Under the pieces are notes generated by a model. The model was not told the DNA's origin, made no database searches, and saw only the letters and a list, made by a program, of their open reading frames with translations. A stretch of 64,000 bases of DNA, from the NCBI GenBank assembly GCA_944321455.1, contig CALULI010000009.1, positions 2,703-66,702 on the forward strand. Direction: 5' to 3'. Below, one piece after another: positions 1-64,000 of this stretch (its first letter is position 1; every line of letters starts with the position of its first letter). Origin of the DNA: an uncultured Eggerthellaceae bacterium (GTDB lineage: Bacteria; Actinomycetota; Coriobacteriia; Coriobacteriales; Eggerthellaceae). Position numbers and translations under genes: made by a program.

Positions 1-267
1 AAGTCTAGCGCTTAAGATCGCTGCGTTTTTTATATTGAAGTCACTTACAAAATTAGCTATAGCATTAACATTTTCTTGGCGGCACTTAACCTCTAAAGCA
101 TCTAAGTCGCCAGTACTAATCATCCAATATTCGTCTGCAACCAATTTATCTTTTGATTGCTCTGGAGCAAGATAGTCAGTGACTATTGTACGTACACCTA
201 GAGATTTAGCGTATCGAATAGCTTCATTGTTTCCATAAGTTGATCCAAAAAAAAGTATTGTTTTCAT
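1..267 (-). CDS. ATP-grasp-type protein, N-terminal part (runs off the window edge; absent from the ORF track)
   Basis: Manual translation from ATG at 267: MKTILFFGSTYGNNEAIRYAKSLGVRTIVTDYLAPEQSKDKLVADEYWMISTGDLDALEVKCRQENVNAIANFVSDF. This resembles the preATP-grasp N-terminal domain of polysaccharide-locus ligases. It starts 2 bp after the stop of the upstream gene. Confidence 0.7.
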   Translation of the reverse strand, partial: MKTILFFGSTYGNNEAIRYAKSLGVRTIVTDYLAPEQSKDKLVADEYWMISTGDLDALEVKCRQENVNAIANFVSDFNIKNAAILSARL

Positions 268-269
268 TG

Positions 270-1340
270 CTACTCCAGAGTGTTAAGTCGAATCATTGAA
301 ATATCTTTTTGGTAAAACCCAAAACTACGTGCTTCAAACAAGGATGAAGCTGGCTCTTTGCCACGAAGCCACGCTATCAACGCGCTAGGCATATTTACTC
401 CAGCTGCGTGAGAGAAAGGGTAGCCTCCCCCAAATCGTGCGTTCATTTCTAATATATAAGGTTCTTTATCGGTCAAAAATAAATCAATATCCATATTCCC
501 AAGATGTTTTGTAATACTTGAGATAAACATGGCTAGTTTTTTTATTGCGCTGTCATAAGGAACTACCTGAGCACAGTCTGTTTCGCCAGACCGCATAGCA
601 ATTTTCTTCCTTAGTGAAAGTCCCCGAAAATTTCCATTGAGATCGTTATAAATATCCATGCCATATTCTTGGCCAGCTAGACATTCCTGAAAGATAGTAG
701 CGTTGTCGATTTCTGAAAGAGATTCATATTTCAGATAGGTATTGCTTATTTTTCCAGTAATGAGTGTTGTGGCCGCTTGAAGTTCTCTTTGATTGTTGGC
801 TTTATAAATACCTATAGATCCCATTCCCCAACGTGGTTTTACGATAATTGGATAGGATAGGGCTCCATTTTCGATTGCTTCGAGGCAATCGAAATAAGAA
901 AGGAAAGTTTTCGGTGTTTTTATCCCGTGTTTATTGAGCCAAAGTGATGTTTTATATTTGTCGTTGCATATCTTTGCAATTTGCTCTTTGGGAAGAATAG
1001 GAAAGCATCCTGCACGCATAAATTCATCTCGTGCTTTAGACAATATAGGAACATCGATGTCAAATAAAGTAATAAGGGCGCCAATATGATTGTCGGAAAT
1101 ATAATCCATCAAGAACGGGATATAATCATCAGAATAGATTAGCGGACTTACTGTCGCTCTATCCGCATAATTAAAAGCAGGCGACAAAGCATTGCTATTG
1201 GTCACATGAACTTCGCCTGCATCGCCAAGTGCTTCCTTAAAATACTTGACCATATAGCTTCGTCTTCCAACACTGGTGATTAGAAGATTTGGTTTTTTAT
1301 TGGTAAGCCATTCTTTTTTCTTGAAATTTACAGTATTCAT
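270..1340 (-). CDS. ATP-grasp domain protein (carbamoyl-phosphate synthase-like/PylC-like ligase)
   Basis: Motifs ICNDKYKT, IIVKPRWGMGSIG, IFQECLAGQEYGMD, LEMNARFGGG. ATG at 1340 follows AGGA; the ORF track starts at 1355. Confidence 0.85.
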   Translation of the reverse strand: MNTVNFKKKEWLTNKKPNLLITSVGRRSYMVKYFKEALGDAGEVHVTNSNALSPAFNYADRATVSPLIYSDDYIPFLMDYISDNHIGALITLFDIDVPILSKARDEFMRAGCFPILPKEQIAKICNDKYKTSLWLNKHGIKTPKTFLSYFDCLEAIENGALSYPIIVKPRWGMGSIGIYKANNQRELQAATTLITGKISNTYLKYESLSEIDNATIFQECLAGQEYGMDIYNDLNGNFRGLSLRKKIAMRSGETDCAQVVPYDSAIKKLAMFISSITKHLGNMDIDLFLTDKEPYILEMNARFGGGYPFSHAAGVNMPSALIAWLRGKEPASSLFEARSFGFYQKDISMIRLNTLE

Positions 1341-1348
1341 ACTAATTC

Positions 1349-2452
1349 CTAGCAATTTGAGATGATGTCACAGATGCGATCGATGTCGCTTAGGGACAAT
1401 TCAGCGTATAAGGGTAGCGTTAAAATCTGGCTAGAGATTTCTTTTGCTATTGGAGTGGATTCAGATGAATAAGCATCTCTATAACACAAAAAATCAGTAG
1501 TTAATGGATAAAAATATTTGCGTGAGTGAATGCCCTTTGCTGCAAGCTTGTCAAAAATGGCATCACGTGAAAGAGGAAAATCTTTTGTGAATTGTACAGG
1601 CATGTATGCATAATTGCTGACCACCTTTGAAGGTGGAATGCATAATTTAACTCCAGGAACATCTTCAAGCATATTCCAATATCGTTTAGCGCATAATTCT
1701 CTTTTTGCTATCTCATCGTCAAGGTGTCTTAAATTGCAAAGACCCATTGCCGCTGCAAATTCGTTAAGTTTTGCATTACCGCCGATATAATCGACGCTTT
1801 CGGGGCTTGTAATTCCAAAGTTCTTTAAATGGTTTAATTTGTCTGCTAGTTCTAGGTTGTTAGTGCAAATAGCCCCGCCTTCAATGGTATGAAATACTTT
1901 CGTAGCATGAAAGCTGAACATGGAGGCATCGCCATATTGTGCAACAGATATACCATTTGCTTTTTCGTAAAAAGCATGTGCGGCATCATAAATCACCTTT
2001 AGGTTGTATTTATCCGCAATAGCTTGAATTCTCTCAACGTCGCAGATGTTCCCATAAACGTGAACAGGAAGGATGGCAGAAGTATTTTCCGTAATTAAAG
2101 GCTCAATTGTGTTTGGATCGATAGTAAAATCATCAGACTTTATATCGGCGAAGACAGGTTTTAAGCCTTTACGAACAATAGCATGAGTCGTTGACGCAAA
2201 GGTAAATGGAGTGGTGATTACTTCTCCTTTTAATTCTAGAGCTTCGAGAACAAATTCTAAAGCCGAATGCCCATTGGTAAATAATGAGACGGCGTTTACA
2301 TGTAGTAGATCTTTTAACTTTTTTTCGAGAGCTTGATGTTTTGGTCCCATATTAGTTAAACAATGGGTGTCCCAGATAGAAGAAATCTCGTGTATGTATT
2401 CGCTCATTGGGGGCATTGAGGATTGCGTTACAAAAATCTCGTGATTATCCAC
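1349..2452 (-). CDS. vioA: DegT/DnrJ/EryC1/StrS aminotransferase, VioA-like (dTDP-4-keto-6-deoxyglucose aminotransferase)
   Basis: FVTQSSMPP N-terminus, TTPFTFASTTHAI, YDAAHAF, SFHATKVFHTIEGGA (PLP lysine), RKYFYP. Confidence 0.75.
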   Translation of the reverse strand: MDNHEIFVTQSSMPPMSEYIHEISSIWDTHCLTNMGPKHQALEKKLKDLLHVNAVSLFTNGHSALEFVLEALELKGEVITTPFTFASTTHAIVRKGLKPVFADIKSDDFTIDPNTIEPLITENTSAILPVHVYGNICDVERIQAIADKYNLKVIYDAAHAFYEKANGISVAQYGDASMFSFHATKVFHTIEGGAICTNNLELADKLNHLKNFGITSPESVDYIGGNAKLNEFAAAMGLCNLRHLDDEIAKRELCAKRYWNMLEDVPGVKLCIPPSKVVSNYAYMPVQFTKDFPLSRDAIFDKLAAKGIHSRKYFYPLTTDFLCYRDAYSSESTPIAKEISSQILTLPLYAELSLSDIDRICDIISNC

Positions 2453-2504
2453 AGGAAGCTCCTTAAGATAAATAAAAATAATTATAAAGTATAAAAGTAA
2501 AGCA

Positions 2505-2540
2505 TTGTTTAATCTATGATTGAGAGCATAGATTAAACAA
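2505..2540. repeat. Perfect 14-bp inverted repeat (TTGTTTAATCTATG-N8-CATAGATTAAACAA) in the divergent vioA/wbpA intergenic region
   Basis: Arms at 2505-2518 and 2527-2540 are exact reverse complements. Confidence 0.85.
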
Positions 2541-2626
2541 CATGTGTCTAACCAGATGGAGTCTGCACTTAAAAGGTTATAATAGCTTCGAATCGTTGGG
2601 GTTAGATGAGGTCTATTGTTTAGGAG

Positions 2627-3958
2627 TTGAAAACATCTATGTCAATGAAGGACGAGCTGCTGGAGAAAATCAATAATAGAACTCTTCGTATTGGTGTTGT
2701 AGGCCTTGGATATGTAGGTCTTCCTCTTGCAGTAGAAAAAGCAAAAGCAGGTTTTAGAACTGTTGGTTTTGATGTCCAGCCTACTAAAGTTGCTTCTGTC
2801 AATGCTGGACATAATTACATCGGCGATGTTGTTGATGAAGATCTATCTAATCTAGTTGATAAAGGTATGCTTCGCGCCACTAACGATTTCTCGCAAATTT
2901 GCGAAACTGATTTTATCGCAATTTGCGTTCCAACCCCCTTGGACGCCCATCAGCAACCAGATACATCATATATCGAATCTTCAGCTAAATCTGTTGCAGA
3001 GAATCTTAAGCCTAAAACAATGGTTGTGTTGGAGTCTACGACTTATCCGGGTACGACGGAGGATCTTCTTAAACCTATTCTTGAGAAATATTCGGGTCTT
3101 GAGTGCGGAAAGGATTTTTATTTAGGGTTTTCGCCTGAGCGAGTGGATCCAGGAAATCTAGTTTATAAGACTAAGAATACGCCTAAAGTTGTTGGTGCGA
3201 TTGGCGAAGAAGCTCTTGAGTGCATTGCTGCTGTTTACGAATCCGTTCTTGAAGGAGGAGTTACTAGGGTTTCATCGCCTGCGGTAGCCGAAATGGAAAA
3301 AATTCTTGAGAATACTTATCGCAATATCAATATCGGTCTCGTTAATGAGATGGCTATGCTATGTGATCGAATGGGAATCGACGTATGGGAGGTCATTGAT
3401 TCGGCGAAGACCAAGCCTTATGGCTTTACTGCATTTTACCCTGGCCCTGGATTAGGCGGCCATTGTATCCCGCTAGATCCATATTACCTAACTTGGAAAG
3501 CGCGTGAGTACGGTTTCCATACTTCAATGATTGAAGCTTCTATGACAGTTAACGACGGAATGCCAGAATGGGTGGCATCGCGTGCAGCTAGGATATTAAA
3601 TAAACATCACAAAGCTATGAATGGGTCTAATGTCCTTATTCTTGGCGTTGCCTATAAGCAAGACATTGATGATTATCGTGAGAGCCCCGCATTAAGAGTG
3701 ATTGAGAGGATAGAAGCGCGTGGTGCAAAAGTTTCTTACTACGATCCATGGGTCAAGCAATGCACCTATAAAGGAAGGACACTCCAAAGTGTTTCAGAGC
3801 TTTCTGAGGATGTCATATCAGCTGCTGATATTGTCGTAATTACCTGCGCTCATACGAATATAGATTATGACTTGGTCCAAAAAAACGCACAAGCCATTCT
3901 TGACACGAAGAATGCGATGAAAAACATACAAAATCGTGAAAATATTGAAGTACTTTAA
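2627..3958 (+). CDS. wbpA: Nucleotide-sugar dehydrogenase, UDP-GlcNAc 6-dehydrogenase (WbpA-like)
   Basis: GLGYVG Rossmann motif, ICVPTP, LESTTYPGTT, FSPERVDPGN, GPGLGGHCIPLDP, DYRESP. The true start may be ATG 2639 or 2645. Confidence 0.85.
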   Translation: MKTSMSMKDELLEKINNRTLRIGVVGLGYVGLPLAVEKAKAGFRTVGFDVQPTKVASVNAGHNYIGDVVDEDLSNLVDKGMLRATNDFSQICETDFIAICVPTPLDAHQQPDTSYIESSAKSVAENLKPKTMVVLESTTYPGTTEDLLKPILEKYSGLECGKDFYLGFSPERVDPGNLVYKTKNTPKVVGAIGEEALECIAAVYESVLEGGVTRVSSPAVAEMEKILENTYRNINIGLVNEMAMLCDRMGIDVWEVIDSAKTKPYGFTAFYPGPGLGGHCIPLDPYYLTWKAREYGFHTSMIEASMTVNDGMPEWVASRAARILNKHHKAMNGSNVLILGVAYKQDIDDYRESPALRVIERIEARGAKVSYYDPWVKQCTYKGRTLQSVSELSEDVISAADIVVITCAHTNIDYDLVQKNAQAILDTKNAMKNIQNRENIEVL

Positions 3959-3968
3959 GAAGTGATTT

Positions 3969-4001
3969 TTAGGAGCACTGCTTGTGAGGCAGTGCTCCTA
4001 A
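3969..4001 (+). terminator. 13-bp stem hairpin between wbpA and wbpB (terminator or processing/stability element)
   Basis: TTAGGAGCACTGC-N7-GCAGTGCTCCTAA followed by CTTTT. Confidence 0.55.
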
Positions 4002-4113
4002 CTTTTAATATTCTAGTTTGTAATAAGGAATTATTGCTTGAACTAAAATACGAGCAAGAATTAGCTTGAAATATATTGTTGGCATGGTTTCTCGAGGATT
4101 AAGGTGTAAAAGT

Positions 4114-5190
4114 ATGAAATATGCGCTTATCGGTTGCGGTCGCATTGCAGTAAATCATTTAAAAGCAGTCATTGCAAATAACTTAGATTTTGTTGCAATG
4201 TGCGATATTGATTCCTCTAAATTCGATACGTTGATTAGCAAAGCGGGGTATGGTGATTTCCGTCATGCTTTGCGCTATTCTGACTATAAAGTAATGCTAG
4301 AAGAACATCCTGAAATAGAGCTTGTTGCCATTGCAACTGAAAGTGGCAAACACGCAGCTATTGCTCTGGATTGCATTAATGCTGGAAAGAATGTGATTAT
4401 AGAGAAGCCTATGGCTATGTCGATTGCCGAGGCAGATGAAATAATATCTCTTTCACGAGAAAAAGGCGTGAAAGTGTCTGTTTGCCATCAAAACCGCTTT
4501 AATGTAGCCGTCCAAAAGACACGTCAAGCTTTAGAGCTCGGTCGATTTGGGAAAATATCACATGGCACTATTCATGTTCGTTGGAATAGAAACAAAAAAT
4601 ACTATGAACAAGCTCCTTGGCGTGGCACTTGGGCCGAAGACGGCGGCTGTTTAATGAACCAATGCATTCATGGTATTGACCTATTGCGTTGGATGATGGG
4701 GGATAAACCTGTATCGGTATATGCACAGACGCGTCAGAGGTTTCATGATTATCTAGAAGCAGAAGATATAGGTGCGGCGGTAGTTTCTTTTGCTGATGGC
4801 TCGATCGGTATCATTGAGGGGACGACGAATGTGTTTCCGCAAAATCTTGAGGAAACGTTATATCTGTTTGGCGAAAACGGAACAGTAAAGATCGGTGGGA
4901 CGTCCACTAATAATATTGATGTGTGGGAGTTTGCTGACAAGACGGAAGAGGACGAGGGTCTTGAGGGTCTCAAAGAGCAAACGTCTAATGTTTATGGAAA
5001 TGGTCACGCCCTGCTGTATAAAGACATGATTAGTTCAATTGAAAATGATGAAGAGCCATATGTGGATGCGGTTGCGGGTCGTGATGCACTAGAGTTGGTT
5101 CTGGCTATTTACAAGAGTCAAAAGACTGGTCTGCCAGTTCGGCTGCCTCTTAATGAATTTGCAAGTATAGATATGGAGGGAGAGTTTTAG
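4114..5190 (+). CDS. wbpB: Gfo/Idh/MocA oxidoreductase (WbpB/WlbA-like UDP-GlcNAcA 3-dehydrogenase)
   Basis: [36 protein letters not shown]; context between wbpA and wbpD/E. ATG at 4114 follows AAGGTG. Confidence 0.8.
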
Positions 5191-5759
5191 TGTGTGAATT
5201 CTTTGTCCATGAAACTGCAGTTATCGATGAAGGCGCTTCTATCGGCAAGAATACAAAAATATGGCATTTTAGTCATATCCAATCAGGGGCGAAAATAGGA
5301 AGTAATTGCAGTTTGGGTCAGAACGTTAATATAGCCAATAATGTCATGATAGGCGAGGGATGCAAAATCCAAAATAACGTTTCTGTCTATGAAGGTGTCG
5401 AGCTTGAAGATTACGTCTTTTGCGGACCTTCTTGTGTATTTACAAACGATCTAACGCCACGTGCTAAGTATCCTAAGGGTAGTGCTAACTATGTTCGTAC
5501 TGTAGTTCAGTACGGCGCATCTATTGGAGCGAATGCTACTATTGTTTGTGGAAACACAGTTGGCAAATGGGCAATGATTGGTTCGGGAGCTGTAGTCACC
5601 TCTGATGTTCCTAACCACGCTTTAATGATTGGAATTCCAGCACGCCAACACGGTTGGGTTTGCGAGTGTGGAATGGTTCTTGATGATTCGCTCAGCTGCC
5701 CTAGCTGTAATAGAATGTATGAGATAGCTGATGGAGAGCTAAGAGAGGTTGAGGGCTGA
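5190..5759 (+). CDS. wbpD: Hexapeptide-repeat N-acetyltransferase (WbpD/WlbB-like)
   Basis: [37 protein letters not shown]-terminal CECG..CPSC. Confidence 0.85.
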
Positions 5760-6892
5760 TGGAGTTCAGGGATCTTCATACACAATATGATGTTTTGCAT
5801 AAAGAGATAGACCAAGCTATAAAATGTGTGTTGGCTTCAGGCCAATTTATTGGTGGAGATCCTGTTAAAACATTTGAAAAGGAGCTTGCTGACTATTTAG
5901 GCGTTAAGCACTGCATTACTTGCGCCAATGGAACGGACGCGTTGAAACTCGCCTTAATGGCATGGGGGATAGGGCCTGGAGACGCGGTTCTTGTTCCGGA
6001 TTTTACTTTCTTTTCTAGTGGAGAGGTAGTCTCTTCAGTCGGTGCAGTTCCTGTTTTTATTGATGTTTTAGAGGACTCTTTTAATTTAGATCCAAAAAAG
6101 ATCGAATCTGGGGTAAAAGCGGCTTTGCAGGAGGGTTTCAAGCCTCGCGCAGTCGTTGCAGTCGACTTATTTGGCCGTCCTGCTGATTATTCTGCCATTA
6201 AGCAGGAATGCAAGCGCCTAGGTCTGCTTCTTCTCGAAGATGGTGCCCAAGGATTTGGCGGATCTATTGGAGAGAAGAAAGCATGTTCGTTTGGAGATAT
6301 ATCAACGACAAGTTTTTTTCCTGCTAAGCCTTTGGGCTGCTACGGCGACGGTGGAGCAATATTTACCGATAACGAAGAGTGGGCGAAGCTCATTAGGAGT
6401 TATGCGATTCATGGCAAAGGGTCTATGAAGTATGACAATATCCGCATTGGTATGAATAGCAGACTGGATACTATTCAGGCCTCAATTCTAAGAGTAAAGT
6501 TTAGAGCTTTTAGGGATTTCGAGCTCCAAGCGGTTAATGAACGAGCAGAGCACTACTCTGAACTACTTTGCGATACATCTTTGGTTTTACCAAAGATTCC
6601 TGATGGTGTTATCAGCTCGTGGGCGCAGTATACCGTAATAGCCTCTAATGAGGAGGAAAGAAATAGACTTCAGCATGAATTGAAAAATGTCGGGGTACCA
6701 ACTATGGTTTATTATCCGAAGCCAATGCACGAGCAAAAAGCATTTGAGGATAGCAGTATTACGCTTTGTGATAAATCTTCGACAACTTCAAGATTGTGTC
6801 GGACGGTTTTAAGCCTACCAATGGGTCCATATCTTAAGAATGATGATATAGAGCGTATCGGCAAAGAACTCATGCGCCTTCTTCATGGCTAG
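5759..6892 (+). CDS. wbpE: DegT-family aminotransferase (WbpE/WlbC-like)
   Basis: MEFRDL, CANGTDAL, EDGAQGFG, SFFPAKPLGCYGDGGA, GMNSRLDTIQA. Confidence 0.85.
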   Translation: MEFRDLHTQYDVLHKEIDQAIKCVLASGQFIGGDPVKTFEKELADYLGVKHCITCANGTDALKLALMAWGIGPGDAVLVPDFTFFSSGEVVSSVGAVPVFIDVLEDSFNLDPKKIESGVKAALQEGFKPRAVVAVDLFGRPADYSAIKQECKRLGLLLLEDGAQGFGGSIGEKKACSFGDISTTSFFPAKPLGCYGDGGAIFTDNEEWAKLIRSYAIHGKGSMKYDNIRIGMNSRLDTIQASILRVKFRAFRDFELQAVNERAEHYSELLCDTSLVLPKIPDGVISSWAQYTVIASNEEERNRLQHELKNVGVPTMVYYPKPMHEQKAFEDSSITLCDKSSTTSRLCRTVLSLPMGPYLKNDDIERIGKELMRLLHG

Positions 6893-6909
6893 GTGAAACG
6901 ATAAAACTC

Positions 6910-7986
6910 ATGATTGTTCAGATTCTACCGGAGAGTGATTTATCCCGCGGTTTTATAGATTTTATGCAAGAAAATTTTAAGGATGATTTTTGCTACATTC
7001 TTATCAATGGTGAGAATTCGAATGCTGATTTGATTCAGGAGAATGTAATTATACTTGAGAACAGAATTTCTCTTGCACTTAATCAAAAAGCAAGGAATTG
7101 GTTGAGCTCGTCTAGCGCGATCATATTAAATTGGGTTGATGGAGCCATACTTACTCTTTTATTTCCATTTAGGAAAAAGATTGCAGCGATGTTTTGGGGC
7201 GGTGATTTGACTTTCTTGCTAAAAGGAGCCGAATCAAAAAACCCTATCAAAAAAATGGTCAGCACCTGTATAAAAAAGCAGGTAGAAAGCCTGCCTTGTA
7301 CTATTACCCTCTCTAGAGGCGAATATGATTTACTTAGATCTGCCTGTAGTTTAAAGGGCAAGTGGTTCTTGGGTTCTTTTATGTCAAATTCAATGAAAGA
7401 GATTCAAAAAAAATGCTCCACGAGAGATGCCTACGATGAGACGCGCATTCTGCTTGGCAATAGTGCGACTTCATCAAATAGACACCAGCAAATGTTTGAC
7501 ATGTTGGAAAGATTTAATAAAGAGAATGCAGTCTTCTATGCTCCATTAACATATGGCGATATGGAATACCGAGACAAAATTATAAAACTAGGGAAAGATA
7601 AATTTGGCGATAAATTTGTACCACTTGTAAAGCATATGGACTCATCGGACTATTTAGACTTTTTAAGTACGATTACAGTTGGTGTTTTTAACCATAATAG
7701 ACAACAAGGCATAGGAAACATAAGTAGACTTCTTGCGTTCGGGGCAAAAGTTTATTTATCAAAGGATGGGCCATTGCTTGAGGAGAATTTGAAGGATGGT
7801 TTTAAGGTGTTTCCTACCGAGGATATACCCAATCAAAGCTTTGAGGAACTTATTTTCATGAAGGATAAAGATCGTGAAACGAATACGCAAAAAGCAAGTT
7901 TTGAAGCTTATTCGCAAGAAGCCAAAGAGCTTTGGTCAAAGATAATAGCCTATCTTAATGTGGTAAAGCCATATGAGCGATCTTAA
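6910..7986 (+). CDS. GT56 family glycosyltransferase (WecF/RffT-like 4-amino-6-deoxyhexose transferase)
   Basis: ILLGNSATSSNRH, PLTYGD, YLDFLS...VFNHNRQQGIGNISRLLAFGAKVYL, typical of WecF-like proteins. Confidence 0.75.
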   Translation: MIVQILPESDLSRGFIDFMQENFKDDFCYILINGENSNADLIQENVIILENRISLALNQKARNWLSSSSAIILNWVDGAILTLLFPFRKKIAAMFWGGDLTFLLKGAESKNPIKKMVSTCIKKQVESLPCTITLSRGEYDLLRSACSLKGKWFLGSFMSNSMKEIQKKCSTRDAYDETRILLGNSATSSNRHQQMFDMLERFNKENAVFYAPLTYGDMEYRDKIIKLGKDKFGDKFVPLVKHMDSSDYLDFLSTITVGVFNHNRQQGIGNISRLLAFGAKVYLSKDGPLLEENLKDGFKVFPTEDIPNQSFEELIFMKDKDRETNTQKASFEAYSQEAKELWSKIIAYLNVVKPYERS

Positions 7987-9418
7987 GACAAAAACAATTT
8001 CATCATTATTTTGGAAATTGATGGAGCGTGGTGGCAATGCCGTTGTCTCTCTTATTGTTCAAGTTGTCTTGGCGCGATTGCTGCTGCCTGAAGATTTTGG
8101 CATGCTCGCAATCATTATTGTCTTTGTGAATATTGGAGCAGTTTTTGTCCAGTCTGGTTTAAATTCAGCCTTAGTACAATCGCCTACAATTTCCGAAGAG
8201 GATTATTCAACTGTATTCTGGTTCTGCTTTTTTATAGCATTGTTGTTGTATGTTGGTATTTTTTTTATAGCTCCATTTGTTGCTGATTTCTACAATAGTG
8301 AAGGCCTAGTGTGGCCTCTAAGAGCCATTGCGATATTGCTGATCATAAATGCTTTAAATGCAGTACAGATCGCCAAAGTAACTCGCGACCTAGAATTAAA
8401 GAAAACGTTCTATGCTACGATTGCCTCCGTGGTTGTCTCGGGGCTTTGCGGTATTGCTGTTGCCCTTTGTGGTTATGGCGTCTGGGCTCTTGTTGTGCAA
8501 CAATTAATTTATCAACTGGTTAATTGTGCTGTTCTTGGATTACAGATTCGCTGGCGGCCTTCTTTTGTATTTTCGTTTAAACGTGCAAGAGATCTTTTTA
8601 AATTTGGGTGGAAGATTCTAGTTTCAGGACTCCTCAATACGCTCTATCAGAGCTTCTCTAGTCTTATTATTGGTAAACAATTTTCTCAATATAGCCTGGG
8701 CCTCGTATCTCAGGGGGAAAAATATCCTCAAGCTATAGGCAACATGTTAGATGGTGCGATTCAGCCAGTTATGTTTTCAGCTGTTTCTCGTGTCCAGAAT
8801 AGCCTTGATGATGTTAAGGGATTGACTAGACGTGCTTTAAAGACCTCGGCGTTTCTAGTAATACCAATTATGCTCACTTTTTCGGTAGTAGCAGAGCCGT
8901 TCACTAGAGTTTTCCTGGGCGATCAATGGTTGGCTGCTGTTCCATTTTTCCAGCTCTACTGTCTCATTTATGCTTTATATCCTTTGCAAACATCAAATTT
9001 GCAGGCTATTAATGGGATTGGGAGAAGTGACATCTATTTAAAATTAGAAATAGTAAAAAAAGTATACGGAGTAATCATTGTTCTATTTTGTGCCCTTGTA
9101 TTGCAAAATATTTATGCAGTTGTATGCGGATTACTGTTATCAAACGTAATATCTGTTTTTGTAAATTCCCTGCCGACAAAAAGATTGATAGGTTATAGCC
9201 TTCTGGAACAGATCAAAGATATTTTTCCTTCAATTTTACTATCAGTAGTTGCTTGTGCGGCGAGTAGTCTAGCCCATTTAGCAAGTTTAAGCCCTATTAT
9301 TATGCTAATAGTTCAAGTTATCGTAGCTGTTGTTTTGTATGTACTGCTTGCGGCAATATTTAAGGTCGAAGAGTTCACGTATTTGTTTACTACTCTTAAA
9401 GAACGCTTTTTGGCGTAA
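7973..9418 (+). CDS. wzx: Wzx-type polysaccharide flippase (PST family)
   Basis: About 12-14 hydrophobic segments; VLARLLLPEDFGMLAII; overlaps the upstream gene. Confidence 0.9.
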   Translation: MSDLKTKTISSLFWKLMERGGNAVVSLIVQVVLARLLLPEDFGMLAIIIVFVNIGAVFVQSGLNSALVQSPTISEEDYSTVFWFCFFIALLLYVGIFFIAPFVADFYNSEGLVWPLRAIAILLIINALNAVQIAKVTRDLELKKTFYATIASVVVSGLCGIAVALCGYGVWALVVQQLIYQLVNCAVLGLQIRWRPSFVFSFKRARDLFKFGWKILVSGLLNTLYQSFSSLIIGKQFSQYSLGLVSQGEKYPQAIGNMLDGAIQPVMFSAVSRVQNSLDDVKGLTRRALKTSAFLVIPIMLTFSVVAEPFTRVFLGDQWLAAVPFFQLYCLIYALYPLQTSNLQAINGIGRSDIYLKLEIVKKVYGVIIVLFCALVLQNIYAVVCGLLLSNVISVFVNSLPTKRLIGYSLLEQIKDIFPSILLSVVACAASSLAHLASLSPIIMLIVQVIVAVVLYVLLAAIFKVEEFTYLFTTLKERFLA

Positions 9419-9456
9419 GGATAAATAAATCAATTTAAGAACTAAAAGGAAGAACG

Positions 9457-10590
9457 ATGAAGCCAGTAAAAATAAAGGGTTATTATCTGTGCAACTTCAA
9501 CCCATTTTCTTCAGACCATATTCCTACTGGTGTTGACAAGAAGATCATTAGCCAAATTAAGGCATTTAATGAAGAAAAAATAAATTGTGAGTTTATTTAT
9601 TGTCCTTATGCAAAAACAAAGCTAAGACGTGGCTTGGGGAGTTTGCCTTTAGTGTCAGATGGTGTCGAGTGGCCTAACTTGGAGAAAGTGAAAGGTGCTT
9701 CTTTCTTGTATATTAGGCGTCCCTTATATGCATCAAGAGAATTCAATCGCTTTTTGATCAACTTCAAGGAGGAGAATCGAGATTCTCTAGTGATAATTGA
9801 GCTTCCATCTTTCCCTTACGATAAAGAGTTTTCTGGAAAAGAAATGTATTTTGCATTGCGGAAGGATCGAAAGTATCGAAATAAGTGGAAAGATTCTGTC
9901 GACTATATTGCTGACCTATCTGGGAGCAGTGAGATTTTTAATATAAAAACTCTTCCAATAATTAACGGAATCGATCTTGACTCTACTCGTGTAAGGAAAA
10001 GTTCAAGCAAGAAGACCGGAACGATAAATATTATATTTTCAGCGTTCTTTGGACCTTGGCATGGCTGCGATCTGTTAATAAAGGGTTTAGCTAAGTATTA
10101 CGAGCAGGGAGGAGAGAGGGACATTTTGCTGCATCTAGCAGGAGGCGGCAATATGCTTCAAGAAATAGAAAGTATTATCAGAGAAGAGCATCTTGAAAAG
10201 CATGTAAAAATGTATGGTCCCCTCCAACAGGATCAACTCAATACACTTTTTGATGAATGCGATTTTGCAGTAGGAAGTTTGGGGCTCCATCGTCGAAGCG
10301 CAAATTGTAGAGATTCGTCTTTGAAAACTAGAGAATATTTAGCAAAAGGAATTCCTTTTGTTTATGCTGGCACTGTAGATGTTTTTGAAAAAGATCCTGT
10401 TGATTTTTGTTTACAATTGCCATCTGTGGAGAAGCCAACAAACTTTAATGCAATAGTTGACTTCTACGACAAGCTTTATTCGCGCGAGTCGGAAGACTCT
10501 TTAATTCAAAGAATCAGATCATATGCAGAACAGCACATTTCTATGAAGATGGCGATGGCTTCTGTTATTCATGCTATAAAACATGAATAA
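9457..10590 (+). CDS. Glycosyltransferase, GT4/GT-B fold
   Basis: GVDKKIISQIKAF, WHGCDLLIKG, SSLKTREYLAKGIPFV. Confidence 0.8.
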   Translation: MKPVKIKGYYLCNFNPFSSDHIPTGVDKKIISQIKAFNEEKINCEFIYCPYAKTKLRRGLGSLPLVSDGVEWPNLEKVKGASFLYIRRPLYASREFNRFLINFKEENRDSLVIIELPSFPYDKEFSGKEMYFALRKDRKYRNKWKDSVDYIADLSGSSEIFNIKTLPIINGIDLDSTRVRKSSSKKTGTINIIFSAFFGPWHGCDLLIKGLAKYYEQGGERDILLHLAGGGNMLQEIESIIREEHLEKHVKMYGPLQQDQLNTLFDECDFAVGSLGLHRRSANCRDSSLKTREYLAKGIPFVYAGTVDVFEKDPVDFCLQLPSVEKPTNFNAIVDFYDKLYSRESEDSLIQRIRSYAEQHISMKMAMASVIHAIKHE

Positions 10591-10596
10591 CAGAAA

Positions 10597-11706
10597 TTAT
10601 ATATTTGCATGTAACGAATAAAATTCTGAGAGCCATGAAGCCGTATTTCGTATATCAAATCCACATTCTTCGATAAGGGATGTTTGGTCATTCGGCGCAG
10701 TTAAGCTTCGAGCGTATGCTGCGACTGCTACGTCTGCCCAGTTCTGAGCTGAGCCAATATTGAGATGTGATACACGTGGAGTTATACATGCAAATTTTGG
10801 AACACCCTCCGATACTATGCACTCTAGGCCAGCAGCTTGAGCCTCTATGAAAGCTATACCTAGTCCTTCTGATATAGAAGGAAATAAAAAAACATCTGAA
10901 GCCTGAAGGATAAATGGTATATCAGTACGTGTCCCTAGGAATCTTACGGAGTCCTTCAGATTACTAGAAATCACTTGTTGTCTAATTTTGTCGATATCCT
11001 CTCCTGTGCCAACGAGCAATAGGAGAGCGTTGGGCAGTTGCTCTTTTATCTTTTGGAACACTTCTATAAGAAATGGATGGTTCTTTTGTGCGGTGAAGCG
11101 TCCAATATGAAGAAAAACGGGATTGCCGCCAGTATGCAAAGCACTCTTTGCATTTGCAATTAACGTCGAGTTTCTCTTATATAGAGATGAGTCTATGCCG
11201 TTTTTAACTACGGAAAAATTATTGCCATCTGTAATCATTTTTCCAAACCGGCTGATTCCAGCTTCGAGAGAACATGCCATATAGTAGTCTGCTTTGCCGC
11301 GCACAGATCTAGCGATGGTGTTAAACGCAATGTTGTAGAGTGAGTTGTTCGGCATGGCGTTATGGCTATGAGCAATTGCAAATCGTCCTGCCTGTTTAGC
11401 TATTGGCAAATAAACAGGTGCAGAGCTTCCTATATGTCCATGTACGATACGAATTTCAGGATGCTCTTGAAAAAAGGCAATGCAATTATTTCTATAGGAG
11501 AGATAATTAAACAAATAGAATCTAGGAATAGAAAAAATTCTTCCACCTAGTTGACGAATTTCATCATTATAGTCACATTCATTGTTTACATTTAGCAAAA
11601 AATCAAACTGTATTTTGCTACGGTCAATTTTTCGATAGACATTCATAATAAACGTTTCAGCGCCAGCAATGTTCATTGCTCGGATTACGTGTAATATGCG
11701 AATCAA
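10597..11706 (-). CDS. Glycosyltransferase GT4 (EpsF-like), oriented opposite to its neighbours
   Basis: RILHVIRAMNIAGAETFIMNVYRKIDRSKIQFDF, HIGRFTAQKNH, FPSISEGLGIAFIEAQAAGL. TTG at 11706 follows AAGGTG; the ORF track starts at 11724. Confidence 0.9.
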   Translation of the reverse strand: MIRILHVIRAMNIAGAETFIMNVYRKIDRSKIQFDFLLNVNNECDYNDEIRQLGGRIFSIPRFYLFNYLSYRNNCIAFFQEHPEIRIVHGHIGSSAPVYLPIAKQAGRFAIAHSHNAMPNNSLYNIAFNTIARSVRGKADYYMACSLEAGISRFGKMITDGNNFSVVKNGIDSSLYKRNSTLIANAKSALHTGGNPVFLHIGRFTAQKNHPFLIEVFQKIKEQLPNALLLLVGTGEDIDKIRQQVISSNLKDSVRFLGTRTDIPFILQASDVFLFPSISEGLGIAFIEAQAAGLECIVSEGVPKFACITPRVSHLNIGSAQNWADVAVAAYARSLTAPNDQTSLIEECGFDIRNTASWLSEFYSLHANI

Positions 11707-11725
11707 AATAACCACACCTTGCATA

Positions 11726-11797
11726 AAATTGTTTTAACTGTAAGAGTGCTAATGTCCAAATATAATTGTCTAGAAATGTAAGAGTTCAAAACAATTT
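11726..11797. promoter_or_regulatory. Divergent intergenic region: 10-bp inverted repeats bracketing a TATAAT and two TGTAAGAGT direct repeats
   Basis: AAATTGTTTT 11726-11735 and AAAACAATTT 11788-11797; TATAAT 11761-11766; TGTAAGAGT at 11739 and 11777. Confidence 0.5.
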
Positions 11798-11811
11798 GAG
11801 GAGCTACACAA

Positions 11812-12675
11812 ATGTTATGTATATTTACGCCTACATTTAACAGGGGATATATACTAACCCGTCTATACAATAGTTTAAAGAATCAGACTTGCCAAGAATT
11901 TGAGTGGTTTATTGTCGATGATGGATCAAGTGATAATACCGAAGAACTTATCAAGGGTTTCCAAGAAGAGGAATTGATAAAAATAAAATATGTTAAGACT
12001 AGTAATGGAGGTAAACAACGAGCTCATAATTTAGCAGTATCTCAATGTACTGATGAGCTATTCTTGTGCGTTGATTCGGATGACTATCTTGTTGATAATG
12101 CAGTTGAAAAGCTGATAAGAAAGTGGGACTCAGTAAGAGGCGATGAGGATATTGCCGGGGTAGTCTTTCTCAAAGGATATTCTTCTCATAAGCCATTAAA
12201 CGGTGAGCTTCCTGTAGATACAAGCAGAATTCATCTTAGGACTCTATATAAAAAATATCGTTTTAAAGGCGATGCTGGATTGATGTATAGAACAGAAATA
12301 TTGCGCGAGCATCCTTTTTATATTGCGCCCAATGAAAAGTTCATAGGCGAGAGTTTCGCCTATGATCAGATAGACCAAGAATATAAAATGAGCATTTGCA
12401 ATGAAATTCTTTATATTGCCGAATATTTGCCCGATGGATACACGAAGAACGTGAGAAAGGTGACAAAAGAAAATCCAATTGGCTATATGACTTTAAAGAA
12501 GCAATCAATAGTTTTTGATAAAAAAATTTCAGAAAAATTTTATGATACGATTTTGTTTTTAGTGGGAGGAATGTTAGCAAATCAAAAGGAGCTTATTAGC
12601 AAAGCTCCGAACAAAGCTATAGCGGTAGCGTCATACATTCCTGCAATGTTGACTAAGTTCATATTTTTTAGATAA
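11812..12675 (+). CDS. Glycosyltransferase GT2
   Basis: IFTPTFNR, IVDDGSSD, NGGKQRAHN, CVDSDD. Confidence 0.9.
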   Translation: MLCIFTPTFNRGYILTRLYNSLKNQTCQEFEWFIVDDGSSDNTEELIKGFQEEELIKIKYVKTSNGGKQRAHNLAVSQCTDELFLCVDSDDYLVDNAVEKLIRKWDSVRGDEDIAGVVFLKGYSSHKPLNGELPVDTSRIHLRTLYKKYRFKGDAGLMYRTEILREHPFYIAPNEKFIGESFAYDQIDQEYKMSICNEILYIAEYLPDGYTKNVRKVTKENPIGYMTLKKQSIVFDKKISEKFYDTILFLVGGMLANQKELISKAPNKAIAVASYIPAMLTKFIFFR

Positions 12676-12703
12676 ATATACTTAAATTATTGAGGGTCTG
12701 CGG

Positions 12704-13846
12704 ATGTATACTTTTATGTTTTTTTCAGCATTATATTTACCTCATTTGGGCGGAGTAGAAAATTACACTTACAAGTTATCATCTGAGCTTGTAAATCAAG
12801 GACATCGTGTAATTATTGTCACCAGCGCTATTTCGAATGATGAGGGCGTATATAAAGAAGGCGGAATAAAAGTTTACAGGCTTCCCACGATAGCTGCTAT
12901 GGGTGGAAGGTTCCCCATATTAATAAAAAATTCTATATATTGGAAAATGTGGACTGAAATAAGATCCATTTCAGCTGATTGCGTTATAGCAAATACGCGT
13001 TACTATCAGCTCTCCATTGAGGCGATTAAGCTCGCAAAAGAAAAAAACATTAACGCAATCTTGATAGATCATTCCACAAGCTATTTGAGGACTGGTAATA
13101 AATTTATAGATCCTTTTGTTCGTCTTTATGAGATGTTGGTTACTAGACGTATAGCCAAAATGAATCCGGACTTCTATTCCGTTTCACGTCTCGGCATGAG
13201 TTGGCTTAAATCTTTAGGCATAAACCCAAGCGGCGTATTGCCAAATGCAGTTGATGAAAAAGATTTTTCTTGTAAGGCCAAAAATAATGTAGTCAGTGAA
13301 AGTAACGGAAAATTTTATGTTACCTATGCAGGCAGGTTATTGCAGGAGAAGGGCATACTAAAATTATGCGCAGCTGTTCGCGATCTTATATCGGAAGGGT
13401 ATAAAGACATTATCCTAAAAGTGGCCGGCTCTGGACCTGCCCAAAAATCTGTGAAGAAATATGAGAGCGATAATATTCAAATTCTGGGGCGTTTGAATTC
13501 TAAAGAAATGGCAGGGCTATTTAATTTGACTCATGTATTTTGTCTACCGACGGATTATCCCGAGGGCTTTCCTACAGTATTGTTGGAAGCAGCAATTTGC
13601 GAAACAGGAATTGTTGTCTCAAATACCGGTGGTGTTGAAGAACTACTGCCTGATAAGAAGTACGGGATTGTATTAGAAGACACTTCTATCGAGTCAATAA
13701 AAAAAGGAATTTTGTCATACTACAATAATCGAGAATATTTAGCCTTGTCTGCGGCAAACGTAAAACAACACGTGAAAGAAAATTATTCATGGGATAAAAC
13801 AGCAGGTCGGTTGATTCGCTATTGTAAAGAACATAATATTGGATAA
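12704..13846 (+). CDS. Glycosyltransferase GT4
   Basis: YLPHLGGVENY, YAGRLLQEKG, EGFPTVLLEAA. Confidence 0.9.
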   Translation: MYTFMFFSALYLPHLGGVENYTYKLSSELVNQGHRVIIVTSAISNDEGVYKEGGIKVYRLPTIAAMGGRFPILIKNSIYWKMWTEIRSISADCVIANTRYYQLSIEAIKLAKEKNINAILIDHSTSYLRTGNKFIDPFVRLYEMLVTRRIAKMNPDFYSVSRLGMSWLKSLGINPSGVLPNAVDEKDFSCKAKNNVVSESNGKFYVTYAGRLLQEKGILKLCAAVRDLISEGYKDIILKVAGSGPAQKSVKKYESDNIQILGRLNSKEMAGLFNLTHVFCLPTDYPEGFPTVLLEAAICETGIVVSNTGGVEELLPDKKYGIVLEDTSIESIKKGILSYYNNREYLALSAANVKQHVKENYSWDKTAGRLIRYCKEHNIG

Positions 13847-13933
13847 TATCAAAATAATTTGTAAGCTTCGTATTGATGTGCATTGCAACAGATTCGATTC
13901 TAGCATTTGTAGCTAATATTATTTGAGGTATAA

Positions 13934-14635
13934 ATGAAAACATTATTGATCATACCTGCTTATAATGAAGAGGATTCAATAGAATCCACCATAAACTCAA
14001 TTATGAATGAGGGGCTTGATGTTGATTATCTGATTGTCAACGATGGTTCTAAAGATAGCACGGCAAAGGTTTGCCGTAAGTTTCATTATCCATTTTTAGA
14101 TCTGTCCACAAACTTAGGTTTAGCGGGCGCCTTCCAAGCTGGAATGAAGTATGCGTATCGGCATGGATACGAATGCGCGATCCAATTTGATGCCGATGGG
14201 CAACATTTACCAGAATATGTTCACATATTAGAAGAGGCAATAAAGAGCAGCGATATAGTTATCGGCTCACGTTTCTTAACACAAAAAAAGCCGATATCTC
14301 CCAGAATGCTCGGTAGTAATCTAATCTCATTAGCTATAAAAATAACAACTGGAAAGAAGTTAAGCGATCCAACATCAGGAATGAGAGCATTTAACAAAAG
14401 AATGATTAAATATCTTGCGCTGGGCTTAAACTTTGGTCCAGAACCTGACACCGTATCTTATCTTATAAAGAGTGCAAATGCTAAGGTAGTTGAAGTTCCT
14501 GTAAAAATGGCAGAAAGAGTTGCTGGGGAAAGCTACCTAAATCCTTGGACCTCTTTTGTTTATATGCTGAGGATGTTTGTCTCGATATTGTTTATGCAAC
14601 TTGTAAGAAAGCGTATGGAGGAAGCAGAGAAATGA
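13934..14635 (+). CDS. GT2 polyprenyl-phosphate glycosyltransferase (DPM1/GacI-like)
   Basis: IIPAYNEE, VNDGSKD, NLGLAGAFQAG, QFDADGQH, VIGSRF, DPTSGMRA. Confidence 0.85.
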   Translation: MKTLLIIPAYNEEDSIESTINSIMNEGLDVDYLIVNDGSKDSTAKVCRKFHYPFLDLSTNLGLAGAFQAGMKYAYRHGYECAIQFDADGQHLPEYVHILEEAIKSSDIVIGSRFLTQKKPISPRMLGSNLISLAIKITTGKKLSDPTSGMRAFNKRMIKYLALGLNFGPEPDTVSYLIKSANAKVVEVPVKMAERVAGESYLNPWTSFVYMLRMFVSILFMQLVRKRMEEAEK

Positions 14636-15006
14636 CAATTGAACTACGTATTGTGCTCATTGGCGTTTCTTTGCTAACGCTGCTATTTATAGCAAAGAAG
14701 GTAAGAAATTCGAAAGTTAAACTAGAGGACTCAATTTTCTGGTTTTGCTTTGCCGTGGTGATCTTACTTATCAGTATCTTTCCAGAGGTTTTTTATGCGT
14801 TGTCTAGCTTTGTTGGAACGGATGCGCCAGTTCATTTCGTTTTCTTATTTTTTATTTTTGTTTTATTAATTCAGATTTTCCAATTAAGTATGAGAGTGTC
14901 CCAGTCGGATACAAAGATTAAAGAGCTAACGCAGCAACTGGCGATTGAAAAATTTGAGCGTTATCGAAACGATCGAAACAAAAATCAGGACAAGCATAAA
15001 GAATAG
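14632..15006 (+). CDS. DUF2304 small membrane protein (GacJ-like partner of the GT2)
   Basis: Three hydrophobic segments, KVRNSKVKLEDSIFW, C-terminal IKELTQQLAI. ATG at 14632 overlaps the upstream stop (ATGA). Confidence 0.8.
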   Translation: MTIELRIVLIGVSLLTLLFIAKKVRNSKVKLEDSIFWFCFAVVILLISIFPEVFYALSSFVGTDAPVHFVFLFFIFVLLIQIFQLSMRVSQSDTKIKELTQQLAIEKFERYRNDRNKNQDKHKE

Positions 15007-15022
15007 ATTTTGAGGAATTATA

Positions 15023-16929
<1,907 letters not shown>

Positions 16930-16988
16930 AGAAACTATATTAATGCTGCATCAGCCAGCCGCGCTAATCGATTTGTTCAGAGAATATA

Positions 16989-18053
16989 ATGACCGTAAAA
17001 ATATCAGTATTAATACCAATTTATAACGCAGAAAAATTTCTTTTTCAGGCGCTGGAATCTTTGCATCAGCAGATTTGGGAACAGATAGAATTTATCTGCC
17101 TCAACGACGGGTCAACTGACGATTCCCTCGCGATTGTTCAAGGCTTTCTTGAGAAAGATGATCGCTTTAAGCTCATAAATAAAGATAATTCTGGATACGG
17201 GTCTTCCATGAATTTAGGAATTGAAAAAGCCCAGGGAGACTATGTAGCTATTTTTGAGCCCGATGACTATATCGAAGGGCAAATGTATGCAGATCTGTAT
17301 CGCCTTGCTGAGGTGCAGGATTATCCTGATGTAGTTAAATCTGCGTACTGGAGCATTGATGATTCCGCAGGAACAGTCGAGCGCTTCCGTTGCGGTTATT
17401 GGAAGCGTATCAAGCATGAAAAAACAACTTTTATCATAAAAGAAGAACCTTTACTAACGAGATACCATCCGTCAATTTGGTCGGCGATTTATCGTAGAGA
17501 CTTTTTGCAGGAAAACAATATTCACTTTAAAGAAATTCCTGGTGCAGGATGGGTCGACAATCCTTTCATGATGGAAACGCTTTTAAAGGCGCGATCTATT
17601 GCTTATACCGATAATGCTTATTATTGCTATCGTGATGCTCATGAGGGGTCTTCAACAGCAAATATTTCCGATATGCATATGCCCGTTGATCGATGGCTGG
17701 AAATGGCTGAAATTATGCGTAAGAACTCTTCAGCCACTTCAGGCGAGCTTTGGTCTATCCATGCATACAAAGCATTTCTGTATCTTGAATTCGCTAAGCA
17801 AGCTAAGAACTATGATGCGGAAGAGTGGCAGACCCTTGCTGGTCGTGTGCTAGGTACGCTTGATCCAAGTGTTGTAGCAGGCTCCGAATACCTATCAGAT
17901 AAAGAAAAGCATGCGTATGAAGAAATAACTGGGAGAGAGCTGCCAGCTTGGAATAATCGCGCCTATACTTTTATGCTGATGAAAGAGGCTTACTGGAAAG
18001 TTCGCCAGAACGGTATTGGGTTTATGCTTAAGCGTGCTAAACAGCACGCTTAA
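16989..18053 (+). CDS. Glycosyltransferase GT2
   Basis: SVLIPIYNAE, LNDGSTD, NSGYGSSMN, IFEPDD, PGAGWVDNPF. Confidence 0.9.
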   Translation: MTVKISVLIPIYNAEKFLFQALESLHQQIWEQIEFICLNDGSTDDSLAIVQGFLEKDDRFKLINKDNSGYGSSMNLGIEKAQGDYVAIFEPDDYIEGQMYADLYRLAEVQDYPDVVKSAYWSIDDSAGTVERFRCGYWKRIKHEKTTFIIKEEPLLTRYHPSIWSAIYRRDFLQENNIHFKEIPGAGWVDNPFMMETLLKARSIAYTDNAYYCYRDAHEGSSTANISDMHMPVDRWLEMAEIMRKNSSATSGELWSIHAYKAFLYLEFAKQAKNYDAEEWQTLAGRVLGTLDPSVVAGSEYLSDKEKHAYEEITGRELPAWNNRAYTFMLMKEAYWKVRQNGIGFMLKRAKQHA

Positions 18054-18068
18054 GACAAGTTAATTGTT

Positions 18069-19922
18069 TTATTGATTCGACTTTTTCTGAGCGAGTAAAA
18101 GAGCGCGCTCAAGTAGCTGACGGTCGCGATAGGAATATACGGCATCATCGCCAATGAAGATAATTTTTTCGAGCGTCTGCGCCTTGTTCTGAATATAGTG
18201 GATCGCCTTTGAGACGGCATCTAAGCTTCCTGAGTCTTCAAGAATGATGGGTAAACCAAAGCGTCCCGCAAAGGTTCCTAATGTGTATGAATGTTCCGGC
18301 TGCCATGAGGAAGAAATAAGAACGGAATGGCCCATTTCAATGCCGAGCGATTCAAGCTTATTTTCTACGAGCTCGTTGATCATATGATTTGCTTGGTAGG
18401 TATCGGTACCTACCAAGCGCTCGACCTCTAATCCCTTATCTCTCAAAGTGTCAAGGCAAGAGTCTTGAATTTCGGCGCCATTGCCAACAATAAGGATCTT
18501 TTTAAAATTGGCTATAAGAACATTAACGATCTCATCTCGTATGGTCTTAGGGGTCAGACAGTAAAAAAGAGGCGTTTGCGTTTTGTACATATAGGGAGTC
18601 AAGGTTAGGATATCCTCGAAACACTCCTTGTAAGACAATATAGCAACTTCACCCCAATCGTCCTTTTTCTTAGAGGCAAAGTTAAAGACTTCCAAGCTAA
18701 GCAAATCTTTTTCATCTGTGTTTATAACTTTAAGATTTGCTTCAGGGAAATTAGCTACAAAAGAATCCCAAACATTTGGAAAAATTGAATCACTGGTTTT
18801 AACAGCGATAATTTTTGAAGGATTAAGTTCTTTAAGCGCTCGAAGCGTGGCAGCAGGAATCATTTCCTTGCCAATAGTGAAAATCGGTGCATTGTAGGTT
18901 GCCGCAATAATATTTGCTAATAAATTATCGGGCCTTGATTCGCCTGATGTAACAATTATGCAGTCAGAGCTTGCACCGTTCTCAATGCATTTATTTGCTA
19001 ACTTGATGGCGGTTGTATAGCGGCTTTCGCCTGCTATTACATCGATTTGATCGCCGCTAGGGATGACATCCTTGTTGAACATGGTGTCGAGTACAAGTTT
19101 TTCATCTTCGCTGCTTCCCTCGCGGCCGCCAACAATGCGATATGTTTCACAAACATCATGCGCAGCCCCAATCATGCGGACATGGCCTTTTTCAATCCAT
19201 ATAGCCTTATTGCAGAGACGCTCGACCTGATCGGTATTGTGGGAAACGATGAGGACGGTTACCTGATGGTCTTTAATCATGGAGCTAATGCGACGTTCGC
19301 ATTTTTGCTGAAACATGAAATCGCCTACAGAAAGAACCTCGTCAACAATAAGGACATCTGGAATTGTTGCTGTTGCAACTGCAAAGGCGATGCGGGCAAC
19401 CATACCAGAAGAATAGTTCTTGAGAGGCATATCAAGGAATTTCTCGATCTCAGCAAATTCTACAATTTCATCAAAATGAGAGTCAATGAATTCTTTGGTG
19501 TAGCCAAGCAGGGCTCCATTTAGATATACGTTTTCACGTGCCGTTAGATCCATGTCAAAGCCAGCGCCGAGTTCAATCAAAGGCGCAATATTGCCTTTAA
19601 CCTTGCAAGATCCCATGCTTGGGTCAAGAACGCCTGCGATAATTTTCAGTACGGTTGATTTACCTGAGCCATTGGTTCCAAGGATGCCAAACACATCACC
19701 GCGCTTTACCTGAAAGGAAACGTCATCAAGCGCGCGGAATTCTTTAAAGCGCAGTTCGTGACGTGCCAACGCGATAGCATACTCCTTGAGGCTATTGAGC
19801 TGTTCGCTAGCCATGTTGAAGATCATGGTTACGTGATCAACATCAACCATCACTTCAGCGTTAGGGTCATCAACTGTATCCAGTGTAGAACCAAGAAAAG
19901 ATTTATTTACTGCTTCTGGCAT
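18069..19922 (-). CDS. wzt: Wzt/RgpD-type polysaccharide ABC exporter ATPase fused to three CWB2 (cell wall binding repeat 2)-like domains
   Basis: NBD: GTNGSGKST, YSSGM, VLIVDE, VSH. C-terminal half: IAGESRYTTAIKLA..IVTSGESRPDNLLA..APIFT, a second diverged unit, and VERLVGTDTYQAN..GLPIIL..KIIFIGDDAVYS. Confidence 0.85.
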   Translation of the reverse strand: MPEAVNKSFLGSTLDTVDDPNAEVMVDVDHVTMIFNMASEQLNSLKEYAIALARHELRFKEFRALDDVSFQVKRGDVFGILGTNGSGKSTVLKIIAGVLDPSMGSCKVKGNIAPLIELGAGFDMDLTARENVYLNGALLGYTKEFIDSHFDEIVEFAEIEKFLDMPLKNYSSGMVARIAFAVATATIPDVLIVDEVLSVGDFMFQQKCERRISSMIKDHQVTVLIVSHNTDQVERLCNKAIWIEKGHVRMIGAAHDVCETYRIVGGREGSSEDEKLVLDTMFNKDVIPSGDQIDVIAGESRYTTAIKLANKCIENGASSDCIIVTSGESRPDNLLANIIAATYNAPIFTIGKEMIPAATLRALKELNPSKIIAVKTSDSIFPNVWDSFVANFPEANLKVINTDEKDLLSLEVFNFASKKKDDWGEVAILSYKECFEDILTLTPYMYKTQTPLFYCLTPKTIRDEIVNVLIANFKKILIVGNGAEIQDSCLDTLRDKGLEVERLVGTDTYQANHMINELVENKLESLGIEMGHSVLISSSWQPEHSYTLGTFAGRFGLPIILEDSGSLDAVSKAIHYIQNKAQTLEKIIFIGDDAVYSYRDRQLLERALLLAQKKSNQ

Positions 19923-19943
19923 ATCTATTCACCTAAGACCTAA

Positions 19944-20732
19944 TTAAACGTAAAGAATGAATTTCTTCTCAAACTTCTTAAAAACCGCTAGGCCAATCAA
20001 GAAGAAAACCACGCCCAGGCCTAGACAAATAAGATTCTCTTGAATGCCTGGGGTTTGCCCCCAAAGAGCGATTTGCCTGAAGTAGGTGATGAAGTGGTAC
20101 ATCGGGTTGAAATTCATGATGGTTGCCATCCAATCAGGCAAAATGCTTATTGGATAGAAAATAGGCGTAGCGTATGTCCATGCTGTTACAACAACGCTCC
20201 ATAAATGAATGATATCCCTGAAGAATACCGCAAGAGCTGAGAGCAACATGCCAATTCCTGCGCTGAAGAGAACGATATAGATCAACAGCAAGGGAAGGAA
20301 AATAAAGTTGAATGTAGGAACCACCTGGAAAAAGATCATTACAGCAGCAATTGCAATAAGAGAAATGCAGAAATTTACCAGCTGAAAAAGAACCTTTTCA
20401 ATAGGAAAGAGAACTTTCTTAATCTTAATTTTCTTGATAAGAGAAGAAGAATCAAGAATAGAGCGCATTGCGCTAGTCGTTGAATCTCCCATGAGGGAAA
20501 ACAGAGTACTGCCCAAGATCAAATAAAGCGGATAATACTCAATGTCGAACCTGAACATAAAACTAAATACCGCCGTCAAGACGCACATCATTAATAAAGG
20601 GTTAAGCACAGACCAGAGTACGCCCAAAGTACTACGGCGATATTTCAATTTAAAATCTTTAGATATCAAAGATGACAGGATGAATTTATCTCTTTTCCAA
20701 CCTGGTTTGGAGAAGCTTTCCAAAGCAGCCAC
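19944..20732 (-). CDS. wzm: Wzm/RgpC-type ABC-2 polysaccharide exporter permease
   Basis: SKDFKLKYRRSTLGVLWSVLNPLL, YATPIFYP, FNPMYHFI; 6 TM segments. Confidence 0.93.
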   Translation of the reverse strand: MAALESFSKPGWKRDKFILSSLISKDFKLKYRRSTLGVLWSVLNPLLMMCVLTAVFSFMFRFDIEYYPLYLILGSTLFSLMGDSTTSAMRSILDSSSLIKKIKIKKVLFPIEKVLFQLVNFCISLIAIAAVMIFFQVVPTFNFIFLPLLLIYIVLFSAGIGMLLSALAVFFRDIIHLWSVVVTAWTYATPIFYPISILPDWMATIMNFNPMYHFITYFRQIALWGQTPGIQENLICLGLGVVFFLIGLAVFKKFEKKFILYV

Positions 20733-20797
20733 CTTCCGTTTGCTTATTAGTTATCGCTATTTTATTGCAAAAAGAGCACATGTAAGTTTGCTGAAAT

Positions 20798-22663
20798 TTA
20801 TGAGCGGCGAATGATTGTAATGAGCTTACGAGCAATTTTTCTGCCGAGGCTATCCTTCGGCAGAAGCAAATCTATAAGTCTGTTTTCCCTCTTCTTAAAC
20901 ATCTTTAGCAGTATGAGCTCGTAGCTATTTGAGCGTCGTGCTTTATTCCAGAAAACAGGAGCAAAGACAGGATCAGGGAATAGGTAAGGATAATTCTCGG
21001 CACGGTAGTTAATAATATTGGCCGTGGTGCTGTCTTTCCATTCTTTAAAAGTGCCCTCATTTGCCCATTTCTGTGTTTCTTCAAAGTTGATGCTTTGTGT
21101 TGCATCTGAGAAGTTAAACGCTGATGCATTGAGCTTCTGCAACAAAACGCTTTGAGCAGCCAGATATGAGGCGGGATATTCTTGCGGGAAGCGTTTTGCC
21201 TTAATTTTTGTAATCTGCGGTGTGTCAAACGCAGCAAAGATTTCTTGATATTGCCTTAGGATGTCCTGCAATGCAAAAGACTCCCGCAAAGCAGCAGGAT
21301 CTAAAACTATCACGGACGGGCTAAGCGTTGGTTCTGCAAGAGAATTTTGGCTGCGATAGGTGTTTAATACAGCTTTATTTTTCGGACGATTAAGCTCGCG
21401 TTCCGTAAGCACAGAAAGATTGCAAGTAAGAGGCGTATTTGCGTTTAGGGCAACTTCCACAGGATCGTTATTGAATACGCAGAGACCGTCAACCCATAAG
21501 ATCTTGTGCTGTGCATTTCCTAGCCATGGGAGCAGAAGTGGATACAAGTCGTAAAGCTCTTCCTCTGAGAGATCTAATCCAAGGCTATCCAAATCAATAT
21601 TCTGCCAGGTGGTTTGCTCGATGGCTAAATTTTTAGGAACCGCTGGAAGTAATTGCTTTGTAAAGTTGTAATCAAAGTCATGACGGCACAAAAGATGTAG
21701 GCGATAGGTCTTCTGTGGATCAAGCTGCTCAATAAGGGAGCTGATTCCTACTGCGAGTGCCTCTGGTAGTTTGTCGTAGTAACGCCACACGATATCAAGG
21801 GTGTTGTCGTCGCGGGTAGCTGTATTTTCCGCTTCAAGCGAGAAAAGGGGCTTAGTGTCCTCGAAGAACACCATAGGATATTGAGCAATTTTGTAATTGC
21901 TTGTTCGCCTTAAGTGGTTAATGAAAACGCTATAGAGAATTTCACCTAAATAACCGCACACTCGTTTTTGTGTTGTTGTGCGGTTTTCATAATCGAATTG
22001 TTTATCAAAATCAAAGAGAATGGAAAATTCAAAATCACAAAGCTGGAAGAATAAATCCTTCTTCATGATGTAGCAGTTGTAGCCAAGATACTGACTGCCG
22101 TTTAGGTATGAATCAAGGTCTTGCTTAAATTCAGGTTGGTTTTTTTCTACGATGTTTTCGAGGAGCGCAAAACCTTCTTCGTCAATAAGGCCGTAGCCCA
22201 TCATGTGTTCTTTGATGGTCTTTTTTGGTCCATCTTCTGTTGGGGTGCCTTTAACATTCCAGTAGGGTGGGGTAATAATGTCGTTACCTGCAACGCAAGA
22301 GCGAATGAGGCCCTCGTCGTCTAACCGATATTCTTTGAGCGTAAACTGATTAAGACTTTTGACCTCAATTTGTTTATGATCGTTTGCGTGGTGGCGCTTG
22401 CCGTCAAAACAGAAGTAGCGGCGATAATGACAAAGGCCATAGTAGTCCGCATTAAGATTCTTCCAAGCCCAATATTGAGCGGTTAATTCGCAGAAGGTGA
22501 AGTTTCTCTCTGAAATATTATCGCCCGTGTTGTCGGGTGTAGTGTTTTTTAAAGGAAGCTTTGCTTGTTCGGCGCCAACATGAACAGGAAGAAAAATATT
22601 GGACTGCGGCGCAACAATTCCTTTGTGACACGACATAAGTATTTTGATGTTGGGTTCAGACAC
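20798..22663 (-). CDS. DUF4422 (GT111-like galactofuranosyltransferase) plus degenerate GT8-like domain; WbbM-like architecture
   Basis: N-terminal PVHVGA, DNTGDNISERNFTFCELTAQYWAWKN, GLCHYRRYF. C-terminal LAVGISSLIEQ..YRLHLL..LLPWL..KILWVDGL follows the GT8 pattern but lacks the DxD. Confidence 0.75.
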   Translation of the reverse strand: MSEPNIKILMSCHKGIVAPQSNIFLPVHVGAEQAKLPLKNTTPDNTGDNISERNFTFCELTAQYWAWKNLNADYYGLCHYRRYFCFDGKRHHANDHKQIEVKSLNQFTLKEYRLDDEGLIRSCVAGNDIITPPYWNVKGTPTEDGPKKTIKEHMMGYGLIDEEGFALLENIVEKNQPEFKQDLDSYLNGSQYLGYNCYIMKKDLFFQLCDFEFSILFDFDKQFDYENRTTTQKRVCGYLGEILYSVFINHLRRTSNYKIAQYPMVFFEDTKPLFSLEAENTATRDDNTLDIVWRYYDKLPEALAVGISSLIEQLDPQKTYRLHLLCRHDFDYNFTKQLLPAVPKNLAIEQTTWQNIDLDSLGLDLSEEELYDLYPLLLPWLGNAQHKILWVDGLCVFNNDPVEVALNANTPLTCNLSVLTERELNRPKNKAVLNTYRSQNSLAEPTLSPSVIVLDPAALRESFALQDILRQYQEIFAAFDTPQITKIKAKRFPQEYPASYLAAQSVLLQKLNASAFNFSDATQSINFEETQKWANEGTFKEWKDSTTANIINYRAENYPYLFPDPVFAPVFWNKARRSNSYELILLKMFKKRENRLIDLLLPKDSLGRKIARKLITIIRRS

Positions 22664-22679
22664 AAATGCTCCTTATGCA

Positions 22680-23690
22680 TTAATTGGTGGTTTCAAACAC
22701 GAAACGATCTTTATGGTTGAGGTAATAGTCAATCATCTCTTTAGTTTGAGGGCCATAGCCTAAATGGCCCACCACAACGTTGTCGCTTACAACCATTGCT
22801 TTGCCGGAAAAACACGCGTAGTTGCAAATGTGCTCTTCGTCATCTCCTAAACCATATTCGCTGCCCACAAACGTAAGCGGAAAATGACCGAATTCTTCCC
22901 ATGCGTCGCGCGTAAACAGAATAGCGCCAATGCTATAGCGAACAGGGCAAATAGTGTAGCTTAAGGGTTCTTCACTGAATTTTGCAGTAAGAGCATCAAC
23001 ATTGCGCAAGACAGGTTGTGTTTCTCCCCACATGTATTTTGCTGCTTTGGGGTTTTCAAGGATCTGCTTGTTGTGATGAAGCCCATCAGTGATTTTCATA
23101 TCAGTAAGATTTGTGCTTCTGAAATCCTCTATTAAGCCACATTTTTCCAGAAGGCGAATGTGACCATAGCAACTCACGTTAATAAGAGGCGAAACAAAGG
23201 CGGGAACATAGAAACTATCGTTTTGCACCTTTTGGTAGGTTTCGTAGAGCGTTTCAAAAAAGCCCTGGGTAAGGAACATGTCTTCATCAAGCTTGTATAT
23301 CCATTTTGCTGAAGGATGAAGTTCTATTGCACGATTTTGGATGAGCGACAAATGGTTCTTTTTAGTTGCAAGGTAAGACCAATTGTGTTGTTCAGCAATA
23401 TCCATCAAGGCCTCATTTTTAAGGCCACTTGTCATGATGCATACATCTACATCATCAGGGACAATTTGCGCTAAACGTCCAAAGATGTTATCCCACAAGG
23501 GTTCTTTGTAACCAGCCAATATAATGCAAAGCTTTTCATTGTTGTTGCTGCGATTGATGAAGGTGTGTTTAGAGGCAAGAAGATCTTCGGTAGAAACTTT
23601 AGTATTGCGCAAATTTCTACGTGTTTCTAGAACAGCGCGTCCTAGCTTTGTGCTGTTAATAATGGAATAAAGACTTTCTTTTGTTGACAT
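22680..23690 (-). CDS. Putative GT-A fold glycosyltransferase
   Basis: WIYKLDEDMF (DxD), CIILAGYK, GLGDDEEHIC, VVGHLGYGPQ; lies in the wzm/wzt operon. Confidence 0.6.
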   Translation of the reverse strand: MSTKESLYSIINSTKLGRAVLETRRNLRNTKVSTEDLLASKHTFINRSNNNEKLCIILAGYKEPLWDNIFGRLAQIVPDDVDVCIMTSGLKNEALMDIAEQHNWSYLATKKNHLSLIQNRAIELHPSAKWIYKLDEDMFLTQGFFETLYETYQKVQNDSFYVPAFVSPLINVSCYGHIRLLEKCGLIEDFRSTNLTDMKITDGLHHNKQILENPKAAKYMWGETQPVLRNVDALTAKFSEEPLSYTICPVRYSIGAILFTRDAWEEFGHFPLTFVGSEYGLGDDEEHICNYACFSGKAMVVSDNVVVGHLGYGPQTKEMIDYYLNHKDRFVFETTN

Positions 23691-23873
23691 AAGTAAACCT
23701 CTGCTTATGAAAGTAAAAACTGATTATTTCCAGGGTATTCTGAAATGCTAACACGAAAAGGCTAATAAATTGGTTCTTGGGGAGATATCATTTAGAATTA
23801 CATTGATTTTCAAGTAGGTTCCTAGCTGAACTAATGTGTTGTTTTGTTTAAGAAAGATGCGTGAGTAGTTACC

Positions 23874-25943
23874 ATGTGGACTCTTTTTGCGGTTACCGTA
23901 TTGGCTGAAATTGCAATCTTGTATCTGCCTGGATTTTTAATCTTAAAAGCATTACGGCTAAATGGATTAACGAGCTTGGTACTAGCTCCCATTGTTGCAA
24001 TAGCTGTTTATGTAACATTGGGCATTGTTTTTGATAAAACAGGCATTTTTGCTTCGTGGTCGACCATGTTCTTTCCGTTGCTTGTTGTGGGCTTAGTGAT
24101 TTTCCTTGTCTCTTTGCTTCTGAGAAAGAAAGGTGAACAAAAAACCAGCAGAAAAGAACAGAGCGTAAATACCACATGGCCTTTCGTTATTTTGTATCTT
24201 GTATTTGGTTGTTTAGTTGCAGGGTATTACTTTGTGTTACCTCTTAACGGGGCTGGGTCCTTTGGGCAAGGGCCCGATAATGCTCCCCACCTCAGTTTTA
24301 TCCAAGCATTTTTGGACGCAGGCAATTATTCTTCTTTGAATTCCTCGTATTATCACGGGATAGACAATCCTTATCAAGATCCGAGTGGGAACAATGGCGC
24401 TGGTGGTTTTTATCCTACAGGTTGGCATTCAGTTGCTGCTTTGGCGGGGTCTTTGACGGGTGCTAATGCGGCAGTTTCAGCAAATGCTTCCTTGTTTGTT
24501 TTTCTAGCGATAGTTTTCCCCATCAATGTGTTCTATTTGATTCAGGTTCTTGCAAAAGATAACAAAGTTTTAATCGCTTTAGGATCTTTAGTGTGCTTAG
24601 GCTTTGGGGCATTTCCGTGGGGATTGATAACATTTGGCCCACTTTATCCAAATTTTGTCGCCTTCGTTTTTGTTCCCTTGTTGGTGGGAATGTTTGCCTT
24701 GATTTTCACTTCAGGAATTCGCGTTGGTATAAAGATTATTCTTTCTCTTTTATTTATTCTGGGTCTTTTTGACCTAATCTTTCTCCAATCGAATGCGGCG
24801 TTCACTGTGGGAGTTTTCTTGATCCCATTCTGTATTGGGTTAATCTGGAGGGCTCTTTCTAATTCAAAAAGCACAATGCTTTCAAAGCGGAGTTTCAAGC
24901 TTTTCTCTTGCGCCGTCTTTTTGATTGTCTGTTATTTTGTCTGGAATTTTGCATATGGACTACCCATTATGAGCGGTGTAGTTAGTTATCCATGGCCGCC
25001 ATATGGGTCTTTACGTCAAGAAATAGTTAATATTTTGCTCTTGTCTTATCGCGATTCTGCTGCTCAACCAATTTTGGGATTACTGGTGCTTTTCGGCATA
25101 GGCTATTTATTGCACAAAAAGCAAAATAGATGGCTCATTGGAACTTATGTGCTTACTTGTTTAATGTGTATTATAGCCGCCACGGGTACTGATGATTTTA
25201 GGTCTTTTTGGATTGGTTTTTGGTATACGGATTCCTACCGCATTGCTGCAATGGCAGCAATAGCAGCAATTCCGTTAGCCGTGTACGGTGTGTATGTTCT
25301 CTATAAACTTGTTATGCGTATATGGGATCAAATTACTGATTGGGCTTCTCTTAAGCGTTTCTCTCTGAAGAGCAAGTCAATCGTTTTTTCTATTGCGTTA
25401 GTTGGCGTCCTGTTCTATCCGAGTTTTACTATTTTTGGCGTAGGTAATATTACGACTGCACTGGGCGAGTTCGAAACAAACTGGTTCAACACCAACAACA
25501 ATATTGGTAACTGCGTTTTAGATCACGACGAACAAGAGTTTTTAACCGATGTTAAATCTATTGTGGGGGACGATTTGGTTATCAATAAACCTGACGATGG
25601 CAGCGTGTTTGCATACGGCGGGGAAGGCATTGATGTCTTTTACAAAAGAACGGGCATTGAGGCATACGAGACTGACTCTGTGGAAAGCCAATTGTTTAGA
25701 GATTCATTAGTTGAATATTCTACAAATAAAGAAGTACAGGATGCTGTTGAGAAAACTGGCGCGAAGTATCTTTTGCTGTTAGACCAAAACGTGGATGACG
25801 AGTCGCAAGAGCGTTACTGGTTTGATCATTATTATGAAAGTTTGTGGACGGGCATGGATGCCGTTAACGACAGCACACCTGGCTTTAAGGTTGTTTTAGC
25901 TGAAGGCGACATGAGGCTTTATGAAATTGAGCCCGTATCGTAA
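23874..25943 (+). CDS. Large polytopic membrane protein, DUF6541-like (putative GT-C transferase)
   Basis: Many TM segments, luminal loop GPDNAPHLSFIQAFLDAGNYSSL, FYPTGWHSVAAL, WYTDSYRIAA, soluble C-terminal domain. Confidence 0.65.
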   Translation: MWTLFAVTVLAEIAILYLPGFLILKALRLNGLTSLVLAPIVAIAVYVTLGIVFDKTGIFASWSTMFFPLLVVGLVIFLVSLLLRKKGEQKTSRKEQSVNTTWPFVILYLVFGCLVAGYYFVLPLNGAGSFGQGPDNAPHLSFIQAFLDAGNYSSLNSSYYHGIDNPYQDPSGNNGAGGFYPTGWHSVAALAGSLTGANAAVSANASLFVFLAIVFPINVFYLIQVLAKDNKVLIALGSLVCLGFGAFPWGLITFGPLYPNFVAFVFVPLLVGMFALIFTSGIRVGIKIILSLLFILGLFDLIFLQSNAAFTVGVFLIPFCIGLIWRALSNSKSTMLSKRSFKLFSCAVFLIVCYFVWNFAYGLPIMSGVVSYPWPPYGSLRQEIVNILLLSYRDSAAQPILGLLVLFGIGYLLHKKQNRWLIGTYVLTCLMCIIAATGTDDFRSFWIGFWYTDSYRIAAMAAIAAIPLAVYGVYVLYKLVMRIWDQITDWASLKRFSLKSKSIVFSIALVGVLFYPSFTIFGVGNITTALGEFETNWFNTNNNIGNCVLDHDEQEFLTDVKSIVGDDLVINKPDDGSVFAYGGEGIDVFYKRTGIEAYETDSVESQLFRDSLVEYSTNKEVQDAVEKTGAKYLLLLDQNVDDESQERYWFDHYYESLWTGMDAVNDSTPGFKVVLAEGDMRLYEIEPVS

Positions 25944-25985
25944 GGTAGGGTTCGATTAGCAACTACAACTTGGTTTATTAATGAT

Positions 25986-26011
25986 AAGGGCCTTCAGTAA
26001 TGAAGGCCCTT
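25986..26011 (+). terminator. Hairpin terminator after the DUF6541-like gene
   Basis: AAGGGCCTTCA-GTAA-TGAAGGCCCTT, a perfect 11-bp stem. Confidence 0.7.
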
Positions 26012-26028
26012 GCTTGTTGATTCCTTGT

Positions 26029-26040
26029 TGACACGTGTCA
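26029..26040. promoter_or_regulatory. Perfect 12-bp palindrome TGACACGTGTCA overlapping TTGACA; candidate HigA operator/promoter
   Basis: TTGACA at 26028-26033, palindrome at 26029-26040, TACACT at 26044-26049. Confidence 0.5.
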
Positions 26041-26050
26041 CGTTACACTT

Positions 26051-26077
26051 AATGTTGAAATTTGTGATTACCATTAA
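26051..26077 (+). pseudogene. higB: Remnant 3' end of a higB toxin gene (N-V-E-I-C-D-Y-H-stop)
   Basis: AAT GTT GAA ATT TGT GAT TAC CAT TAA lies directly before the higA RBS. It matches the VEIxDYH C-terminus of RelE-like HigB killer proteins. Confidence 0.7.
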
Positions 26078-26088
26078 GGAGTTGAACT

Positions 26089-26403
26089 ATGGATTCGGAA
26101 AACATGATTATTGTTTCGCGCAAGCCAACACATCCTGGTGAAATGCTCCGAGAGGAATTTTTGCCAGATTTTGGTTTGACCGTTGCTAAGACGGCGGAGC
26201 TTTTGCATGTATCACGACAGACGGTCAACGAATTAGTGCGTGAACGTCGTTCTATTAGTGCTGATATGGCGGTGCGCCTTGCTCGTCTGTTTGGCACAAC
26301 GCCACAGTATTGGTTGAACATGCAGCGCAATGTAGATCTATGGGATGTGCTGGATTTACACAAGGATGACCTACTCCAAGTGCAGCCCTTAGCTGCAGAA
26401 TAA
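26089..26403 (+). CDS. higA: HigA family antitoxin (XRE HTH)
   Basis: PTHPGEMLREEFL, LHVSRQTVNELVRERRSISADMAVRLARLFGTTPQYWLNMQ. Confidence 0.92.
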   Translation: MDSENMIIVSRKPTHPGEMLREEFLPDFGLTVAKTAELLHVSRQTVNELVRERRSISADMAVRLARLFGTTPQYWLNMQRNVDLWDVLDLHKDDLLQVQPLAAE

Positions 26404-26408
26404 ACGTA

Positions 26409-28253
26409 TCACGCCTTTAGCCCGCAGTCTCCCACACCTTCACCATCAGCATTGCGGTCTTTGTAAAGTGCTTCGTAAAACTGGTAACCACCAGCAATAT
26501 TTGCGCAGTCAAAGCCGTGCTGCATCAGGATTCGGCAGGCAAGGTAGCTACGCAAACCGCTTGCACAGTAAACAAGCAACTTCTTGTTCTTCGATAGCGA
26601 ATCAAGGAATGCGCGGACGTCGTCTAGCGGTGCGTTTATTGCGCCTTCAATATGGCTGCACTGGTATTCGAACGTAGTACGGGTGTCCACTATGACGGTG
26701 TTGGCGGTGTTGGTTTCGCCGTCTGTTTGGGAGCCGCGCTTGTTTTCGGTCGTAGCGTTGCCCGCTTTGTTGCTGCTTTCGGCTGCTTCGGTATCGGCGC
26801 TGTTAGCGCTCATGGGCGTTGTGTCCTGTTCAGTTGAAACACCTGCAGCTACTAATGCTTCATCCCAGGTTACTTGCGCTACTCTGCCCTCCAGGATGTT
26901 TTCAATCATGTATCCCGCCATGTTCACAGGATCCTTGGCGGACGAGTAAGGCGGCGCATAGGCAAGATCAAGATTGGTCAGATCGTAGGCGGTCATACCT
27001 GCCTTGATGGCAACCGCCAGCACATCAATGCGCTTGTCGGATCCTTCGCGGCCAATAATCTGCGCACCAAGGATGCGACCGCTTGGTCGCTCAAACAGTA
27101 CTTTCATAGTCATGGACTGCGCTCCAGGATAGTACGTGGCGTGCGACGCAGGTGAAAGAACAACTGCGTCAAAATCCAAGCCTGCAGATGCTGCCGCCTT
27201 GCTAGTCAGACCTGTGGTTGCCACCGTCAAATCAAACGCCTTCATAACCGAAGACCCTAAAGATCCTGCGAAGCGGCGGTTGATCCCACAAATGTGGTCG
27301 GCCACAATGCGTCCTTGTTTATTGGCAGGCCCTGCAAGAGCAATGTGGGCAGGATGGTCCGTGACAACGTGGGTGGTTTCAATAGCATCGCCAATAGCGT
27401 AGATGTCAGGATCGCTGGTTTGCAGATGCTCATCAACCTTGATGGAGGCTTTCATACCCAGCTCCAAGCCAGCTTCTTGCGCCAAAGCGCTTTCGGGCGC
27501 CACGCCAATGGCTAAAATAACCAGGTCAGATGCGGGAGCAAAGCTGTTATTCTCAATGCGGGTAACAAGGGTGGTTCTGCCCGATTTGTCGGTTATTTCT
27601 TCGAATCCCACCACGTTGGCGTTGAGCGTTAAATTGACGTCGTGACTCCTAAAGCAATTGTGCAAAAGCGATGCCATGTCAGGATCGAGCACGGGCATAA
27701 GATGGTTTGAGCGCTGAATAACATTGACTGTCAGGCCGCGGTCTTTCAGGTTTTCTGCCATCTCAAGACCAATGAAGCCCCCGCCCACGATGGTGGCAGA
27801 TTCGGCGTGGTTGTTTGCAATGAATTCGTCAATAGCAAACGTGTCTTCTACTGTACGCAAGGTAAAGATGCGCGATGAATTCATGCCAGGCAAGTTAGGG
27901 CTTACGGGATGTGCGCCAGGGGAAAGAATAAGCTTGTCGTAGGTTTCGGTATAGGTATCACCCGTTGCGTGGTCTAGAATTTCCACCTGCTTATTGGCGC
28001 GATCAATGCGTGTGACTTCTTGGCTGGTGCGCACATCAATCTCAAAGCGCGCGCGGAAACTTTCAGGAGTTTGTAGCGTCAGCTTCTTGCGGTCTTTGAT
28101 AGTTCCGCCAATGTAGTAGGGTAAGCCGCAATTGGCATAGGACACGTAATGGGTGCGCTCGATAATGATGATTTCTGCGTTTTCATCAAGACGGCGGAGT
28201 CGGGCTGCTGCGGTAGCTCCGCCCGCAACGCCTCCTACAATAACAACCTTCAT
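26409..28253 (-). CDS. CoA-disulfide reductase-like FAD oxidoreductase with C-terminal rhodanese domain
   Basis: MKVVIVGGVAGGATAAARLRR, SYANCGLPYY, GGGFIGLE, LDLAYAPPYS, rhodanese YCASGLRS. ATG at 28253; the ORF track starts at 28331. Confidence 0.9.
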   Translation of the reverse strand: MKVVIVGGVAGGATAAARLRRLDENAEIIIIERTHYVSYANCGLPYYIGGTIKDRKKLTLQTPESFRARFEIDVRTSQEVTRIDRANKQVEILDHATGDTYTETYDKLILSPGAHPVSPNLPGMNSSRIFTLRTVEDTFAIDEFIANNHAESATIVGGGFIGLEMAENLKDRGLTVNVIQRSNHLMPVLDPDMASLLHNCFRSHDVNLTLNANVVGFEEITDKSGRTTLVTRIENNSFAPASDLVILAIGVAPESALAQEAGLELGMKASIKVDEHLQTSDPDIYAIGDAIETTHVVTDHPAHIALAGPANKQGRIVADHICGINRRFAGSLGSSVMKAFDLTVATTGLTSKAAASAGLDFDAVVLSPASHATYYPGAQSMTMKVLFERPSGRILGAQIIGREGSDKRIDVLAVAIKAGMTAYDLTNLDLAYAPPYSSAKDPVNMAGYMIENILEGRVAQVTWDEALVAAGVSTEQDTTPMSANSADTEAAESSNKAGNATTENKRGSQTDGETNTANTVIVDTRTTFEYQCSHIEGAINAPLDDVRAFLDSLSKNKKLLVYCASGLRSYLACRILMQHGFDCANIAGGYQFYEALYKDRNADGEGVGDCGLKA

Positions 28254-28718
28254 GGCGTATCCTTTCGGTGTTTTTGGCTGATGTGTTTTGTTGGCGTAAT
28301 GTGCTTGTTGGGCTTGTTTGTCAGCACTCATTGTATGCCAGGTATTTGCTGTATGTCAGGTTCTTGCGAAAAGTGTTCAGGAATGTTCGCGGTATCTAAT
28401 GAGCAGCGCCTGTTAGGGCGTGCTGGGATTATGTCTGCTGGGATTAGTCTGCTGCGACTGCGCTTGTTGTGGTACGCTGCCGCGGAGCGCAGTAGCGGCA
28501 TCTAATGCGACCGCGGTTGTGACAGTTGTATAACGTTTTTAAAACGAGCGATTCCGTTGCGCACGCGTGATTACAATAGTTGGTATTCATTTTTGATTGT
28601 CTAGGGCGGTCTTTGACTGCTCAGGGTTGTTTGTCTGTTGCAGAGTGTTACCTGTGCAGGGCGTCATTTGTTACAGGGCGTAACCCGCTATAGAGTGCAA
28701 ACGTCAAGGGGTATATGC

Positions 28719-30959
28719 GTGCGGATTATTCGCTATCTAAAAAACGCGAAAGTTGCAGTGTTGCTTATCGTGCTGCTCTTGATCGTGCAAGCATTTGCGG
28801 ATTTGTCCCTGCCGCGCTATACCTCAGATTTGGTTGATATTGGCATTCAGCAGGGAGGCATAGAGCATGCCTCGCCCGATCAGATGAGCGAAGAAACCTA
28901 TCGCTACGTTTGCATGCTGGCTGATGAAGCTGACGAGCAAACTATTCGTGCTGCGTATGCTTCTGCCGAAGGTGATACAAACGCAAATGCCGAGCCTACC
29001 CGCTATGTCCTGACGGATGACGGTGCCGCCAATCGTGATGCGCTGGATGCTGCCATTGCTCTGCCGATGGTGCTTGCGCACTACCAAGATATTATGGGTG
29101 ACAGCGCTGCAATGGGTGAGGGCGCTAGTGCTGCAACGGGCGACATGGCGCAAGCCGCATCCTTCGATTTATCGCAGCTCTATGATGCCTATGAAGCAGG
29201 CGCTATTTCCAAAGCAGACATCACCAGCTACATCGAACAAGCGCGCGAAGCATTCGGCAGCATTGATGATTCGTTGATTCAACAGCAGGCTATTTCGGCA
29301 ACAAAAGCCGAATACGAAGCGCTTGGCCTAGACCTGGGCGCTATTCAGCTGCAATACTTGGGCATCCTGGGTGCTCAGATGTTGGGTGTTTCTGCCTTGA
29401 TGATGGCCGCGTCAATTGCGGTAGGATTTGTTGCCTCGCGCACGGCGGCGAAAATCGCCCGAACTTTGCGTGAGCGCCTCTTTGAAAAAGTCATCACGTT
29501 TTCTGACGCAGAAATTCAGTCATTTTCGGCAGCGTCGCTTATCACGCGCGGCACTAATGACATTCAACAAATTCAAATGGTGCTAGTCATGCTGCTGCGC
29601 ATGGTTTTATACGCGCCCATCTTGGCAATCGGCGGCATTATTATGGTCTCGCAAACCAGTTTGTCCATGAGCTGGATTATTATTGTGGCGGTTATTGCGC
29701 TTGGTGTTGTTATTGCGCTGCTTATGGCACTGGCTCTGCCTAAATTCAAAATTATGCAGAAGCTGATTGACCGCGTGAATTTGGTGTCACGCGAAATGCT
29801 TACGGGCATGTCGGTCATTCGTGCGTTTGACCGCCAAGATTTTGAAGAAGCGCGCTTCGACAAAGCAAGCACCAACCTGTATAAAACCCAGCTGTTTACC
29901 AACCGCGTCATGACGTTTATGATGCCCGCCATGATGCTTATCATGAACGGCGTTTCAGTGCTGATTGTGTGGGTTGGTGGGTCCTACATTGATAATGGCA
30001 CCATCCAAACAGGTGACATGATTGCCTTCATTACGTATTCGATGGTCATTGTGATGTCGTTCTTGATGATCAGCATGATTGCCATCATGCTGCCACGTGC
30101 TGATGTTGCAGCTGGCCGCGTTGATGAAGTTATAGCCTGTGAAAGCAGTATTCTTGACCCCGATCATTCTGAGGCGGCGCAGCTTCCAGCTGGTGCCGAT
30201 GGCCTGGCGGTTGACTTCGACCACGTAACCTTTACTTACAGCCAGGGAAGCGATCCTGTCCTGCGCGATATATCCTTTACGGCAATGCCTGGCAAAACAA
30301 CAGCCATTATTGGTTCAACAGGATCGGGTAAGTCTACCATTATCAAGCTGATTGAGCGCTTCTACGACGTTACGACGGGCACTGTTCGTGTCGGCGGCGT
30401 TGATGTGCGCAATATGAAGCAGCACGAACTGCGCCGTGAGTTGGGTTATGTGCCGCAGAAAGCATTCCTGTTTTCGGGCACTATCAATTCCACCATTGCC
30501 TATGCTGACGAATCCATGAGCGAAGAGCGCGTGCGCCAGGCGGCTGAAATTGCTCAGGCAACAGAATTTATTGACGCGAAAGCGGATGGCTTTAATTCCG
30601 AAATTAGCCAAGGCGGCACCAATGTGTCGGGCGGTCAGCGTCAGCGCTTGTCCATTGCGCGCGCTCTTGCCAGCAATGCTCGGGTGCTGCTGTTTGATGA
30701 TAGTTTTTCGGCGCTTGACTACGCCACCGATTCCAAGCTGCGCCGAGCGTTAGCTCATCATGCAGCGGGCAAAACTATCATTGTGGTGGCGCAGCGCATT
30801 GCTACCGTGCTTACCGCAGACCAAATTTTGGTTTTGGAAGATGGAGCCATTGTAGGCAAGGGTACTCATACGGAACTGCTTGAAACGTGTCCTACCTATA
30901 AAGAAATTGCTGCATCCCAGCTTTCAGAAGAAGAGCTGAAAGGGGGTGCTGCGCAATGA
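28719..30959 (+). CDS. Type IV ABC exporter, TMD-NBD subunit 1 (heterodimeric multidrug-type)
   Basis: GSTGSGKST, VSGGQRQRL, degenerate Walker B LLFDDS; GTG at 28719 follows AAGGGG. Confidence 0.9.
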   Translation: MRIIRYLKNAKVAVLLIVLLLIVQAFADLSLPRYTSDLVDIGIQQGGIEHASPDQMSEETYRYVCMLADEADEQTIRAAYASAEGDTNANAEPTRYVLTDDGAANRDALDAAIALPMVLAHYQDIMGDSAAMGEGASAATGDMAQAASFDLSQLYDAYEAGAISKADITSYIEQAREAFGSIDDSLIQQQAISATKAEYEALGLDLGAIQLQYLGILGAQMLGVSALMMAASIAVGFVASRTAAKIARTLRERLFEKVITFSDAEIQSFSAASLITRGTNDIQQIQMVLVMLLRMVLYAPILAIGGIIMVSQTSLSMSWIIIVAVIALGVVIALLMALALPKFKIMQKLIDRVNLVSREMLTGMSVIRAFDRQDFEEARFDKASTNLYKTQLFTNRVMTFMMPAMMLIMNGVSVLIVWVGGSYIDNGTIQTGDMIAFITYSMVIVMSFLMISMIAIMLPRADVAAGRVDEVIACESSILDPDHSEAAQLPAGADGLAVDFDHVTFTYSQGSDPVLRDISFTAMPGKTTAIIGSTGSGKSTIIKLIERFYDVTTGTVRVGGVDVRNMKQHELRRELGYVPQKAFLFSGTINSTIAYADESMSEERVRQAAEIAQATEFIDAKADGFNSEISQGGTNVSGGQRQRLSIARALASNARVLLFDDSFSALDYATDSKLRRALAHHAAGKTIIVVAQRIATVLTADQILVLEDGAIVGKGTHTELLETCPTYKEIAASQLSEEELKGGAAQ

Positions 30960-32845
30960 GCCGCGAAGAAGAGCATGACCAAAGCACTGGCTTTGATCAG
31001 AAGACTTCACGCAACGTCGGTCCTAACACGGGCAGGCGCCGTGGTCCTATGCGGCATGGAGGTCCTGTGATGTCAGGCGAAAAGGCCGCAGACTTCAAAG
31101 GATCCATGTCAAAGCTGCTCAAGTTTATGGGCCGCTTCAAGATTGCTATTGCAGTAGTGTTTGTGTTTGCCATTGCTTCAACGGTTTTCAATATTGTGGG
31201 CCCGAAGGTTCTTTCCACCGCTACGACGGAGCTGTTCAACGGTATCAGCGCCAAAATTGCTGGCACTGGTGGCATCGATTTTCATGCGGTCGGTGCTATT
31301 TTGCTGACCACGTTAGCCCTCTATGGTTTTTCTTCGCTCTGCATGCTTATTCAGGGCTTACTTATGACTCACGTTACCCAGCGCACCTGCTATCTGCTGC
31401 GTCAGCGTATCTCACAAAAGATGGACAGGCTGCCTATGGGCTATTTCGAGCGCACCAGCACAGGCGATATTCTATCCCGCATCACCAACGACGTTGACAC
31501 GTTGGGCATGACGCTTAATCAGGGTCTTACACAGCTGATCACATCTATCACCACTATTATTGGTGTGCTGGTCATGATGATCAGCATTAACCTGCCCATG
31601 ACAGCTATTGCGCTTTTGGTCATTCCGCTTTCTGCCGTTTTAGTCAAAGTGGTGGTAAGTCGCAGCCAAAAATACTTTCGTATGCAACAAAACCGCCTGG
31701 GCGCTATCAATGGTCAGGTTGAAGAAACGTTTTCAGGCCAAGCGGTTGTCCGCGCATTCGGTAAAGAACACGAAGCACTTGAGCAATTTAAGAAAACCAA
31801 TAATGACCTGTACGAATCTGCCTGGAAGTCGCAATTCTTGTCGGGGCTTATGATGCCTGTCATGAACTTCATCAGTAACTTGGGCTATGTTGCGGTGGCG
31901 GTAGCGGGTGCGCTCTTTGCTATTAATGGGCGCATCACCGTTGGTGACATTCAGGCGTTTATCCAGTACATCAAAAATTTTACCCAGCCTATTACACAGT
32001 TGGCGCAGGTCTCTAACGTGTTGCAGCAAATGGCAGCAGCGGCCGAGCGTGTGTTTGAGTTTTTGGATGCCGAAGAAGAATCTGAAGAAACCGCAAAGGT
32101 TACCACCAAAGACGTGCACGGCAACGTGGAATTTGATCATGTGCGTTTTGGCTATGATCCTGACCAGCCCATTATCAAGGATTTCTCTGCCGTGGTGAGT
32201 GAAGGTCAAACCATTGCGCTTGTAGGACCAACGGGTGCTGGTAAGACCACCATGGTAAAGCTGCTCATGCGTTTCTACGATGTTGATAGCGGTGCTATTC
32301 GCATTGGTGGCTACGATGTGCGCGACTTTGACCGCAATGATTTGCGCTCGCTCTTTGCTATGGTGCTGCAGGATACGTGGCTGTTTAAGGGATCGGTGCG
32401 CGAAAACATTCGCTACGGCAGACTTGATGCCAGTGACGAAGAAGTTGAAGCGGCGGCAAAGGCGGCGTTTGCGGATACCTTTATTCGCACGCTTCCTGAT
32501 GGCTATGACACGGAAATTAGCGAAGATGCCAGCAACATCAGCCAAGGTCAGCGCCAGCTGTTGACTATTGCGCGTGCGGTGCTGGCTAACCGCAAGATGC
32601 TTATTTTGGATGAGGCTACCAGCTCAGTTGACACGCGTACTGAAGAGCGTATTCAGATGGCCATGGATAACTTGATGAAGGGTCGCACGTCGTTTGTTAT
32701 TGCGCATCGTTTGTCTACTATTCGCAACGCAGATTTGATTTTAGTACTGCACGAAGGCGACATTGTGGAGCAGGGCACGCATAGCGAATTGCTGGCGCGT
32801 GGTGGCGCTTATGCAGATTTGTATAATTCCCAGTTTGCGCGCTAA
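30956..32845 (+). CDS. Type IV ABC exporter, TMD-NBD subunit 2
   Basis: GPTGAGKTT, ISQGQRQLL, LILDEATSSVD, IAHRLST; ATGA overlap with its partner. Confidence 0.93.
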   Translation: MSREEEHDQSTGFDQKTSRNVGPNTGRRRGPMRHGGPVMSGEKAADFKGSMSKLLKFMGRFKIAIAVVFVFAIASTVFNIVGPKVLSTATTELFNGISAKIAGTGGIDFHAVGAILLTTLALYGFSSLCMLIQGLLMTHVTQRTCYLLRQRISQKMDRLPMGYFERTSTGDILSRITNDVDTLGMTLNQGLTQLITSITTIIGVLVMMISINLPMTAIALLVIPLSAVLVKVVVSRSQKYFRMQQNRLGAINGQVEETFSGQAVVRAFGKEHEALEQFKKTNNDLYESAWKSQFLSGLMMPVMNFISNLGYVAVAVAGALFAINGRITVGDIQAFIQYIKNFTQPITQLAQVSNVLQQMAAAAERVFEFLDAEEESEETAKVTTKDVHGNVEFDHVRFGYDPDQPIIKDFSAVVSEGQTIALVGPTGAGKTTMVKLLMRFYDVDSGAIRIGGYDVRDFDRNDLRSLFAMVLQDTWLFKGSVRENIRYGRLDASDEEVEAAAKAAFADTFIRTLPDGYDTEISEDASNISQGQRQLLTIARAVLANRKMLILDEATSSVDTRTEERIQMAMDNLMKGRTSFVIAHRLSTIRNADLILVLHEGDIVEQGTHSELLARGGAYADLYNSQFAR

Positions 32846-33264
32846 AACTGCGGTTCAAAAGGATTCAGTAAGGGAATATCAAGATAGTCAAAATCTTTTA
32901 CATTGCGCGTTACGAGCGTTGCTTTGTGAGTTAAGCATAGTGCACCAACCATGAGATCTTCAATGGTGGGCGTGCGTCCTGCTAGAACAGCCTTTACGTG
33001 TAATTGCGCACATTGTTCGGCTGCTTGAGCATCAAGGCTTAAAGTGCGCGGTTCGTATACTTGAATTAATTCGTCAATGGTTTTAAGAAGTGCCTGTTTT
33101 CTTTTTCCATCAGGTAGCATCAACCCGCCGAATTTCATTTCCTCGATGGTGATGACGGTTAAATAAGCATCATCTTTGTTGTTTTCTAGCCATGTAATAA
33201 CAGAGGGGTTCGGAGCTTTTTTGGTTAATTCCGAAACGATGTTGGTGTCGACAATATATTTCAT
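32842..33264 (-). CDS. vapC: VapC/FitB PIN-domain toxin
   Basis: IVDTNIVSE, TIEEMKFG, EDLMVGA, LVTRNVKDF; the acidic PIN residues appear intact. Confidence 0.92.
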   Translation of the reverse strand: MKYIVDTNIVSELTKKAPNPSVITWLENNKDDAYLTVITIEEMKFGGLMLPDGKRKQALLKTIDELIQVYEPRTLSLDAQAAEQCAQLHVKAVLAGRTPTIEDLMVGALCLTHKATLVTRNVKDFDYLDIPLLNPFEPQF

Positions 33265-33500
33265 GAGAGCTCCACTGCAGTAAAACGTGGGGTATGACGT
33301 GGGGGTGCATCAAATTCCATTCCATCGACAGCTTGGGCACGTTCCCGAATTACATCAATCCAGCTTTTTGGTTCTTCTTGAAGCGCTTCGCGCAGCAGTG
33401 CTAAAGCTTCAGCCTGCTGGCTGTGACCTTTCTCTGCTGCCCTTATGGCAAGCGCTCGTTTTGTTTCATCGTCAATATTTCGAATAAGCAAGTCTGCCAT
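33261..33500 (-). CDS. fitA: FitA-like ribbon-helix-helix antitoxin
   Basis: MADLLIRNIDDETKRALAIRAAEKGHSQQAE; overlaps the toxin start (ATGA). Confidence 0.85.
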   Translation of the reverse strand: MADLLIRNIDDETKRALAIRAAEKGHSQQAEALALLREALQEEPKSWIDVIRERAQAVDGMEFDAPPRHTPRFTAVELS

Positions 33501-33510
33501 GCGTACCTCC

Positions 33511-33545
33511 TGATATCACAAATATCATTGATATCAATGATATCA
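33511..33545. promoter_or_regulatory. Candidate FitA operator: three TGATATCA palindromes, including a perfect 22-bp palindrome
   Basis: TGATATCA at 33511, 33529 and 33538; ATATCATTGATATCAATGATAT at 33522-33543. Confidence 0.7.
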
Positions 33546-33659
33546 CATAAAAACGAGATTAAAAAATCAATTCATGCCTTTCACCTGCTAAAACAGCGTT
33601 TTAGTATGCGGCTTTCTGTATTTGCTCTACGATTGGCCTTATAAGAGGAAGGAGTTTCT

Positions 33660-34331
33660 ATGACTACGTTTTATAAAACAAAGCATGCGGGGGCTAAGAT
33701 TCTTATTGCTTTTCTAACCGTATGCGTGTCTGTTCTGTGCATGGTTGGGCTTGTAGGCTGCTCTGGTCCAACGCCAACTGAAACCACGCAACAGTTTCTT
33801 GATGGAATAAAGGCAAATGATACGGAATCAATACAAAAGGTTTATGCAGGGGATCCCAATACGGTCTTGACCATCACTCCTGAAGACGCTGAATCTGAGG
33901 GATCTGATGGTGTTGTTGTGGGAGAAATTCAAGACACCATTAATAACGATCTTGTTCCTAAGCTGCGCGAATTCGACTATGAGATCTCCAATGAACAAAT
34001 TGACGGTGATACGGCAACAGTTGATGTGAAGATCACTACCTACACCGTAGGTGATGCTTTCAACACGTTTATCACTGACTATATGAGCCAGGGCTTCACC
34101 TTGGCATTATCAGGCGCATCTGAGGACGATCTGAGCGAACTTGCGTCGTCTATCTTCTCTACAAAGATCAACTCAATGGAGAAAAGCTATACCGACACCG
34201 TTACGGTGTCTTTATCCAAGGTTGATGGAAATTGGAAGGTTGACGATATCAAGTCTAATGCCGAATTAACTGACGCACTTTTAGGCGGCTTGTATACTAC
34301 TATTGAATCGCTTGATGGCTTATACGAATAA
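33660..34331 (+). CDS. Putative lipoprotein (NTF2-like/DUF4878-type)
   Basis: Signal peptide ending LVGC; TTQQFLDGIK, WKVDD; acidic. Confidence 0.6.
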   Translation: MTTFYKTKHAGAKILIAFLTVCVSVLCMVGLVGCSGPTPTETTQQFLDGIKANDTESIQKVYAGDPNTVLTITPEDAESEGSDGVVVGEIQDTINNDLVPKLREFDYEISNEQIDGDTATVDVKITTYTVGDAFNTFITDYMSQGFTLALSGASEDDLSELASSIFSTKINSMEKSYTDTVTVSLSKVDGNWKVDDIKSNAELTDALLGGLYTTIESLDGLYE

Positions 34332-34358
34332 ACGCTAACCAGACACTGAGGACACGCC

Positions 34359-35387
34359 ATGAAAACAATCACGCTTGGTTCAACAGGAATTGTCACGCCA
34401 CAAAATGCGTTTGGTGCATTGCCTTTGCAGCGCTGCACCGAAGAGGAGGCCATTGCGCTTTTGCGTACTGCCTATGAAGGCGGCATGACTTTTTTCGATA
34501 CTGCTCGTGCGTATTCCAACAGTGAAGAGCGCGTAGGTAAAGCATTCGATGGCATGCGTGACAAGGTGACCATTGCCACCAAAACTATGGCACGCACACC
34601 TGAAGAATTCTGGCGTGATCTGGAAACGTCACTGTCTTTGTTAAAGACCGACCACGTGGATATCTATCAGCTTCATTGCGTGCCTCAGTGTTACAAGCCA
34701 GGCGATGGAACTGGCATGTACGAATGTCTTGTTGAAGCTAAAAAGCAGGGCAAGATTCGCCACATCGGAGTTACGGCGCATTTGGTTGCCGTTGCTGAAG
34801 AAATTGCCGAATCAGGCTTATATGAAACGCTGCAGTTCCCCTTAAGCTATCTGGCAACGGAGCGCGAGGTCAATCTGGTTCGTCTGTGCGAGGCTAACAA
34901 CGTGGGCTTTATTGCCATGAAGGGCCTTGCAGGTGGTTTGATTACCAACTCAACAGCAGCTATGGCTTACATGACGCAGTTTGACAATGTGGTTCCTATC
35001 TGGGGAATCCAGCGCATGAAAGAACTTCAGGAATGGCTTGCGTTTATGAATGAAACGCCTGCTATTACGCCTGAGATTTCTGCGTTTTATGAATCTGAAC
35101 GTGCCGAATTACAAGGTGAATTCTGTCGCGGTTGTGGCTATTGTCTGCCTTGCACGGCCGACGTTCCTATCAACAATTGCGCGCGTATGTCTTTGATGGT
35201 GCGTCGTGCTCCGTCGGAGGCGTGGCTCAACGAAGAATGGCAAGAAAAGATGGCACGCATTGAAGATTGCAGCGACTGTGGTCTGTGCAAGGAACGCTGC
35301 CCGTATGGCTTGGATGTTCCAAATCTGTTGCGCAAGAATTACGAAGACTATCAGCGCATTCTTGCAGGAGAGGTTGAACCTGTTTAA
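34359..35387 (+). CDS. Aldo/keto reductase with C-terminal 4Fe-4S dicluster
   Basis: FFDTARAYSNSEE, DIYQLH, CRGCGYCLPC and CSDCGLCKERCP. Confidence 0.92.
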   Translation: MKTITLGSTGIVTPQNAFGALPLQRCTEEEAIALLRTAYEGGMTFFDTARAYSNSEERVGKAFDGMRDKVTIATKTMARTPEEFWRDLETSLSLLKTDHVDIYQLHCVPQCYKPGDGTGMYECLVEAKKQGKIRHIGVTAHLVAVAEEIAESGLYETLQFPLSYLATEREVNLVRLCEANNVGFIAMKGLAGGLITNSTAAMAYMTQFDNVVPIWGIQRMKELQEWLAFMNETPAITPEISAFYESERAELQGEFCRGCGYCLPCTADVPINNCARMSLMVRRAPSEAWLNEEWQEKMARIEDCSDCGLCKERCPYGLDVPNLLRKNYEDYQRILAGEVEPV

Positions 35388-35452
35388 TCCGTTCGTGGAT
35401 TTTCAAATTTTGAAAAAAGTTGCTTGGCTATTTTTTTTGCTACGATGAACTC

Positions 35453-35791
35453 ATGGAAGATGCGCCCAAAATAGCCAAGCGTCGCGCGCGTGAAAAGCGC
35501 GTGATCTCTCAGATGATTGCCATCTATTGTAGCGCCCACCATGACAAGCGCGATCATCGCTCTTATAGCGGGGATATGATTTGTGCAGATTGCGCAATGC
35601 TTGATGAGTATGCCGTTATGCGCACGGAGCGCTGCAAAAAGATGGACCAAAAAACGTCCTGCGAAGAATGTGAAAATCACTGCTATAAACCTGAAGAGCG
35701 CCAGCGCATTCGCGAGGTCATGCGCTATGCGGGTCCGCGCATGATTACTAAGCATCCCCTTGAGGCAATTCGCCATCTTCTAGGCAAGTAG
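35453..35791 (+). CDS. YgbA-like ('nitrous oxide-stimulated promoter' family) Cys-rich protein
   Basis: REKRVISQMIAIYC, CADCAML, RCKKMDQKTSCEECENHCYKP, MRYAGPRM. Confidence 0.8.
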   Translation: MEDAPKIAKRRAREKRVISQMIAIYCSAHHDKRDHRSYSGDMICADCAMLDEYAVMRTERCKKMDQKTSCEECENHCYKPEERQRIREVMRYAGPRMITKHPLEAIRHLLGK

Positions 35792-35880
35792 AAAAGATAC
35801 GTTTTGAATGAGGCGTCCTGCATTCTTGCAGGAAAAATAGTTTGCGGTGCCATAAAATAGAAAGGTAAGACACAATTTGC

Positions 35881-36435
35881 GTGATGACAAAGCCTGGGGG
35901 TATCGCAATGCTGAATGAATCTGTCCGCGCTTTAACTAAAGAACAGTTGCTTGAATTGATGGAAATTGACGCCAAAAACAGCGTAGCGCTTGATGGTGTG
36001 TGGTTTCAGTCGGTTGAGCGCGATTTAGGTATGGACGAAGCTATGCACCATGACCAGGAAGCATGGAAGCGTTTTGCAGCGGTTGAGGCTCGGCGCATCA
36101 AGAAGTTTTTAGGCTTAGACGAACACCCTGGCCTTGAGGGTTTGGCTAAGGCGTTGCCGTTTCATATTGTGGATCGCGCTAACACGTGCGAGGTTATTCA
36201 AGAAAAAGGACGCGTGATTAACCGCGTTATTGATTGTCGTGTGCAGTCTGCTCGTTCGCGTAAGGGGATGGAGTGGCACCCGTGCAAGCTGGCAGCAATT
36301 TATGAATACAGCTGCTTTGCATCGGCTATTGATGATCGAATTGAGACACGCTGTTTAAGCTGTTATCCCGATATTACGGATGAAACCTGTTCATGTTCAT
36401 GGGAATTCACGCTGGCCGAAGACAAGGCCGAATAG
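35881..36435 (+). CDS. DUF6125-like protein
   Basis: AKNSVALDGVWFQSVE, CRVQSARSRKG..HPCK, IDDRIETRCLSCYPD, CSCSWEF. Confidence 0.65.
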   Translation: MMTKPGGIAMLNESVRALTKEQLLELMEIDAKNSVALDGVWFQSVERDLGMDEAMHHDQEAWKRFAAVEARRIKKFLGLDEHPGLEGLAKALPFHIVDRANTCEVIQEKGRVINRVIDCRVQSARSRKGMEWHPCKLAAIYEYSCFASAIDDRIETRCLSCYPDITDETCSCSWEFTLAEDKAE

Positions 36436-36546
36436 CGCGCCTGTCGTGTGGATTACGCCAAGGAAGTGGACAAACACACGGGCTTGCGTTGACTGCGGCA
36501 GGTAGCGAAAAATGCCGCGCGGGGATGTTAAAGGGGAGATGACATC

Positions 36547-37545
36547 ATGAAATGCGTATCTTGTGGTGCCGAAATTGAAGATAATGCTCAGTTTTGTAGC
36601 GAATGCGGAGCACCCGTTTCACCTCATGCTGAAAAAACGCTGCCCTTAGATCCTGACAAGACGCACAAGATGCCAGCGGCAACGTCGGCGGCGATGTCGG
36701 CGGAAGCAGCAGAGACGTCTGCGGCAACGACAGCGGAAGCAACAGCGTCAACGTCGGCGGAAAAGACAGTGGAAATGTCTTCGGTTGACAAGGCAAGTCT
36801 TCATGACCAACCAACGCAGTTTGCTCCGCCTGTGGCAGCAACGCGTGTTGCAAGCCCTGATCAATCTGCCACCAAGAAAGGCTTATCGCAAAACGCTAAG
36901 TTGGGCATCATTATTGGCGTGGTAGCAGCAGTCGTAATTGCATGTGGCATTATTATTGCGGTTTTGATTATGTCTCATTCGGCACAACAAACCGAAACAG
37001 AAACTACCACTCAAACCCAGGTTGAGCAGCAAGAACAAACCACCACGCAAGAGCGGGCTGAAAACACTGCTGACACTGCCGCTCCTGAGCCCGAGCCTGC
37101 TCCAGAGCCATCGACAAATTCAAATGCATTGGTTACGCACACTAATGATCGCTATGGCTACAGCATAGATCTTCCTGCCAGCTTCACGGCTTTACCAGGG
37201 GGTCAAAACGGTGCGGGACTTTCCTATGTTGGTGGCTCAACAGGTCAAATTCAAGTGGATCTGTGGGGCGAAAATAACCTTTCTGGTGATACGGTGGCTG
37301 ACCACTTAGATCAGTTGATGTCAGACCATAACTATATTGAGGCCTATGCGGCAGCGGGCGTTACCTGGTGTGTTTACTCGGTTGAAGAAGACGGCATGGT
37401 GTATTACTACAAGGTATACGTCGGTGAGGGCTCTCTTAATACGGCGCTTATTACGTACCCTGCAAGCATTTCTTCCGAAGGCGATGCATTCATTGAACGC
37501 ATTATTGAAACCTTCGAACCAGGGGATTTGAGTGTGGCTCACTAA
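36547..37545 (+). CDS. Zinc-ribbon, single-TM protein with low-complexity linkers and an extracellular domain
   Basis: CVSCG..FCSECG, Ala/Thr/Ser linker, TM segment GIIIGVVAAVVIACGIIIAVLIM, PEPEPAPEP linker. Confidence 0.75.
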   Translation: MKCVSCGAEIEDNAQFCSECGAPVSPHAEKTLPLDPDKTHKMPAATSAAMSAEAAETSAATTAEATASTSAEKTVEMSSVDKASLHDQPTQFAPPVAATRVASPDQSATKKGLSQNAKLGIIIGVVAAVVIACGIIIAVLIMSHSAQQTETETTTQTQVEQQEQTTTQERAENTADTAAPEPEPAPEPSTNSNALVTHTNDRYGYSIDLPASFTALPGGQNGAGLSYVGGSTGQIQVDLWGENNLSGDTVADHLDQLMSDHNYIEAYAAAGVTWCVYSVEEDGMVYYYKVYVGEGSLNTALITYPASISSEGDAFIERIIETFEPGDLSVAH

Positions 37546-37581
37546 GACGCTGATCATACACTAAGCACAAGGGACACGTTT

Positions 37582-38283
37582 ATGGCATATATCGAATTCA
37601 ACAACGTAGTCAAAACATACGGAACGGGTGAAGCCGAAATTCACGCACTTAATGGCGCGACGTTTGCTGTTGAAAAGGGCGAGTTAGCCGTTATTTTGGG
37701 TGCGTCGGGTGCGGGTAAGACCACGGCACTCAACATTTTGGGTGGCATGGACTTTGCAACTAGCGGCAACGTGATTGTGGATGGGCGTGATGTGGCGCAT
37801 TATCGCGAAGCTGAACTGGTGGAATATCGTCGCTCAGACATCGGCTTTGTTTTTCAGTTCTACAACTTGGTTCCTAACTTGACGGCACTGGAAAATGTTG
37901 AGCTTGCATCGCAAATCTGTCCCGATTCGCTTGATGCAGCAGAAACGCTTGCTAAGGTAGGGCTGGAACACCGCTTAGATAATTTCCCTGCACAGCTCTC
38001 CGGTGGCGAACAGCAGCGTGTGGCTATTGCGCGTGCGCTGGCCAAAAATCCCAAGCTTCTGCTTTGCGATGAACCAACAGGTGCGCTTGACTACAACACA
38101 GGTAAACAAATTCTGCAGCTGTTGCAGGACACGTGCCGCAACGAAGGCATTACCGTGCTTTTGATTACGCACAACAGCGCGTTGGCGCCTATGGCGGACA
38201 GGCTTATCCAGTTCCGCAACGGCACGGTGACCGATATTTCTGTCAACACTAACCCAACACCCATTGCTGAAATTGAGTGGTAG
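37582..38283 (+). CDS. MacB/LolD-type ABC ATPase
   Basis: [35 protein letters not shown]. Confidence 0.93.
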
Positions 38284-38285
38284 CA

Positions 38286-41200
38286 ATGGCATCGGCTTTT
38301 CAGAAAGATATTACGCGCACCATTCGCAACAACATCAGGCGATTTGTTTCCATTATGGTTATTACCATTTTGGGCGTTGCCATGTTTTGTGGTCTGCGCG
38401 CAAGCTGTGAAGATCTGCGCGCGGGCGCGGATGATCTTTTTGATAGCCAAAACCTCTTTGATATTCAGGTTCTTTCAACCCTTGGTTTGACTGAGGTAGA
38501 TGTTGATGCGCTCAGTGCTATCGAAGGCGTTGAATACGCTGAAGGCGGCTTTATCGAAACTGCTACCACGCACGGTCCCGATGGTAATGCAAGCGTGGAT
38601 GTGAAGGCGCTTTCTGATAGAGGGTTCAACCAGCCCTACGTGCTGGAAGGTACGCTTCCTTCTGCTGAAACTGAAGTAGCGGTTACGCAAAAATACCTTG
38701 ATGAAACAGGCAAAGCGCTTGGCGATAGTGTAGAGATTGACCCTGCCGAAGATAGCTCAACCGAAGTGTTTGAGCGGCAGACCTACACCATTGTAGGCGT
38801 GGTCATTGACCCGATGGATGTCAACAATTCTTCGGGAACGATGAGCTTTCGTTCTACGGGAGCCTCCGATTACACCTTCTTTGTTCCGCGTTCTGCAGTA
38901 ACCAGTGACACCTTTACGGCCGTGTATATCAAAATTGTAGGCGTTCAGGATATGGAGTGCTATTCAGCTGAGTATGAAGATGCGGTTGCTGCAGTAGCGG
39001 ACCGTATTGAAGCGGCAAGCGAAGAGCGTGCTCAGTATCGCACCGATAGCGTTAAGGGTGAAGCGCAAGCTGAATTAGATGACGCTTGGGCTGAATATCA
39101 GAGCGAAAAAGACAGCGCTCTTCAAGACATTGCTGATGCGCAAGCAGAACTTGATAGTGCAAAGCAGCAGCTTGATGCAGCGGCAGCTGAAATTGCTGCT
39201 AATCAAAAGCTGATTGATGAAAATAAGCTGACGCTTGACCAGGGAAAGCAAGAGCTCTCCGATGCGCAGGCTCAGCTTGATAGTGGACGAGCCACCTATG
39301 AGTCAGCCATGGCACTTCGCACAGATTTAGCAGAGCAGCTTTATCAAGCAAATGCGTTGGTGCAAATTATTGACGGATTAGTCCCTAATCTGGAAAGCGA
39401 TTTGCAGCAAGCACAGCAGGATCTGACTGCGGTGACCAATCAGATTGCGCAGGAGTTTCCTGATGGCGCGCCCAGCGAAGGCGATTCGCGCTATGAATAT
39501 TATCAAGAGCTTATAGGCAAGCAGGCTGAATTAGCGGAAGACGTCGAACATTACAAAGCCTTAAAACAACAGCGCGATTCATTGGTGAACACTGCCATTC
39601 CGCAGCTTCAGGCGGGAATTGATCAGATTGATCAGCAAACAGCAGGTCTTTCGTCTGAGATGTTTGACCAGCAGCAGACGTTGTTGAACGCAGCTCTCGC
39701 ACAACTTGAAAGCGGCCAGGCAGACCTTGCGGCAGGTCAGGAAGAGCTTGATCAAGGTCGCGCAGAGTATCTTGATGGTCTGTCTCAGTGGCAAAGCGGC
39801 TCTGATGAATTAGCGCAAGGCCTTGATGAGGCTAACCAACAATTTGCCGATGCTGAAGAAGAACTCAATAACGCTCAGGCCGATATTGACGCTATTGAGC
39901 CTGCGCAGTGGTACGTGCAAGACCGTACTTCTCTTTCAAGCTATTCATCTATTCAAAGTGATGCTAATTCCATTGAAGCGCTGGGCACGGCATTCCCGCT
40001 CATTTTCTTGGTTGTGGGTATTTTGGTAAGCCTGACGGCAGTTACGCGCATGGTTGAAGAAGAGCGCGGCCTTATTGGCACCTACAAAGCGCTGGGGTAT
40101 CGCAACCGAGAAGTGTATGCGAAGTATTTGGTTTATGCGTTTGCTGCCTGTGCAAGTGGTTGTGTGCTGGGTCTGCTGTGTGGCTTTGTGGTACTGCCCC
40201 TTATTTTGTTCATTGTGTATCAGGTTATGTATTTGTTGCCCGCATTCCCTCTTCTGTTTGATCCGCTGCCTGCGGCGATAGGTTCGGCTCTTTTCTTGGT
40301 GGGCATTGTAGGAACGTCGTTTGTGGCATGCCGCAGTGAAGTTCGTCAAAAGCCTGCGGCGCTTATGCGCCCAAAGCCTCCTCAATCAGGATCGCGCATT
40401 TTGCTTGAGCGCGTGACACCTGTATGGAAGCGCTTGTCGTTCTTGAATAAGGTAACGGCGCGCAATCTGTTCCGCTACAAGCGCCGCTTCCTGATGACGG
40501 TCATTGGTGTTATGGGCTGCACGGCGCTGTTGGTCTGCGGCTTTGCTATTAAGGACTCCGTTGCCAAGATGGTGCCCCAGCAGTACGGTACTATTGATGC
40601 CTACGATGCCATGGCGGTTGCTGATGCCAATGATTTAGATGCGGTAGCAGCTGATCTTGGCACCAACAATCAGATACATGACATGACGCGCGTCTATCTT
40701 GACTCGGGCAAGATCATCAACACTAATGGCGAAGAGAGCATCCAAATTTTGGTCGTGCCTGATGGCCAGACACTTGATGGTTATATCAACCTTCGCGAGG
40801 AAGCAACGGGAGCGTCTCAAACCATTCCTGAAGAAGGCGTGTTAGTTACCTTCAATGCATCAAGCGTGCTTGATTTTGGTGTGGGGGACACCATTACGCT
40901 TCAAGATTCAACGTTGCATCGCAACAATTTTGAAGTTGCAGGTATTACTGAAAACTATTTGGGCAACTACGCCTATATGTCTCAGAGCACCTACGAAGAA
41001 ACCTTTGGCCCGCTTGAAAACAACACGCTGCTGGTGAAAACGGTTGAGGGCTGTGATAATCAAGCGCTTGTGGAAGATCTTTCCGAAGACGATCGCTATC
41101 TTTCTGTCACCAGTATTGATGATTTGTCAGAAAGCTTCCAGCAGTCTGTCATGCTGTTGAATATGGTTGTGGCCATTATCTTGGTCATGGCGGCAGCGCT

Positions 41201-41558
41201 GGCCTTTACGGTGCTCTTTACCCTGTCCACCACCAATATTTCAGAGCGCGAACGCGAACTTGCTACCATTAAGGTGCTTGGCTTCAGGCCAAAGGAGGTT
41301 CATCACTACGTCAATAAGGAAACGCTTATTTTGACCGCCATTGGTGTAGTGTTTGGCTTGCCGTTGGGTTACGTGTTGGGGGATATGGTTTTGTCATCGC
41401 TTAAGATGCCCTCACTTGCCTTCATAATCTATGTTGAACCGCTGAGCTATGTCATTGCTGCGGCGCTCACCATGCTTTTTGCCCTTGTGGTGAACCTGAT
41501 TACCAACCGTACACTTGATAAGATTGACATGATATCGGCGCTGAAGAGCGTTGAGTAA
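38286..41558 (+). CDS. FtsX-like/MacB-type ABC permease with long coiled coil
   Basis: Two FtsX-like TM blocks (RMVEEERGLIGTYKALG; ERERELATIKVLG) and an Ala/Gln/Glu-rich coiled-coil region. Confidence 0.9.
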   Translation: MASAFQKDITRTIRNNIRRFVSIMVITILGVAMFCGLRASCEDLRAGADDLFDSQNLFDIQVLSTLGLTEVDVDALSAIEGVEYAEGGFIETATTHGPDGNASVDVKALSDRGFNQPYVLEGTLPSAETEVAVTQKYLDETGKALGDSVEIDPAEDSSTEVFERQTYTIVGVVIDPMDVNNSSGTMSFRSTGASDYTFFVPRSAVTSDTFTAVYIKIVGVQDMECYSAEYEDAVAAVADRIEAASEERAQYRTDSVKGEAQAELDDAWAEYQSEKDSALQDIADAQAELDSAKQQLDAAAAEIAANQKLIDENKLTLDQGKQELSDAQAQLDSGRATYESAMALRTDLAEQLYQANALVQIIDGLVPNLESDLQQAQQDLTAVTNQIAQEFPDGAPSEGDSRYEYYQELIGKQAELAEDVEHYKALKQQRDSLVNTAIPQLQAGIDQIDQQTAGLSSEMFDQQQTLLNAALAQLESGQADLAAGQEELDQGRAEYLDGLSQWQSGSDELAQGLDEANQQFADAEEELNNAQADIDAIEPAQWYVQDRTSLSSYSSIQSDANSIEALGTAFPLIFLVVGILVSLTAVTRMVEEERGLIGTYKALGYRNREVYAKYLVYAFAACASGCVLGLLCGFVVLPLILFIVYQVMYLLPAFPLLFDPLPAAIGSALFLVGIVGTSFVACRSEVRQKPAALMRPKPPQSGSRILLERVTPVWKRLSFLNKVTARNLFRYKRRFLMTVIGVMGCTALLVCGFAIKDSVAKMVPQQYGTIDAYDAMAVADANDLDAVAADLGTNNQIHDMTRVYLDSGKIINTNGEESIQILVVPDGQTLDGYINLREEATGASQTIPEEGVLVTFNASSVLDFGVGDTITLQDSTLHRNNFEVAGITENYLGNYAYMSQSTYEETFGPLENNTLLVKTVEGCDNQALVEDLSEDDRYLSVTSIDDLSESFQQSVMLLNMVVAIILVMAAALAFTVLFTLSTTNISERERELATIKVLGFRPKEVHHYVNKETLILTAIGVVFGLPLGYVLGDMVLSSLKMPSLAFIIYVEPLSYVIAAALTMLFALVVNLITNRTLDKIDMISALKSVE

Positions 41559-41675
41559 TGCTTGTGCTTCATTGTTGGTCTACAATAGCGTTTTGCAATT
41601 GAGCAATTAAAGCTGTTTGCTATGCGTTTGTTATGCAGAGCAATTCAGCATGCTATAAACCAAGAAAGAAGCATT

Positions 41676-43235
41676 ATGCCCTCAGAAGATCCAAAAGCAA
41701 AAGCAGGCCAACTCCTTCGCGGAGGAAGCCCTCTTTCTGATGAAGTATCGGTGTCTGTTCAAGGCAAGCAGGCAGGTGAACCTTCGAATGTCGCGAATTC
41801 CGATGCCGCCCAAGAAGGCACCCTGCGCAAAACGTTGAAGAATCGCCATATCCAGTTGATTGCGTTGGGCGGCGCCATTGGAACGGGCTTGTTTTACGGT
41901 TCAAGCGACTCTATTTCTCTGGCTGGTCCTTCTATATTGGTGGCCTATCTCATTGGCGGCCTGGCAATTTTTATGATTGTGCGCGCCTTGTCTGAGATGT
42001 CAGTGGAAGACCCGCGCGCGGGTGCGTTTAGTTATTATGCAGCGCGCTACTGGTCAAAGCGCGCTGGTTTTGTTTCAGGTTGGAACTATTGGTTTAACTA
42101 CATTTTGGTTTCCATGGTGGAACTCTCCGTAGTGGGATCGTTTGTGAATTATTGGTTTCCCGCCATTCCAATGTGGGTGTCGGCGGCGTTTTTCTTGGTG
42201 CTTATTACTGCCATCAATTTGTTAGGTGTTAAAAAGTTTGGCGAATTTGAATTCTGGTTTGCCATCATCAAAATTGTTGCCGTTATTGCGATGATTTTTG
42301 GCGGCTTGGCTGTTATTGCGCTGGTACTTCCAACTGCATCAGGTATTCCCGCATCGTTTGCGAACTGGTTTACGCTTGAAGGTGGCTTTGTTCCATATGG
42401 CTTGTTGCAGCAGACAGGCGATGGCCAGTGGACAGGCTTAATGATGGCTCTGTGCGTGGTCATGTTTTCCTTCGGTGGCACGGAGCTGATTGGTGTTACG
42501 GCGGGCGAAATTGAAGAGCCACGTAAGACCATTCCTAAGGCAACCAATGGCATTATTTGGCGTATTTTGGTGTTCTATATTGCGGCGCTCGGCGTTATTA
42601 TGGCGGTCGTTCCGTGGAATACCATTGATGGACAAATTAGTCCATTCGTTCAGATTTTCGATTCCGTTGGGGTGTATGCGGCGGCGGGTTTTTTGAACTT
42701 TGTCTGCCTAACAGCTGTCATGAGCGTATATAACTCTGGTCTGTATTCTAATTCGCGTATGCTGTTTTCTCTGGCGCGTCAGGGCAATGCGCCACGTTAC
42801 TTGGGGCGTTTGAACAAACGTGGTGTGCCAGTCTGGGGTGTGCTTACCTCTGCGGCAATTACCATTATTGCGGTTGTAGTGGTATTCCTGTGGCCTGAAT
42901 TTGCATTCAATTATTTGATGTCCATTGCCACTATTTCTGCCATCATCAACTGGAGCATGATCATGATTACCGAAATCAAGTTCCGCAAAAAAGTGGCACA
43001 GGGTGAAGGTCCTGCCGATTTAGCGGGCTATTCGGGTAAAGAGGCACTTGATAAGATCCAGTTCAAACTGCCTTTTGCGCGTATTACGCCCTATGTGGTA
43101 TTGGCGTTTTTGGCCTTCGTTGTAGTTATGATGTGCTTTTCACCAAGCTATATTGTGGCAGTGGTTATTGGTCCTATTTGGCTTGCCATCCTGCTGATTG
43201 CTTACCAGCTTACTCAACGCAAAAAGTCGCAGTAA
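41676..43235 (+). CDS. APC-family amino acid permease (AroP/PheP-like)
   Basis: LKNRHIQLIALGGAIGTGLF, GEFEFWFAIIK, FSFGGTEL. Confidence 0.92.
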   Translation: MPSEDPKAKAGQLLRGGSPLSDEVSVSVQGKQAGEPSNVANSDAAQEGTLRKTLKNRHIQLIALGGAIGTGLFYGSSDSISLAGPSILVAYLIGGLAIFMIVRALSEMSVEDPRAGAFSYYAARYWSKRAGFVSGWNYWFNYILVSMVELSVVGSFVNYWFPAIPMWVSAAFFLVLITAINLLGVKKFGEFEFWFAIIKIVAVIAMIFGGLAVIALVLPTASGIPASFANWFTLEGGFVPYGLLQQTGDGQWTGLMMALCVVMFSFGGTELIGVTAGEIEEPRKTIPKATNGIIWRILVFYIAALGVIMAVVPWNTIDGQISPFVQIFDSVGVYAAAGFLNFVCLTAVMSVYNSGLYSNSRMLFSLARQGNAPRYLGRLNKRGVPVWGVLTSAAITIIAVVVVFLWPEFAFNYLMSIATISAIINWSMIMITEIKFRKKVAQGEGPADLAGYSGKEALDKIQFKLPFARITPYVVLAFLAFVVVMMCFSPSYIVAVVIGPIWLAILLIAYQLTQRKKSQ

Positions 43236-43331
43236 TCCAGCAAAACGATTTCAAAAGCATTTGCTCGTAACCGAAATATTTAGCGCATTAGACCAATAAA
43301 GCACTGTTAGTGCTTGTCAAGGCTCCTCGAT

Positions 43332-43367
43332 CGCTTTAAAGTGTCAAAATTCTGACACAATAAAGCG
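43332..43367. promoter_or_regulatory. 36-bp imperfect dyad (core GTGTCA-N6-TGACAC) upstream of the BASS transporter
   Basis: CGCTTTAAAGTGTCA-AAATTC-TGACACAATAAAGCG (13/15 arm match), just upstream of TATAGT at 43372. Confidence 0.55.
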
Positions 43368-43393
43368 CATGTATAGTGCAAGAAAGGAGTTCT

Positions 43394-44398
43394 ATGAAGG
43401 TCTTAGAAAAAATTAGCGACTACGCAGGAAAGTACATGGCAATCATTGCGCTGTTGGTTGCAATTATTGCCTTGGCCTTTCCTGGTCCTGTTTCTTCAGT
43501 CATTAAAACCAGCTACGTAAATATCTTGCTGGGTATTGTTATGTTTGGCATGGGTATGACGCTTACCTTGGGCGACTTCAAGGTAGTTTTCACTAAGCCA
43601 AAAGCGGTTATTTCTGGTATTTTTGCTCAGTTTATTATCATGCCTGGCTTGGCTTTCTTGCTGGTTACCATTTTCCAGCTTCCACCTGAGCTTGCTGTTG
43701 GTGTTATTTTGGTAGGCTGCTGCCCTGGTGGTACTAGCTCTAATGTTATGACCTACCTGGCAAAAGGCGACGTTGCCCTGTCTGTTGGCATGACGGCATG
43801 CACCACCATCATGGCGCCAATCGTAACGCCTTTGCTGGTTCTTTTAATTGCAGGTCAGACGGTTGACGTTGCTGTTCTTGACATGTTTATTTCCATTGTC
43901 CAGGTAGTTTTGCTGCCAATTGCTTTGGGCTTCATCATTAACAAGCTCTTCGAAAAGATTGCACAGAAGTTTGCAAAGATTTTGCCTTTAATTTCGGTAA
44001 TTGCAATTTCTTTGATCATCATGGCTGTTGTTGCTGCAAATGCTAAGAGCCTCATGAGCGTTGGTTTGCTGATCATTGTTGTTGTTATGCTCCACAATGT
44101 GCTTGGCTATGCGCTTGGCTATAGCGCGGGTCGTCTGCTTGGTTTAACCAAGGCTCAACGTCGTACGCTTTCCATTGAGGTTGGCATGCAGAATTCTGGC
44201 TTGGCAACATCTCTGGCTACGGTTCACTTTGCAACCATGCCTTTGGCGGCGGTGCCCGGTGCTGTTTTCAGTGTTTGGCACAACATTTCTGGCGCAATCT
44301 ATGCAAACATTCTTGCTCGTTCTGCAGGCGATGATTCTACGGTTGCTGCTGAAGAAGAAAACAACACGCAGCCTGAAAAAGACGACGCACAAGCATAA
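43394..44398 (+). CDS. Bile acid:sodium symporter (BASS/ASBT, PanS-like) family transporter
   Basis: LGIVMFGMG, GCCPGGTSSNV, SIEVGMQNSGLA, FSVWHNISG. Confidence 0.92.
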   Translation: MKVLEKISDYAGKYMAIIALLVAIIALAFPGPVSSVIKTSYVNILLGIVMFGMGMTLTLGDFKVVFTKPKAVISGIFAQFIIMPGLAFLLVTIFQLPPELAVGVILVGCCPGGTSSNVMTYLAKGDVALSVGMTACTTIMAPIVTPLLVLLIAGQTVDVAVLDMFISIVQVVLLPIALGFIINKLFEKIAQKFAKILPLISVIAISLIIMAVVAANAKSLMSVGLLIIVVVMLHNVLGYALGYSAGRLLGLTKAQRRTLSIEVGMQNSGLATSLATVHFATMPLAAVPGAVFSVWHNISGAIYANILARSAGDDSTVAAEEENNTQPEKDDAQA

Positions 44399-44522
44399 AC
44401 CTGGAGTGGCCTAGAGCATCGTTGATGTAGATCACGTGCTTATGGATTATGTGCTGCGGTTTCTCTGCCGTGGTTGTACGGACAACCAATACAAGGCCTT
44501 TGCACCGTTGATAGGTTTGTTG

Positions 44523-44556
44523 GAATGCCGAAGGAAATCCTTCGGCATTCTTTTTT
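44523..44556 (+). terminator. Rho-independent terminator
   Basis: GAATGCCGAAGGA-AA-TCCTTCGGCATTC followed by TTTTTT. Confidence 0.8.
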
Positions 44557-44610
44557 GAATGTGGCTACAATAGGTGAGCACGTGTAGCAATTAAAAAACA
44601 AGGACAGATT

Positions 44611-45126
44611 ATGAAATTAGTAATTGCCTCTGATATTCATGGATCCGCGTTTTGGTGCCGCAAACTCATGGAGCATATTGAAGACATTGCGCCTGACAAG
44701 ATTGTCTTGCTGGGTGATTTACTCTATCACGGACCACGCAATCCTTTGCCCGATGACTATGACCCGCAAGAAGTTGCTCATATGCTCAATGCGGTGGCAG
44801 AGAGTATTGTTGCGGTGCGCGGCAATTGCGATTCTGAAGTTGATCAGATGGTACTTTCGTTTCCCTGCATGGCAGATTATGCCGTGCTGATGGATGAGAC
44901 GCAGCGCATGGTTTTCGCTACGCATGGCCATGTCTATGGACCTGATAACGTGCCGAAGGTTGTGCGCGGGTCGATAGTGTTGTCTGGTCATACGCACGTG
45001 AAAATCAACGAAGAGCGTGATGGTATTCTGTGGGTAAATCCTGGCAGTATTGCCCTTCCTAAGGATGGCTCTCACAGTATCGCGGTTTATGACAAAGGGC
45101 AATTTGACTTTATTGAACTAGCGTAG
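44611..45126 (+). CDS. yfcE: YfcE-like metallophosphoesterase
   Basis: SDIHGS, GDLLYHGPRN, VRGNCD, THGH, SGHTH, NPGS. Confidence 0.9.
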   Translation: MKLVIASDIHGSAFWCRKLMEHIEDIAPDKIVLLGDLLYHGPRNPLPDDYDPQEVAHMLNAVAESIVAVRGNCDSEVDQMVLSFPCMADYAVLMDETQRMVFATHGHVYGPDNVPKVVRGSIVLSGHTHVKINEERDGILWVNPGSIALPKDGSHSIAVYDKGQFDFIELA

Positions 45127-45166
45127 CGGCTTGAATCAACAAAGAGGTTATCGGGTTGGTGAGTGA

Positions 45167-46129
45167 ATGACTCCTTCTTCACAAGGAATGAAATTTGTTG
45201 GCATTGGTGCCCTTCTTTGTGCTGCTCTGTTTTGGGGCGGTGCCTTTGCTGCACAGTCAATGGGTGCTGACTATATAGGTCCTTTTGGTTTTATTGCAGG
45301 CAAATGTATTGTTGCAAGCGCATTCCTTGGTGCTCTTATTGCAGGGCGCTATTTTGCTCAGAAGATAAAATTTAAGGTAGATAAAAACGCTACGCCTTCA
45401 CTGCCCAAACGTGATTTTCGCCTCCTTATTGTGGGAGGAATAATCTGTGGTTTAGCGTTGTTTGTTGCAGACAATTTTCAGCAGGCGGGTATTACGGCAT
45501 ATCCACCAGAAGCAGCGGCGTCAGGGCGTTCGGGCTTCATTACGGCAACCTATGTGGTAATGGTTGCTATCTTTGCTTTCTTTATGGGCAAGAAAATTCA
45601 TCCTCTTGTTGTGGTCTCAATTGTGGTGTGCTTGCTGGGTATGTATATGCTTTGCGTCCGAGGAGGCCTTTCGGGAATTTATGTAGGCGACGTCCTTGTC
45701 TTGGCAGGTGCTCTATTCTATGCGCTTCACATTGTGGCTGTTGGGCGGTTTTCGCTCCTAGATGCATTGTGGTTGTCTCTTATTCAGTTCATCACAAATG
45801 CTTTTGCTTCTCTTATTTGCGCCATTGTGTTTGAGCACATTACGCTTGAGTCATTTTTGCCCGCGCTTTTGCCTATTGTGTATGTGGGCATTTTTTCCAC
45901 AGGGTTGGGCTATACGCTACAGACAGTAGGGCAGAAGTATGTTGATGCGGCCCCTGCGGCTATTATCATGAGTCTTGAGTCGGTATTTGCTGCTCTTTCG
46001 GGCTGGATTGTATTAGGTGAGCTCTTAAGTTCCATTGAGCTTGTTGGCTGCGTTTTGGTGTTTATCGCCGTCATCATGGCGCAATGTCCTGAATTTATGA
46101 AGCCGCGGCCTCGGATTCGAAAACAATAG
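45167..46129 (+). CDS. DMT/EamA family transporter
   Basis: Two EamA repeats; LFWGGAFAAQ, QTVGQKY, IIMSLESVFA. Confidence 0.9.
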   Translation: MTPSSQGMKFVGIGALLCAALFWGGAFAAQSMGADYIGPFGFIAGKCIVASAFLGALIAGRYFAQKIKFKVDKNATPSLPKRDFRLLIVGGIICGLALFVADNFQQAGITAYPPEAAASGRSGFITATYVVMVAIFAFFMGKKIHPLVVVSIVVCLLGMYMLCVRGGLSGIYVGDVLVLAGALFYALHIVAVGRFSLLDALWLSLIQFITNAFASLICAIVFEHITLESFLPALLPIVYVGIFSTGLGYTLQTVGQKYVDAAPAAIIMSLESVFAALSGWIVLGELLSSIELVGCVLVFIAVIMAQCPEFMKPRPRIRKQ

Positions 46130-46219
46130 ACGCCACAATAATCGATAAAGATGGCGTGGCGGCGCAGAATGTGTGAACTTCCAAGGCGTGACCCGCTTGC
46201 ATAAGAGATAAGGAATGAT

Positions 46220-46666
46220 ATGAGAGCAGTTATTCAGCGTGTTACGCACGCTCAGGTCGATGTTGAAGGCACCACGGTTGGTAGCATTGAAAAAGGTTAT
46301 CTCATTTTATTGGGCGTTGGACAGCAAGATGGTGAAGCGCAGGCCGATAAGCTGTGGAATAAAATATTGAAGCTGCGCATTTTTGAAGACGCTGATGGCA
46401 AGACCAATCTTTCTTTAGCCGATGTTGATGGGGAAGTGCTGGTAGTGTCGCAGTTTACCTTGTACGCGCAATGCAAGAAGGGAAACCGCCCGTCCTTTAC
46501 CGAAGCAGGATCGCCCGATGAAGCAAATCGCTTGTACGAATACTTCTGCAGTTTGGTTCGCCGTGATAGGGGATTAGTAGCTTGTGGCCGTTTTGGGGCA
46601 GATATGCAGGTGTCCCTACAAAATGATGGACCGTTTACCATCTGTCTAGATACGGATACGCTCTAA
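46220..46666 (+). CDS. dtd: D-aminoacyl-tRNA deacylase
   Basis: [39 protein letters not shown]. Confidence 0.96.
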
Positions 46667-46686
46667 ACATACTAAACATACTAAAC
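46663..46686. repeat. 9-bp tandem repeat (CTAAACATA)x2.7 starting at the dtd stop codon
   Basis: CTAAACATA CTAAACATA CTAAAC. Confidence 0.8.
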
Positions 46687-46831
46687 GGGCAGCGTGCAAA
46701 ACGTCCTAAACGTGCAATGTGCTGAAGAGCTATGAAGCGCCGTACCTACTCAATACATTGAAACGCGCAATGTGCCATAAAGCGTTTGATGCGCGTTTGG
46801 TACGCCTTTGGCGTGCTTAAGTTTGGTGCGC

Positions 46832-47812
46832 TTAAGCTTCGTCAACCTTTTGTGTAAAAACATCAGCAGCTTCATTGTTTTCTTGAGCTTCCTGTTCCTC
46901 TTGAATTTCTTCAATGGTCTTTGTGGGCTTAGCCAGCAAGAAAACCGTTGCCATAATGAAGATAAAGCCCACAATATCAATCCAGCTAAAGCTGGTGCCC
47001 AACCACAGCACTGCAAACAAGGTAGCGGATACCGTTTCGATGCTGGCAATCAAGCTGGTCTTCGCAGCGCCAATATCTGAAACAGCTTGAAAGTAAAACG
47101 AAAAGCCCAAAATGGTGCCAAAGAAAACCAGCCCTACAAACATAACTACATAGCCCGAAAGCTCCATGTGGGGATCAACGGTCCATGACTGAAGTCCTAA
47201 GGTCAGCAAAATGCCGCCCAAAAGCAAGCCGCTGGCAACAACGGGAATATTGCCAAAGCGAAGCATGAGCCCACCAGGAATTAAGGTGTAGAGCATTAAT
47301 GCGAAGGCTGACGTAATGCCCCAAAATAAACCCAAGGGGGACAGCACCATATTGGCAGGATTGCCATGCGTTGCTAAGAGGAAGGTTCCCGAAACAACCA
47401 AGACCATCGCGGCAACTTCTTTGAGGGTTGGCTTGCGATGCCCTTTGAAGCACAGGAAGAATACGATCATCACAGGCCCAATATATTGCAGTACCGTTGC
47501 GGTGCCAGCGTTTGAATGCTCGATGGCTAACAGGTACGTAATCTGACAAAAGGCCAAGCCTGCTACGGTGAACAGCAACAGCCAAAGCATATAGCGCGGA
47601 GATTTCCATAGTTGTAAAAGAGGCTTTCGCCTGATAATCAGCGCAAATGCCACTAAAACAAGTCCTGCACAAAGCATGCGGATAGAAGACAGCCACAAAG
47701 GGTCAAGCTGGTAGTCTCTAAAGAGCAATTGAGCACAGGCGCCCGAAAAACCCCAACCAATGCCGCCTAAAAATGCAAACAGTGTTCCGCGTATGTTTTT
47801 ACTTATAGCCAC
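46832..47812 (-). CDS. DMT/EamA family transporter
   Basis: GIGWGFSGACAQ, NAGTATVLQY, SLIASIETVSA. The GTG start at 47812 is inferred; the ORF track starts at 47836. Confidence 0.88.
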   Translation of the reverse strand: MAISKNIRGTLFAFLGGIGWGFSGACAQLLFRDYQLDPLWLSSIRMLCAGLVLVAFALIIRRKPLLQLWKSPRYMLWLLLFTVAGLAFCQITYLLAIEHSNAGTATVLQYIGPVMIVFFLCFKGHRKPTLKEVAAMVLVVSGTFLLATHGNPANMVLSPLGLFWGITSAFALMLYTLIPGGLMLRFGNIPVVASGLLLGGILLTLGLQSWTVDPHMELSGYVVMFVGLVFFGTILGFSFYFQAVSDIGAAKTSLIASIETVSATLFAVLWLGTSFSWIDIVGFIFIMATVFLLAKPTKTIEEIQEEQEAQENNEAADVFTQKVDEA

Positions 47813-48021
47813 GGTGCACAAGGGTACCCATCGCACACCGCTATTTCAAGAGTGAAGGGTGGTATAGGAAGGGAATTTAAAAACTTTTTTCAAACCTAAC
47901 AATTCAAACCCGACAACTCAAAAAAGCCGCCCGCGCGGTATCATGAGACATAATGATTTTTTGAACGATTCGATATTGAATCGCTTTCTCTACAGATTTG
48001 CGTGTGAAGGGAGAATGCGCA

Positions 48022-48645
48022 ATGAAGGCTCTTTTGATTAACGGAAGCCCACACAGGCGTGGATGCACCTACACAGCACTTGGTGGTGTTGAAACGGGTC
48101 TGCAGGAAGAAGGCGTGCAGGCAGACATTATGTGGCTTGGCACGGCTACTATTTCTGGTTGTCAGGCATGCGGTAAGTGTAAAGCAACGGGTCGCTGCTA
48201 TATCAACGACGTGGTTAACGAAGTGCTTGAAGATCTTGAGAATTACGATGCCATTGTCTTTGGAACGCCTGTTCACTATGCGGCTGCATCGGGTGCTATT
48301 ACGTCCTTTATGGACCGTTTGTTCCATGCGGGAAATGCGAAGTTATTTGTCGGTAAACCTGCTGCCGCTGTAGTGTCATGCCGTCGTGGTGGGGCATCGG
48401 CAACGTTTGATCAGCTGAATAAGTATTTCACCATTTCTAACATGATGGTGGTTGGTTCTCAGTATTGGAACCAGGTTCACGGAACTTCGCCCGAAGAAGT
48501 TTTGCGTGACGAAGAAGGCATGCAGACCATGCGCACGCTTGGTCGCAACATGGCATGGCTGATGAAGTGTATCGAAGCAGGTAAAAACGAAGGCATTACG
48601 TTTCCTGTTGCAGAAGATGCCATCATGACCAACTTTATTCGCTAG
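48022..48645 (+). CDS. Iron-sulfur flavoprotein / flavodoxin-like (NADPH-dependent FMN reductase family)
   Basis: INGSPH, GCQACGKC..TGRC, GTPVHYA, SQYWNQVHG. Confidence 0.9.
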   Translation: MKALLINGSPHRRGCTYTALGGVETGLQEEGVQADIMWLGTATISGCQACGKCKATGRCYINDVVNEVLEDLENYDAIVFGTPVHYAAASGAITSFMDRLFHAGNAKLFVGKPAAAVVSCRRGGASATFDQLNKYFTISNMMVVGSQYWNQVHGTSPEEVLRDEEGMQTMRTLGRNMAWLMKCIEAGKNEGITFPVAEDAIMTNFIR

Positions 48646-48722
48646 ATGGCAGTTCGCCGTGCAGGCGTTTCGTGCCGCGCGCAGCGGCACGGCACTAACA
48701 GCGGGAGTGTTTAGGGGGATTT

Positions 48723-50030
48723 ATGGACTGGCAGCAAGACTATGAGCAGAAATGCATCAGCTTGGATGAAGTCTTTGAGCGTCATATTACGGGACACCAA
48801 AAAATTTATACGGGTGGCCTGCATGTAGCATCAACACTTATTAAAGAAATGCTCAAGCGCGTAAGTGAAGGGGCGCTTGAAGGACTTGATTTGTACGGCA
48901 ACTGGATGAACGGGGATTTTCCCTTCGATCAGCTGCAGGTTACGCCTGAACAATTCCGCTACCACACGTACTTTGCAGGACCTGAAGAGCGAAAAGGCTT
49001 TGGATCTAAGTGCATTACGCATATTCCCGTGCACTTCAGTGATGTGGGTGCGCTTTTGGCATCGCTTGACCTTGACTATGCACTAGTGCAAATGACGCCA
49101 CCTGATGCGCACGGTTACTGCAATATTGGGCCTTTAGGCTTTGAGCCTTCGGGTGTGAAGTGCGCAAAGCATATCGTGGCGCAGATCAACCGCAACTTGC
49201 CACGCGTCTTTGGTGATTCGCATGATTTTCACGTAAGCCAGATAGAGGCGTTCTTTGTCTGCGATGAAGAACTGGAAAATCTTGTTTTACCTGATCCAAC
49301 ACCAGAAGAGCTTAAGGCTGCCGAATATGTAGTTGAGCGTGTTGATGATGGCTCTACCATTCAGCTAGGCATTGGCGGTATTTCGAACGCTATTGCAAAA
49401 GGGCTGGAAAGCAAAAAGCATTTAGGCGCCTTTACGGAAATGTATTCAGATGCGCTTGTTGATTTACAGATGAAGGGCGTTATTGATAATTCCCGTAAGA
49501 ATTTCATGCCAGGTAAGTCTGTTGGTGGCTATTCGACGGGTGCTAAGCGCCTCTATGATTACATTAATGAAAACCCTGCGGTGTATTTCACCAGCTATGA
49601 TGTTGTATGCAACCCCTACTACATTGCTCAAAACGATAATCTTATTTCGCTAAACACCGCACTTTCGGTTGATTTGACTGGTCAGGTGTGTGCCGAAAGT
49701 ATTGGAACGCGTCAGTATTCTGCAAGCGGTGGTCAGTTTGATTTTGTGCGGGGCGCCAAGATGTCTAAGGGCGGCAAATCATTTATTGCGGTAACGAGTG
49801 TTGCTCACACAAAAAACGGTCCGGTGTCAAAAATTGCACCTATCTTGGCTTCAGGAAGTGCGGTAACATCGCTTCGCAACGATGTGCAATATATCGTGAC
49901 CGAATATGGTGTGGCTGATCTGCGTTTTGCCGATATTCCAACGCGTGCAAAGCGTTTGATTGCTATTGCCCATCCTGATTTTCGTGATGAATTGACGGCA
50001 GAAGCTAAGAAGCTGGGCTTTTTGTATTAG
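48723..50030 (+). CDS. Acetyl-CoA hydrolase/transferase family (4-hydroxybutyrate CoA-transferase-like)
   Basis: TIQLGIGGI, TEMYSD, VDLTGQVCAESIG, SGGQFDFVRGA, VTEYGVADL. Confidence 0.9.
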   Translation: MDWQQDYEQKCISLDEVFERHITGHQKIYTGGLHVASTLIKEMLKRVSEGALEGLDLYGNWMNGDFPFDQLQVTPEQFRYHTYFAGPEERKGFGSKCITHIPVHFSDVGALLASLDLDYALVQMTPPDAHGYCNIGPLGFEPSGVKCAKHIVAQINRNLPRVFGDSHDFHVSQIEAFFVCDEELENLVLPDPTPEELKAAEYVVERVDDGSTIQLGIGGISNAIAKGLESKKHLGAFTEMYSDALVDLQMKGVIDNSRKNFMPGKSVGGYSTGAKRLYDYINENPAVYFTSYDVVCNPYYIAQNDNLISLNTALSVDLTGQVCAESIGTRQYSASGGQFDFVRGAKMSKGGKSFIAVTSVAHTKNGPVSKIAPILASGSAVTSLRNDVQYIVTEYGVADLRFADIPTRAKRLIAIAHPDFRDELTAEAKKLGFLY

Positions 50031-50121
50031 CAGATGCGGCCAAGCTTGGTAGGTACAACCAAGCTTGGCAGGAACAATCAAGTTCAGTAGGTGCGGCCCT
50101 GCTTAGCAGGTACGACCAAGC
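50021..50121. repeat. Degenerate 19-bp tandem array (about 5.3 units) between convergent genes
   Basis: TTTGTATTAGCAGATGCGG / CCAAGCTTGGTAGGTACAA / CCAAGCTTGGCAGGAACAA / TCAAGTTCAGTAGGTGCGG / CCCTGCTTAGCAGGTACGA / CCAAGC. Confidence 0.7.
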
Positions 50122-50579
50122 GCGTTTGCGTCAAAGGTATAAGCAGCGGTAGGAATAGGATCGCTTTCTTCAACTTCTTTCGTTACGAAAGCGGTCATTA
50201 AACCACGCAAGCATACCTGATCTTTTTCGTTTTTGATCAAGGTTTCAATAACCATAGTGGTGCGGCCGTTGTGAACAACATCAGAGATGATGCGAATTTT
50301 GCTACCGTCCAGCACAACACCGCGCGTGAAGTTGTAGCTTACCGAAAGCGTAACAACGTGCTTGCCCAGTGAATATGCCGCTGCTGATGCCGACATGTCA
50401 ACCATAGCCAACAGTGCGCCGCCATGAGCGTTGCCGTAGCAGTTGGAAAAGCCTTTATGAGCTTCGGTTTCCAAGGTAACGTGGCCAATAGTTTCATCAA
50501 GTTCAGTCATGCGCAGCGTATCAAAGCCCTTGATGTCGTGAACGTGATTGAGTATTCCCTTAAACAGATAATCCTCCAT
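50103..50579 (-). CDS. PaaI-family hotdog thioesterase
   Basis: NCYGNAHGGALLAMVD, HNGRTT; ATG at 50579 follows an AGGG-rich RBS. Confidence 0.88.
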   Translation of the reverse strand: MEDYLFKGILNHVHDIKGFDTLRMTELDETIGHVTLETEAHKGFSNCYGNAHGGALLAMVDMSASAAAYSLGKHVVTLSVSYNFTRGVVLDGSKIRIISDVVHNGRTTMVIETLIKNEKDQVCLRGLMTAFVTKEVEESDPIPTAAYTFDANALGRTC

Positions 50580-50740
50580 GTAGGAAGCCCTCCTTTTAAA
50601 CTGTTTATTCGGCCGAAAATTATACACCCTTAGCCTGAATAGGACACTTTTGTTTCGGTGTCTTACATTTTTGTTATACTCACGGCTAGGATGTAAATTT
50701 TTTGTGTCATCATGCAAGGTCAGACGCAAAGGGTGAAGAT

Positions 50741-51955
50741 ATGACTGATCAAACCGTAACGCAGCGTATTCATGAAAGTGGTTGTAAGTACGAGCCCTAC
50801 GTTATCGACCAACGGCGTTATTTTCATGCTCATCCCGAATTGAGCATGAAAGAGGTAAAAACATCAGATGCTATTGCGGCTGAATTAGATAAGATGGGCG
50901 TTTCTTATACGCGCCCTTATGAAACAGGCTTGATTGCCACTATTAAGGGCGAAGCGCCTGACGCCTTTGACGGTCAGGGCAAGCCTCACCATTGCTTGGT
51001 GCTTCGTAGCGATATTGACGCACTTCCTGTTGAGGAGCGCACGGGGGCATCGTATGCTTCTCAAAATGAAGGGGTTATGCACGCATGTGGGCATGACTGC
51101 CATATTGCCATGATGTTAGGTGCCATCAAGATCTTGAATGATATGAAAGAGCAGCTTCGTGGCGAAGTGCGCATTATTTTTCAGCCTGCTGAAGAAATTT
51201 CTATCGGCTCAAAAAAGATGATTGCTGCAGGTGCGCTTGATGGTGCCGAAAGTATCTATGGAGCTCATATTTGGAGCGAAGTAAAAGCGGGCACTATTTC
51301 TGCAGATCCTGGTCCGCGCATGGCTAATACGGACTGGTTTCGCATTGATGTTACGGGTTCAAGTGCTCATGGCGCTATGCCTCACAAAGGTGTTGATGCG
51401 GTGGTTGTTGGTGCAGCCTTGGTCGAAGCACTGCAGGTTGTGGTCAGTCGTGATGTTTCGCCGTTTGAACCCGTGGTATTAACAATCGGCGAATTCCATG
51501 CAGGTGTTGCACGCAATGTTATGGCAGGATCCGCTTATTTGACGGGTACGGTTCGTTCGTTTAATCCTAATTTGCGCGTGTCGCTTAAAGGACGGCTTGA
51601 TCGTATTGTGCAGATGGTTGCAAGTTCCTATGGTGCAGAAGCTACCTTTGAGTGGAGCGAAGGCAATGCAGCGCTTATTAACGACGAAGAATGTGCTCAG
51701 CGCGCACGTGGCTCTATTACTAAAGTGTTGGGTGATCAGGCGCTTGCAAACTACGAAGGCACGCTTTCGGGCGAAGACTTTTCTGAATACTTACAACTTG
51801 TTCCTGGTGTGTTTGTGTTTATTGGTGCGCGTAATCCTGAGGTGGGCGCAGAGCATCCGCAGCACAGTTGCTTTTTTGAAGTGGATGAGAGCGTGCTGAT
51901 TAAAGGCTCTATGGTTGCTGCACAGTATGCGTTTGATTTCTTGAACGAAGACTAG
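50741..51955 (+). CDS. M20D amidohydrolase (hippurate hydrolase/IAA-amino acid hydrolase-like)
   Basis: HAHPELS, LRSDIDALP, MHACGHD, QPAEE, SGEDF, HPQH. Confidence 0.92.
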   Translation: MTDQTVTQRIHESGCKYEPYVIDQRRYFHAHPELSMKEVKTSDAIAAELDKMGVSYTRPYETGLIATIKGEAPDAFDGQGKPHHCLVLRSDIDALPVEERTGASYASQNEGVMHACGHDCHIAMMLGAIKILNDMKEQLRGEVRIIFQPAEEISIGSKKMIAAGALDGAESIYGAHIWSEVKAGTISADPGPRMANTDWFRIDVTGSSAHGAMPHKGVDAVVVGAALVEALQVVVSRDVSPFEPVVLTIGEFHAGVARNVMAGSAYLTGTVRSFNPNLRVSLKGRLDRIVQMVASSYGAEATFEWSEGNAALINDEECAQRARGSITKVLGDQALANYEGTLSGEDFSEYLQLVPGVFVFIGARNPEVGAEHPQHSCFFEVDESVLIKGSMVAAQYAFDFLNED

Positions 51956-53013
51956 CGGTTAGCTTTCAGTCGCGCAAACAGATTGGTGCTGTTGCGCTTT
52001 ACCCACGAAATAAAAGAGCTTTGCACCATGGTAATCGATACGTTGCCTTTTTTCAGCGGGAACAATACCAGACGCATCATCGTGGTACGAGGCTGTGCTT
52101 TTGCCAGCGCTTTTTTTGCTTGTGGGGTAGAAATCATCTCTGCAATTTGGCGTCGCTTTTCTGCTGAAGGCAACGTGCAATTTTTGTTGGTGATGTTTTC
52201 AATGCAGCCCACTAAGCGTTCTGCATAGCGGCGCGCTAAAAACTCCTGGATGTCATCGTTGTCTAGATGCCAGTACATAAATAAATCCGTGATCCACTGA
52301 TGCTCTTCTTCGCGCTTTTCATACATGTCACTGCGGTAGCGCGTGTTTTCGCTTTCTGCTCGGGCGCGCAAGAAATGATAGAAGTGGTCGTTAATGCACC
52401 CAACGCGATCAATATCGCGAATTACGTCCAGATTAAAAGGCAGGTCATCCCAAAACGTGGTAGGAAATTCAATGCCGTGATCAAGTAAATACTGTCTGCG
52501 ATACAGCTTGTTCCACGGTGCGTAGAGCAGCTGCGCATCAAATAATTCGCAGGCAGCTTCGCGAAACGACTGTGCGTCGATATAAACCATGTCAGGCGCA
52601 TTGCGCAGCTCCTGATAAAACTTGTCGTCATCATAGTAGGTATCAATGTAAAAGCCCGTGACCACGAGATTCAACTGATGTTTGGCGGCCAAGCGATGCA
52701 TTTCATAGAGCATGCCATCTTCGCACCAGTCATCACCATCCATAAAGTAGAGGTATTCGCCGCGTGCTTGCTTGATACCGTTGTTGCGGGCAGTGGCGGC
52801 GCCTGCGTTTTGCTGATGGATAACGTGAATGCGACCGTCGGCTGCAGCAAGTTCGTCGCAGATGTCTCCGCTTGAATCGGTGCTGCCATCGTTAACTAAA
52901 ATAATTTCGAAATTCTGGAAGGTTTGATTCTGTAGAGACTCCACTGCACGGCGAATCCACATCTCCACGTTGTAGACGGGAATGATAATGCTTATTTCTG
53001 GATCCGTTTGCAC
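51952..53013 (-). CDS. Glycosyltransferase GT2
   Basis: SIIIPVYNVE, VNDGSTD, NAGAATARN, FMDGDD, APWNKLYRR. Confidence 0.92.
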   Translation of the reverse strand: MQTDPEISIIIPVYNVEMWIRRAVESLQNQTFQNFEIILVNDGSTDSSGDICDELAAADGRIHVIHQQNAGAATARNNGIKQARGEYLYFMDGDDWCEDGMLYEMHRLAAKHQLNLVVTGFYIDTYYDDDKFYQELRNAPDMVYIDAQSFREAACELFDAQLLYAPWNKLYRRQYLLDHGIEFPTTFWDDLPFNLDVIRDIDRVGCINDHFYHFLRARAESENTRYRSDMYEKREEEHQWITDLFMYWHLDNDDIQEFLARRYAERLVGCIENITNKNCTLPSAEKRRQIAEMISTPQAKKALAKAQPRTTMMRLVLFPLKKGNVSITMVQSSFISWVKRNSTNLFARLKANR

Positions 53014-53139
53014 TGCAGCCCTTTCTTTTATCGAGTATGTATTTGCATTTTAACCGACTCCGCGAACAGGTTCACGCGAAACGGTATAATGTCTTAATTG
53101 TGCTTGAAATTTGTCGGGATAGAAAAGAAAGGTTGCAGC

Positions 53140-54300
53140 ATGAATTGGGTTGAATGCATTGCGCTTTTACTTGTTGCAGTGCTAGCAACTGTTCTTTTGG
53201 TCCCCCTAGCAAAGCGCATTGCTGTCAAGTTTGATGCTATCGACTATCCTGCGGCGCGCCGTGTCAACATGGTTCCTGTTCCCCGTATGGGTGGCGTTGC
53301 TATTTTTGGGGGTTTAGTAATTGCGCTTGCTGTTCTTATGGCGGGCGATTATTTCTTAGGCTGGACCAATCCGTTTGTGTCCCAATCTGATTTGTCGGTT
53401 AATTATCTGGGTATGGCGCTTGGTGTGGTTGTCATGTTTGGCGTTGGCGTTATTGATGACATAGTGGATCTCAAACCAAAGCCCAAATTGCTTGGTCAAA
53501 TTATTGCAGCCTGTATTGTGGCAGGGTCGGGTGTTTTGCTCTCAAGCATTCATAATCCTTTTGGCGAAGGATATATCGAATTTGGCTGGATAGCCTATCC
53601 GCTAACGGTTTTTTATCTGGTGGCCTTTGCCAACATTATTAACTTGATTGATGGTCTTGATGGTCTGGCGGCAGGTATCACTGCTATTTCGGCTATGACT
53701 ATCTTTGTTTTTTCGGTGTTAACCAACCGTGTTGATGCAGCGTTTATGAGCATTGCGCTGTTTGGTGTGTGCGTGGGATTTTTGCGCTACAACTTTCATC
53801 CTGCCTCTATCTTTATGGGCGATTCAGGTGCGCTACTTTTGGGCTTTTTGCTTGGCATTGTCTCGTTGTTTGCGGTTGCGCGTTCTGCCTTGTTTGTGTC
53901 GCTGTTGGTTCCCATTTTGGCGGCAGGCGTTCCTATCATGGATACAGCACTGGCTATTTTTCGCCGCAAGCGTGCGCATCGTCCTATTGACGAAGCGGAC
54001 CGTGGTCATATTCATCATCGCTTGCTTGAGGCGGGATTTTCGCAGCGGGCAACCGTACTGATTATGTGGGGCTGGACAGCAATTCTTGCCATTTGTGCGG
54101 TGTTTATTACCGAACTTGATGGTGTGGCTCGCATTCCGTTTGTTGTGATTGTTGCGGTTATTACCTGCTATGGCGTCTTTAAGCTGCGCTTGTTGCAACC
54201 TGTTTTGTTGCACCACTACAACCCGCGTGGCAAGCGCAAACAGGCTAGTGAAGACGGGGCAGCACCAGACAATAGTGATGCAACGGAGGAACGCTCGTGA
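53140..54300 (+). CDS. Undecaprenyl-phosphate GlcNAc-1-phosphate transferase (TagO/WecA, MraY family)
   Basis: PVPRMGG, GVIDD, NLIDGLDGL, FMGDSG, DRGHIHHRL. Confidence 0.92.
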   Translation: MNWVECIALLLVAVLATVLLVPLAKRIAVKFDAIDYPAARRVNMVPVPRMGGVAIFGGLVIALAVLMAGDYFLGWTNPFVSQSDLSVNYLGMALGVVVMFGVGVIDDIVDLKPKPKLLGQIIAACIVAGSGVLLSSIHNPFGEGYIEFGWIAYPLTVFYLVAFANIINLIDGLDGLAAGITAISAMTIFVFSVLTNRVDAAFMSIALFGVCVGFLRYNFHPASIFMGDSGALLLGFLLGIVSLFAVARSALFVSLLVPILAAGVPIMDTALAIFRRKRAHRPIDEADRGHIHHRLLEAGFSQRATVLIMWGWTAILAICAVFITELDGVARIPFVVIVAVITCYGVFKLRLLQPVLLHHYNPRGKRKQASEDGAAPDNSDATEERS

Positions 54301-55097
54301 AATCAAACAAGGCATCTTCGCATGAATTGCAACACGTGCTAGCCGTCAATATTGGCAACACCGTTACTAAACTTGGTGTATTTGCAGGCGATGATCTTGT
54401 TGCTACGTGGGTGGTTACTACCCCTTCGGTTATTACAATCAGCGAAGTGAAGACGGTCCTGATGACGTTTGCTGCAGCCTGCAATTTTGATTGTAATATC
54501 ACGGGCAGTATTGTTTCGTCTGTTGCCCCACGCATCACTGATGCATGGATTGCTGCACTGACACAAGAATGTGGCAGGCGTCCTTTGGTGGTTGGCCCAG
54601 GCCTTAAATCAGGTATTAAGTTGGGCTATAGCGACCCTTCAGAAATTGGCGCTGATCGTATTGCGGATATGGTGGGTGCGCGGGCTATTTATGGCAGCCC
54701 GCTTGTGGTTATCAATCTTGAGGCGGCAACCACACTTGAAGTGATTGATGATAAGGGTGATTTTGTCGGTGGCATTATTGCGCCTGGTTTGGAATCTTCT
54801 GCCAGCACGCTTTCGGCAATTGCCGCAAAAATCCCAGTGATTGAATTGAAAGCACCTTCTTCTGTCATTGGTAAATCAACGCGTGAGGCAGTTCAAGCAG
54901 GCGTTGTTCTGGGAGAAATTGCGCGCATTGATGGCTTGGTTGAAGCCATATGGAATGAACTGGGCTATCAAACAAACGTTGTTGCGGCAGGTTCGGGCGC
55001 TGCTGTGATTCAGGCACTTTCTAAAACGGTTAACGAAACCGTAGAGAACTTAACGCTGCGTGGCTTAAAAGTGCTCTACGATCGCAACACGCGCTAA
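54297..55097 (+). CDS. coaX: Type III pantothenate kinase (CoaX) homolog with degenerate metal-binding motifs
   Basis: AVNIGNT, IGADRIAD, GGIIAPG, GKSTREAVQAG, LTLRGL; the canonical DxGNT and DxGTA motifs read NIGNT and NLEAA. Confidence 0.8.
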   Translation: MKSNKASSHELQHVLAVNIGNTVTKLGVFAGDDLVATWVVTTPSVITISEVKTVLMTFAAACNFDCNITGSIVSSVAPRITDAWIAALTQECGRRPLVVGPGLKSGIKLGYSDPSEIGADRIADMVGARAIYGSPLVVINLEAATTLEVIDDKGDFVGGIIAPGLESSASTLSAIAAKIPVIELKAPSSVIGKSTREAVQAGVVLGEIARIDGLVEAIWNELGYQTNVVAAGSGAAVIQALSKTVNETVENLTLRGLKVLYDRNTR

Positions 55098-55236
55098 TCA
55101 CTTCAACTTTTATTTATACGGTATAGACGAATTCTTTGATGCCTTAAGGCTTTTTTCGGGTATAGTAAACGCGGTTTATCCACAGTAACCCGACTTTCCG
55201 TTTGAGGGAAAGCGGATATACGAAAGGAGCCTTACT

Positions 55237-56970
55237 ATGGCACCCGTTAAGGGACAGTTAACGGTGCGCGGTCTTGTCATTGGCGGGATTGGCTGCATCA
55301 TTCTTACGGCGGCATCGGCGTATACCGCGCTTAAAATGGGCGCGCTTCCGTGGCCTATTATCTTTGCCGCTATCATTTCTCTCTTTTTCTTAAAGGCGTT
55401 GGGCAATACGACGCTCAACGAAGCAAACGTCACCCATACCATCATGTCTGCGGGTTCGATGGTTGCTGGTGGTCTTGCGTTTACCATTCCTGGTATTTGG
55501 ATCCTTACAGGCACCAACGACGTTACCTGGTGGCAGATGCTTATTGTGGCGCTGGCAGGTACCGTATTGGGCCTTATTTGCACGGCGTTTATTCGCAAGC
55601 ACTTTATTGAAGAAGCAGAACTGGAATTTCCTATTGGTGAATCGGCAGCACAAACGCTGATTGCGGGCGATTCGGGCGGAAAAACAGGCCTGAAGCTGTT
55701 TGGGTCAATGGGATTTGCAGGCATCTATTGCGCGATTCGCGATTGGCTAGGAGCGCTGCCCACGCTCTTTCTTTCGAATGTCACCATTCCTGGTGTGAGC
55801 TTCGCTCTCTATAATTCGCCCATGATGTTGGCTGTGGGCTTTTTGGTAGGTACAGGCGCGGTAGTGGCGTGGTTTTTAGGCGCCGTGTTCGCGAATTTCG
55901 GCATCATTGTTGGTGGTAGTTCTGTAGGTCTGTGGGACGTGGCAACAGGGCAGGGCATTGTGACCAGCTTAGGCATGGGTGTCATGATGGGCTGTGGCAT
56001 TGCGGTAATTGTGGTCAATGTTTTGCCGAAGTTGCCTTCTCTGGTAAAGGGCATGTTTTCTACGGGCGCTTCGGGTAAGGGCACCAACGGTGCGGCTGGA
56101 GGCACAGTTGTGGGCAGCACAACAAGCGCATTTGCGCGCCTTTCAGGCAAAATGACGGCAGGAATTTTGGCAGGCCTTTTGGCTGCAATTGCGCTCGTTA
56201 TTTGTTTCGCCCTTTCCCTGGGACCACTTCCCAGCGTTATTGTGGTTGTTATGGTGTGGGTTGCCACGGCCATGAGTGCTCAGTCAGTTGGCCAGACGGG
56301 TATTGACCCTATGGAAATTTTTGGCCTGATTGTTTTGTTGCTGGTTGCGGCAGTGTCTGATCTCCCTGCGGTGCAGCTCTTTTTCGTGGCCGCTATTGTG
56401 GCTATTGCATGTGGTCTTGCCGGCGATGTTATGAACGACTTTCGTGCTGGCTACATTTTGAAAACCGACCCGCAGGCACAGTGGCTTGGTCAGGCGTTCG
56501 GCGGTATCATTGGCGCTGTTGTGGCTACCGTAGTTATGGTGTTGTTGGTTCAGGCCTATGGTCCTTCTGCTTTTGGCCCCCAGGGTGATTTTGTGGCAGC
56601 GCAAGCATCGGTTGTGGCTACCATGATTTCGGGCATTCCTTGTATCGAGGCATTTGTGATTGGCTTGATTGCAGGATTTATTCTTCACTGCGTAAAGCTG
56701 CCCTCTATGCTTATTGGCTTGGGTATTTATCTTCCGTTCTATATGTCTTTCACTGCGTTTTTGGGTGCGATGGCAAAAGTTATATACGACACTGTTTGCA
56801 AGTGGCGCCGCAAAAAGAAGGCAGCACAGGATTCGCTTTCAGAGACAGCGTGCGAAGAATACGAAAAGAAACAAAACGAAACGGGTCTTGTGGTTGCTTC
56901 AGGTTTGCTTGGTGGCGAAAGCATCGTTGGCGTTTTGGTGGCGCTTTCAGCAGTCATTGCTGGGCTATAG
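55237..56970 (+). CDS. OPT/YSL family oligopeptide transporter
   Basis: LTVRGLVIG, AYTALKMG, LEFPIGE, DFRAGYIL, ASGLLGGESIVG. Confidence 0.88.
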   Translation: MAPVKGQLTVRGLVIGGIGCIILTAASAYTALKMGALPWPIIFAAIISLFFLKALGNTTLNEANVTHTIMSAGSMVAGGLAFTIPGIWILTGTNDVTWWQMLIVALAGTVLGLICTAFIRKHFIEEAELEFPIGESAAQTLIAGDSGGKTGLKLFGSMGFAGIYCAIRDWLGALPTLFLSNVTIPGVSFALYNSPMMLAVGFLVGTGAVVAWFLGAVFANFGIIVGGSSVGLWDVATGQGIVTSLGMGVMMGCGIAVIVVNVLPKLPSLVKGMFSTGASGKGTNGAAGGTVVGSTTSAFARLSGKMTAGILAGLLAAIALVICFALSLGPLPSVIVVVMVWVATAMSAQSVGQTGIDPMEIFGLIVLLLVAAVSDLPAVQLFFVAAIVAIACGLAGDVMNDFRAGYILKTDPQAQWLGQAFGGIIGAVVATVVMVLLVQAYGPSAFGPQGDFVAAQASVVATMISGIPCIEAFVIGLIAGFILHCVKLPSMLIGLGIYLPFYMSFTAFLGAMAKVIYDTVCKWRRKKKAAQDSLSETACEEYEKKQNETGLVVASGLLGGESIVGVLVALSAVIAGL

Positions 56971-57043
56971 CGTGCGTGCTGGCAACTATTCATGCTGACG
57001 TGCAGAAAAAATGGAGAAATTTGCAAAGGTTTTCGTATATGAA

Positions 57044-57073
57044 TTGACTTGTAGCGCCTTGGCATTATAAGAT
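57044..57073 (+). promoter_or_regulatory. Putative sigma70 promoter of rplM-rpsI
   Basis: TTGACT (57044-57049), 18-bp spacer, TAAGAT (57068-57073). Confidence 0.5.
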
Positions 57074-57279
57074 GCAAAAGTTCGCTTTCAAAAGCCCCGT
57101 GTGTGCTTGTGGTTCGAACTTTGTTGTTGCGCATCAAGACAGCGTTTGTTGGCTAGTCCAGAAACCAGCAAAAAGGCACCTTGTTGTACCAAAGCAAAGC
57201 AGCGGAGTAGGATCCCGCGACTTCGGACAAAGAGCAAACTTTTGAAAAACGACACTTGTTACTTTATTGGAGGAACACT

Positions 57280-57717
57280 GTGAAGACTTATTACGCAAAG
57301 CCCAACGAAGTTGAGCGCGAGTGGGTTCTCATTGATGCAGAGGACCAGGTGCTTGGTCGCGTAGCTACCAAGGCTGCTCACATCTTGAAGGGTAAGCATA
57401 AGCCTCAATACACCCCGCATGTTGATACGGGCGACTTCGTTGTCATCATCAACGCTGACAAGATTCGCGTTACGGGCGTAAAGGCTACGGACAAAGAATA
57501 CTATCGTCATAGCGGTTATCCTGGTGGATTGAAGTGCGAAACCTTTGCTGAGGCAATGGAAAAGCACCCAGAGCGCGTTATTGAACATGCTGTAAAGGGC
57601 ATGCTTCCTAAGAACACTCTTGGTCGCGCAATGGCTAAGAAGCTCAAGGTTTATGCAGGCGCTGAACATCCACACATGGCTCAGCAGCCACGCGAGATCA
57701 AGATGGAGGATAAGTAA
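57280..57717 (+). CDS. rplM: 50S ribosomal protein L13
   Basis: [34 protein letters not shown]; GTG start follows GGAGG. Confidence 0.98.
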
Positions 57718-58109
57718 TGGCAGGCGAAGCTATTTATTACGGCACTGGTCGCAGAAAGAACGCTGTTGCTCGCGTCCGCATTGTTCCGGGCACCGGTAAG
57801 GTCACCGTTAACGGTCGCGATGGCGTAGAGTTCTTTGGTCGCCAGCAACTTGTTGACTATGCAACTACTCCTTTTGCGGTAACTGACACTAAGGGTCACT
57901 TCGACGTTATTGCTCGCTGCAATGGTGGCGGCGTATCTGGTCAGGCAGGCGCTCTTCGTCACGGTATTGCTCGTGCTCTTCTTGAGGCTGGCGATTATCG
58001 TGCAGAATTGAAGCGTGCTGGCTTCCTTACGCGTGACTCCCGTATGGTTGAACGTAAGAAGTACGGCTTGAAGAAAGCTCGTAAGCGCCCACAGTTCTCA
58101 AAGCGCTAG
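57717..58109 (+). CDS. rpsI: 30S ribosomal protein S9
   Basis: [42 protein letters not shown]. Confidence 0.98.
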
Positions 58110-58154
58110 GATTTCTTACTTCATACCGTGTTGGTATGCATACAAAGGAACAGC

Positions 58155-58184
58155 AAAGGCTCGCAACATATGTTGCGAGCCTTT
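58155..58184 (+). terminator. Rho-independent terminator (perfect 30-bp palindrome)
   Basis: AAAGGCTCGCAACAT|ATGTTGCGAGCCTTT, followed by TT. Confidence 0.85.
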
Positions 58185-58452
58185 TTGCATAAAGGGGTAC
58201 TAACAGTGCGGAAGTAAGGTAAGGCAGAATAAGAATAAGCCGCGCGTGTAAAAGACCTACCGCTGCAAAGCACAAGCTCAGCTTTGGGAAATTGGTAACA
58301 TCTTTGCTACTAATTCATGGTTGCTTGGTGGAGGGTTGTGAGCTTTTTGCGCCTACACACTATCTTTCGATAGAATACGATTGAAAAATAAGGCGTGGCA
58401 GGGCCTGAATTTCATTGCATTTGACACCTGCCTTCAATCAAGGGCCATTATC

Positions 58453-59733
58453 ATGACTGACGAACCAAAAGACGCTCAAGCGGAAAACACTAATCCGCAA
58501 TCAACTGATATTGCGCAGAGTGCGCAGGCGCAGCAGCCAGCTGAACAACAGAGTGTGCAGACACAGCAGCAAGGGGCGCAGCAGCAACCTGCTCAACCAC
58601 AACAACCTGCGCAGCAGGCTGTGCCACAGCAGCCACAAGGTCAGCAGCAACAACCACAACAGCCTCAAGGTCAAGCTCAGCAGCAGTGGCAACAGCCACA
58701 ACAAGGTCAGCCTCAAGGTCAATGGCAACAATCACAGCAGGCTCAGCCGTACAACCAAAATCCTCAATATGGCCAAAACACTGCACAGAACGGGCAGAAT
58801 GGTCCAAAAGATTATGAAGAAGACTATTCCATTTTTGGGTATCGTCCTTTGAAATGGAACCAAGAGAAAAGCCCCGATGCTCCTTGGTGGGCTAATCCCT
58901 ATACGTGGGATTCGCTTAAAAAGCGCGAGGCTGAAAGAAAGGGAGAAGTGTACACAGGATCAAACGAATCTGATCAGCAAGAGGGCAATCAGATGAATCA
59001 ACAAGGTGCTAATCAGCAGGGTACTCCTGCACCACAGCAGCCTTATCAGCAACCAGCACAGCCCCAGCAACCAACTGAACAGCAGGGTGCGCAGCCACAG
59101 CAACCAGCTCAGCCTCAGCAACCGGGGGCGCAGCAACCACAGCAACCTCAGGGTCAGTGGCAGCAGCCACAGCAGGGTCAACCCCAGCAACAGTGGCAGC
59201 AGCCACAGCAACCACAAGGTCAGTGGCAACAACCGCAGAACCCTCAGCAGCAGCCGCAGGGTTGGATTCCTCAACAGGCGCAAAATCAGTGGCAGCAACA
59301 GCAGGGTCAGCCACAAGGCCAGTGGCAAAACCCACAGCAGCAGTGGCAGAATCCTCAGGATCCTCAACAGCAATGGCAAAACCCTCAACAACAAGGTCAA
59401 GCTCCTGGTTTTCCTTTCGGCGGATCAGCGGGCAAGCATCAGGATCCCAACGCATCGTTGACTATGGGTCAGCGTGTTATGTGGGGCGCCCTTGGTTTTG
59501 TTGGCGGCATTTTCGGCATGTTGGCTGTATGGTTTATTACGGCTTTCTGGGCACCAAAGCAGCGTCGCCAAGCGGTATGGTCTGCTTGGATTGGCTTTGC
59601 TATTGAAGTAGTTATTATGCTCATTCTTATCAATTCAGGTGCACTGGATAGCATGTTTGGTGCCATGGACATTTCGTCTATGAGTTCTTCTGCTGGTTCA
59701 AGCACTGACGGTGGCAGCAACGCATTTGGCTAA
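58453..59733 (+). CDS. Gln/Pro/Trp-rich low-complexity protein with two C-terminal TM helices
   Basis: Two QQPQ/GQWQQ repeat blocks flank a unique charged/aromatic segment; hydrophobic VMWGALGFVGGIFGMLAVWFITAF and AVWSAWIGFAIEVVIMLILI; own downstream terminator. Confidence 0.8.
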   Translation: MTDEPKDAQAENTNPQSTDIAQSAQAQQPAEQQSVQTQQQGAQQQPAQPQQPAQQAVPQQPQGQQQQPQQPQGQAQQQWQQPQQGQPQGQWQQSQQAQPYNQNPQYGQNTAQNGQNGPKDYEEDYSIFGYRPLKWNQEKSPDAPWWANPYTWDSLKKREAERKGEVYTGSNESDQQEGNQMNQQGANQQGTPAPQQPYQQPAQPQQPTEQQGAQPQQPAQPQQPGAQQPQQPQGQWQQPQQGQPQQQWQQPQQPQGQWQQPQNPQQQPQGWIPQQAQNQWQQQQGQPQGQWQNPQQQWQNPQDPQQQWQNPQQQGQAPGFPFGGSAGKHQDPNASLTMGQRVMWGALGFVGGIFGMLAVWFITAFWAPKQRRQAVWSAWIGFAIEVVIMLILINSGALDSMFGAMDISSMSSSAGSSTDGGSNAFG

Positions 59734-59764
59734 GATGTAGTGCGTTATGAACACAAGAAACTAC

Positions 59765-59803
59765 AAGGATCAATCAGGACACCTTTCTGGTTGGTCCTTT
59801 TTT
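59765..59803 (+). terminator. Rho-independent terminator
   Basis: AAGGATCAATCAGGA...TTCTGGTTGGTCCTT with G-U pairs, followed by a T-run. Confidence 0.7.
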
Positions 59804-59923
59804 TGTTGGTAGGGCGCTGTTTTCAAAACGCGCGGCAAGCGGGTAAGATGTTTGTGGTTAAATGTTAAAAACATCTTATATTCACGTCTTTTGACCTGTT
59901 GATAGTTTTAAGGGGAACCACTT

Positions 59924-62014
59924 ATGACCAACGTCTCCGAAATTTATGGTTCAGAGGTCTTTAACGACCACGTTATGCAGGAGCGCCTTCCTTCTGAAAC
60001 GTACAAGACTCTGAGCAAGACTATTAAAGAAGGCAAGCCTCTCGATATTGACGTTGCTAATGTTGTTGCTCATGCCATGAAGGAATGGGCAATTGAGCAC
60101 GGTGCAACCCATTATACGCATTGGTTCCAGCCTCTTTCAGGTATTACCAGTGAAAAGCATGACAGCTTTTTGAATCCTAAGAGTGATGGCACTGCTATCA
60201 TGACTTTTTCTGGTAAGGAATTAATTCAGGGCGAACCTGACGCATCAAGCTTTCCATCAGGTGGCTTGCGTGCAACCTTTGAGGCGCGCGGCTACACCGC
60301 ATGGGATCCTACTAGCTATGCGTTTATCAAGGCTGAAGTTCTCTGTATTCCTACGGCATTTTGTAGCTATACCGGTGAAGCGCTGGACAAGAAAACGCCG
60401 CTGCTCCGTTCAATGCGTGTTGTTGATGAGCAAGCTCAGCGTGTTTTAAAGTTCTTCGGCGAAGAAGGCCACCGTGTTATGACAACGGTTGGCTCAGAAC
60501 AGGAATACTTCCTCATTTCTGAAAAAGACTACGAAAAGCGCCCTGACCTTATGTGGACAGGCCGCACACTGTTTGGTGCTCCTCCTTGCAAGGGCCAAGA
60601 ACTTGAAGAGCATTACTTTGGTGCTATTCGCCCTACCGTTAACAATTTCATGAAGGAATTGGATGACGATCTGTGGGCGTTGGGCATTTCGGCAAAAACC
60701 AAGCATAACGAAGTTGCTCCTGCGCAGCACGAACTAGCTCCTATCTTTACCAACACCAACCGTGCTATTGACGAAAACCTGCTTACCATGGAAAAGATGC
60801 GCTTGAATGCAACGCATCATGGCTTGGCGTGCTTGCAGCATGAAAAACCATTTGAGGGCATCAATGGCTCGGGTAAGCACAACAACTGGTCACTGTCTTA
60901 CGATAACGTCAATCTGCTTGATCCAGGCGATACACCGATGGACAACTTGCGCTTCTTGGTCTTTTTGACCTGCGTTATTGAAGCGGTTGATGAATACCAA
61001 GAACTCTTGCGCATGAGTGTTGCTTCTGCGGGCAATGACCATCGCTTAGGGGCAAACGAGGCTCCTCCTGCTATCATCTCCATCTTCTTAGGTGATGAAC
61101 TGGGCGCTATTGTGGATGCACTTATTTCGGGCGATGAATATCATTCCGCAGAACGCGTTTCCATGGACTTGGGTGTAGCTGTTTTGCCTAAGTTCTTGAA
61201 GGACAATACTGACCGCAATCGTACCAGCCCCTTTGCTTTCACCGGTAACAAGTTTGAATTCCGTATGCCTGGTTCTACGGTTAACCTGTCGGATTGCAAC
61301 ATGATTCTCAACACGGCAATGGCAAAGAGTTTGAAAGACTTTGCTGATGCTATGGCTGACACCACCAAGGAAACCTTCGAAAAGCAAGCCATTAAATATA
61401 TCAAGAAGACTTTGGCTGATCACCAGCGCATCATCTTTAATGGCGACGGCTATTCAGATGAATGGACGGCTGAAGCTGAGCGCCGCGGTCTTGCCAATCA
61501 TAAGAACACGGCAGAAGCGCTTCCTTGCTTTGTTGACAAAAAATCTATTGATCTGTTTGAGGAATTTGGCGTTCTTTCCGAAACAGAAGTTCGCAGCCGT
61601 TATGAAGTTAAGCTGGATAAATACACAAAGCTGCTCAACATTGAATGCAACGTCATGATTCATATGGCCCGCCGTATGTATCTGCCTGCCATTGGTGATT
61701 ACATGGCCGATGTTGCTAACACGATCAATTCCGTAAAGACTGCTTTGTCTGGGGTAGATATGAGTGAACACGAAAGTGTTCTAAACTACCTGGTCAAGGG
61801 CAATAATGCGGCAGCAGCATGCGTGCGTACCTTGATGAAGGTCCACGATGAAGCCGAAGCTATTGAAGATTTGCAAGAGCAAGCAAACTTTTATGCGGAT
61901 ACGGTTATTCCTGCCATGGATGCCTTGCGTGCTGAAATTGACGCATTAGAGCCAGTTGTGGAAAGCTCGTATTGGCCTGTTCCTTCCTACAACGATATTT
62001 TGTTCTACAACTAA
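59924..62014 (+). CDS. glnA: Glutamine synthetase type III
   Basis: [85 protein letters not shown]; 696 aa. Confidence 0.96.
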
Positions 62015-62100
62015 GATGGTTGTTTCGGACAGGTGGGCCTGATCTGCAGCAAGAAAGGTCTTTTCCATAGTTTGGCAACGCACCAAGCAAAACATCTTAC

Positions 62101-62132
62101 AAAGCAGCACTCATCTGAGTGCTGCTTTTTTT
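62101..62132 (+). terminator. Rho-independent terminator
   Basis: AAAGCAGCACTCA-TC-TGAGTGCTGCTTT followed by a T-run. Confidence 0.8.
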
Positions 62133-62286
62133 GTACAGGACGGTAGGATTATCGTGATGAAGAAGGGCTTGTAACATCTTTACAACGGATCCCTGCTTTC
62201 TTTGTGAAAGAGTGGGGACATCTTTGTTCTTTTGCTTAAATAGAGAAGCATTATAAGAGGGGAAATCTTGTTTATATGAGGTAGTA

Positions 62287-63075
62287 ATGCATGCAACATT
62301 AACTAAGCAAACAAAAGAAGAACTTCGTGATGCTGCAGAAACATTTCAGCTCTTTAAAAAGGCAAGCGAGCCTTTGTTTAAGAAATATCGTGCAGCAATC
62401 CTCGATATGAAAACGCGCTTCGAGATTTTAGATGAAGATCTTGAATATCGTTTTAATCGCAATCCTATTCATCATATTGAAACGCGCCTCAAAACGCCTG
62501 AAAGCATTTATGAAAAAATGCAGCGCTACGGTAAACCACTTACACTGAAATCAGTGGAAGAAAACATTCTTGATGTGGCGGGATTGCGCGTCATCGTGTC
62601 CTATATTGACGATGTCTATGCGCTTGTAAAAGTTTTGTCGCTTCACGATGATCTGAAATTCGTCAAAGTTAAAGACTACATTGCAAATCCAAAACCTAAT
62701 GGGTATCGCAGTCTGCATATCATTGTGAAAACGCCTATCTACTTTCTTGATCGCAAGCAGTATGTGCCCGTAGAAATTCAATTTCGCACAATTGCTATGG
62801 ACTTTTGGGCTTCGCTTGAGCACACGCTGAAATACAAGAAGAAAGGCGATGGCAATCTTGAGGGTATTGATATGGAAGATGAACTCAAGAACTGCTCTGA
62901 CATTATCGAAGACGTTGAACGTCGCATGCAAATTTTGATGCATGCTGTTCAGACCAGTGATGTAGAAGAGGCAGCGCGTAAGCGCCGCGAACAGCTGAAA
63001 GAACAGGAAGCACAAGTTGAAGGTGCTGGTTTAGTGCAATCGCAGCCAGATTCATCATCCGCTGAGCACTCGTAA
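62287..63075 (+). CDS. Small alarmone synthetase (RelP/RelQ/YwaC-like GTP pyrophosphokinase)
   Basis: ETRLKTPESI, DVAGLR, KDYIANPKPNGYRSLH, EIQFRTIAMDFWASLEH. Confidence 0.92.
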   Translation: MHATLTKQTKEELRDAAETFQLFKKASEPLFKKYRAAILDMKTRFEILDEDLEYRFNRNPIHHIETRLKTPESIYEKMQRYGKPLTLKSVEENILDVAGLRVIVSYIDDVYALVKVLSLHDDLKFVKVKDYIANPKPNGYRSLHIIVKTPIYFLDRKQYVPVEIQFRTIAMDFWASLEHTLKYKKKGDGNLEGIDMEDELKNCSDIIEDVERRMQILMHAVQTSDVEEAARKRREQLKEQEAQVEGAGLVQSQPDSSSAEHS

Positions 63076-63189
63076 ACGCAATTTTGCGTGGAACTTCGTT
63101 CTAACTCCACCGTAATGGAGTACAATTACCGCAATCAGTTATCGGGAGTTTGCGCTCCGTTCAAACGTGTATATGCGAAAGGAAAGGCA

Positions 63190-64000
63190 ATGGCAGATAT
63201 TCAAGAAGTCGACTATATCTGGAAAAACGGGGAAATGGTTCCATGGGCAGAAGCTACCACTCATGTTTTGACCCATGCTCTCCATTATGGCTCGGGCGTA
63301 TTTGAAGGTGCTCGCTGCTATTACGACGAAGAATCTGGCGACTCTGTCATTTTCCGTCTCCAAGATCATATGGAACGTCTCCATCGCAGCGCAAAAATTG
63401 CCATGATGGAAATTCCTTACACCGCTGAAGAGTTGTGCGACGCTACGGTTGAACTTATTAAAAAGAACAACCTCAAGTCTTGCTACATTCGTCCTTTGGC
63501 TTACTACGGTTATGGTCAGATGGGCGTTGATCCAACAGGCGCTCCTGTGGATGTGATTATTGCTGTATGGCCTTGGGATGCTTACCTTGGTCCAGAGGCT
63601 CTTGAAAATGGCATTAAGGTAGGCGTTTCTTCTTGGCGTCAGCGCTCCTTCAACGCTATTCCTCCTGCCGTTAAGTCTTCTGCTTCTTATATGAATTCTA
63701 TTTTGGCCAAGCTTGAGGCTAAGAGCCATGGCTATGCAGAAGCAGTTATGCTCAACGAATCTGGTCATGTATGCGAAGGCACGGGCGAAAACCTCTTCGT
63801 TGTTCGCAATGGTATTCTTTCTACGCCTCCACTGTCTGATGGTTTGTTGGAAGGCGTTACCCGTGACACTATTTTGACCATTGCTTGTGATCTGGACATT
63901 CCTGCTGTTGAGGAATCCCTCACGCGTTCTGATCTCTACATTGCAGACGAAGTATTTATGACCGGTTCTGCTGCTGAGCTCACACCAGTATCCAGCGTTG
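63190..64000 (+). CDS. ilvE: Branched-chain amino acid aminotransferase (partial, runs off the window edge; absent from the ORF track)
   Basis: Manual translation: MADIQEVDYIWKNGEMVPW..THALHYGSGVFEG..FRLQDHMERL..YIRP..KSSASYMNS..EGTGENLF..LLEGVTR..FMTGSAAE. Confidence 0.95.
   Translation, partial: MADIQEVDYIWKNGEMVPWAEATTHVLTHALHYGSGVFEGARCYYDEESGDSVIFRLQDHMERLHRSAKIAMMEIPYTAEELCDATVELIKKNNLKSCYIRPLAYYGYGQMGVDPTGAPVDVIIAVWPWDAYLGPEALENGIKVGVSSWRQRSFNAIPPAVKSSASYMNSILAKLEAKSHGYAEAVMLNESGHVCEGTGENLFVVRNGILSTPPLSDGLLEGVTRDTILTIACDLDIPAVEESLTRSDLYIADEVFMTGSAAELTPVSSV

Follow-up and report, generated by a model that had tools for sequence, protein, structure and literature searches.

We found that a single gene in DNA from an uncultured Eggerthellaceae bacterium of the gut places, on the ATPase of a polysaccharide exporter and inside the cell, a three-lobed module that until now was known only as an outside anchor of surface proteins. 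The window, by which we mean the whole 64,000-nucleotide stretch that was analyzed, contains on its minus strand an open frame of 617 aa (18069..19922; P0001) whose translation matches both ABC_tran and CW_binding_2 in Pfam. An earlier note on this DNA had described the product as an intact Wzt-class nucleotide-binding domain (NBD) followed by three CWB2 units. This architecture is borne out by Pfam, AlphaFold, and Foldseek, and all of the quoted strings (IAGESRYTTA, APIFT, PLFY, KILIVG, ERLVGTDTY, LPIIL, and KIIFIG) are found in the translation. CWB2 and SLH domains are read as signs of an extracellular, wall-anchored protein, by secretome predictors among others. The fusion carries a warning for annotation, namely that a match to PF04122 or PF00395 is no proof of surface location.

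An exporter ATPase joined to a CWB2 triad

The N-terminal half of the protein belongs to the Wzt/TagH class of ABC ATPases. A short extension (residues 1-25; 19848..19922, minus strand), delimited by the consensus of alignment A2 and by the N termini of homologues, bears the motif MPExVNTSxL that is common to the fusion family in that alignment. The NBD that follows (residues 26-262; 19137..19847, minus strand) was delimited by NCBIfam matches, matches to solved chains, and motifs, and it contains the Pfam ABC_tran match (residues 65-196, E 3e-19). Walker A (GTNGSGKST, 82-90), the signature (YSSGM, 170-174), Walker B (LIVDE, 191-195), and the H-loop (SH, 227-228) are all present and invariant across alignment A2. 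The closest solved chains are TarH (6jbh), A. aeolicus Wzt (6amx/7k2t), mycobacterial RfbE (9qfx), and TagH (7dd0), with E values of 1e-45 to 1e-52. The best NCBIfam models, those for TagH and galactan Wzt, cover only residues 26-262, and their equivalog levels are not reached (199.4 vs 538, 187.4 vs 400, and 180.4 vs 320 bits). The NBD is in the Wzt/TagH class, but it is not an equivalog of a named exporter.

Residues 292-617 are a genuine CWB2 triad. On the whole protein CW_binding_2 (PF04122) scores 48.6 bits against a cut-off of 24.9, and when the C-terminal 352 aa are scanned alone it matches in three stretches (51.7 bits, E 1.3e-13). Unit 1 (residues 292-394; 18741..19049, minus strand) gives the best Pfam stretch (296-359), with GESRY at 298, PIFT at 346, and secondary structure taken from the full-length model. 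Unit 2 (residues 395-497; 18432..18740, minus strand) is diverged, with PLFY at 451 and KILIVG; it has a Pfam stretch only in the scan of the whole C terminus, but both the model and Foldseek bear out its fold. Unit 3 (residues 498-617; 18072..18431, minus strand), defined by Pfam, alignment A1, the model, and Foldseek, has PIIL at 558, KIIFIG, and a nearly invariant D..LD motif. Scanned singly, units 2 and 3 fall below Pfam detection. Each unit has one PILL-type motif (P-[ILV]-[ILV]-[ILV]), and PIFT, PLFY, and PIIL follow the C. difficile consensus (PMC4973711) only loosely. In C. difficile, binding of the wall polymer PSII by CWB2 triads requires all three repeats (PMC4973711); the PILL motif has a role in trimerization, and the unit has a toprim-like α/β fold (PMC5842191).

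Structure prediction, which the earlier note had named as a check for a three-lobed CWB2 form, returned such a form. The AlphaFold2 model of residues 262-617 has a pLDDT of 93.4, a pTM of 0.90, and three β-α units. Its top 11 Foldseek matches in the PDB are all C. difficile CWB2 triads, including Cwp6, SlpA, and Cwp8; the best is Cwp6 (5j72; E 3e-18, TM 0.75, rmsd 3.1 Å over 328 columns), and the first non-CWB2 fold appears at E 1.5e-4 with a TM of 0.19. A profile of the fusion C termini likewise recognizes, over positions ~30-335 of 350, the secreted CWB2 triads that related genomes encode (1e-34 to 1e-52). The scan proposed earlier, PF04122 against PF14524, favors CWB2 clearly. Wzt_C (PF14524) gives no match in Pfam to the fusion protein even at E<=1, and the same search detects it in two other Wzt proteins (P0076 and P0083). 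A Wzt_C domain in disguise is ruled out both by Pfam and by an α/β fold that matches CWB2 triads only. The fusion triads do differ from surface triads in some features: the canonical GxxRY motif is kept in only one repeat of the window protein, its average per triad is 0.6 in fusions vs 1.2 in surface triads, and fusion triads are strongly acidic (median pI 4.7, net charge -17).

The triad is intracellular, as the earlier note had claimed, because the protein has no signal peptide or transmembrane segment and is fused to a cytoplasmic ATPase. Its N terminus is that of the ATPase, and between NBD and triad no transmembrane segment was found; the maximum Kyte-Doolittle 19-residue mean past residue 255 is 1.34, which excludes a hidden transmembrane helix or an extracellular C terminus. 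B. subtilis TagH has a topology of that kind, with a transmembrane helix and an extracellular C terminus. The linker (residues 263-291; 19050..19136, minus strand; alignment A1) has no hydrophobic segment by Kyte-Doolittle, and its conserved motif, GGxxGSxExE, includes glycines (G4, G5, and G8 of alignment A1) that are invariant. A single linker helix, at 271-281, is predicted alike in the C-terminal and full-length models. The full-length AlphaFold2 model (pLDDT 89.1, pTM 0.81) suggests that the arrangement of NBD and triad is fixed.

A wzm–wzt operon among glycan-synthesis genes

The gene lies in an operon with its permease. wzm (19944..20732, minus strand), which encodes a 262-aa ABC-2 permease (Pfam ABC2_membrane, E 4e-19; best NCBIfam model galactan Wzm), ends 21 bases upstream of wzt and is the sole Wzm-type permease gene of the genome. 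Of 21 related loci, 19 have a wzm orthologue (51-75% identical) immediately upstream of the fusion gene, and these are all the loci in which one was detected. Upstream of wzm is the gene for a WbbM-like putative polymerase of 621 aa (20798..22663, minus strand), with an N-terminal DUF4422 domain (Pfam, E 5e-59) and a second domain; residues 5-327 match K. pneumoniae WbbM (6u4b) at E 1e-33. A gene for UDP-galactopyranose mutase (Glf) is present elsewhere in the genome, on contig C7. The first gene of the minus-strand operon (22680..23690) encodes a 336-aa protein that has no Pfam or NCBIfam match, and its orthologues (65-70% identical) adjoin the WbbM-like gene in two other loci (L002 and L006).

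The flanking genes also point to glycan synthesis. On the plus strand, 23874..25943 encodes a 689-aa DUF6541 membrane protein (Pfam, E 4e-159), a candidate extracytoplasmic glycosyltransferase whose gene is next to the fusion in 7 of the 21 related loci. A GT2 glycosyltransferase gene (16989..18053, plus strand; Pfam Glycos_transf_2, E 8e-27) is convergent with wzt and has relatives in 9 of the 21. Further away, also on the plus strand, are rmlA and rmlB of a dTDP-sugar pathway (15023..16929; Pfam NTP_transferase, E 2.5e-77, and GDP_Man_Dehyd/Epimerase, E 6.5e-77), which are seen again in many fusion loci, and a GT2 gene (13934..14635; Pfam Glycos_transf_2) resembling polyprenyl-phosphate sugar synthases of the PpgS/GtrB type (NCBIfam PpgS, E 3.5e-23, below cut-off). 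The glycosyltransferase neighbors vary from locus to locus and wzm is constant. In Pfam and NCBIfam searches of the cluster, no chain-terminating enzyme (a kinase or methyltransferase with a coiled coil) was recognized.

Distribution, divergence, and the surface CWB2 proteins

The fusion is widespread in one family. Of 151 Eggerthellaceae genomes sampled, at least 50, from 25 genera and including isolates and closed genomes, carry it with its length and frame kept. The class sample also held ~356 genomes from other families, and none of them had the fusion, so that the proposed architecture search across Coriobacteriia found it, within this sample, in Eggerthellaceae only. The concern that it might be an assembly chimera is dispelled by its recurrence in many assemblies made independently, type-strain isolates and single-contig genomes among them, and by the wzm gene immediately upstream. 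Several other candidates were set aside. Contigs labeled Oscillibacter and Prevotella (L004 and L005) look like mis-binned Eggerthellaceae DNA; two-stretch matches of 770-920 aa, considered as distant CWB2 fusions, are tandem NBDs or Wzt_C proteins; and a 617-aa frame in a CWB2-rich genome (G091) is a secreted surface protein with a signal peptide. In a literature search that did not extend to the 2019 Glycobiology census of Wzt binding modules (Mann, Kimber, Whitfield), we found no published description of a Wzt–CWB2 or Wzt–SLH protein; the earlier note likewise knew of no described system with the CWB2 architecture.

The two halves of the protein have evolved at very different rates. Among 18 fusions the mean identity is 82% for the NBD and 26% for the triad, and within genera the values are 77.6% and 27.9%. 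In a close fusion pair (dS 0.40), the triad has an omega of 0.055 and the NBD one of 0.005; purifying selection acts on the triad despite its divergence. A fast triad on a conserved NBD is, as judged from these sequence comparisons, the pattern of serotype-specific Wzt cargo modules. A single branch with 100% support separates all 21 fusion triads from the surface triads, consistent with one ancient fusion that has since been retained. Recent capture of a triad from a neighboring surface protein is not supported, as the surface triads encoded nearby do not group as sisters with the local fusion.

The closest relatives of the NBD (66-71% identical) carry SLH domains in place of CWB2 at the same attachment point. 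In one genome of a sister Coriobacteriia family (G197), wzm is followed by a gene for an NBD with three SLH domains and no transmembrane segment, and a secreted SLH protein is encoded ~5 kb from the Wzt–SLH gene. SLH trimers engage their polymer at its terminal pyruvylated ManNAc, by way of Trp13, Gly29, and Arg43 (PMC8942822). By reading of the sequence, the corresponding Trp, Gly, and Arg are present in all three SLH repeats of P0072. Wzt–SLH fusions of the sister family are exemplified by locus L065 (9862-11217) and P0072.

One proposal of the earlier note fails for this organism, namely that its surface proteins with CWB2 modules might dock on the exported glycan. The source genome, which is 99.7% complete, contains no CWB2 protein other than the fusion, which is the only frame matched by any of three profiles (Pfam PF04122, one built from the fusions, and one from 35 Eggerthellaceae surface triads). 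The count of secreted CWB2 proteins, suggested as a check, is zero, and the polymer therefore does not serve as a dock for them. Of the roughly 50 genomes with the fusion, 43 encode no further CWB2 protein, and by a rough hand count across the family (~7 genomes with both, 43 with the fusion only, ~25 with surface proteins only, and ~76 with neither) there is no positive association between the two types. The usual ligand context of the fold is therefore absent from most fusion genomes. The proposed link is nevertheless seen in relatives with both types: in the four such genomes that were examined (G114, G145, G071, and G101), the surface CWB2 genes found lie 1.3 to ~21 kb from the fusion. The secreted CWB2 proteins of relatives bear signal peptides.

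Probable cargo recognition, alternative roles, and known exporters

Taken by analogy with characterized exporters, the CWB2 triad is probably the cytoplasmic cargo-recognition module of this exporter. The C-terminal module of characterized Wzt proteins recognizes the terminated glycan (PMC3482155, PMC11231755). In a scheme modeled on the β-sandwich module of the E. coli O9a and Aquifex Wzt proteins, Wzm and the fusion Wzt would form the cell's only Wzm/Wzt-type exporter of a lipid-linked wall polysaccharide, made on the cytoplasmic face by the neighboring glycosyltransferases, including the WbbM-like putative polymerase. Each Wzt subunit would carry a CWB2 trefoil hanging below its ATPase domain in the cytoplasm, where it would bind the finished polymer at a terminal cap or a repeat epitope. 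Such binding would hold the polymer at the transporter, so that only the right, complete cargo enters the channel. Glycan binding by the trefoil and the gating of export by such binding are inferences, as is the nature of the glycan, which may contain galactofuranose.

We favor cargo recognition because the triad follows the NBD exactly where Wzt_C does; because the CWB2 fold has known polymer binding, its PILL motifs are kept, and a trefoil is predicted; and because the triad diverges as a specificity module under purifying selection. It is favored, too, by the independent parallel of an SLH triad in the closest NBD relatives, by the co-location of fusion and secreted CWB2 genes in four genomes, and by the defined NBD–triad orientation that the model suggests. 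The earlier suggestion that an anchor fold serves as the exporter's substrate-recognition module thus finds comparative support in its Wzt_C-like position, its divergence, and the SLH parallel. Other observations weaken the case. Acidic triads fit poorly with an anionic, teichoic-acid-like ligand, GxxRY survives in one repeat only, no chain terminator was recognized in the cluster, most fusion genomes have no surface CWB2 proteins, and the WbbM-based D-galactan I transporter of Klebsiella has no binding module (PMC11231755).

An alternative, which we consider unlikely, is that the triad binds no glycan and is instead a protein-docking or assembly platform that holds the polymerase, glycosyltransferases, or another partner, or stabilizes the Wzt dimer. 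The CWB2 triads of the C. difficile S-layer do make protein contacts, in the lattice and at the SLPH/SLPL interface (PMC8881574), and a changed partner would be compatible with the acidic surface and with GxxRY motifs that are mostly lost. Moreover, the WbbM-based Klebsiella O2a system couples synthesis and export obligatorily (PMC11231755), and a WbbM-like gene is in the window operon. This alternative, however, leaves unexplained why close relatives carry an SLH triad with its glycan-contact residues kept (PMC8942822). The triad has also fallen to 26% identity whereas a conserved partner, Wzm, is at 60-75%, and the glycosyltransferase neighbors are not conserved between loci.

C-terminal regulatory domains are established on the ABC ATPases MetN, ModC, and MalK. 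With these as precedent, the triad could be an allosteric regulator that senses a cytoplasmic metabolite, such as a nucleotide sugar or lipid-carrier intermediate, and tunes the ATPase as in some ABC importers. The toprim-like fold of the CWB2 unit (PMC5842191) is of a type that often binds phosphorylated small molecules, and there is a weak Pfam match to DRTGG (residues 462-517, E 7e-4), which is below cut-off. We regard such a role as quite improbable, however, given that a sensor of a common metabolite would be expected to be conserved rather than 26% identical between species, that Pfam detected no nucleotide-binding motif in the triad, and that the SLH parallel points toward polymer recognition. 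Least credible of all, and very improbable, is a functionless remnant of an old fusion or an artifact of assembly or annotation. Very fast divergence and the failure of units 2 and 3 to be detected singly speak for one, but an omega of 0.055 in a close pair, a confidently predicted fold (pLDDT 93) with one PILL-type motif per repeat, a length and frame conserved across 25 genera and at least 50 genomes, closed ones included, and a 100%-supported branch that fits one old, retained fusion all argue against it.

If the triad does recognize cargo, its relation to surface anchoring can be considered. We advance only tentatively, as somewhat doubtful, the idea that anchor modules are also used inside the cell and that the exporter and the anchored proteins read the same polymer epitope. 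Coriobacteriia exporters may have captured a triple anchor at least twice, as CWB2 in Eggerthellaceae and as SLH in the sister family, such that only finished polymer able to hold surface proteins may be exported. Lineages like the source may have lost their surface proteins and kept the exporter's reader, which may then have diverged with the polymer.

If cargo recognition is correct, CWB2, together with SLH, would join the known cargo-recognition modules of ABC glycan exporters as a third fold, and cargo checking by exporters would extend from Gram-negative O-antigens to Gram-positive gut Actinomycetota. To our knowledge, the wall glycans of gut Actinomycetota are almost unstudied. A small, soluble, cytoplasmic triad would offer an experimental handle on the ligand epitope of CWB2 (cf. 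PSII anchoring in C. difficile, PMC8881574).

The window exporter can be compared with several known systems. TagGH and TarGH (6jbh, 7dd0, and 9cfl) supply the best NBD matches and are likewise Gram-positive wall-polymer exporters with an ABC-2 permease, but the window protein scores well short of the TagH equivalog cut-offs (199 vs 538 and 180 vs 320 bits), the solved TarH and TagH chains are NBD-only (260-280 aa), and the window cluster has sugar glycosyltransferases, rml genes, and a WbbM-like gene rather than teichoic-acid genes. The D-galactan I system of K. pneumoniae O2a shares the WbbM-like gene beside Wzm/Wzt and Glf in the genome, whereas export by its transporter, which lacks a binding module, is coupled to synthesis (PMC11231755), and the window Wzt has a CWB2 triad. 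With C. difficile SlpA, Cwp2, Cwp6, and Cwp8 the window triad shares three non-identical tandem units arranged as a trefoil (Foldseek E 3e-18 to 3e-11, TM 0.65-0.75) and one PILL-type motif per unit, and the AP/slpA loci show a similar genetic link to wall-polymer synthesis genes (PMC4973711, PMC5842191). In contrast to those triads, the window triad is intracellular and fused to an ATPase, and identity is only 14-19%; C. difficile PSII also appears to use an MviN/MurJ-type flippase (PMC4973711), whereas the window has Wzm/Wzt.

The exporters with Wzt_C (E. coli O9a, K. pneumoniae O12/O4, and Aquifex aeolicus WzmWzt, 7k2t/8dku) are alike in using Wzm/Wzt for lipid-linked polysaccharide, in their same-class NBD (A. 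aeolicus Wzt, E ~1e-51) with a cytoplasmic module straight after it, and in a C-terminal module that varies far more than the NBD between loci. They differ in having a β-sandwich of ~140 aa where the window protein has an α/β CWB2 trefoil of ~325 aa, and in the window system no terminator enzyme is recognized and glycan binding is predicted. The Wzt–SLH fusions share the same NBD clade (66-72% identical), the same wzm–wzt operon, and a triple wall-polymer anchor without a transmembrane segment, yet the folds are unrelated, theirs being an SLH three-helix-bundle trimer.

Composition of the fusion protein

The minus-strand ORF at 18069-19922 of the window translates to 617 residues that join an ABC ATPase to a triad of CW_binding_2 (CWB2, PF04122) units. 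Residues 26-262 form a nucleotide-binding domain (NBD) of the Wzt/TagH class (Pfam ABC_tran, E 3e-19). The best NCBIfam models, TagH and the galactan exporter Wzt, cover the NBD alone and score far under their equivalog cut-offs, and among solved chains TarH, Aquifex Wzt, RfbE of mycobacteria and TagH come closest (E 1e-45 to 1e-52). N-terminal to the NBD, residues 1-25 (window 19848-19922, minus strand) hold a motif, MPExVNTSxL, that is kept across the fusion family.

The NBD is joined by a linker of 29 residues, in which a GGxxGSxExE motif is conserved, to a C-terminal module of 325 residues, which Pfam assigns to CW_binding_2 above the gathering cut-off. Scanned alone, the C-terminus gives three CW_binding_2 stretches (51.7 bits, E 1.3e-13), of which units 2 and 3 are each too diverged for a Pfam score when scanned singly. 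Every unit holds a PILL-type motif (PIFT, PLFY and PIIL), which has a role in trefoil assembly in published structures (PMC5842191). AlphaFold2 modelled residues 262-617 with very high confidence (pLDDT 93.4, pTM 0.90) as three beta-alpha units; the model's sole significant PDB matches are the C. difficile CWB2 triads Cwp6, SlpA and Cwp8 (E 3e-18 to 3e-11, TM 0.65-0.75), and the fold ranked after them has a TM of 0.19. The Pfam scan gave no match to Wzt_C (PF14524). No hydrophobic segment lies C-terminal to the NBD (maximum hydropathy 1.34), so the triad is cytoplasmic. The observation in the earlier note, made from the sequence alone, of a Wzt NBD followed by three cytoplasmic CWB2 units was right in all details.

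Operon and distribution

The wzm gene (ABC-2 permease) ends 21 bases upstream of the fusion gene and encodes the sole Wzm-type permease of the genome (1.55 Mb, 99.7% complete). The operon starts with an unassigned 336-aa protein, followed by a 621-aa protein (window 20798-22663, minus strand) with DUF4422 at its N-terminus. The N-terminal half of the latter matches the bifunctional polymerase of Klebsiella D-galactan I, WbbM (6u4b, E 1e-33), and its C-terminal half has no family match. Because the genome encodes a UDP-galactopyranose mutase (Glf), on a different contig (C7:11409-12029), it is plausible that the exported polymer contains galactofuranose. GT2 and GT4 transferases, rmlA/rmlB, a polyprenyl-phosphate-sugar-synthase-like GT2 and a DUF6541 membrane protein surround the operon. 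The PpgS/GtrB-like GT2 with a small overlapping ORF (window 13934-15006, plus strand) and the DUF6541 protein (window 23874-25943, plus strand), which 7 of 21 related loci also have beside the fusion, look like a three-component extracytoplasmic glycan-decoration system. Further left lies a separate Wzx-type polysaccharide pathway (window 2627-9418, plus strand), comprising a GT56-like transferase, a Polysacc_synt_3 flippase and a set (UDP-sugar dehydrogenase, GFO/MocA oxidoreductase, hexapeptide acyltransferase, DegT aminotransferase) similar to that which makes 2,3-diacetamido sugars.

A word-indexed search added 10 clusters with the identical Pfam pair (51-75% identity), and when 1.84 billion representatives were searched exhaustively, about 55 full-length fusion clusters emerged. 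All named genomes bearing the fusion are Eggerthellaceae (Gordonibacter, Enteroscipio, Paraeggerthella, Eggerthella sinensis, Senegalimassilia and Slackia). A fusion-type match, defined as profile positions 1-347 within a frame of about 600-680 aa, occurred in 50 of 151 sampled Eggerthellaceae genomes, across 25 genera. In a class sample of 401 genomes it was confined to this family; secreted CWB2 proteins were plentiful in the other families, where the fusion was not found. Since the fusion is present in isolates and closed genomes, the assembly chimera considered in the earlier note is ruled out. Two contigs binned as Oscillibacter sp. and Prevotella sp. (loci L004 and L005) hold wzm and Wzt-CWB2 genes of Eggerthellaceae type, with Wzm identities of 64-74%, and are probably binning contamination. 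One genome of the window's own genus holds two Wzt-CWB2 paralogues with differing triads (G446:C7:53986-54987 and G446:C12:34167-35210), and five further genomes of the genus have no such fusion. We found no description of the architecture in the literature searched.

Relation to wall anchors

Matches of the fusion C-terminus profile to secreted triads of related genomes (1e-34 to 1e-52) prove homology of the entire module. In a tree of 21 fusion and 35 surface triads, one branch with 100% support splits the two sets, which fits one old fusion event. The earlier note had suggested that the exported polymer is the dock for the organism's own CWB2 surface proteins. This fails here, because the fusion is the genome's sole CWB2 protein: its ORF alone is matched by PF04122, by the fusion profile and by a profile of the 35 surface triads. 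No SLH protein was found in the genome either. About 43 of some 50 fusion genomes have no additional CWB2 protein, and CWB2-rich genomes mostly have no fusion. In the four genomes with both that were examined, the distance between the fusion and the surface CWB2 genes found, which encode signal peptides, is 1.3 to about 21 kb. Thus, a functional link exists where both occur.

The closest NBD relatives without a CWB2 triad (66-71% identical) carry SLH domains. In Wzt ATPases with 66-72% NBD identity, among them P0072, P0062, P0069, P0065 and P0066, the NBD is followed immediately by three SLH domains (110 bits in P0072) and a TM segment is absent. In a sister-family genome (G197, L065 9002-11217), wzm precedes such an NBD-3xSLH gene (no TM segment, maximum hydropathy 0.87), and a secreted SLH-LRR protein (L065 2482-5088) is encoded about 5 kb away; in that family, most remaining Wzt proteins consist of the NBD alone. 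The terminal pyruvylated ManNAc of the polymer is bound by SLH trimers via Trp13, Gly29 and Arg43 (PMC8942822), and, on inspection of its sequence, P0072 appears to retain counterparts of all three in 3/3 repeats. Wzt-SLH proteins would be a second type of wall anchor used intracellularly. The strongest argument for polymer reading by the appended module is that, within one exporter clade, two unrelated wall-polymer anchors occupy the same attachment point. Two other close NBD relatives differ in their appendages: P0086 (625 aa) has an Acyl_transf_3 membrane domain, and the C-terminus of P0060 (447 aa) has a weak, sub-cut-off ChW repeat match (E 0.003).

Function and divergence of the triad

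We regard the fusion as a Wzt that has borrowed a different fold for its putative cargo module; the trefoil probably serves as a cytoplasmic cargo-recognition module of the exporter, analogous but not homologous to Wzt_C. The full-length model (pTM 0.81) suggests a fixed NBD-triad orientation. Several observations count against cargo recognition: most GxxRY motifs are gone from the fusion triads, these triads are acidic, no terminator enzyme was recognised in the cluster, and the Klebsiella WbbM system does without a binding module (PMC11231755). The triad could instead be a protein-docking platform, which we consider unlikely, or a small-molecule regulatory domain, which is more doubtful still. 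A remnant or artefact is scarcely credible. Among 18 fusions, mean identity is 82% for the NBD (minimum 69%) and 26% for the triad (minimum 13%), and comparisons within the window's own genus give 77.6% and 27.9%. For two close fusions (dS 0.40), the NBD has an omega of 0.005 and the triad one of 0.055. Low omega together with low identity indicates that the triad is kept by selection yet strongly divergent across species.

A WbbM-like gene is common to this operon and the Klebsiella system; of the two, only the present Wzt carries a CWB2 triad. In related loci, glycosyltransferase sets vary from locus to locus and wzm is constant. Serotype-specific Wzt C-terminal domains are known to be maintained yet strongly divergent (PMC3482155 and references therein), and the fusion triads show a like evolutionary pattern.
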